A DNA stretch of 45,450 nucleotides from Orbicella franksi (GCA_964199315.1 OZ116705.1:30832551-30878000); one strand, 5' to 3'. Shown: positions 1 through 45,450, counted from the stretch's first letter. Notes: generated from the sequence alone by a model not told the origin. Made by a program: numbers and translations.

Positions 1-20
1 AAGAATAGTCTATAATCTAA

Positions 21-271
21 TTTGAAAACGCCGGGTTCTCGCTTTCGTGTGGACGGAAAACCTTTTTGAAAACGGAACTTTTCGAAAACGATGGTGACAC
101 GATAATCATGTAATTTCTCTGCCCAAGAGTTCCTCAAACACAAATCCAAAATGACCTGATGATTGCTGCGTTTTCAAATTTCTCCGGCTTAGTGTGAACG
201 GAAAACATTTGATGCGTTTTCAGAGTGAAACCTCCGTTTTCATATTCCTCCGACTTAGTGTGGACAGGTCC
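21..271 (-). mobile_element. PIF/Harbinger-type MITE, truncated at one end (same family as 29380-29779)
   Basis: Terminus on minus reads TAA|GGACCTGTCCACACT (TAA at 272-274). The body aligns with the complete copy at 29380-29779 (GGAGGAATTTGAAAA, GGTTTCACT, TTTGTGTTTGAGGAA blocks). Superfamily inferred from the 3-bp TAA target. Confidence 0.7.
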
Positions 272-282
272 TTAGTTCTCAC

Positions 283-1580
283 CTTGTGGTAGAAAGCAGC
301 TCCAGTAAGGACAATAGAAAATTCACACACAGTCCCCCTAGCATACCGCCACTCTTGATTCTTTGAATCCCAGGCATGAAACCGAGCAGGAATTCCCACT
401 ATTCGATCTCTTGCTTCTCGCCAAATTCTTGATAGAAAAATAGAAGATAACACTGCTTACAATGTTTTAGCCAGGGTTTAAATTGGGCTTTTCAAAATCA
501 TTAATAATTCATCAAGTTTAAACAAAGAAAATCATGACTGTGAGACAGTGTTTGGATATCTCATGTTATTAAGAATAGATTTTTGCGGTTTTATTTCTCC
601 GTTTTCTCTTCAGTTTAATCAAGCGATTGCGAGCGGAGATTCGTCTCTTGTATCTCACCGAGCAAGAAAGAGAATTGAAAGGAATCTCTGTTTCACAGGG
701 TATGATACCAGTGGATCTCCGCCCTGATAAAATATTGCTTTTCCTCTTTCCATTCCAAACCATTCGAACATGGTCCGGGGGGAAACTCCCATATAAAAAA
801 AAACAGGATGCTGGTCGGAATTTTTGAAAAGAACCCCCTAAGAGGTGCCAAGATACTGTTTTGTGGGCGTGGTTTGAATTTTTCTTCACCTCTAAGAAGT
901 ACCACTTCTAAAACAACATATTTTCTCCCGTCATATGTTTTTCGGATGAGTTTGAGAACATTCAGTGAACATTTGCGTTAATTTCATGAGGTGTTACTTG
1001 TAAATTTCCTATAGTAAGATAAGTTGCCTGGATCAAAGAAGCCAAACATGCAAAATTAGTGGAGAATTCAATCAGCAAACTATTGTTAGTACTGTACCTG
1101 AAACACAGAAGTATTTCTTCATGTTTCAATCTTATGTCATCATCAATGGATAAAATAGCATCAGTCTCAATAACATCGTATGGAATGAAACGATTGTTTA
1201 AACTGTTCTTGGCTACCTTCACGACCTGTTAAAAACAACAAACAGACATTTACTAAACACCAAGAACAAATAATGATAGTAAAAAAAATAGGTACCCAAA
1301 GGGTACTTGTGTGCTGGCTTTGGGAATAAAGGGAATGCGAGGGAATGTTATCAGAAAGAAAATGTTTATTGGAGTGCAACATTTTTTTTTCGTCATATAT
1401 TGAATTGAATAGTAAAGAGAGTTAGTTAGTTAGTAAGTTTTTGTTTTAAGGTTTTATTATTCCTTGTTTTCATTTTGATGTTTACAGCTTAGTTATTTTA
1501 TTAGTTATTTTAATTTACCCATGTTTTAAAATCATTGTAAAGCACTATTGGATAGCGATAGAAATAACGCTATATAAATA

Positions 1581-1614
<34 letters not shown>

Positions 1615-3783
1615 TTAACAGAACGATGCACATGCCCTTTATTAAAAGCGATCTGTTTATATGTAACGCAAAGACAAAAGGAGATAACGCATATAATGGT
1701 ATAAAATGTTTCCGCGTATAGTTTTGACGGTTAGATTGCAGAATGCCCGGCCACTACATATCTAAGTTAAATGAACTGCTCAGGCAGTCCCGCAGTCGAT
1801 CATGCTCTAATGCGTTACCTGTTGGTACAGATAAGTTGGTAAGATAACAATTATTTCACTTACATGAAGTGGCACCCCAATGTCAGGCCATTTAAGCGAC
1901 AAAGAAGGCGGCTCAAGACTGTTCCATACCACAACAACTTTATTAAGGTATTGTAACCCGACAAGACGCTTAATGGTTTCCATAAGCACCAGTTCTCTCT
2001 TGTACGTCAAAATGACAATAGTGAACTGTTCCACTGGGTAATTACCACCCAAAGCCTTGTTAAACTCTGCTCCTGCTCCGCCCATTCCATCCCCGATGAG
2101 TTCGAATCCTTTGCTGGAATTCTTGAATGGCGCTGAAGAAGGTAAAACAGGAGTAAACGGTGTGCTTGGAAACATTCTGAAAGAACCTGGAGGAAAATTC
2201 CACACATTGTAGGCATCTACAACAGTTGATGTTAAATTTCGAAAGAAAGTTGGAGATTCTAGCGCAAGGCTGCTTTTGGCATCTGGGTCTGGAGAGCTTG
2301 TAACAGGGGGCTTGGAATCACCGAACACTGATGGCGTCGGAGAAGCAGACACATGATGGGCAGGAATTGACAAGCGTGTTCTCATAGTAGCTAGCACAGT
2401 TTTCAAAATAACATCAGTAGTTGAAAGGTATGTCTCCCAAAGGAATCTGCCCTGTCGACGCAAGTCAAGAATATCTTCAGTTGTAATTGTTCTGAGTAAC
2501 ACGTTCAATTCAGGGAGCCGAGCTTGTGATAGAATGATTGCAGCTTTCCTCCAATCAATCACATCATTAAATGGAAGCATAACTTTGCTTGATAATATCA
2601 CTGGGATAGCTCCAGATTGTAACGCCTCAAGCAGCCGGATGTGACAACTGTCCCAACTGGAGCTGGCACCGTTTGATCTTACTATTAAGGTAAAAGTTGA
2701 TTGTCTAAGAACCTTTGTTCTGTTGTCGTGGCTTGCCCATAACAACCATTCACTAGTTCCCTTTAAATATTCCAATTTTGATAGATAAAGCTCAATTAAG
2801 AAGTCTCTAGCCTCTCTGGAAATATCGTGAAGTTGATCGCGTAGAATGGCCATTGTTTCTGTAAGATGATCAGCATGTTCTGCTTGAAAACTCAGCAAAT
2901 ATTTCCTTCTTGCTGGTAGCTGTAAAGCAGCAAGATGCCACACGTCTCCCTTGAGAGGTCCAATCGATGGTGGTACCACAATGTCAAAACCATGGCGATA
3001 AATTTTGTTACTTGAAAATGTTGATTGAGCAATCAAGGCAAAGCCTGTATTGATGGTAAGGGACAAAATGCTAGTAACATGTCTTCTGTCTGTTTTTAGG
3101 TGAAGAAACAAATGATTTTTGCCATTTCCTTTTCAGTAGGGCAATGAGTGTAAATCCGTTTCGAGGTCGCTCTTACTTTTCCGATGACGAGCAGGTTCGA
3201 CCGACCCTACAATCACTATGTACAAACAGGCTTTCTCTGGTTCCGCTGTGTAATAAGGGCTTCTTTTCAGCAACTGGAAAATTTCCGTGACGTTGGATTC
3301 TGAAGTAAGATTACCAAACGAACGCTTGTAGACGAACACTGGAAAACCTGAACTGAAAGAACATCTCGAAAAATCAAAGCAATCGAATAGTTGACAGTTT
3401 GAGGAAGCTCTCTGGTCTGGGAGTGAGCTATGATTGTCATATTCAGGTGCCGCATTGAGTTTCTCAGGCAGTTTCAAGTATGGTAGTTGTGGACAGTCGT
3501 TAGCTCGTACTTTGGCAAGTTTAATAAGCTCGAGCTCCCTTTCTGCCCGAATCAAAGCAGTTTTCAATTCACCAAGTCTGTCTTCTAAGGAAACTGTGTT
3601 GTCAATGGCCCCGTCTTGCTTGGTCCAAGAATGCAAATTAATTTGAGTGTTTCCTAAAGGAGCTCTCTCTTTTGCCAAATAATATTGAGTTATTAGCGTT
3701 ATCACAAGTGTATATAGCAAGAGAAAAGTGAACAGTCGCCCAAACGAAGAGTCTTTCAGTTTGTGCATTAACACATGCATCAT
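283..3783 (-). pseudogene. EXTL3: EXTL3 paralog (exostosin-like 3) with a premature stop; partial, remaining exons lie left of the window
   Basis: Exon 1 3783-1864, exon 2 1225-1098 (128 bp), exon 3 427-283 (145 bp). Exon 2 and 3 sizes, phases and GT/AG sites match the plus copy. In-frame TGA at 3135-3133 where the plus copy has TGG (9272-9274); the frame continues KGNGKNHL after it. GT64 DxD (SIDDD) retained. Pseudogene status rests on this one base. Confidence 0.8.
1440..1614 (+). mobile_element. LINE (L2/CR1-like) 3' tail ending in AATAAA + (ATT)n
   Basis: TTGTAAAGCAC...CGCTATATAAATAAAG followed by about 10 ATT units (1584-1614), in intron 1 of the minus EXTL3 copy. The family and the 5' boundary are inferred and approximate. 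Confidence 0.5.
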
Positions 3784-3903
3784 ACAATGAAGTTATTTCT
3801 TCTTGTTCTGCTGATGGAAAGAAGGAACATGAAGTATCACTGATAAATCGCTTGTCAAGATTGTTGCAATCAAGCCAGTTTGAGAGTAATTTTCACGAGA
3901 AAT

Positions 3904-3921
3904 TTAATCTTCCAGAAGCAT
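3904..3921 (-). promoter_or_regulatory. Short upstream ORF (MLLED*) in the leader of the minus EXTL3 copy
   Basis: ATG CTT CTG GAA GAT TAA, about 120 nt before the main ATG, within a 27-nt block that is 25/27 identical to 8335-8361. Confidence 0.5.
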
Positions 3922-6900
3922 ATTACATGAAGTAACACTTGAAGACCCTTTGAACTGAAAACTACAACCATGTCAAGTCAGAATTCCCTGTAAGACTGCA
4001 TGTTCCGTTCCTTGAGCACCATGTATTCAACTTGCAAGACCCACAAGTAGTAACTACAATGGCAACCAGTTGCAGTGTTAGTATTGCTAGAGATCTTTTT
4101 TGACAAAAACATCAGAAACAGTTGGCAGAATGTTTGGTTCTGTTAAAGTTGAATTATTGAAACATTACATTCAAACCCTTGAGGTTGTGTTGCATTTGCC
4201 ATTAAACAAGACATCGGCTTGAGTGATGTAATAAATCTAAATTGGTTACCCTCAGGTGAAATGACAGAATTGAGTTTACTGAAAATGTTTCGTAAACATT
4301 TGTACAATAAAGGTTTCTCAAAGCATTTAATGCATAACAACTGAAATTTCACACTTTAAAAACTGCTATCATCAGCTGCCTCTACATTGCACTAATAAGA
4401 GGGTTTATTTTATGGAGTCATACATTCCGCAAACTTTGTAATCCCTTCCAAGTTGCAGACCGCTTTTGTTATCTCCTTAAAAGCAAAATAACTCCCTTTC
4501 TAGTGGGAAGATTGTCATCGTAACCAATCTTTTGACAGTACGTAACAAATTCTTAACGATATAGTAGCTCAATAATTATCGTATTTCTCCTCAAGAGTCT
4601 ACAAGATCTTAAAAACAGAACAAATTGTTTCTAACTGCTATTCAGTATTAACCAGCGGACAAATAGTTTTAACGTCTAATGGGCCGTGTGCACAAACAAA
4701 GATTGCTTCAGATGCTCATATTATGAACCGTAAAAGTACAACCGTCAATTCCGCCCTGCGGACATTTCAGGCTGCTAGAAAAGAATATACGGTGTCTTTA
4801 GCGTCTGCAGCCGAACTGTAGGAAATGCCGGACATTATATGTAGCATCTATAGTGGGTGAAAAATCTCTCGATCTCCATTTTTCGACCTCTCTTTCGAGA
4901 ATGCACGATATCAAGAGTGGATATAACGGTGGAAAGTGGTCTATGGGTAGTGCTAGCAAAACTTAAACACTACAGAGTGAGAGTCCTGTGGTTTGGGGCC
5001 AAAATATTTAAATGCGACATTTCAAATGTTTTTTTAGCGTAATCAGTCTGCCATTACAACGAACTCGAAACTAAAAATGTAATACAATTAAAGCTTTGAA
5101 GGAAAGGATTTGTATTTCTAAGCTAAGCTCGCGTCTCCATTAAAGAGGAACTTAACGGTAACCTTGTAAAAGCTATTTTCTTTTAAGTCTGGTCGATTCT
5201 GTAACTCAGATGGTTTCTTGACTTGTATGTTATTTGTTCATTTTAGATCACGTGGCGTCTTCTGAAAGCTGGTCAGTCTCACTAATACATAGCAGCTATC
5301 AGCTTTCCCATTTGCTGCTACTTTCTATAAGTAGCAAGTCTTCGTTTTCATGGAGTAACCGGCTGAACATGTTCCAAGTATGGAGTTAAAAGCCTCAAGC
5401 GAGCACTTAAGTTTTGCATTGTATTTCGGAAGCTTCCACGCACAATATCGACACACCTATGTCATTTGCGGAATAAATTTATAGTGGTTCATTTTCGACT
5501 GAAGCAAGAACGTTCACCCACCCAAACACAATTATAGGAAAATGACACGTCCAGAAAGCGACCCGCTTACGCAAGTGCGCTTTCTTATAAGGAATATTTT
5601 CAATAGCAAATTGACAACGCGCGCCAAACGTTCACAGTGTGTGTCGAAAGCACTAGAAGCGAGCAATTGTGTCCGCCATAAGACGAGTGTTCGTCTAATG
5701 AGAAATTATCTTAGTTTTTATGAGTACATGAACATCTTAACTGCCTGCGGAACCGTGGATATTCGTCGAATAGAGACTTCCACTTACAGGAACCAATGCA
5801 GTGAGATGCGAACACGAGGAACCGGCGCAAACACAAGCTAAATATATGCCGGGCGATCAGAATTTTTCACGTTGCTGGTGACACTGGTTGTTAGAAACGC
5901 AAACATAATACCCAAGCTGGGCAAGGCAAACCACTACAGGGTTTCTGCAAAGCTGTTTTTTGTTGTTTTTCAGCTTTTTCACCGCCTGTTGCACTAACCT
6001 ATCTACTGAGGAGATTTGGAACGTTTTGGTTCCAATATCACCCACAGACCTAACAACAAACGACCTAAACATGTCAGGATGAAGACAACTGAACTGAATT
6101 TGCGCTTGAATTTGATTCGACAGAATGCAGAAGTTTAAGGCCTACAGCAGCTCTTTTTAGTGACACTTATCTTAAATCCAAGCTGGACTTACCTCGTAAA
6201 TCCGGACTACAAATTTCACGACAGGTTCACGGGCAGTCGGCTTACGCTTTCAAGCGCTGAATTATAATTACATCAGAATCTATGTGGTTCGGTTTTGAAA
6301 AATAATCACTAACCCAGTTCGTGAACTTGATATGAATATTTATTAATGTTGTACTTAGTGGACAGCCAAAAGCATATAATAGAAACTTTTATGGCCAACG
6401 TTTGAACATTCGCTTTTATAAATCTCGCAAATTTTCCTCTGTCTTTCCGAGCGCTATGCAGCTGAAATTCTTGTAAAAAGAGCACGAAAGGTGTAAATTT
6501 TAGCTTTTAAAAAGTACTGTAAAGAAACAGGGTGAACGGCCATCCAAAAAGTCTCGAGGAACGTAAACCTGTGTTTATCCATGCTCCGCTACTATCAGTA
6601 CGCCAGAAAACTACGAGAATAGACTATTTCCTTTCGAGCGTCACTTTTCTGTCATAAAAGGAAATAGTTCTGGTAGCAAGTTCCCATACTTTATATATTC
6701 ACAAATGTATGCAGAATGGAAATTTTATTAGTTACAGTGAGGGGCCTCGTCGAAAGAAAGTTCTATTTCCGTGATAAATTAGCACTGTTCAAAGGTGTCG
6801 TCTATTGTCAGAACAAGAGAGGTTTCATAGCTTATTGTATAAGAGACGGACCATTAGAAAAGTGATGGAGGGGGGAGGGGTGGGACTTTTTCGGCTTGCA

Positions 6901-6987
6901 GGAATTTTTTTTTTTCATCTGCAGGGCAAGAAAATCGGTCTGTAGCAGTACGTTAATCTGTCTGGACATCATGAGGAGAAACAGCTC

Positions 6988-7090
6988 ATAAAGAAGCAAC
7001 TTCTCATTATTGACATCGACATTTAGGGAAGGCTTTAACTCTTGAATGAACAGTCTCTTTAATTTTGCCATGAAAGTCAGTAACGACGAT
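6988..7090 (-). mobile_element. Penelope-like element remnant (C-terminus of GIY-YIG endonuclease)
   Basis: Translates as TDFHGKIKET/(frameshift)FIQELKPSLNVDVNNEKLLLY, matching the KIKE.L.I..LKP.LN end motif of PLE GIY-YIG domains (recognised from memory). Confidence 0.65.
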
Positions 7091-8310
7091 ATCATTTTCA
7101 ATTATTCTCACCGTCTCAGGAAAACGTTAAGCAGAGAACACTGTGAATTCGTCAAAGATGGCGGGTGACCTTAATTTTTCGAATCAAGTTTCGTTCGATC
7201 ACATCTTGGAAATAATGAGTGACAATCTCCAACTGCAAGAGTTCTTTGCCAGGATGTTTTGTCCCGCAGGCGTTTCGATATCCCGCAGAGTATCGGGACA
7301 TCTCCCGCTGAGGGAACAGGAGATAAAGAGCACGAACAATGAACCAAGTGCAGATTGACAAGAATTCATCAAAACAGTGGTAAAGATCAACCTTTTTAGG
7401 GGACTTGAACAAACGAACTGTGTATTCATACTTTCAGGGGAGTCCCCTAGGTGGTTTGCTAAAGAAAGTCTACTTTTCAGACTCTTTTCAGTTAATGAGG
7501 GAAACGGGAAAACAGTTATATTTTGCTTTGTTCGCATTTTCTGCCTCAATTAATGAGAGTATAGCGATTTCACCTTTGTATTGCGTCCAACGGAAGTAGT
7601 AAGATAAGAAATATGCGAACGCCGCACAAGGGAGGCACCGGAACTCTGCCAAACCGGAAGTTAAACGCCTTTCGATTGATTTGGGCTGCAAATGATGATT
7701 TCTATGGGGAAGGTACTTACTCAACTGCTACTTTCTTATTCTAAACACAATCAATTTTCCATGCAGACAATTGCAACAAAATATGCAATTGGCGATTCGA
7801 GAAAACAAGATATTCAGGCAGTAAGCTTTTAGGTCGCAAGTTTCCCGCCTGCCTCCCCGGTGTGTTTTCACGGGTGTTTACAATTATTCTGTACCAGTCC
7901 TTCGCGTCCATCAGATCACGTCTTCCTTCATTCAAGTAATCGCGCTATTTTGAAATACTGCTGGTGGAATCTTTCGCTTTACAGATACCGGTACTTTAAA
8001 GCGCAAAACAAGTTAATATCATACAGCAGACGATTGAAACTTGCGAGTCAAGTGGTTGGATGTTGCAAGGGATTCGTCGTGACGTGAAATCGTTCGCATC
8101 TTTTCAGATTTTTGTGGCGCCGATTTAGCTCACCGAGTTTTGAGTTGGACGGGTTCTGCCGATGAGTGATTGAACATAAATTTGGACAAATGCAACTCGG
8201 CTTGGTGACAAAGAAAGCAGCAAAGCCTTGTCGAATTCTTCCATGAAGAGCAGAGACATCTGGCAAAACTGTTCACTTTGGAAATTGTGATTGTATCATT
8301 AAACCCATTG

Positions 8311-8355
8311 ATGCCTTCAGCGATGTATTCGGGGAATATGTTTCCGGAAGATTAA
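8311..8355 (+). promoter_or_regulatory. Upstream ORF (MPSAMYSGNMFPED*) in the EXTL3 leader
   Basis: In-frame ATGs at 8311, 8323 and 8338, stop at 8353-8355. The last ATG..TAA segment is homologous to the uORF at 3904-3921. Confidence 0.5.
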
Positions 8356-8482
8356 ATTTCTGTCGAAATTTTGGATCGATTACAGCGAGTTTGACAAACA
8401 AGTAATCAATGGTTCTTCATGTTTCTTGTGGCTGTCGGCAGGACATTTTATTTCTTGTTAGCAGAAGAATTAACTTGGAGTG

Positions 8483-11400
8483 ATGCATATATTGATGTAC
8501 AAACTCAAAGACTCGTCGCTCGGGCGACTGGTCGCATTTCTCCTGGTATTTGCACTTGTGGTACCGCTAATAACTCATTACTATTTAGCAAAAGAAACAG
8601 TTCCTTCAGAGAGAAGTCGAATTAATTTTCAATCAAGGACCAAGTTAGACAGACCCGTTGACAAAGCGGATTCTTTACTTGATAGAATCGATGAATTGAA
8701 ATACGAAATTGAAGAACAGGAGAGAATCAAATTGTCATTATCTAATGAACTAAGACAGCTTGAGGGAAGGAAGAACGGGCTTTTAAAAGTGATTTCTAAT
8801 TTTTCTAGAAAAGCGGAGAGCGCAAGAACTCAAGCTGAACATTACCATGCTGATGTGATTCGAGCACAAAGGGAACTGGAGCTTATTAAACTTGCCAAAA
8901 TACGAGCTAATGACTGTCCACAGCTACCTCATTTAAAACTGCCGCAAAAACTTAATGTGGAATCAGAGGATGACATTAGCCCGGTCCCAGACCAAAGAAT
9001 TTCATCAAACTGCCAACTTAACAATTGCTTTGATTTTTCAAGATGTGCTTTCAATTCTGGATTTCCAGTCTTTGTCTATGAGCACCCTTTGGGTTATTTT
9101 ACTTCAGACTCTAGAGCCATAGATATTTTGCAGTTGTTGAAAAACACTCCATATTACACAGCTAAACCAGAGAAAGCCTGTTTGTACATAGTGATTATTG
9201 GATCAACAGAACCTACTCATCATCCGAAAAGTAAGAGCGAACTTGAAACAGATTTACACTCACTGCCTTACTGGAAAGGAAATGGAAAAAATCACTTGCT
9301 TTTACACCTAAAAACAGACAGAAGACATTTTACTAGTATTTTATCCCTTAACATAAATACAGGCTTTGCCTTGGTTGCTCAATCAACATTTTTTAAAGAC
9401 AATACTTATCGCCATGGCTTTGACACTGTGTTACCACCATTGATTGGACCCCTCAAGGGAGACGTGTGGCATCTTGCTGCTTTACAGCTACCAGCAAGAA
9501 GGAAATATTTGCTGAGTTTTCAAGCGGAACATGCTGATCATCTTACTGAAACGATGGCCATTCTACGTGATCAACTTAACGATATATCCAGAGAGGCTAG
9601 AGACTTCTTAATTGAACTTTATCTATCAAAATTGGAATATTTAAAGGGAACTAGTGAATGGTTGTTATGGGCAAGCCCTGAAAACAGAACAAAGGTTCTT
9701 AGACAATCAACTTTTACCTTAATAGTAGGATCAAACAGTGCCAGCTCCAGTTGGGACAGTTGTCATATCCGGCTGCTTGAGGCATTACAATCTGGAGCTA
9801 TCCCAGTGATATTATCAAGCAAAGCCATTCTTCCTTTTAATGATGTGATTGATTGGAGGAAAGCTGCAATCATTCTATCACAAGCTCGGCTCCCTGAATT
9901 GAACGTGTTACTCAGAACAATTACAACTGAGGATATTCTTGACTTGCGTCGACAGGGCAGATTCCTTTGGGAGACATACCTTTCAACTACTGATGTTATT
10001 TTGAAAACTGTGCTGGCCACTTTAAGAACCCGCTTGTCAATTCCTGCTCATCATGTGTCTGCCTCTCCAACACCATCAGTCTTCAGTGATTCCAAGCCCC
10101 CTGTTACAAGCTCTCCAGACCCAGATGCCATAATCAGCCTTGCGTTAGAATCTCCAACTTTCTTTCGAAATTTAACATCAACTGTTGTAGATGCCTACAA
10201 TGTGTGGAATTTTCCTCCAGGTTCTTTCAGAATGTTTCCAAGCACACCGTTTACTCCTGTTTTACCTTCTTCAGCGCCATTCAAGAATTCCAGCAAAGGA
10301 TTCGAACTCATCGGGGATGGAATGGGCGGAGCAGGAGCAGAGTTTAACAAGGCTTTGGGTGGTAATTACCCAGTAGAACAATTCACTATTGTCATTTTGA
10401 CGTACGAGAGAGAACTAGTGCTTATAGAAGCCATTCAGCGTCTTGTTGGGTTACCGTACCTTAACAAAGTCATCGTTGTGTGGAATAGTCCAGAGCCACC
10501 TTCTTTGTCTCTTAGATGGCCTGACATTGGGGTGCCAGTTCATGTAAGTTCTGTCAATAATGTTATCTGAACCAGGCAATGAGATATTGCTATAAAGGTG
10601 ATGACAGACTAGATATGACTCTCACAAAAGTGTGATTGTTTGGACCTTTATGGCATTGCTCTAACTACATGTAGTCATGGATGTCATTTAATCATCCCAT
10701 TAGATTTCTACCAATGTTTACTTTTTCATATTGCTTGTTTTCTGTTTTCAACAGGTCGTGAAAGTAGCTAAGAACAGTTTGAACAACCGTTTTATTCCAT
10801 ACGACGTCATTGAGACTGATGCTATTTTTTCCATTGATGATGATGTAGAAATGCGACATGATGAAATACTCCTGGGTTTCAGGTTTGTGTAACATATTTG
10901 CTTCAAACAACTGCTCATGTGCACATTGCACAGAGTGAAGAGAATGTAACTTGCTTTCTCCATAATCAACAGAATTTGTTAAAATTTTCTCTTATTCAGA
11001 GTTTGGCGAGAAGCAAGAGATCGTATCGTGGGATTTCCTGCAAGGTTTCATGCTTGGGATTCACAGAATAAACAATGGCTTTACAGTTCAGAGCATACCT
11101 GTGAACTTTCCATGGTCCTTACTGGTGCTGCCTTCTACCATAAGGTGAGAGTGAGGTATCAGCAGCTAATATCTCCTTACAGGAGTGATACATTGCCATG
11201 TAGACTGGTGAGGAGAATATATTATCACATAAACAGCTTGGGAAAAAAAGTTAAGTTAAAAGCCAAATTCTCCTTCGGAAAATTGTAAAAATGTATAAAA
11301 ACAGTAATGAAATGTGAAGGTGAATTAATCAACATGACACGAGAGTGGGACAAAGAAAAATTCTGAGTCCCCGACAGGAGTCAAACCCATGACCTCCCGA

Positions 11401-13549
11401 ACACCGGGCAGGTGCTCTATCCACTGAGCTACGAGAACTCATGGAGAGCGAGGTCATTTAACTGAGTTCATATATGATAGGTGTCCTGCATACTGCTAGG
11501 ATCAGCACTATCGAAGTCATCGTGAGTAGTGATAAGTTAATAAAGATGGTGAATTTTGATTAATTCACCTTCACATTTCATTACACATTTCATCCGCCCG
11601 GTGTTCGGGAGGTCATAGGTTCGATTCCTGTCGGGGACTCAGAATTTTTCTTTGTCCCACGCTCGTGTCGTGTTGATTAATTCACCTTCACATTTCATTA
11701 CCGAGCTTAAAATTCACATCTTTGTTAACTTATCTCAACAATAATGAGAATTTTGATTTTAATCTTGGGTCTTTGAGAGGTGCAACGACTTACTAGATAT
11801 TGCTTGAATTGAAGAGTTCAGATCAAGCAGCCAAGATGCAATGAAGCTCTGGCTAAGGTCATTGTGTGGTGTTCTTGGATGGGACAGTTAATTCCCGCAG
11901 TACCTCTCCTTATGCAGGGGTATCAGTGGGTACATATGCTGGTGGGTTTCCTGTGGTGGCACAGCATCCCATCCAGGGGGAAGTAGAAATACTCCTGTTG
12001 ACTTGATTCTACTGAACAGGAGATAAGTGCCACCCTTAGAGCAACTGGGCTCAAATGCAGACTTTTTGGAAAACAGTGCGAGTGACTGAAAACCAAATAT
12101 TTGAATCAGGATAATAGCAAATATATCTCACAGTTGCCACAGGTCAGGAAATGGCCTGGGAAAAAATTCTTCAAGATCAGGGAATTTTATTTTGAGTCAG
12201 AGAAAATTGACATAATTTTGAAAAAGTCCAGGAAAATTGAAACAATTTAACATGGCTGATTCAATACCATTGAAGGCTGAGAGGAACATTTGGGGCCAAG
12301 CTAATTCTTAATGAGGAAGGAACCTTTTTTTGAAAATGTTTAGTCTTAATGAGTGTGTGGAAAGGACAGCTTTAAGGGGACTGCCAAGAAGCTGCTACTA
12401 CATATATACCTGACATTTTGAAATTAATTGGTCAGGGAAAGATTATTTTTATCAGGGAAAAGTTGGGGAAAAGTCAGGGAACTTTGAAAAGCAATGTATG
12501 TGGCAATCATGGATCTGAATGACTGTTAATTTGGGTTTACTAGATTATTTTTCTCTTTAATAGTATTATGGATATCTGTACACACATTGGATGCCACAAG
12601 TCATAAGAGATAAAGTAGATGAGTACATGAACTGCGAAGACCTTGCAATGAATTTCCTGGTTTCCCATATCACAAGAAAACCCCCGATTAAGGTATGTAT
12701 TTATCAGAGAACAAATCAAGTTATCCAAATAGAGAATTTGTGCCTGCATTAGTGACTGGTGGGGGTGGTTGTGTAAAACTGTATAATGTGGACAGAGGCC
12801 TGGCCCTGGTTGTTCAAAGCCTGGATAATGCTATCCACTGGATAAATCACTATTCATGGGTAAATGTTGACAAAACAAACCATGCTATCCACTGGATAGT
12901 GATTTATCCAGTGGGTAGCGTTGTCCACCTTTCAAACAACCCAGGTTTGCTGGACATACCTAACCAGGGTGCAAAGAGAATCAGTTTTCCTTTCAGCTTG
13001 CCTTTTATAAGGGCAAGCTGAAACTTTCATATTCATTTTTACTAGCTTGGAAAAAATGTCCCAGTAACACAAATCTTCATTAATTAAAAAGCTAACATTA
13101 AAACAATTTACTCTGAGTTCTTACTCTGATCTCTTACTAACAGTACTAATCTGCCAATTCGACATGTGACTGACAGAATCCATGTTCCTGACCACAGAAT
13201 CCACTATGACTAACCCTTGGCTATTGAACAGGACTTTCTTTGCACACTGTTAGCTTTTTCTTGTGAATTCCTCTGACCCAGTCAATGAACACTTTTCTAG
13301 CTTACAATATTTTAAATGGAAATTGTGTATTTCACTCAGGTGACATCACGTTGGACCTTCTCATGCCCAAACTGTCCTGTTTCCCTCTGGGAAGATAAAA
13401 CGCACTTTGAAGAGCGTAGCAAATGCATCAATTTCTTTGTGGAGGTGTATGGGTACATGCCACTGTTAAGGACACAGTTCAGAGCAGATTCTATCCTGTT
13501 TAAAACAAGGCTACCTGCTGACAAGTCAAAGTGTTTTAAGTATGTTTAA
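8483..13549 (+). CDS. EXTL3: Exostosin-like 3 (EXTL3), alpha-1,4-GlcNAc transferase for heparan sulfate initiation; about 890 aa, 5 coding exons
   Basis: Exons 8483-10543, 10755-10882, 11000-11144, 12564-12692, 13340-13549 give GT-AG introns and one open frame. N-terminal signal anchor, coiled-coil stem, GT47-like region, then GT64 motifs [51 protein letters not shown] and LFKTRLP..KCFK, as in vertebrate EXTL3. First ATG is 8483 (the ORF track starts at GTG 8480). Confidence 0.95.
11304..11735. mobile_element. tRNA-derived SINE-like unit present as an inverted partial duplication in EXTL3 intron 3
   Basis: tRNA-like segment on minus at 11440-11364 with A box TAGCTCAGTGG and B box GGTTTGACTCC. 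The plus arm 11594-11701 carries GGTTCGATTCC. Arms 11304-11412 and 11594-11701 are about 108-bp inverted repeats with about 6 differences. Confidence 0.8.
11845..12064 (+). mobile_element. Degraded SINE2-like repeat
   Basis: Blocks CATTGTGTGGTGTTCTTGG, AGCATCCCATCCAGGGGGAAGTAGAAATACTCCT and ATGCAGACTT resemble a common anthozoan SINE body recalled from memory. Boundaries approximate. Confidence 0.5.
12129..12511. mobile_element. hAT-like MITE; a diverged partial second copy lies at 23697-23880
   Basis: Ends CACAGTTGCCACA...TGTGGCAATCATG with internal GTCAGGGAA repeats. The first about 180 bp align with 23697-23880 (CAGGGCTGCCACAGGTCAGG...CCATTGAAGGCTG). Confidence 0.5.
12802..12947. mobile_element. 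Palindromic MITE (GTTGTTCAAA...ATCCACTGGAT type)
   Basis: Imperfect inverted termini GGCCCTGGTTGTTCAAA / TTCAAACAACCCAGG with repeated CTATCCACTGGATA motifs, in EXTL3 intron 4. Confidence 0.6.
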
Positions 13550-15128
13550 AAGAGCTGTGTCACTATTTGGGCATCTTTAAAAGTTAAGCCTAAGTTTTTC
13601 AAATTTCTTCCTTTGTAACCATGTTAATCTTCTCCATCCATTACCATCCTTGTTCCTTTAAAGTGCACCTAACCCCCCACATTTTTTTTCGCTAAAACGA
13701 ATCTCATAAATTTTCTGCTTAAAGCTAACCAGCAATTTGTAGAAATACTACCTACAACCTATATCTTCCAATCCCGCAGTATTTGTAACATACAAAGTTG
13801 TGTGATCCGATCATGATCAAGAAGCATTATACTGATATGTAAATAGATCGCAACTGTACGCCGCTAACCAACACTTATTTCTCTTTCGATTTAGATAAAA
13901 GTCGAAGATTAATCCTTTAGAATTACATGATAACAAAATTGTTAGACTCACAGAGTTTTTCGAAGGTTTGGAAATCAGCAGTGCGACAGAGATTCTGTGA
14001 TATAGCGTCGAAAATATGACCGCGTAACATGTGCGGACCGCTTAGGGAACACATCCTTTTCGCTTATCCGACGAATTTCGCTGCAAACTTTGAGAACAAT
14101 TTACATTGGTTATTTGGAGTTACGACTTAAAACGTGTTACAATGTGAAATCGGTAATTGTATGAAATGTTTCCTTCTGCCTTGCTTCCCGCAGCTTCAAA
14201 AATACAGGTCCAAACAATACGATTTTCAATCGATCGAAGCCAATGTTTTGGAGGTCATCAAGTCTCGAAAACTGTGACATGTACGTCGCTCTTATAAACA
14301 TGAAGCATTCAACTGAACGTAAAACACAAGCTGGATTTAACAGAACAATCACACCTTGATAAAATACATTCTCGCTAAGGACAAATGTAAACGGGCTATA
14401 AACACGCGTGGGAATCTTATGTTTAGTTGACGAAATTACCATCCAAAGCAGTCCTTGAGTTTTCTTTCCTGCTTTTCGTTTGCCTGCTCCTCCACTTCGT
14501 ATCTAGCTTTCCATTCCTAATATACAAGCAACTCGTCCGCAAAGAAGTCTTCCCCTTCGTCGCTTGAAATATTGTAAATTACTCTCAAAGCTCTAAGCAG
14601 TGAGTTCACAGTTGTCGAACGTGCTCGATCGAAGTTTATTTCGGAGTCTTCTGAATCGAAACTTAACTCTGACTCCAGTGACAAAAAAGAAATGATTCTG
14701 AGACAAAACTTGGATGTTTTAGTCCCAAAATACATCGGAACGATTAGTTTTGTGTTCCATTTTCTCGAGCAAATACAGAGAGTTGACTGAGACGCCATTG
14801 TGTTTGGTTCCTGGGTAGACGTCATCAGGTACCGCTGCCCCAGACTCCCTAAAACACGGTCGTGAAACCTTCAAGCGCAACTTTGAAAGGACATAGAAAA
14901 TCGAGGATTCAACCAAATTCAAAAATTTCTTCGCCCAAATGCTTTGAATAAAGTCTAGATTCATTTTAGCAAAAAAAAATTTGGGGGTTAGGTGCACTTT
15001 AAGGTTTATTATTTTCTTTGGTATTTTTCAATTTTAGTAGAACTCCTATTTTCATGTTTCCTTCAATTTAAAGGTACTGGTAATTTTGTATGTGGCCAAA
15101 ATAGCTTAAAATAAGGTGACTGAGCTCC
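13550..15128. mobile_element. Older TTAA-flanked (Kolobok-like) MITE, interrupted by the element at 13662-14998
   Basis: TTAA at 13546-13549 and 15129-15132. Termini (A)AGAGCTGTGTCAC and GTGACTGAGCTCC match at 10/13 as inverted repeats. Weak and degenerate. Confidence 0.4.
13662..14998. mobile_element. Non-autonomous Kolobok-type DNA transposon (1337 bp)
   Basis: About 43-bp TIRs AGTGCACCTAACCCCC...GCTAAAA(C/T)GAATCT, TTAA target duplication (13658-13661, 14999-15002), purine (AG) terminus. Kolobok has TTAA plus RR ends; piggyBac has CCY ends. Confidence 0.8.
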
Positions 15129-16135
15129 TTAAATTAGCAATACTGGTCACATTACCCAATATCAGCTAATAATGGTGGTATCAAATGAATACTTGAGGAT
15201 TGACAATTTTGGTGACTTTGAACCTCTTTTAGTAAGTGTCTTAACCTAACCAAAACTCTATGTGTTTACAATCGTATCATGCTGATCATTCAAGTTATAG
15301 CAAAACATGGGGGGACACTGAGTTCATTTTGGAACTCCTCATAAACACTTAAGGCCAATTTAAAGAGAGCACGTAGGTAGTAAAATTACTGTATTTATCA
15401 TACCACCATAAGACACACTCACAATCCTATGAAAAAAACATCACACAAACTGATGTGTGTAAGGCTGGAGAAGTTAATGTTAGCCAGCCCAGAAAAGACC
15501 ATTCAGCCCAGCACATATCAACAATTCATTCGACGTGTGCAATCACACAATTCAAAATTGTCACCAGGAATTTTTCACAGCTTCTTACCAAGTCAAGCTC
15601 AAGAAATGTCTCACATTCTTGGTATGTTAAAACACTTTTTGACTGGGGTAGCTTGGGCTGGACTAGAAAATATTTGGCTCTTGATCAGGACGCTCAGACC
15701 TTGCTCAGTCGGCCATATGCTCTGACCCCAAAAGCCAGTATTTTTCATCCAGGCCCCCCCCCCCCCCCCTGCTCTACCAGTTATTAAACTGGTATTGCTA
15801 AGGGTAAATTAATACACCTGACAGGTTTTCTCTGCTGATGATCGCACATTTGATACTGTTAAATTTTAGTACCAACTGATATAGGGTGGCAGTTACTGTT
15901 AAGTATTAATTTATCTTTAAAGCACAAGTGCTGTAGACTATTATCAGCTATTACTATATCAGTTAAGTATTCATTGGTGAAATATGTGCTCTTTAAACAT
16001 GCTTCCAGGAGTTTGTTAAACATTGAAATTTATGCTATTTTTAGTTTTTTTTTATTTCCTTTTACTTTTTGTATGTGGACAATATGTGTCCCAATCTCGT
16101 TCCCAGAGTCTTCGTTCTCCTTGACCAGCGGTTGG

Positions 16136-16318
16136 TGAAAATGAACGATTTATTCCATAAACGCAACAAAATTTATAACAATATTCATCTGCTTTTCGAC
16201 CCGAACGTCCAGCTCACGTTTCTTCGTTTACAACATGTCATCACTCGGACCTAGTCTCCACTCGGTAAATAGGCAACGCGCCTTACACAAAATGAACACA
16301 AAATTTCAGTTCGGAACA
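16136..16318 (-). repeat. 3' LTR of the BEL element
   Basis: 182/183 identical to 21956-22138; the single difference is C at 16146 versus T at 21966. Confidence 0.97.
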
Positions 16319-16329
16319 TCCTCCCGCCC
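16319..16329 (-). other. Polypurine tract of the BEL element
   Basis: GGGCGGGAGGA on minus, directly abutting the 3' LTR. Confidence 0.8.
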
Positions 16330-16413
16330 GATGCAGGGAGTGCATCACTACATGTAACTTGTCAACCAAGTTCAATAGAGTTCAACTAAAATGTTCAAAA
16401 GGTCTCATAAAGT

Positions 16414-16834
16414 TCAATTAAGTTCAGCAGCTAAGTCAGCATCAGAGCTTTCAAACAGGTGTAACCGCTGTACTGGACGACGGGTAAGACTTCCAGATGA
16501 GGTCCGCAGGGTAACGGACCGGACAAGACCGTCACGGCCTGTGTGGGTGTCTTCCACTCGTGCATGTGACCACTGACCCCGAGCTACGCGATCCTCACTT
16601 ACTAGGACCAAGTCACCTTTGCAGATTTCACGACCAATCTTGTACCATTTCTTGAGAGGTGTCAGGGATTTTAGGTACTCTGCATGCCAACGCTTCCAAA
16701 ATCCATTTACAAGCTTCTGGTGATACTGAAAACGTTTGGTGAGGGCTCTTGAGGTCTGTTCTGAAACATGAGTGTCTTTAGTCGGACACGCTTGAAGATT
16801 CCTGCCAATCAAAATCTGTGCAGGGGTAATCACA
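16414..16834 (-). CDS. C-terminal integrase portion of BEL Pol, separated by a frameshift
   Basis: SVITPAQILIG...FWKRWHAEYL...GDLVLV...W...G.DGLVRSV...RRPVQRL is the typical BEL integrase C-terminus. It continues the main ORF in another frame at GAC-T-AGT-GTG. Confidence 0.85.
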
Positions 16835-19800
16835 CTAGTCATCAGGGTCTGCACCAAGGTAAGTAAGAGGACGACTGTTCAGCTGTGCTTCAATTTCAGC
16901 TAAAATAGTAGTTAACTGCTCGGCATCCAACATTGCTTTGGCAAATAGTTTCTTCAGTGGCGTCTTGACACTCTTTACAAGACGTTCATAAAAGCCACCC
17001 CACCATGGGGCTTTTTCCACAATGAACTTCCACTGAATCTTCTTTTCAGACAAAGCACTTTGGGTCTGGTCTGATTCCAATACTCTCCAACATCGCTGTA
17101 GCTCCTTGTTAGCAGCCTTAAAAGTTTTTGCATTATCTGACCAAATAATGCTGCACATTCCTCTTCTTGCAATCATCCGTCTAAGAGCAAGGAGAAATCG
17201 CTCAGTTGTCATATCACATACCAACTCCAAGTGTATTGCACGGGTAACTGCACATGTAAATAAACAGATATAGACTTTTTCACCACTGTCTTTCAAATAC
17301 AAAGGACCAGCAAAGTCTAGACCCACGTTAGTGAACGGTGGTGCAGGCTTAATTCTGTCTTCAGGAAGTGGTGCCATCTGCTGACCAAAGGGTTTTGTTT
17401 GGTAATGGCGACAAATTAGACAGTTCCTTAGTGTCTGACGGACGGTCGATCGTCCCTTGATCACCCAAAATCTCTGTCGCAAAAGTGACAAAGTGTGTTC
17501 AACTCCAGCATGTAGTTCACGGCTGTGAATATCATCAATTAACAACTTAACAACAGGATGGTTAGAAGGCAGGATAATAGGATGTTTCTCCTCTTCTGGC
17601 AACAGTGACTTGTGAATTCTTCCTCCAACACGAAGAAAATGACTAGTCGGACACATAAACGGGTTTAAATTGGCAAGGTTGCTGTCCTTCACTGGACCAT
17701 GCTGTTTACATGACGCAATTTCTTCAGGAAAACCTGCTTCTTGTACATGAGATATCAACCATTCTTCTGCATTTTGTATCTCTAAACCAGTTAAAGGGCT
17801 GTCAATTCTTTCCTCTTCTTTCACTCTTGAGTTGCTAACGAATCTTCTGATCCAAGCAACAGTTCTTAGCAAGCGACTATACTTGCTGAATCTTGTGAAG
17901 TCAATAAACGGCTCTTTGGGTTGCACAACACAACTGACACTAGCTTTACTCTTCCTCTCTGGGTTAACAATTTCACTGGAGGGTTTTGACCTTAAATCCT
18001 CGGGCCAATCTTTTTCGGACTCTTGCAACCAAGAGGATCCTTTCCACCACAAATGACTCTCTCGTAACTGACTTGCAGATAGACCTCGGGTAGGTAGATC
18101 GGCTGGGTTCTGCGGTCCTGGACAATACCTCCAAACACTGGGATCCAGCAACGACTGAATTTCAATAACACGATTAGCAACAAATGGTTTCCACTGTGAG
18201 GCTGCTCCTCTAATCCAGTGTAACGTTGAAGAATTGTCTGTCCAACAAACAATGCGGCTAATGGGACAATCTATTGCACCTTTGACATAGGTGCAAAGTC
18301 TAGCAGTAATTACAGCAGCCATCAACTCTAAGCGCGGTAGGGTAATCTTCCTTACAGGAGCCACTTGGGTCTTGGACATCACAAGACTGGTAGATACCCT
18401 TCCATCTTCACAAACAACTCTCAGATAAACTGCAGAGGCATAAGCAACTTCTGACGCATCACCAAATGCGTGTAGCTCTACTTTGGGGTTCTGACCTAAT
18501 GGCAAATCAGTGTAACATCTAGAAATTTGAAGGTGTCCAAGTTCAGAAATCTCTTGAACCCACTGATTCCATTTCGATGAGACTTCCATGGGAATTTCCT
18601 CATCCCATCCAACACCCTTGGTCCACAAGCTTTGAAGAATTAATTTTGACCTCACTGAAAAGGGTGCGATTAGACCAATCGGATCAAATATCTTTGCTGC
18701 TAAAGACGCCACCTTTCTTTTAGTGTACACTGTCTTTGATCTCGACTTAACAATGTCCACATCAATTGTAAAGACAAGGTTGTCAGTAAGTGTATTCCAC
18801 TTTAATCCTAATGCTTTTGTGATTGGATGTGCTTCTGCTAGATCACTTTCCAGGCTGACAAGACTAACTGCTGCTCTGTCCCTCTCTGGTATGGCCTCCA
18901 TAAGCTCAGATGAATTGCTTGACCATTTTGTCAAATTAAAGGCAGCTTTCTGCATAAGCTCAGTAGCACTTCGCTGTAATTTCAGCGTTTCCTGCACATT
19001 GTCTCTCCCTGAAGCAAAGTCATCAACATAAGTGTTCCTCAAGATTTCATTTGATGCAACAGGGAATGTTTCTTTACACCTTTTCACATGCTCTTGAATA
19101 GTGCCAATGGCAAGAAACGGACTGGAAACAACTCCAAATGTGACCCTTGTCATTCTGTAAATCTTAGGCGTGGCCTTGGGGTCCAAATCTCTCCACAGAT
19201 ACCGGTGTAAATCTCTGTCTTCTTCTTTTAACCGAATCTGCAAGAACATCTCTATGTCACCCATGATACCAACATAATTCTTTCGAAAACGCAGAAGAAT
19301 TCCGACCATATCTGGCTGTAATGCTGGGCCTGGCTCTAAGCAGCTGTTCAGAGAGACACCATTGCTATCTTTCGCTGATGCATCAAACACAACTCTTGTC
19401 TTGGTTGTCTGCTTGTCTTCCCTGATGATCGCATGATGAGGGAGATAGAACACCGGACGCCCATCTGTTGGTGTAATTTCATCACAAGGTACTTCTTCAG
19501 CAACACCGTTCTCAACATACTTGTTAATCGCTTCTCTGTACGATGCAGCTTTCACTGGCTCATGGAGCAGCTTCTTTTCTAGATTGTACAACCTACTTTC
19601 CGCTTGCCGGTAATTATCTTTCAATGAAATGCAATCTTCCTTCCATGGTAAGGATACTTCATAGCGACCATCATTGTATGTTAGTGTCTCTTTAAACTTC
19701 TTCAAGACCACATCTTCTGCATGAGTAGTAGAAATTGAACTTTCAGCAAGTCTGACACCAATGGACTCCAAATCCCAGAACTTTTGAAGTGTTTCATTCA

Positions 19801-21718
19801 ATTGTTCTTCAACACTAATTTGAACATTCATAGACACAGTGCATTCTTGGCCATGACCACCTGTTGGCCCACAGAAGACCCAACCCAAAGTTGTGCGAAC
19901 TGCAACTGGCTCACGGGAACCCCCTTTTACAATGTCTCTTGTCACAAAGGAATAATAGAAATCCAAGCCAATAAGCACATCAATCTCTTGTTCCTCTCTA
20001 GGGAATTCTTCAGGAAATGCTATGTTTCGAAGGTGACACCATCTTGTTGGATGAATATCCACAGCTTCAGCTGGCCGGCATATTACTGGTGTAGTAAGTG
20101 CCTCAATACATTGAGGCTGTCCAGATTTGTCAATAGGTGCCACAGTAAACGCAGTTCTCTTCCGCAAAGTGCTCTTGGTGGCCTCTCCACCAAATCCAGA
20201 AACAGCAATTTTGACACTCTTCCCATCAAGACCAAGCTCATCAATTACACTCTGCCGAACAAACGACGTTTGAGAACCAGGATCAAAGAAACATCTCACA
20301 ACTTTTGAACACCCATTTGATCCACACAAAATAGCTGGTATGGTCTGCAGGATCACTTTTCCACCTGAGCTCACTGCAACAGAATTTGCCACAACTGAGG
20401 ACAGCAAAGCAGGACCTGACGACGAGGGTAGTAATTCCGGGGCTGATTCCACCTTGACTTCTTCCAAGGGAGGACGAGCTGAATCCTGATGCAGGAGACT
20501 GTGATGTCTACCTTGGCAATGCTTGCATGGAGGTCTCTGGCACACTTCGGCTCTATGACCAGGTTCAAGGCATCGGAAACACAGGCCTTTAGACGTTGCT
20601 TTTCTGAATCTTTCTTTCACAGGTAATGACAGAAAAGTGACACATGACTTCAAACCATGGTTTTTGTAGCAAATGACACACTTGCCCTCTTGCGTTGCCG
20701 CACATAATGCAGAGGTGGATAATTTTTGTGACCGGTTAAACTTGAAACGGTTTTCACGATTTCCAAGATTTTCCTTTGCCGGAGCTTTGGAATCAAGAGA
20801 AGGAGGCTGTGAAGACTCTTTAGCTCTTATCAATTGCTCCAAGAAAGTAAACAGTATTTTCACTTCCACACAGTCCTGTTTAGCTTTCTCCTCATTAAGC
20901 TCCAATTCCCATTTTTCCACAACTTTTTTTGGCAGCTTGTCAACTATTAGAGGCACAAGAACTGGAGCCAAAGTTTCAGAATTAAACTTTTCACCAAAGG
21001 ACTCAACAGAGCGAACGTGACCTATCACTTCATCGTAGAATTTACGCATGGAGGTTGCATCATCAGAGCTCAAACGTGGCAAATGGATCAAGGATCTTAC
21101 ATGTGCATCAAGTATTAACCTTGCATGCCCGAATCTTTCCTTCAAGATTTCCAAAACTGGCTTGTAATTCGCTTGTACCACTGCAAAACCTTTCACCGCT
21201 TCAGCAGCCGAACCCTTTAGCGATCTCATCAAGTACTCTAATTTTTGGACATCTGCCAACGACGGATTGTCAACCACTGAAACTTTTATCGACTGATAAT
21301 AGGGTTGCCAGCTCAAAACATTTCCGTCAAAGGTTGGTAGATTAATCTTGGGTAGCTTAACTTGTACTTGAGAGGACGACTGGGATACGGGTGGATTGCT
21401 TCCTAACGATTGTGCTTCGGGAACTTGTTTACTTGCCAAATAACTTGTCATTTTGGCCATGCTTTCAATTACACGCGCTTCGTATTCATTATGGCTCTCA
21501 CATTCCGCCTCGATCTCTTCATCCTCTAACATTGTGCACATCGTGGCTTGCACTTCCTGCAAGTCACTCCACTTACTTGCGACATTATCTTTCAACACTT
21601 GAACTCGTGCATAATTATCTTGTTGTGACAGGGCTTCGTCGATTAACTTCAACGTGTCTGTGACAGATTTTCTCAGGAATTTTCTCTTTTTCTTGATAGC
21701 TTCTAAATCTTTCGACAT
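16835..21718 (-). CDS. BEL/Pao Gag-Pol polyprotein (about 1627 aa from the first ATG)
   Basis: Gag LPKINLPTFDG..W and knuckles CVICYKNHGLKSC / CFRCLEPGHRAEVC / CKHCQGRHHSLLH. Protease FDPGSQTSF, RT YLPHH..RVVFDAS..YVDD, RNase H FGDAS..PRLEL..WTDN..NPAD, integrase H..HAG..CLIC, GLDFAGP, SDNAKTF, GGFYER. Confidence 0.95.
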   Translation of the reverse strand: MSKDLEAIKKKRKFLRKSVTDTLKLIDEALSQQDNYARVQVLKDNVASKWSDLQEVQATMCTMLEDEEIEAECESHNEYEARVIESMAKMTSYLASKQVPEAQSLGSNPPVSQSSSQVQVKLPKINLPTFDGNVLSWQPYYQSIKVSVVDNPSLADVQKLEYLMRSLKGSAAEAVKGFAVVQANYKPVLEILKERFGHARLILDAHVRSLIHLPRLSSDDATSMRKFYDEVIGHVRSVESFGEKFNSETLAPVLVPLIVDKLPKKVVEKWELELNEEKAKQDCVEVKILFTFLEQLIRAKESSQPPSLDSKAPAKENLGNRENRFKFNRSQKLSTSALCAATQEGKCVICYKNHGLKSCVTFLSLPVKERFRKATSKGLCFRCLEPGHRAEVCQRPPCKHCQGRHHSLLHQDSARPPLEEVKVESAPELLPSSSGPALLSSVVANSVAVSSGGKVILQTIPAILCGSNGCSKVVRCFFDPGSQTSFVRQSVIDELGLDGKSVKIAVSGFGGEATKSTLRKRTAFTVAPIDKSGQPQCIEALTTPVICRPAEAVDIHPTRWCHLRNIAFPEEFPREEQEIDVLIGLDFYYSFVTRDIVKGGSREPVAVRTTLGWVFCGPTGGHGQECTVSMNVQISVEEQLNETLQKFWDLESIGVRLAESSISTTHAEDVVLKKFKETLTYNDGRYEVSLPWKEDCISLKDNYRQAESRLYNLEKKLLHEPVKAASYREAINKYVENGVAEEVPCDEITPTDGRPVFYLPHHAIIREDKQTTKTRVVFDASAKDSNGVSLNSCLEPGPALQPDMVGILLRFRKNYVGIMGDIEMFLQIRLKEEDRDLHRYLWRDLDPKATPKIYRMTRVTFGVVSSPFLAIGTIQEHVKRCKETFPVASNEILRNTYVDDFASGRDNVQETLKLQRSATELMQKAAFNLTKWSSNSSELMEAIPERDRAAVSLVSLESDLAEAHPITKALGLKWNTLTDNLVFTIDVDIVKSRSKTVYTKRKVASLAAKIFDPIGLIAPFSVRSKLILQSLWTKGVGWDEEIPMEVSSKWNQWVQEISELGHLQISRCYTDLPLGQNPKVELHAFGDASEVAYASAVYLRVVCEDGRVSTSLVMSKTQVAPVRKITLPRLELMAAVITARLCTYVKGAIDCPISRIVCWTDNSSTLHWIRGAASQWKPFVANRVIEIQSLLDPSVWRYCPGPQNPADLPTRGLSASQLRESHLWWKGSSWLQESEKDWPEDLRSKPSSEIVNPERKSKASVSCVVQPKEPFIDFTRFSKYSRLLRTVAWIRRFVSNSRVKEEERIDSPLTGLEIQNAEEWLISHVQEAGFPEEIASCKQHGPVKDSNLANLNPFMCPTSHFLRVGGRIHKSLLPEEEKHPIILPSNHPVVKLLIDDIHSRELHAGVEHTLSLLRQRFWVIKGRSTVRQTLRNCLICRHYQTKPFGQQMAPLPEDRIKPAPPFTNVGLDFAGPLYLKDSGEKVYICLFTCAVTRAIHLELVCDMTTERFLLALRRMIARRGMCSIIWSDNAKTFKAANKELQRCWRVLESDQTQSALSEKKIQWKFIVEKAPWWGGFYERLVKSVKTPLKKLFAKAMLDAEQLTTILAEIEAQLNSRPLTYLGADPDD

Positions 21719-21937
21719 TTTGAAAGACCACAAGTTTTACTAACCTCATATAATCGCAACAATTACAGGTCTGCACATTCACAGAAGTTCCTCTCGTTCA
21801 AAGTGCTGATGCAATACACATGTGGTTTGTTTGGCGCCAAATCGCCGATATGCGAAAACCAACTTCTTCGCAGTAATAAACGGATCCAACTCTCCTTTTG
21901 CTCGACCAATCGTCGAAACTGTTTCTCCAAATCCAAT

Positions 21938-21955
21938 ATCCGGCTCGAAGGACCA
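21938..21955 (-). other. Primer-binding site complementary to the tRNA-Tyr 3' end
   Basis: TGGTCCTTCGAGCCGGAT directly after the 5' LTR. Eukaryotic tRNA-Tyr(GUA) ends ...ATCCGGCTCGAAGGA-CCA. Confidence 0.85.
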
Positions 21956-22138
21956 TGAAAATGAATGATTTATTCCATAAACGCAACAAAATTTATAACA
22001 ATATTCATCTGCTTTTCGACCCGAACGTCCAGCTCACGTTTCTTCGTTTACAACATGTCATCACTCGGACCTAGTCTCCACTCGGTAAATAGGCAACGCG
22101 CCTTACACAAAATGAACACAAAATTTCAGTTCGGAACA
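21956..22138 (-). repeat. 5' LTR of the BEL element
   Basis: Direct repeat of 16136-16318, followed on minus by the PBS. Confidence 0.97.
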
Positions 22139-24043
22139 GTTGGAAAACGAGAGCTCTAGGAGTAACCATTTTGAAATAACAAAGGAAATAACCGAATTCT
22201 GCCCATCCGGTTTCACTGCACAGTCTGCATCTATGGCACATGCTTGAAATGATTGCTCCCAGAGCTCTCATTTTCCGACCGCTGGTCAAGGGGAACGAAG
22301 ACTCTGGGAATGAGATTGTATGTGCCCCAGATAAAAATCTCTATTTATGTATTTTGATTTACAATTTTGATGGAATGTAACATAAACTTCATGAATGGCA
22401 GACGAGGATTATCTAGTCAGATCATTTGAGGAGAGTTCTTGTCAAACAGTTATCACTCAATTTGATCTAGTTTTTCTATTGATTCTATTAAAAAAGGAAT
22501 ATTCAATTCCTGGTACCAACACTTTTCAGGGAACAGAAGGTGTAAGGCAAACTGGCGTCACTGCATTCGGTTATGTTTTGTTGCATTCTGTTGTACCTTT
22601 TGTGTAATGAAGATTTTAATTTTTATTCTTATTTTATTTAAAATACAATATTGTAAGAAATATACTCAAAATATAGAAACGATATCAAAGAACTATTATA
22701 TGTGTATTATGGCGTGTTCAGTTTATAAGTCTTCATGCTATAAGATCAAATGTTATAAAATGATGTATGACTATTAAATTATTATCAATAATATACAGAT
22801 TATCAGAATTGTATATACATAAAACATCCCCCATATCTAATGTAATGTTGAGTTCTTGATGGGGAAAAGGTCTCTTCTCTGTTCATACATGTTTATAAGT
22901 ATTTTGAATGTATGATATATTTTTTGTTTGTGTCTCTAAATTAGTTATGTTAGACATAAGAGTGAAGTTCTGGTTCAATTTGTGTTGTCTTCAAATGAAA
23001 CAAGTTATTTTTTTACTAAGAAACATGACTGACCAGTAGCTCAATTATTTTTTTCTATTTTCCCTGTTCATTGGTATTACAGGCATATAACTTTATGGTA
23101 TGAAAAAAAAAATAGCAGACTGTATTCTTGAATGATTCTTTGAATTTTGCAACACCTTCAAAGTAATTTATGAAGAGAATCAAAACTTACTATCAACGCT
23201 TAAAATGAGAAACTATGATATTCTATTTCAAAGGTAGCTCAATACTAACAATATCTAAATTTTGTCAAAGTATTGTGTCAACCTTGTAAAGGGCTACACT
23301 TTTAGTTATGAACAACATTAACACCTAACATCCTTATAGCATAAAATGTAATTTATGTTGTGTGTGTTTTTGAGTGACTTCATTATCCCTTAGAAAGGTG
23401 CCTAACTAAAAATTCAAACAAGCTGTTTATGAATATGGTCTTTATAGAGTTAAAATTAAAATGAAGCTTTCTCCCAAAAATACTAGAAACTTGATTATTC
23501 TGTTATTTTTTATCTTAATGCAGTGGAAAAAAATAAAAATCCATAAGATTATGTTTAAAGGACAGCGTTTGCTCTGTTACTTCTTTGGTATAATTTCATG
23601 TCTCAATGTCTCCAACTAACAGATTATGGCAGCCCCAGGATGGGTTTTAGCAATTAAGTCTTAACACATTGAATTCATGATTTGTTAAAATGAAGTCAGG
23701 GCTGCCACAGGTCAGGCAGGAAATGGTTGAGAAAAAAATTCTTCGAGGTCAGTGAATCTCATTTTGAGCCAGGGAAAATTGATTTAATTTTTGAAGTAAA
23801 GTCAGGGAAAATTGAAATAATTAATGGCTGATATTTAAAATTCCATTGAAGGCTGGAAGAAACATTTGTGGTCACCGTGATCTCAACGATATTTGAGTGG
23901 AAATCTTTCAAACCGAAACACCCAGCCCACCAGAACCCACGATTCCTCAAAATCTTGGAACACAGTAGGCTTCAACTGAAATGTGTTAGCACGCATTACG
24001 AACCTAGCTTTCCCAACTTACTGTACTCAATAAAATTGGTATA

Positions 24044-24423
24044 CCGTAAATCCTCGAATTAGAAAAAGAGGGCGCTTATTCGAGGGGAGCGCTTAATCGA
24101 GGGGGGCACTTGTTTAATTTTTCCCAAATGGTGGCCTGACATGATCATTTTTTTCAATACACCATCTGCGCCCTATCGACATAAAAAGCTGATCCTAAAG
24201 TTTAAATCGCGGCACCGTTAGTACTTAACGTGTTCACAAACTGAAACAGTGTACAAATCCAATACTACATGGCGAAAACTATACATCCTTTGTTGTCTCA
24301 GTACTCGTCCACAAAATGGGGGGAGGGGAAGGGGCGCTTATTTCAAATTTTGGCCGATAGGAGGGGCGCTTATTCAAAGGGGGCGCTTATTCGAGTGGGG
24401 GGCGCTAATACAAGGATTTACGA
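24044..24423. mobile_element. Tc1/mariner (pogo-like) MITE
   Basis: TA|CCGTAAATCCTCGAATTA ... TAATACAAGGATTTACGA|TA, with subterminal GGGGCGCTTATTCGA repeats. Confidence 0.75.
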
Positions 24424-24706
24424 TATTTCAAAGAACTAAAAACTCTGCACAATCGGGTTAGGTTGAATCACGCCATTCCCATTTCTTTCTGAAAACTTTG
24501 AGTATGTCGTACAAACTACGTGTGGCTGGGAGCAAATCGCCAATTTCCTAGGCAAAAAGGTGTTCAAAGCGAAACAAAAACTTCCAATGTAAGCACACAA
24601 TAGAAACAAGTCTAAGCAATTAAAAGCAACTGTTTTATTGTTGTTTGAGTGTTGCCGAGGTGATGTTTACTTCGCTACGCAGGATTTTACTCAAAGACCC
24701 GTGAAA

Positions 24707-24714
24707 TGACGTCA
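24707..24714. promoter_or_regulatory. Full CRE palindrome TGACGTCA upstream of the OFCC1-like gene
   Basis: Exact octamer about 300 bp before ATG 25018 in a CpG-retaining region. Function not shown. Confidence 0.35.
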
Positions 24715-25017
24715 CAGCACAGGTGCTGCGCGACAGAAACCCATATTTCTTTGCGTTATTCTGGCGAGATTTGCGTTAGATTTTTATCGATTTCCTTTTA
24801 ATTCTGCTGCCACGAACCGATCTCTGAAGCTTCCCGGCAAGAAATATTTGTGGTTGTAAGGAACTGATTTGGATTTGACTCTGGCTGTTGGGAATTTTAT
24901 CTTGTTTATAAAAGCGGACTCCAGTCGTATCGATCTACTCGTTTCTTGTGGTTTGATCTAAGCTAAATGTTTTGGGGTTTGGAACTTTGAGGTTTGATTC
25001 TGTGACCTCCTGTCAAG

Positions 25018-28000
25018 ATGAGTGAGACGACATCTTCTGGAAAAGTCGAAGAGGATGAACCAAACCCGACCGATTCCATCGCAGAAGAAGGACCAGCCGG
25101 TCAAGTTCGCGTTTTGAAGAAGGGAAAGAAGAAGGGCAAAGGGAAAAAGCGTAGAGAATCCGTGGAGTCTAAAGACGAAGAAGGCGACGACGAGGAATTT
25201 AGTACTTCTCGTAAGAAGAAAGGAAAGAAAAAAGCAGCTCCTAAAACGAGTGTTTCCACCGACATTCAGCCAGAAGTTGAAGCTACAAGCGAGAGTAAAC
25301 AGTTAGAGGCTGCTGTCACTGTAGATGAAACACCGAAAGAGACTGTCATAGAGATACAGGGAGAAGACAAACGGCAAGAGGAACTGGAGGAAATTGTTGT
25401 AAAAAAGGAATCGACGTTGATCGAAGGGGACAACGTAGTTCAAGAAGAAGGAGACTCCGGCGAGGGTAGCGGGGAAGAGAAGAAAGATATAGAACAAGAG
25501 AAAGTTGGCGAAGAAGAAGCGAAGGAGAAGGAGGTTGCAGAGGTTGTGTCTGAAGTGGAAGGCGCTACTGTGCGTAGAAGAGCAACTCTGTCTGATTTAA
25601 GAAGTGAGAGTGTGGACAAAGGTGATGGAGAACAAGCTGTATCTACAACTGCAGGATCAGAGGTATTAATTTCTCCTGTATAAAGTTGTCTAATGAGTGA
25701 TTCACTTGTAACAATCACAGTCCGATCTGTGTTAGACAATCTTTATTTCTCTTATCGCAAATCACACATTAATGCATTCTGATGTGCTCCTAGCAACTGC
25801 TCTCTACACTCTCGCCCCTGCAATACAGACATCTGATTAAGGTTAAGGTAAAACATATATTCAGTCAGCGGGGGACCTCTTGAAATTATGACATGGAGAG
25901 GCTTGAAATTCAGATTAGGGACACACTGTAGTTCACCAACCCCCTCTCCCCTCCAAATAGGGTCTCATTACACTTCTTCAGTGGGGAAGTTGAAAAAAAA
26001 AATCCATTCCAAATTTCAAGGGAGTGGTGGATTTCAAAAACCAAAATACTTGAAGGAAAGTGTAAAATTCAAATGGAATTTCTGGAGGGGTGGGAGAATT
26101 TGAACTAAAATACCTTCTGTGGGTACTGGTGGGGAGGGAAGAAGGAGTGGGGATTTTTTTTCCTGGTGTAACATTTTGTGCATTTTCTTGTGTGCTTCCT
26201 TGATTATATTTCAAAAAAAATTCTTCTTGCAACTGAATGTCAGATTTTCATTTACTCCAGGAGCTTGAGGCTGTGAAAGAAGAAGGAAGTGTAGCACAAA
26301 AAATTGATGTTACATCAGAGGACAAACAGAGCACTGAAGATGAAAAAGACAGAGATACAAAGGAGGATACAAACATTGTTGGTGACGATGGAACAGCTCC
26401 TGAACAAAAACAACTTGAAGAGAAACCTGATGGAACAAATGTTGATAAATGGGAGGAGAAACCTGACGTGGTTGCTATAGAGATGACTGACAGTGTAGAA
26501 CATGTTGCAGTGCCTGTGGAGGAGGAGGCCAAAACTGAGAATGTAGAGAGTGGGGAGGGAGAAATCAAAACTGAAAGTAAAGAGGGTGAGGAGGGAGAAA
26601 TCAAATCTGAGAGTACTGAGGGAGGGGAGGGAGAACCTAGCCTGGAGGGAACTTTGCCACTGACTAGTGAGGCTATAGTTACAAATGAAACAGAGACTGG
26701 CACGCATTACTCCAAGTACGAGATAGATGATGAGCTGCCGTGGGCAATGTATCGTTCAATGGATAGTCCTCCCCAGAGGACCCCTGTTGAGGAAGATGAG
26801 GACTGGCCAGCATCAGATGAGGAAGAGGATTATGGTAAGTTGTTTGAAAGCGTTCTTTTCCTTTTGGCTTATTTTTGTGTTTGTTAAAATTCGTACAAGT
26901 CATGTAGTCTTCAATTTTTGGGTTACCGGTAACTTTCAGTATAGAGGCTATTGGTCAGTGTTTACAGACAGTACCACCTTTTCTAGTACACACTTTTTTG
27001 TAAACAAATTGCACCTTATACAGTGTACTTATTTGCAGTGTTTTACTGTAGATGGTAACATGGTTAATAGAGGGAACTGGTAATGAAGTGTGGCAAACAT
27101 CAAAGGAGCAAACAAAGATGCCAAGATTTATGTTGCAAGGTCCATGACCATGTACAATCTTTTGTTTTGTGCTTTTACAGTATGCATGAATTATGTAGCC
27201 AATGTGTTTCTCTTGGTTAGTTCCTCAGTATGGAATAAACAACTGTTGCAAAGCGAGCAAAAACATACAACAAAGAACTTTGTTGGGTTTCATAACCATT
27301 CCACTCTATTAACTATGGTGGTGATTTAAATCTTGTACTTGTCTATACTCTTACCTAACTGAGCTACATTGGGATTCTCTCAACTATCCCCTGATGTGTG
27401 AAACACGTATTCGCTATCAAAGGGAGGCACCATCATCAAACAGCATTGACAGGGTGGCCAACCTCATACTCAGAGTCTTTGTTCCCCTTTACCAGTGGCC
27501 AGGAAATGAGCAGCCCTGGAAAGATTCAATTTGAAGTCAGAAAATATGGAACTTCTGGTTAAATTGTGCATGCCTACATATAGCTGACAAACACGTGGCT
27601 CAGTCTAGATGTTAATATTTTGCTGCACCCATTTCCATTGTTTTGTTAAAATCAATCAATATCGAGCCTGTAACGAAACTCTTGAGAGTGGCTTGTTTTG
27701 TCAAGTTTGCACAGAAAGGAACAAAGATTTGAGGAATAAGATTGACAGGTTGCAAGAAAGCCATGGGTTTGGTTATAGTATTGTGTCATTGTTTTTTTTT
27801 TTATATTAGCTCCTCCCAAGAATGAGGACCTTCCAGACCTGGACATGCTGATGGGAACATTAGAAGGTGGGGAGTCTGAGCTGGAGACGACTGCATCACC
27901 ACCACCTCTTGTACTCCCTGAGGAAAAACATGCAAAACAGCGCCGTATCGAGGAACTCAAGCAGGGCCTGGCTAACGAGCCAATTGACCTTTATGATGAA

Positions 28001-31000
28001 GATTTTGAGAAAAGGATGGAAGAGGAAATCCTCATGGTTGGGAATATTTCATTAGAGATGGTTCAGGTACAACTTGTATAATTATAGTTTTGTTTTATTC
28101 TCTAGTTGGGCAGATCTACAGTCCAGACCACAAGGTTTAGATGCACGCTTTCTTTTTCTAAATCTAATTTTTGTCCAGTCTTACATGTAAGATGACCTTC
28201 AGTTATGTGAACAGAAATCACCCTTCCAAGGTCCGTCACCTCACCCTCTGAATACTGCTAAAGTTTATAAGCTGTGCAAGATGTGTGAGACATATTTGAT
28301 GTGTGGTGCTACACAGTGCAGTAAAGGTGCTGGAGCTGACTGATCATTCATGGTCACTAAGGGTGATTTGCAGCTAAATTCTCCACACCATATCCTTAGA
28401 TAATCAACATACAGGCTATGAGAATCATGGAAATGATTAAATCAGGGACATTGTTTAATAATTGTTGTTGTTTATCAATTTGTCCAAAGTTGTTCTATAG
28501 TAAGAATTGTATAGAGACTATGATAGGGACTTGCTATGTTTATGCTGGAACTTTGAGTAGTACATGTAAGCTAGAACAAAGCTCTGCTTGCAAGGCTTAT
28601 GCAATGTTTGTTTTTCTTCCATCTGTGTAGGAAGAGGAACGACGTCTGCGAGATGAGCATATTGCATACCAACAACAGCAGGCCAAGGTACAACGTGAGA
28701 GGCAGGAAGATATATTAATGAGAGAAGCTAAAGCTCGGAAAGAAGTCATGAGGGTGATGAGGGAAAAACGCAAGCGTCTGCAGCAAAGAGAGGTAGGCTT
28801 GACAAAAACTGAATCATTTGTTTACTGTGAGATAACATTAGATAAGCCTACTGATAAGCCCTGTTAGTCAATATGATGGTAGATCTGAACTGGTCAGCTG
28901 TGAGTGTTAGCATTGTTAGTTTAAATTATTGCATGATGGTAATGTGAAAATTTATATTGTGGATTGAATGAGTGAAGTGAAGAGAAAGAAGTGTCTTGAA
29001 CATTTTCACAACATACAATGTATATAAGACAAATGAATATTTTTTACCATGTACTTAGACATGCATGTAGCTTCAAACTTTCCATCTACAACTTTTTGCA
29101 TTTTTTATAGCATTTTATCTTTGAGATTTTCCGTGGATTTTATATTCTACTTTTGTTGGAAATTCTTAGGATCTTATGATGCAGCAAGATCGACTGATAC
29201 AGAACAGGATCCACCGAGCATTCCGCAGAGCAGAGGAACAGTTGCTGAAAGCACTGACAGCTAGGAAAGGGGAAGTAAAGGTGAGAGTGCTGAGTAATTG
29301 CCAGACAAAGAGAGCTCAATTTGTTTCAATTTCAAATTGAGTAGGGAAATAAATTTGTGGTAAGTTTAACTTGATTTAAGGCTTCCTCTACACTATGCCG
29401 GAGGAATTTGAAAATGGAGGTTTCACTGCGTAGACACATCAAAATTAAGGTTTTATGTCCACACTACGCTGGAAGAATTTTAAAATACAACAGTCAGCAG
29501 TCATTTTGGGTTTGTGTTTGAGGAAAACTCAGGGAAATCACATGATTATTGTGAAGCCCCCACTCGAGGGCAAGGAACTAAGCTTGGTTTTCGAAAAAGC
29601 TCCATTTTCAAAAGGTTTTTCATCCACACAAAAACGAATTGCCAACATTTTCAAATTCCTCTGGTTTGAAGAGCATTTCCAAATGCTCCGTTTTCATGAT
29701 GAATTAGTTTGGATGGTAGGCTTAACTGTAGAAATAAAGCTGTGTTTTCAAATTTCTCTGGCATAGTGTGGACACTGCCTAAAACTGGATTTTATGGTTA
29801 ATGTGAACTTGCCTTATTTTTCAAAGCCTTTGATTGACGTTAATGTTTTTCTCCAGGCAATGTATGGAGATTTGATGCTGGCTGATGGTCAATATGGTGG
29901 AAGCAAAGGACGTCGCTGGAAAGTAGATTGGAACAGAACGCCACAGCCAATCCAAATCAAGCTCAAGTGTCTACGAGGTGTCAAGGACAAGTTACCAGGT
30001 TGAAACACATTTCTGCTGCTGTCTAACATTGACTAATATCATTCAAAGTGACATCTGTATCTCCATGCACTTAAGATCAGAGGATTGTATTTATTTGTAA
30101 CGCTTATAAGATTGACACTTAAAATACACTGTATAGCAATCTGGATGAAGTTTAGTTACAGTAAATTTACCTATGATATATATCTTAGGTTTCAGATAGA
30201 TTGTAAATCTTTATGAGTTCATTAGCACATTAGATCCTTTGATAAATGACCCCACAAGCTTTGTACATGTAGCTTTGAAAACTATCGTTTTAAAATAAAG
30301 GTTGATTTTATTTCTCCTTATCTATACAGTCGAGCAGACAGGTCAGGAGAATTTAGCAGTGATCTCCAAAGAGAAATTCTCACTTTTGATATGTGAACAA
30401 ATTCTCTCAACTAGTTCTATAACAGATGGTTACGAATTTGTTAGGAGAGTTTGTATGATATCACTCAGCAAGCTTCTCACCAGAAGGGTGTCTGATAGAA
30501 AGTTGGGAAGACAAAAATCTTTGTAAGACATTAACTTTTCAAGGCCTAGCTAAATGTCTCCAGCATTGATTTGGCTGCATCATGAGATAATTTTTGTTCT
30601 TCCTGTCTTTCTCCAGGTGGTCGTTATGTTCTTATGGTGTCTCTGTATGATCGTCTTGGCGGCCATGTTCTCAAATGGTCAAATCTAAAAGGTCAGCAGT
30701 GGGGTGGGGCGACATTGCCACTTCAACATGACGGAGAGTTCTTTAATATAGAAATCAAGGTGGGTCTGCTTAAAATGTAGTGTGTTTTAATAACATGTGA
30801 CATGCTAGCAAAACCAGCAAGGAATTATGTGGCTTCCTCTCTAAATACTGTATCTTATTATTTACTGGATTGTTAATTTTTTATCAATAATCACATTTCT
30901 TACTGCTCTCTGTTTCCAGATTGACCAAAGTGTGTTTACAGTATGTCCATCCAGGCCTGGTGTTCGCCCCGGCATGATCCTGGTCTTTGAGCTGTTTATC

Positions 31001-34000
31001 CTCAGGGGGAGTGTTACAGCCACAGACAGGGTGGTAGGGTGGGGATGTTTTCCCATTTGTGATGGAGAGTTCAACATTGTTGATGGAAAGTGAGTACATT
31101 TCAGTTCAAAGCCTTTGCTTGACGGGAAGTTTCATTTTATGACAGAACTGCATTTCCTACATTTACTTAACCAACTGTTTTAATATTGATTTCAGGTACA
31201 AAGCCCCTTTTCTTCGAGGAGACATGGATCCCACCATTGACAAACATGAGAAGATTGAGGAACTGATGGCTGATGATTTAGAAAACTGGTTGTGCAACCT
31301 GTACTTTGAGATTGTCAAACTTCCTCGGTAAGACACATAAAAACAGATTAACAGCTTGATTGTTTTCGAAGTGTTTAAACAACACTAGCAGAAAATTGAC
31401 CGAGGGAAATTACTAAAATGTATTTATGCCATGAGAATTTATGGTTCGGATACAAAATTCAAAAAATAGAATTCAGGCTATAAAATGTTCAGGTAAATCA
31501 CTTATGTGAAAACCTACTTCTTGGTGTTGAAAACCTGCGAAGAGAACTCTAAATGTGACTGCGGCGCTTAGTCATGTGACTTCTAGCGGTTTGCCATTTG
31601 AGGTTTCCACTGAAAACCTTGGAGCTAAATGTCACTATTGCCTCTATTAAACCTGACCTGAATCCCGCCCAGGGGATATACATTGTAGCAATACTCCTGG
31701 TTACTTCAACCTGAGGAAAGTAGACATCTGCAAAAATGTTGCTAAGTGTTTAATGGCTTATTTAGCATGTTTTATTATATGGCTTGTGTTTGTAGCTACT
31801 ATAATGCACACTCTGATTGGCTAATTCTAGGGCAACTTAATTATTCTTCTGTAATACCCACAGTTCGATTACAGTCCTGCAAAAATAAAGCAAAAAGCCA
31901 TATAATGAACAACTTATTAATCTTGAACATTCAGTCTTTCTGGGAACATCTCAAACCTTTGCTTTGCCATCTTGACCTCGCTATTGCTTGGTCAATACGG
32001 CAAGGTCTTGCTTTAAAACCTCACTCTCAGTTATTAAGTAGTTAGTAAAACAGTGCTGTTATTTTTGTCTAGGTATATGGCAGGCCAGAAGGAGTATGAA
32101 GTTGAACTGCAGTTTACGTCAGGGATTCTCAGCTATCCATCACGTACAAACATTGATGAAGAGAACATTGATGGTGAGGAGCCCATCTTTGGTTCAAGGA
32201 TGGATCTCAAGTCCCCATCTCCCTCCAGCAGCCGGCGTGGTAGTAGAATCAGTATGGTGGGGTGAGTATGTGAATATCTTCACCTTTACTCATTACTGTA
32301 TTTCACTGTGCAATAATAATATTCTGCTGTCTAAAGATAATCAATTGGAAATTGATGACTGTTGGAGGCTTAGTGGACAAAGGGCACTCAGTCCTTGAGG
32401 CAGTTGCAGCAATGAATATTTAGTTACAAGCGTTGTTTTAAACAAATAGATTCCATGTTGCATACATACATACATACATACATACATACATACATACATA
32501 CATACATACACTTTATTTCAACTTGAATTATCGGAGTAGCTCTATTGAGCTAATATCTTTGAGAAAGAAAAAATACGTAAATCAATTAAATGTTATGGTG
32601 CATCTGTTCAGTAATGGATCACGGATGACATCAAAATGTGGTAAGAACATATTATGTCAGAGTGGCACACAAGCTGTTAAGTGAGTGTGTTGCTGATGTT
32701 GATATCACATTTTGATGTCTTCTATTACTGAATGGACACATTGCAACATGGAATCTTTCTGTTTTATGTAATAGGAACCAAAAAAAAGGTTAATGACATC
32801 ATGTATGCATCTGTCCTCCAGTAGATCATAAGTACATATGACAACCAATCAAAATGCAAGGATAATTTGACATATTATAAAAAATATTATATTGTGCTGT
32901 GCCAAAAGAAAACCACAGATCTCTCAGTTGATAGATTTCTATATTCTTGTACATATTCTGTCTGTATTGAGATTTTTCGTTGACTTGGATCATTTTCAGG
33001 TCTAGTTTCTTTGGAAGCACTGCTGCTATTGATACAGCTGTTGAAGAGAAAGAGGGCATGGGTTCTACTCACAATCTTCAGGTGGAGGTCCCAGATGTCA
33101 GAAGAACAGTGAGTGAGAATTTGGGTTCATAATATGTGATCTCTGTACACCTGCCTTGAAGAATATTCTCTCGGTTTAATGGGATACAGGTCATTTTTGG
33201 GAAAAATTAATGAGATAAGGGATATTTTGAACACGTATCTTGGGATATTGAGTAGGAAAATTGCTAATTTTTGAAATTGGAGTTAATGGGATGCGGGATG
33301 GTTAGGCCTTGTGACTGTGAGAATATTCTCTCTTTTATCTCTTAAAGTTTAAGTTATAGAGTTACTGTTACTGCTACTGTCTTAGGATCTTTAACAATGA
33401 AAGAGAACACCTGATCGTTTAAGGGGCAATGCCAGATATTTAAGTATCAGTTGACAAGATAGAAGGCATATTTCTAGCAAGATGTTTGCCGTTAAATTGT
33501 TTCACATAATTATGTCATGCAAATGAGGGAAACTGAAATATGAAATGTTTGAGTTTTGTTAAATACTGCACTGAAAATATGAACTATGGATTGTTCAGGA
33601 AGAAATGGATTGTGAGGTGAAAAAATTCAGTTGCCATTTTGTTCAAGTTTTTTCCTGTGTCTTGGAAAAAATTGCTCAGAACTCATTATGGTTTGTTCTC
33701 TGTCAGTACTTTAAGAGCATAATTTATGTATTAATTTTCTAATAGCAATTAAGCACTTAGTCAAATATTATGTACAGTTTTAATCCAAAGTTGCATCATT
33801 ATTGCAGGGTTTCTCGTTATTTAGCTATGATACATGTATCTGCTTCCTCCTTGTGCCTTTGTTTAAAAACGAGTCGTGGTGCAAAACCTTTCTTGTGAAA
33901 AAAAGATTGATTTGCCTGAAAATGAACCTGTAGGCGGAACTCATTTTCTTATGGATAGTTTTGCACGAAGACTCGTTTTGACAGAGAGGTGTCAATGTCC

Positions 34001-37000
34001 TAATTTTCCCATTTTGCAAACCATATCCGTCCTAGCCATCGTTATTCATCCTCAATTTCTATTGAGTTCCTGTCATTTGTCTAGTACTGTTTGGGTTTCT
34101 TGTTATCTAGCTATGATTTCATCACTTTCTCATGGGTTCCTGTGTTTTGTCCAGAATTGCCCTACTCAGTCGTCCTGTTATCTTAGGAATGTTTCGTGTC
34201 CTATTTGCTGGAAGAACTGTAGAAGCGTGGCGTGAAGTTAAATACCAATCGTTTTTTTTCCTTCGTCTTTTCAGTCTCTCACAGTTCCTGATCCAAACTT
34301 AAGACAGCGCCGCACTTCAAACGTGGACCTGCGTCGCGGGTCAGCAGTGTCCCAGAGACGGGCATCCCGTCCCGTTACCATGCACATGTCCCGCAAAGCG
34401 GTAGAGATCGACGCGTCAAGCGAAGGCAGCGGAACAGATTACTCGGATGATGAAGTTCTTATGTTGAAAAAAGATGACGGATTTAGGCCAGTTAAAGGCC
34501 AACCAGGAATGTACTACAAGGTGGGTGACAGTCTGTGCTATTTTTATATTCAAACTGGGAACAACTTTCGGGAATACTCGTGGGTGTTAAAGCTATTCTT
34601 GATTGGACAATGTGATTCGGAAACTCTTCGGTTCTTCGAAGAAAGATTTGCTATAACAAGCTGTGCTTTTCTGTCGACCTACTCGTGACATGGCAGGAGA
34701 CTTCCAGAGAATTTATTAGCTTAGTAACATTTAACTAGTAATTGCTGTCTTTCCGCCTGCCGTGGACACTGAGAATTTGAAGAATTACTCTAGACACGTC
34801 TTAATGTTGGTTTTCGCATTGCGTAGCCATGTAAAAACCGAGTTAATATGAGCGATGCATACGTCAAAGAAATCACGTCATAAATTGCTCTTGCAATAAT
34901 GTACTCTGATTGGCTGAGAAGTTTGGAAAGCCAACATAAAGACGCCCGAAATCCAAACAAGGCACTTCGGAACAGTTTCGTTGCGTATGCAGTTTACAGC
35001 ATGAGTGGTAATTGTCTTAGTGCTCAAATTTTTTTTTTCATTCCAGAAACATTTGAACAATCCAGTGGACGTTCACGCCAAGAAAATGTTTACCATGCTA
35101 CCAAAGACCCCTCTGATGACACGAAAGAAAAAGAGAAAGAAGTTAACACACTTGGAAGAACTAGAAGAGCACACATTTACTGTACAGTGAGTATCTGTCG
35201 GTTGGCGGGAAAACCTGGCGCTGGCTGCCTGTTTCTGTGCAGCCGCCAAAAAAGGCGGGAAAAGGTTTTGGCAAATGTGTACAAACGCGGGAGCAGGACT
35301 AATTTGCTAATCAGCCAATCAGCTTTCCCTAGGGCGGGAAAATGACTGACTTTGTTAGTCGCTTTACATTCGAAAAAAGGCGGGAAATTTTCCTGGCTTT
35401 AAGCGTTGTGCGGTTGTTGTAAAACAGATAAAAGGCGCGAAATTTTTGAGAGTGACAGCATAGTAGGAACGTCACTATTTTTTGAATCGAAAATCCAAAA
35501 TAAAAGGTCTTATGTACTCGTTGTTTGAATTTGGCCTTATTTTTCGTTTTCTTGTTCTTAACTATAGGCCTCCTTGGTCTAATAAGGGGCACATTCCTCA
35601 CTATGGCCGAGAGAAGATGCAATATGTGGGCCGTCAACTGATGGCTGAGCTGGGTCTCTCTCAGTGGCGCTCCCGTGAGTTTTGGGCCATGTTACTGCTT
35701 ATTGCCTTCACCTGGTGGATTCGTCTGTACACTCATTATGGCGGACAGTGGATTTTCCTTCAAGCTCTGCAAGTTCCCGTCAGCAAGTAAGTCCAAATGC
35801 TTGTTGGTAGTAAAAAAGTTCGATATAGTTATACAAGCTGTCGGTCTGTCGGTCTTCCTATGCGCTCGGACGGCTTTTTTTTGCCGACCACGGCCGTTGG
35901 GGCGTGATGGCGATCATTTTACATTCTGCACTCTCATTGGCCGATTCGAAACACTGGCCACGCACAATGAGTGGACTGTCTTACAGTTCTTCTTCTTATT
36001 GTAAGTATCTTATTGGCAATTTTGAGATGTAATTTCTGACGGCACGATGGCGAGGTCTTGACTATTGATCTCATTCGTTGTTATCAAAATTATATTTTTT
36101 ATAAGAATTACTTAATTCTTGCATTAATTTTTTATTAACTGTATTAATTATTTATCTATTAATTATAGTTATTTTATGTATCTTATTAGTACACGACCCC
36201 ACAAGCTTGTTAGCTTTGACGTCTTTTATCGTGTATAAATAAAGGTTGTATGTATGTATGTATGTATGCGGGGTTTCATGGGTCGGTTAGGGGCAATTTA
36301 GGCTTTTGGCGGGAGATTTAGCTCATTCAAGGTCAGTAAGCCTTCCTCCACTTTTTTTTTCTAGCTTTTGTTACAACAGCTTGTCGTCAAATTGTGAAAT
36401 GTTCTACATGTAGCTTATCGATTTTGTACCCTTTCCTTGGGGTCTTGTACTGATGTATTAGATGAGGAATACGTTTCCACATATTTTTTGGCCACATATA
36501 AAGGGATTTTTTTTAGTGGTTTTTCGTATCTGGCGTACCACAGGTTCTAATTGTCAAAACCAATAGTTGTTAGGGTAAGGACAAGGGTACAGATTATCTT
36601 ATAAGACGGAATACATCTGCATCAGGTGACTGACTGACTGTGGCATCCTCAATAAACTATTCACATTGAATGTCTCGTGTTGTGCAGTCAGAATTTGTAT
36701 TTTATGTCACGACAGTGTCATGATGTTTGGAGAGCTTATGATAACTGACACACCTTACAGCATATGTTTGTTCTTGTTTACTAGTTCTAAAACAATCTTT
36801 GTCTTTGTTTACACTAGGTATGAATTCCAAGCCTACACAGTGAATCTGAACTATCAAAGCACGCTGCTGAACACAGTAGAAGAGATCAGTATGGTAGTTA
36901 TAGGACCGTTCTTCAACATCGTCCTGTTCTGTTTGCTGGTGATCTTCTCCTGGGCTATTCAGAGGCTTTTTGGAACTTCTCCTAACATCTTCTCTCGTTT

Positions 37001-37427
37001 TATTATGGCGTATGGCATCAATGTATTGCTTGATCCTATTTGGATTCTGATCGTTGATTCTGCACTCATGAGGTCAGTATATAGGAGGATCTTTGTTTAC
37101 AATATTCGCCTCATTAGCATAAGCGATACAGTTTCTGATGGAGCTATAAAAACATTAGTTCTTAATATTGAAAGGGTACAGCACGATTAACTGTCCTGAG
37201 GAATCTGAACCCGATGTATTGAATACTTTTCGTGCGACGCGGGTTTGAAACTGTAAGTTTTACAAAGAATGTATGAGCTCATTGGCGCTTTTGCCATCCA
37301 AAATTTTGCACTTCTTGAAAGCTAGTTTCTCCTCGAGTATTACACCCAGAGAGCCAAAATTTACACCAAATACTTAATTTCACAAGCTCTTTAAATGTTT
37401 GTAGCGCAAAGTGGACTGTTAACGAGG

Positions 37428-37461
<34 letters not shown>

Positions 37462-40324
37462 GTATTTAACAAGTCAACCACGTATAGTTTTATGGCGTTA
37501 TTTCTGTAGTCTATGAAACAATTAGATTATGAGCTCGAGATTTTTGTCACGCATATTAATCGAGAGGGAATAATCTAATTGTTTTAATCGTTCAAAGCAT
37601 AAACAACAAGACAGGTTCATGACGCTTCGAGAACGCAAAGAAGCGGCCGCCATTCTTTTGACAACCGCACACTGCTAGGCTACTCACTATCTACGATTAG
37701 TATAAATCGACTAGCGTTCTATCACGAATGCCGTTCTCTGATCGGCCACGCTACTCGCTATCTGTGATAGATAGTGAGTAGCGTAACAGTGGGCCCTTGT
37801 TAACAAAATGACGTCCGCTTCTTGGCGTTTTCGAAGTGTCTGGGAAGAGGATTGAGATAAAGGTTTGAACGACTACTAGATTTATACTAAAACAATTAGA
37901 TTCTTCGCTCTCGATTTCCACGCGTGATAGAAATCTCGAGCTCATAATCCAATTGTTTAATAGATGGCAAGGAGCGTAGCCAACAATGGAACGGCATTCG
38001 TGATAGAACGCTAGTAGCCTAAACTGAACGAGTTTAGAATCGAAAAAATGTGGTCAATTTAGTTTTTGAAGAAAATCTCAGCTCCAGGAAGTCACTGAAA
38101 TCATGTCGCTAGGTTAAAACCGTCCTAATTTAGAGCTAAATTCTCCATAGATTATGGCTGTAAATTTTTATAAAACAGTAAGGAGAATTTGCATGTGTTG
38201 TAGGTTTCTGAACGTGGGAGGCGACGTCCCTATAGGAGACGCCTTCAAACTCTATTGGCATTTCTTCCGGTTTGACGGTAATGGCGCCGTGGGAATCGTT
38301 CTGACAATCTTCCTGTATGTCGTGACTCTCTTCACTGCTTCATCTGTACTCTACATGTACTTCCTGCGTCTGCACAACAATGGCCGACTGATGGACGTGT
38401 ATCACCGCCTTCATGCAAGGGAAGATGAGTTCTTCATTCCGTACGACCTGGAAATTTCCAACGTGGAGCTGAGTTATGTGGCCAAAAAGGCTGAACAATG
38501 GCGAGGAGAAGAGGGGGAAAGAAGGAAAGTTGCTGTTTATGATTACATTTGGGAAGAAGAGCAGGTTTGTGTCTTGCTTGACCTGTTTAGCTTGAGGTAA
38601 CAGATACATAGTATTTTTGCGTCATCCAAGAGAGGTCTGAACCCGAAAATTCCATACTGATGACGTAGCCCTAGACGGTTCTGTGATTGGTTGTAAATTG
38701 GTTTTGAATTTTCGCGCGCAAATAATAACCTATCAGAAACGTTACACGGGTCTCTGTAGTTTTACGTCATCAAACTTAACTCTCGTACATGAAACCATCA
38801 GAAATAGCAATTTGTTGTCGCTTGAACAAAACTACTTTGTAGTTTTTGTGTTCCTTGTGGGCTGTTAATTATTTAACAGTCTTGAACTTTCCATTTTGAT
38901 TTTTCCGATGACCAGACACGTTCCGTGGTGGGAACATGGGAGTTTGAGACCGGCTAAGTCTTAACTGTCTCCAGAAATTACAAAGTTTGTTCATTTTCTC
39001 GGGGCTTCACTGATAAACCATTGCTTTAGCACGTTTCTGCTTCCTTGGAACACTGTGCTTTAAGTAGTGTTAAATAACTGATGTCTCTCATGGACTGATG
39101 TCAGTGTCATGTGTTGATAACACGCCATGTTATCATCTCAATGTATCCTTTGACATGGTCTGACCCAGTTCTTTGCGTGATAGATTGACGAGTCTGATAT
39201 GGGAGCTTCAGACCGAAAGAAGACTGGGCACCGTGAGATCACGAGTCACGTGTCTATACACACGATTCACTTGGATGGATTGAGAGAGCTCTATAGGCAC
39301 TTCCTTAGGCTTCCTGACGGCGCTATTGTCGAGGTATGGAAATGTTTCTTTGTTGTTAACCTGTCTCTGTCTTTTGCCCTTGTACTATAAGAAATGAATA
39401 AAGGCACGCTGGCTGACTGATTGACTGACTGACTGTCTGACCAACTGACCCACTGACCGACTGACTAACCGACAGATTGACCGATCGACTGACTCACTGA
39501 CCAGCTGACTGACTGGCTGACCAACCGACTGACTGACTGACTGACTGACTGACGAACTCATGACTGACTGTCTGATGGGCTGACTGATGGACTGACAGAC
39601 TGACGGATGACTGATTGACTGACTGACTGACTGACGAACTCATGACTGACTGACAGACTGTCTGACAGACTGACTGATGGACTGACGGATGGACTGACGG
39701 ATGACTGATTGACTGATAAATGACTGTCTGTCTGTTTGTTTGACAGACAGACAGACAGACAGACACAGTCAGACAGATGACTGCTTCCCCTGCAGATCGA
39801 TCGACTGACTGATGAATTCATTGATCAGTAGATAGATTCGACTTGGCATGAAGTTATGGATTCCTCTACGAAGCTTAAGATGTTAGGGTGTGTTCCTTTG
39901 GGGTGATCTGGATCAGGATCAGTGATCCAAGGTCACTTGGATCATGGTGCATCAAAGGAACCGATGAATCTGTGACCAGAGTGGATTCGTCGGTTCCTTT
40001 GATGCACCATGATCCGAGTGATCTTGGATGACTGATCCGGATCCGGATCACCCCAAAGGAACGCACCCTTAATCGACGTATCATATTCTCCTCTTCTTCC
40101 CTTATTAGGTATTTGGTGAAATGGGCGTGGCCGGCATGGATGAGAGCATCAAGCAAGCGCTTATTAAAGGAACCACGTACCAGTCCATGGACAGTGCAAG
40201 AGGCTCACGGGCGAGTCTAAGAGCGAGGTCCCGGGCCGGGTCAGGAATCAGCGAGTCATCTCTTCGGAGACCTTCAGTGATGTTAGAAGTTCCCAAGACT
40301 GCGCGATCTCCTTCGCCCGTGTAG
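25018..40324 (+). CDS. OFCC1: OFCC1/ojoplano-like protein: acidic low-complexity N-terminus, coiled coil, C2-like beta domain, several TM helices; 1406 aa, 18 exons
   Basis: Exons 25018-25662, 26261-26834, 27810-28066, 28631-28792, 29170-29280, 29857-29998, 30617-30759, 30920-31089, 31196-31327, 32073-32261, 33000-33108, 34275-34520, 35047-35186, 35568-35786, 36818-37072, 38204-38564, 39184-39333, 40109-40324. All introns are GT-AG, phases are compatible, and the total is 4221 nt without internal stops. Motifs W.RTPQP..I.LKCLRGVKDKLP.GRY, LYDRLGG, GWGCFP, LENWLCNLYF and RLHNNGRL.D match my memory of OFCC1 homologs; no search was run. Confidence 0.8.
29380..29779. mobile_element. Complete PIF/Harbinger-type MITE (400 bp)
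   Basis: TAA|GGCTTCCTCTACACTATGCCGGAGGAATTTGAAAA ... TTTTCAAATTTCTCTGGCATAGTGTGGACACTGCC|TAA, with TSD at 29377-29379 and 29780-29782. Confidence 0.8.
30130..30305 (+). mobile_element. LINE 3'-end fragment (same family as 36060-36268)
   Basis: Shares GACCCCACAAGCT...TAGCTTT...ATCGT...AAATAAAGGTTG with 36195-36248. The 5' boundary is approximate. Confidence 0.55.
32448..32756. mobile_element. Palindromic MITE interrupted by a LINE tail
   Basis: Arms AGATTCCATGTTG...CTGTTCAGTAAT...GACATCAAAATGTG and CACATTTTGATGTC...ATTACTGAA...CAACATGGAATCT. Confidence 0.65.
32461..32594 (-). mobile_element. Short LINE 3' tail with a (TATG)12 microsatellite end
   Basis: On minus, ...GAAATAAAG is followed by (TATG)n; on plus this is (CATA)12 at 32461-32508. 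Confidence 0.6.
33825..34015. mobile_element. Degraded palindromic MITE
   Basis: Inverted blocks AAAACGAGTC/GACTCGTTTT and TGCAAAAC/GTTTTGCA around GAAAATGAA...TCATTTTC. Confidence 0.5.
36060..36268 (+). mobile_element. LINE 3' tail ending in AATAAA + (TATG)5
   Basis: AATAAA at 36238-36243, (TATG)5 at 36249-36268, homologous to 30248-30305. Confidence 0.55.
37511..37963. mobile_element. About 450-bp element with about 80-bp inverted arms, each arm quasi-palindromic
   Basis: 37511-37590 and 37884-37963 are inverted copies (AAACAATT(A/G)GATTATGAGCTCGAGATTT...ATCGAGAG..AA.AATCTAATTGTTTTA). No TSD found. Confidence 0.65.
39410..39815. repeat. Compound (GACT)/(GACA) microsatellite array
   Basis: About 400 bp of GACT-type tetramers with a repeated GACTGACGAACTCATGACTGACT block (about 39547 and 39629), in OFCC1 intron 17. 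Confidence 0.9.
39886..40068. mobile_element. Foldback PIF/Harbinger-type MITE (183 bp)
   Basis: TTA TSD at 39883-39885 and 40069-40071. About 85-bp near-perfect inverted arms GGGTG(T/C)GTTCCTTTGGGGTGATC...GGAACCGA(T/C)GAATC. Confidence 0.85.
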
Positions 40325-40389
40325 GACTGGGTGGACGCGACAAGGCAATAGTATCTTAGATGCTGTAAAGAAGTTAGCATATTACTGTA

Positions 40390-40698
40390 CCGCAAACTGC
40401 CGCTTATAAGCCCTGGGACTATGCAACTTCGTTACAGTTTTTAGATGGGCTTATAAACGGAGGAGCTTATATCCGTGGGGGGCTTAAAACCGAAATATAA
40501 AAACTGTTTCTAAACGAGCTATAACTGCACATGTTGATCGAAATAGGTGTTTCATTTACTGGTAACTAAGCTTTAAAACATGATAATAAAACAAATTCAA
40601 AGAAGGAAAGCTAGAGGGGCGTTTATAACCGGTGGTAGTTTTTGGTTTACAAGTACATGGGCCCATAACCGGGGGGACTTTTCAGCGGCAGTTTACGG
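40390..40698. mobile_element. Tc1/mariner-type MITE (309 bp) just downstream of the OFCC1 stop
   Basis: TA|CCGCAAACTGCCGCT ... AGCGGCAGTTTACGG|TA. Confidence 0.75.
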
Positions 40699-43408
40699 TA
40701 ACTGTATTACTATGTGCTATCTCTAAAAAAGTTTATTTTTGTATCGGAAACGAAAAGGACAAATGGAAAGACACCAAACTCTTAGGCGTCACAAGAGATT
40801 CATTAACAAGTACAACAACAAATGATAAAAGGCAAACGCTATACTTTAATGTCGTTGTCAAGCAGACAAATATCAGGATCAAGAAAATCATCGAAAACGA
40901 GATATTATCTTGATAAGCTACCAGATTCTCCAAACTAACATTAAGGAAAATGTAGATACATTTGCTAGAGGAATTTAATATTTCGACTTTTGAAAGCAAA
41001 TCATAATCAATTTGCAGTGTAAGTTGGACACACTATTTCAACATATTTCAATCTAATCATAGTTAACAGAGAGAAATGGTTAAGAAGCCCGGTAAACATC
41101 AAGAAAAGCAAACAAAGAGCCTAAGATTTATGTTGGAGGGTCCTTGACCCTGCACATCTTTTGTTTTATGCTCATTGACTATGCACGAATTACATAATCG
41201 CAATGCTTCTATTGGTTAGTTGTATGAGCACACATAACCACCTATATTATTTTGCCAGGTTTTGTGCAGGATCAACTCCCAAAATAACCAACAAAAACAT
41301 AGAACAAAGAACTTTATCAGGTTTCGTAACCATTTCCCTCTATTAACTATGCTCTAAGCTTGTGTTTCCATATTAAGCGCTTTTAGATCACTGCAATCAA
41401 AAGAAGTTATTGTTAATCCAGATTGACCATCGCTAGCGCGTGATGGCTTGACGAGTCTTTGATCGATAGAAGTTTCGATGCTTCTCAATTTCTTCAAAGC
41501 ATTTTCTAGCCTAGCCTCAACCTTTAAATTCACCCAACTGTTTCCATATATTTTCTTAGACATCTCTTGAGAGAATTTACGCTTTAATGAAACGTTTTAA
41601 TGCACGATCTTCCAATCGAAGAAGAGGAAAGAGAGTGACTTATCTTTTGTCCTCTTCTTCATGAAAGCCACGCGCAGAGCGAGTCGTTCGCGCGCGCAAG
41701 ACGCGCGTTTTCGTTTAGATAGACTGTGATCGTGAAAGATGATTGCAGTTCCAAAACTATTTTTTTACATGTGTAGATTTACCTCTGATATTTTTTTACT
41801 ACTAGCTAAGCGTTTTACTTTAAAATAGCTTGGAAAATGATTTAAGTTATTTTCACTCTTGCCGGCCAGGGATCCTTGTAAATAAGTTTTCGCATATCCT
41901 TGTTTGAGAGTATTTAATGTTATTTACGTTTACAAGGCCTTTGTAAAGTATTTATCTTTAGCATCGTTATTTACTTTGAAAGTTTTTTCTGTTTCTCTTT
42001 ATAAAGAAATGGGTTCATATGTAGGTGAATCTTTTGGCAGATAACCAAACACTTTCCTTTTTTTCTTTTTAAAGATATAAAGGTAGTAATTTTAGACTTA
42101 CTTCAAGCAAACAATTCGAAGCAGAACATATAACCGACGGAATACGCGGGAAAATATGTAGCCGCTCATTGCAAAGCGCGGGAAAACACACGGGAAAACA
42201 TGTAACCTTGGTAACTAGTCTTAACCGATACAAATCTCGTGTGAGCTCAGCACGATTGATTCTCATTTTGCCATCTGATTGGCTGAAAATACAGCAGCTT
42301 CAATCGCATAGGTTAAAACAGGACTTTGCGCTTAGCAAACGCCAATAACCTTAGTTTCTTAGGGTTTTATTGTAAATAGTTATTTTTATGTATGAGAAAT
42401 TATTACTAGTTAGTAAGAGTAGGATTTTGTTAAATTAAAAAAACGCAACATTCGTTACTGTACTGTTAATTAGATTTGATTTTTTTAAAATTTGATTTCG
42501 TAATTTTCTACAATAAATATTGCAAAACAAATCTGGTAATTTTCGTCATGAGTTTTTGTTAGCGTTCTGAAAGAACCAGCATCATAAATGACCCTATTTA
42601 AGTGCCTAAGAGTAAGCCTCTTCACAGATGAGAGCTTAAAACCAAGAAGTGGGTACAACTATAAGAAGAGAGAAACGCTTGTGGACAGTCTAGGAAAGAC
42701 CCACCAAGGTGCAAACTTCATCGGCAAGTTCAAATCAGAGTAGAACCTTGTGATTTGGCTCTAGCATGTGATCGGCATTGAACTATGAATCAAGTTGAAC
42801 TGGTATGTTAAATTTTTTTCCAAAGGACGTTAGTTTATTTTTAGAAGGATCGATCGTTGTTCCCGATATGAACTTTGAAATACGGCGTTAATATCAGCCC
42901 AGATTACCACTCCCTTCGAGGAGCCGATAAAAAATTGCTACTATAATATTTTTGTGACGGGATTTCCACATCTAAGGTGACCTTAGGCTATTTTTGTTTG
43001 ACTTGCGAACAAGGGCTGAGTATTAACTCTTCCAGGCAAGAGGTATTAAAAGATCGGCGCCATTAAACTTGACTCGGAGAGTGTCCTTGTTTGACCTTCC
43101 GATTTCAGCGACATTGAATCGACCACATCACGGGATGTGAGTATTTCCTTATCATTTGACCATTATTGGGTTTTACAAATGTCATCTGAAAATTTCAGTC
43201 ATTTGATTAGCGTACTTTAGAATTGCCCTTGAATGCCCTTTCGATAAACTCACGGATGGCCTGGAAGCGAGAAATTCTAAACCAATCAGATTGGCTTAGT
43301 TCGCGTGAATATTTATACGGATCGTTTCCTTTCTGAACGCACACACCGTGAATCGAACTCAACATCGGACAGATTTTGCTCTACTTCTGAAAGCGTTTTC
43401 GCTCCATA

Positions 43409-43861
43409 ATGACGTATCTAATTGTCGAAATTTTCACTGTTATAGCGTTCGTCCTCTGGCAATATCTGAAGTCGTTTGTTCAGTTTTTTTTCCCTCCTCC
43501 ACGGAAGGACATCAATGGAGAAATCATTTTTCTGACGGGCGCGGGAAGCGGTCTTGGTCGCATGTTAGCCTTCAAATTTGCCAAGCTTGGAGCCACAGTG
43601 ATCTGCGTCGACATAAATCAAACTGCTAACGAAGCTACGGTGGAAGAAATCAAATCTCTTGGCTTCCAGGCTCGGGGTTATAAGTGTGACTGTAGCAACC
43701 GAGATGACATTTATCGAGTGGCCGAACTTGTAAAGAACGAAGTCGGCGAAGTCACAATTTTGATCAATAACGCAGGGATCGTCAGCGGCAAAAAATTCAT
43801 GGAAACAGAAGATTGGAAGATTCAGAAGACCTTTGAGGTTAACACGATGGCACACTTTTGG
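43409..43861 (+). CDS. Exon 1 of a short-chain dehydrogenase/reductase, SDR16C family (epidermal retinol dehydrogenase 2 / RDH10 / HSD17B11-like); gene continues beyond the window
   Basis: N-terminal hydrophobic anchor, TGAGSGLG cofactor motif, VDIN, CDCS, ILINNAGI, TFEVNTMAHFW, then donor GTGAGG at 43862 (phase 0). No second exon found before 45450. Confidence 0.92.
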
Positions 43862-44669
43862 GTGAGGTTACATTAATGTTGTGTACGTAAGAGTAAAATA
43901 TATTGTGTGAACACCAGCGCACGAGGCCTGTATGAACGTGTGTTTACACACATTGCGCTGTTGTCGAACTGAAACGAACACGTCAAAGGTCATGTTTTCT
44001 AAGATTTCTTTTCTTTTTCTTTATCGCGTTTGATTTTGTCAGGTATTTCATTCAAATCACTTTGTAGCTTCATTTGTTACTTCGTTTCATCGGTAAGGCT
44101 CAAATGAACGCTTTTTTGGCATGTTCTGCTCATCTCGGTCAAGGTCCAAATTCAAGTGGTATGGTGGGAGAGGGGTGGGGTGTGGATGTATTCCTCCCTC
44201 TCTTTTGGTTAATAATCAGGAAACCAAAATGGGCAATGCATTGTTCCAGATTGTTCAAGGGAGGTTCTTCTTTTGAATTTCCAACCCCTCTGCAGAATTC
44301 CAGTTCAGCTACACATGATCATACTTTCCAAATTATTCCCAAATTGGCCAGACAGGCAAGACTTCGTTTAACCTCTAAAGTTTTTGCTAGTGTCATGGAA
44401 CAGGTTCTCCAATTCAAGTGACAATTATTTGGAATTTTTTTGTTTAGTTTGTGAAACAACGAAAAAGGTGAAATTTGACTAGATGTTCATTTGAAGGGAA
44501 CTCTCCATCATTGCAGCACAATTTGCACAAATTATTCAAGTTGGCTAGGGCATTCAGTGCTAAGTTTTAGTGTGTTTTATATTTCCCATATTAAGTGAAA
44601 TAATACCAACTCTGTGCCAACGAAAGATCATGGTTTATCGGCAATTTGTTTTTACAACTGACGGTATAT

Positions 44670-44870
44670 TTAACAAATTGACACTAGTTTTGTATGCATC
44701 TGTTGAAGATTTGATAATAAATTTTGTCATAACATTAATGTCAAAGCAGCTGTGGATGCAAGGTACATACATGTAGCCAAGTGCATCCACAAACTTCTTT
44801 GACAATGTTATAACAAAATTTATCATCAAGAGTAGGACAGAGGCTTATTTAAGAGCTGGTGTCAATTTGT
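44670..44870. mobile_element. Old palindromic MITE
   Basis: Inverted arms AACAAATTGACAC...TTGATAATAAATTTTGTCATAACATT...GTGGATGCA and TGCATCCAC...AATGTTATAACAAAATTTATCATCAA...GTGTCAATTTGTT. Confidence 0.6.
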
Positions 44871-45450
44871 TGTTTTTTTTTTTTTTACAGTAACAGAAAG
44901 CCAAAACAATCAAGGGTAGACCTCTGATAAGAGAAATCACTGGAACAAAGCGTGAGAGAACCTGAATTTCATGTAGCCAAAATTATCTGAAGTCATGATG
45001 TCATAAACTTCAAACTAAATTACAGCTGTACATACAAATACTACTGAAAAACTAAACTGCAGAAATGGAATTTCTGTAATTTATTAACCTCTATTCCATT
45101 CAGAAATTCTTGAAAACCAGCTGTATTACTGCCAAGTTCAGTTAACTTGTGTCAGATCTTTAGTTAGCACTTCTGTATTTTGAACAAGCTTTAAGTCTAT
45201 AGATAAAAAGAGTCTAAATATATGATTGATTTTATTGATTGACCAGTACTTTGAACACAGACAGAAAAGTAGAATCTGTTCATAGAGATTGACGTCAAAC
45301 TTTGACTTAAATACATGTTTTTCACCATACAGTTGAATCTAATCTAAAATTTTATATATATAATCTTAAACAATTTTGTTCTCTCTTTGAGGAAACTCAT
45401 TTACATGTAATTAGTTGCTCATGTCAGGAACTGACAATGCTAAACATGCT

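Follow-up and report, generated by a model that had tools for sequence, protein, structure and literature searches.

The window analysed here, the whole stretch of DNA under study, comprises 45,450 nt of the Orbicella franksi assembly (GCA_964199315.1 OZ116705.1:30832551-30878000) and is free of N; coordinates are counted from its first letter. It carries two EXTL3 paralogues arranged head-to-head, copy A on the plus strand and copy B on the minus strand. EXTL3 is the GlcNAc-transferase that initiates heparan sulfate chains. Exon 1 of copy A encodes, in this order, a membrane anchor, a coiled-coil stem, a GT47-like domain (residues 192-479), a linker and GT64 residues 1-54, and the complete copy A has 890 aa. 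Exons 2 and 3 of both copies were placed by tblastn, with the full-length coral protein P0010 for copy A, and by AG/GT splice sites. Exons 4 and 5 of copy B are outside the window, about 2-2.6 kb upstream of its first letter, and are given in the coordinates of L007. The features are as follows:

8483-10543, plus strand: copy A exon 1, 687 codons, open frame, GT donor site at 10544
8702-8848, plus strand: 49 extra stem codons of copy A (residues 74-122), coiled-coil stem
9442-10403, plus strand: homogenised tract in copy A, residues 320-641 (distal GT47-like domain, linker, first GT64 residues)
10146-10374, plus strand: perfect 229-bp block, identical to 2261-2033
10755-10882, plus strand: copy A exon 2, DDD motif of GT64
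11000-11144, plus strand: copy A exon 3
12564-12692, plus strand: copy A exon 4, second homogenised patch
13340-13549, plus strand: copy A exon 5, C-terminal tail and stop codon
3781-8482, no strand: spacer between the start codons, 4.7 kb
1864-3780, minus strand: copy B exon 1, 639 codons, open frame interrupted by a single TGA
3133-3135, minus strand: in-frame TGA of copy B, codon 216
2004-2965, minus strand: homogenised tract in copy B, residues 272-593
1098-1225, minus strand: copy B exon 2, DDD motif retained
283-427, minus strand: copy B exon 3
Outside the window, L007 8002-7874: copy B exon 4
Outside the window, L007 7649-7440: copy B exon 5

The TGA of copy B (3135-3133), the 49-codon gap, the near-identity of exon 4 and exons 4 and 5 of copy B were not part of an earlier, sequence-only reading of this DNA. 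Upstream of both start codons, about 150 bp are still alignable (70%). The head-to-head layout is present in another coral too, with a spacer of 7.8 kb.

PF03016 and PF09258 were found in exon 1 of copy A, in the part of copy B downstream of the TGA, in P0009 (an intact B orthologue) and in the full-length P0010; exons 2-5 of A and B could be aligned to the remainder of GT64. The best solved-structure match of copy A was human EXTL3 (7au2, E 2.6e-130, residues 71-686, spanning the coiled coil up to the beginning of GT64), while the matches to EXT1 and EXT2 (E-34 and E-32) covered the GT47 part only, and the named database matches were exostosin-like 3 or exostosin-3. By sequence, both copies belong to the EXTL3 bi-domain exostosins, the predicted activity of which is GlcNAc transfer to the linker tetrasaccharide. 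Copy A resembles human EXTL3 (PDB 7au2/7aua, 8og1/8og4) in its GT47-like plus GT64 architecture and has the DDD motif, Cys793, Cys915 and five basic tail residues in common with it, whereas copy B differs by the absence of 49 stem residues and by G907, Q914 and E917; the linker of vertebrate EXTL3 is longer (919 aa vs 890 in copy A).

The genome search returned only two EXTL3 copies, no second copy was found within 10 kb in two outgroup corals, and B-type proteins occurred in only five database clusters, all of which fits the earlier view that EXTL3 is normally single-copy in animals. Single-copy coral and anemone EXTL3 genes (e.g., P0010, P0012, P0003, P0006 and Exaiptasia P0031) have the same five-exon structure with a huge exon 1, and the identity of copy A to P0012 is 79% for the whole protein and 89-94% for exons 2-5; unlike here, a B-type partner was not seen within 10 kb in their genomes, nor did the database contain a B-type protein from them. 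No mention of an EXTL3 duplication in corals was found in the literature searched.

The two copies are related by one ungapped inverted repeat (1858-3430 against 8977-10549, 1573 nt, 91% identity), the paired coordinates of which sum to 12407. Within it, 9442-10403 (+) and 2965-2004 (-) differ at 36 of 962 nt (96.3% identity), 26 of these mismatches being at third codon positions, while the 5' flank has 83 mismatches in 465 nt (82% identity) and the 3' flank 21 in 146 (86%). Third-position mismatches numbered 26/321 in the tract vs 93/317 outside it (Fisher p 3e-12). The sequence-only reading had reported this ungapped 962-nt pairing with the same constant sum, and both the repeat search and the mismatch count bore it out. 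Its further figures were reproduced as well: about 11 differing residues in about 320 (309/320 identical on recount), the 229-bp stretch between 10146-10374 and 2261-2033 (0 mismatches), 42/73 identical residues at the N-terminus, about 80% at the start of GT64 (37/46 on recount) and 36/43 in exon 2, and introns that do not align between the copies. Homology ends 6 bp into intron 1.

The 229-bp identical run spans 74 consecutive sites that are variable among species. In a Sawyer-type permutation, corresponding to the GENECONV analysis that had been proposed, a run of this length was reached in 0 of 20,000 column permutations (maxima 127 for all sites and 47 for polymorphic sites), a significant result, and the identity of the tract is far beyond chance. 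Mismatches were unevenly distributed within the tract (p 0.0017), and the 229-bp block is the youngest conversion patch.

Synonymous divergence (dS) between copies A and B fell from 0.51 in the 5' flank to 0.116 in the tract and rose again to 0.50 in the 3' flank, and the same pattern was obtained in a second species pair on a long-read contig (L008/L016), with 0.69, 0.14 and 0.49, respectively. Orthologue dS against the second coral was flat along the gene (0.20-0.32 in all segments), and third-position differences between orthologues inside vs outside the tract were 14.0% vs 16.6% and 15.0% vs 13.9%. The uniform dS along the gene that would have spoken against conversion was thus not found.

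DNA trees of the flanks recovered an A clade and a B clade with supports of 100/98 and 100/100, and the AU test rejected a grouping of the two window copies (A_win+B_win) there (p 5e-63). In the DNA tree of the tract, copies clustered by lineage and B monophyly was rejected (AU p 1.8e-5), and six derived states of the window lineage are common to A and B. The 29-taxon protein trees were concordant with the DNA trees, so that the grouping expected from the per-segment trees with related corals (paralogue clades in the flanks, species clades in the tract) was observed. Segment trees and AU tests agree, and the duplication therefore predates several coral lineages; independent duplication in each species was ruled out by the flank trees and the common 49-codon deletion. 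These sequence comparisons show that the duplication is older than the species splits and that the tract was homogenised afterwards in at least two lineages, by more than one event, each lineage having homogenised the same segment independently. As to sampling, both copies lie on a single long-read contig in one other species only; the remaining B-type sequences were taken from metagenome contigs assembled from short reads, among which L011 is chimeric (B-5'/A-3'). L011 (P0007) was dropped as a B orthologue because its intron 1 and exons 2-3 are A-type.

Informative sites in the quartet of two species and two copies were classed as orthology-type (O) or concerted-type (C). Along the gene they occurred as 86 O sites, followed by 29 C sites with one O and one x, followed by 13 O sites, placing the tract in the two-species comparison at 9358 to 10393. 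The 3' switch falls between 10393 and 10406 and coincides with the Pfam GT64 start (residue 634), where the sequence-only reading had described the similarity as fading, and the 3' boundary lies at this position in both lineages examined.

Exon 4 is a second homogenised patch, not recognised earlier; here A and B (L007 8002-7874) differ at 5 of 129 nt and the 96% identity is limited to the exon plus a few bases. Exon 4 dS was 0.18-0.19 between the copies vs 0.57-0.87 in exons 2+3 and 5, the orthologue dS was 0.27-0.29, and no O sites were found in exon 4. Against such a patch, only 129 bp between unalignable introns are available, which is short for homology-dependent repair, and the signal is based on few sites (p 0.002). 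Repair templated by cDNA, considered for exon-limited patches, is not favoured, as exons 2, 3 and 5 are unhomogenised and the exon 1 tract stops 140 bp short of the splice site.

The reading that best accounts for these data is an inverted duplication followed by repeated interlocus gene conversion between A and B, to which we assign a probability of about 0.9. The dS profile, trees, AU tests and permutation all came out as predicted by the earlier proposal of an old duplication with recent ectopic conversion, and its suggestion that conversion was repeated is in line with the uneven mismatches in the tract, the independent homogenisation in the second lineage and the exon 4 patch. In this history, the whole five-exon EXTL3 would have been duplicated once, in inverted orientation, in the ancestor of a stony coral group. 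Copy A would have remained canonical, while copy B would have undergone early loss of 49 stem residues and changes in GT64 and the substrate-selecting C-terminal tail before coming under purifying selection. Non-reciprocal homologous repair between the inverted arms, presumably of double-strand breaks, would then have overwritten, more than once, a stretch of about 1 kb in exon 1 as well as exon 4 (129 bp), which together encode the distal part of the GT47-like domain, the linker and one conserved strand of GT64, so that the converted segments would evolve in concert within species and the rest of the gene would retain its paralogue identity. Since the tract sequence evolves at the slow protein rate of A, we infer that the direction was mainly A-to-B. 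The common 3' boundary at GT64 is taken to reflect selection against longer conversions or a homology block to them: conversions into the diverged catalytic domain of B would be either removed by selection, which would then act at the tract boundary, or blocked by the drop in homology. A GC-biased signature is typical of conversion, although not obligatory. Here it is missing, a point against conversion, since tract GC3 was not raised (0.33-0.36 in duplicate-bearing species vs 0.30-0.34 in outgroups and 0.33-0.40 in flanks), and GC-biased conversion was ruled out.

Outside the converted segments, copy B has diverged. The 49 stem codons corresponding to copy A residues 74-122 are absent from all B-type copies, its GT64 domain has many amino-acid changes, and the B protein evolves faster than A. 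Both copies in two species retain the DDD motif, Cys793 and Cys915 (residue numbers follow the 919-aa vertebrate EXTL3 proteins). All five basic residues of the substrate-selecting exosite (K905, R907, K912, K914 and K917) are present, with the Cys915 equivalent, in the exon 5 tail of copy A, and copy B does not retain the set, with R907G and K917E in both species, K914Q here and R914 in L008. Mutation of this basic exosite reduces or nearly abolishes priming, and Cys793/Cys915 form the intermolecular disulfide of EXTL3 (PMC10570366). Owing to the altered exosite, copy B is best described as an EXTL3-derived paralogue that is probably not functionally equivalent to EXTL3.

In the assembly, codon 216 of copy B is TGA (W216*), and Trp is present at this position in copy A and every orthologue; contigs L009/L010, from a 98.4% identical lineage, read TGG. 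The TGA haplotype was recovered with 4/4 sampled 31-mers of an 81-bp stretch in X1-X4, representing three samples and two species labels, one of them possibly the source of the assembly. Judging from the assembly and these four 31-mers in three samples, W216* is probably a real allele, and in that case a functional gene would be tied by conversion to a partner that is null or decaying. Searches for exact matches to the truncated B products of 216 aa and 215 aa returned no record, which is uninformative on the allele. The terminal branch of window B carries 5 synonymous and 6 non-synonymous changes, the stop included (ratio about 0.36, too few changes to interpret).

This stop codon also bears on whether copy B is simply a pseudogene across the whole clade, the apparent maintenance of its tract being due only to overwriting from A. 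Apart from the TGA and the faster evolution of the B protein, such a reading is favoured by a repeat element of 657 bp that is inserted, with an 11-bp target duplication, in B exon 2 of the L008 coral. However, the two disruptions differ and are lineage-specific and therefore are late events, B has kept its five exons and every splice site in two species, five further B-type sequences have an uninterrupted exon 1, and residues specific to B, among them G907 and E917, are conserved across species. Between B orthologues, dN/dS was 0.16-0.19 for exons 2, 3 and 5, which are unconverted, and 0.5 for the N-terminal flank, pointing to a GT64 domain that is diverged yet still under selection. Clade-wide decay of copy B is therefore unlikely. 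The sole support for transcription of B came from B-specific exon 1 words in RNA-run contigs of a sibling lineage; the database held no spliced full-length B-type protein and likewise no full-length A-type transcript of this clade was on record, which is uninformative on expression.

It is conceivable, though doubtful, that copy B is a coral-clade EXTL3 whose stem is shortened and whose acceptor exosite has been re-tuned (G907, E917), and that it primes heparan sulfate on other core proteins. If so, the GT47-like scaffold, linker and exon 4 would tolerate conversion as a shared dimer body, disulfide-stapled A/B heterodimers would be possible, selection would fix the boundary at the GT64 edge, and B would be in the course of being lost in the window's species via a segregating nonsense allele.

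Inverted repeats of such size and identity can undergo inversion, and crossing-over between the arms might flip 5.5-6.5 kb as an invertible cassette, swapping 5' halves and promoters to give alternative pairs of N-terminus and GT64, with the homogenised tract as by-product or substrate. In L011, a 5' part of B type is followed by the tract, intron 1 and exons 2 and 3 of A type, and this B-5'/A-3' joint is the expected product of an inversion. However, L011 is a 3.3-kb short-read metagenome scaffold that switches where the copies have identical sequence, which makes an assembly chimera the simpler reading. Moreover, both long-read assemblies show one arrangement, O sites flank the tract and occur in exons 2, 3 and 5, the two copies have separate start codons and N-termini, and there is no hint of programmed switching in an animal germ line. 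The chance of a cassette is accordingly slim.

Even less probable is an assembly artefact in which collapsed or cross-polished arms overstate the identity of the tract. Inverted repeats of 1.6 kb are a structure where polishing may mix copies, and short-read assemblers do fail here, L009 and L010 ending in A's tract and L011 being chimeric. However, two megahit contigs from other samples carry 33/36 of the copy-specific letters in the B tract, contrary to a collapsed consensus, and 12/14 letters of A's partial tract. The long-read contig of another coral has a like low-divergence block with an identical 3' boundary. Logan contigs from three samples showed no variant in the perfect block, one of them covering 2006-2261 exactly and at the highest local depth; these contigs are short and bubble-popped, and mixed A/B letters in the tract are uninformative on real mosaics. 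The absence of any conversion, with stronger purifying selection or a lower mutation rate in the tract, may be dismissed: the tract is indeed a conserved scaffold with protein divergence from outgroups below that of the N-terminal flank, but the orthologue control refutes this explanation, as paralogue synonymous divergence falls four-fold in the tract and orthologue divergence does not, and constraint cannot yield species-specific states common to both copies (29 C sites) or trees grouping copies by species.

Classic interlocus conversion is known from the primate gamma-globin genes, RHD/RHCE, opsin arrays and the arms of Y-chromosome palindromes. The coral locus is alike in its old duplicates, its sharply bounded low-dS segment with grouping by species vs by gene, its patchy sub-tracts of differing age and its boundaries at functionally diverged parts. 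It differs in the gene family and host clade (stony corals), which are new, in the independent homogenisation of the same segment in at least two lineages with the same 3' boundary, in the lack of a GC3 rise, and in one partner with a nonsense mutation in this genome. The EXTL3 case is thus a new example of a well-known process, a clean and ordinary gene conversion, and to our knowledge few cases have been documented in corals. As short-read assemblies break or turn chimeric at the tract, EXTL3 orthology and SNP calls in these corals will mislead unless flanks distinguish the copies. As a compact and well-bounded instance of cnidarian concerted evolution, the locus is useful for measuring how long conversion tracts are and how conversion interacts with selection in corals. 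Copy B, in which the catalytic motif is retained, offers a naturally occurring variant of the exosite on which the choice between heparan and chondroitin sulfate depends.

The two EXTL3 copies, A on the forward and B on the reverse strand, were modelled exon by exon from a full-length coral EXTL3 protein (P0010) together with splice sites, and a common five-exon layout was obtained.

Exons of copies A and B (coral protein P0010 and splice sites) and the in-frame stop codon of copy B
8483-10543 (+): copy A exon 1
10755-10882 (+): copy A exon 2
11000-11144 (+): copy A exon 3
12564-12692 (+): copy A exon 4
13340-13549 (+): copy A exon 5
3780-1864 (-): copy B exon 1
3135-3133 (-): in-frame TGA at copy B codon 216, Trp at this codon everywhere else
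1225-1098 (-): copy B exon 2
427-283 (-): copy B exon 3
8002-7874 and 7649-7440 of L007, the sequence upstream of the window start: last two exons of copy B, about 2.0-2.6 kb upstream of the window

The product of copy A is intact (890 aa), and in copy B every splice site and the frame are intact apart from the TGA, while 49 codons of the coiled-coil stem (A 8702-8848) are missing. Exostosin_GT47 and Glyco_transf_64 were detected in both copies by Pfam, and the best solved-structure match by far is human EXTL3; copy A is a regular EXTL3. Only these two copies and one distant EXT homologue were found in the 497-Mb coral assembly to which the window belongs. Intron 3 of copy A holds a MITE-like 111-nt inverted repeat (11304-11414/11591-11701, 94% complementary, arms 176 nt apart), and contig depth in the introns of copy B (492-612, 734-975 and 1460-1580) reaches about 190,000, which points to high-copy repeats.

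A repeat search of the window, which contains no N, returned a single ungapped inverted repeat of 1573 nt at 91% identity (1858-3430 vs 8977-10549); the paired coordinates sum to 12407, as the sequence-only reading had proposed. Within the tract (9442-10403 against 2965-2004) the arms differ at 36 of 962 nt, and 26 of these differences fall on third codon positions; the remainder of the repeat differs at 83 of 465 nt 5' of the tract and at 21 of 146 nt 3' of it. Direct counts and translations reproduced the remaining figures of that reading, namely the 229 bp without mismatch (10146-10374 vs 2261-2033) and protein identities, which are 309/320 residues for the tract, 42/73 for the N-terminal stretch, 37/46 where GT64 begins and 36/43 for exon 2; the introns indeed do not align, homology ending 6 bp into intron 1 and exons alone aligning elsewhere. 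The tract corresponds to A residues 320-641, which run from the distal half of the GT47-like domain through the linker into the beginning of GT64.

Relatives were sought by a protein search; in the run table, related samples are labelled "coral metagenome". Many corals have A-type or single-copy EXTL3, and five clusters are B-type (P0007, P0009, P0011, P0017 and P0023), and in all B-type sequences the 49 stem residues are missing and the N-terminal part has residues specific to B. In another coral, a long-read metagenome contig of 115 kb (L008/L016) carries A and B head-to-head with a 7.8-kb spacer, and contigs from two further samples (L009/L010) match the window at 98.4% identity across 8.8 kb. 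In the outgroups (L014 and L015), no second EXTL3 copy was found within 10 kb.

The locus is a case of interlocus gene conversion between inverted duplicates. Between copies A and B of the window, Nei-Gojobori dS is 0.51 in the 5' flank, 0.116 in the tract and 0.50 in the 3' flank, so the uniform dS that would have spoken against conversion was not observed, and the corresponding values in the other coral are 0.69, 0.14 and 0.49. Orthologue dS (A-A and B-B) is 0.20-0.32 in each segment, and across species the tract gives about 0.23 for every pairing regardless of copy. Third-position mismatches between A and B amount to 8% in the tract and 29% outside (p 3e-12), and no such difference was found in the orthologue controls. 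Along the four sequences, informative sites run as 86 of orthology pattern (O-type), then 29 of concerted pattern (C-type), then 13 O-type; the C-type run spans 9358-10393, including one O and one x site, and O-type resumes at 10406. In maximum-likelihood trees of the flanks, the A clade and the B clade are fully supported and the AU test rejects grouping window A with window B (p 5e-63), while in the tract the copies cluster by lineage and B monophyly is rejected (p 1.8e-5); protein trees of 29 taxa give the same picture.

The duplication is older than these coral species, and homogenisation in both lineages post-dates their split and involved more than one event. The sequence-only reading had called the conversion possibly repeated, which agrees with this timing and with the uneven distribution of the 36 tract mismatches (p 0.0017). 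A 229-bp identical run was reached in 0 of 20,000 permutations, and both copies share six substitutions that arose in the window lineage. The 3' boundary is identical in both lineages (10393-10406), in line with the earlier claim that conversion fades at the GT64 boundary. In the other coral, low divergence begins at about 9383 vs 9442 in the window pair, and the longest identical run is 70 nt. At tract site 9599 (copy A coordinate), both window copies read the base A and both L009/L010 copies read G (Arg to Gly), reflecting either very recent conversion in one lineage or a parallel change.

An invertible cassette between the arms, as an added process, has a low probability. One hint comes from L011 (the P0007 cluster), a 3253-bp scaffold in which the first 744 bp at the 5' end are B-type and joined to an A-type tract, intron 1 and exons 2-3; however, it is a short-read metagenome scaffold, the switch falls where the two copies do not differ, and the two long-read assemblies agree in their arrangement. 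L011 may be a chimera made by the assembler at the homogenised tract, or else a haplotype produced by crossover or inversion. That a collapsed or cross-polished consensus explains the tract identity is very unlikely, since copy B of L009/L010 has the window-B letter at 33 of 36 tract differences (at the other three only window B has changed), the incomplete A of L010 has the A letter at 12 of 14, the pattern recurs in the second coral on a long-read contig, and the perfect block shows no variant in Logan assembled-read contigs of three samples. Constraint alone was refuted by the orthologue controls; the flank trees, together with the deletion that B-type copies have in common, refute separate duplications per species.

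Exon 4 is a second homogenised patch, based on few sites. It has 5 mismatches in 129 nt between A and B, against identities of 86%, 79% and 73% in exons 2, 3 and 5, and contains no O-type sites, compared with 12, 16 and 37 in those exons. Its dS is 0.18-0.19 between copies vs 0.27-0.29 between orthologues (third-position p 0.002), and comparison with outgroups shows that it is not mutationally cold.

Against outgroups, dN of exons 2, 3 and 5 is 0.15-0.22 for B and 0.03 for A, with B showing about 5-7 times the protein divergence of A, while dN/dS between B orthologues is 0.16-0.19 in these exons, against about 0.5 for the N-terminal flank. These rates follow the pattern of an early burst and later constraint, which indicates that B has a function of its own as a paralogue and is not a pseudogene throughout the clade. 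In the numbering of 919-aa vertebrate EXTL3 proteins, B retains the DDD motif, Cys793 and Cys915, the 793-915 disulfide being the dimer staple of human EXTL3 (PMC10570366). Basic tail residues of the human enzyme form an exosite selecting acidic core-protein substrates, where pair mutants prime less and the all-five mutant shows almost no priming (PMC10570366). Copy A retains five of five; in B, position 907 is G and position 917 is E in both species, and the window's B has Q at 914, from which we infer that acceptor selection would be altered. Since B lacks the full basic exosite, the most fitting description of it is a paralogue derived from EXTL3, and it offers a natural exosite variant.

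Where window B reads TGA, copy B of L009/L010 reads TGG. The 81-bp stretch bearing the TGA is covered by only four sampled words, all four being present in sequencing runs X1-X4 (three samples, two studies and two species labels, one possibly the source sample) and none in a further run that shares the label and contains the wider stretch. Because sampled words must overlap variant sites, the TGA allele is likely to be real and may be polymorphic. Of the changes private to window B on its terminal branch, 5 are synonymous and 6 non-synonymous. In L008, exon 2 of B is interrupted by a 657-bp insertion (12391-13047) flanked by an 11-bp target duplication; it belongs to a repeat family with a unit of about 400 bp, of which the window's genome has at least 40 copies (82-87% identity), and part of the insertion folds back on itself perfectly over 283 nt, with a loop of 4 nt. 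With the TGA in the window lineage and this insertion in L008, B seems dispensable enough for independent hits in two lineages. In B exon 1 (3078-3300), each of three DNA runs has a Logan contig of 222-223 bp that differs from the window at 10 positions; it has about half of the summed depth of the stretch (45-70), and may be a divergent second haplotype common to the three samples.

Interlocus gene conversion is a well-known process and the same process is seen here, the gene family and host being newly added; no report of such conversion in this family and host was found in the literature searched. The case is clean, with tracts replicated across lineages and bounded by domain, and in practice the tract can mislead both assembly and orthology calling.

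Elsewhere in the window, GC skew at 25001-27000 is strongly positive (0.19-0.31) with an AT skew of 0.24, and no Pfam match was found for two ORFs of about 220 aa there. An uninterrupted 1632-aa ORF at 16835-21733 (-), with Pao retrotransposon peptidase, DUF1759/DUF1758, reverse transcriptase and integrase domains, is a copy of a BEL/Pao-type LTR retrotransposon.
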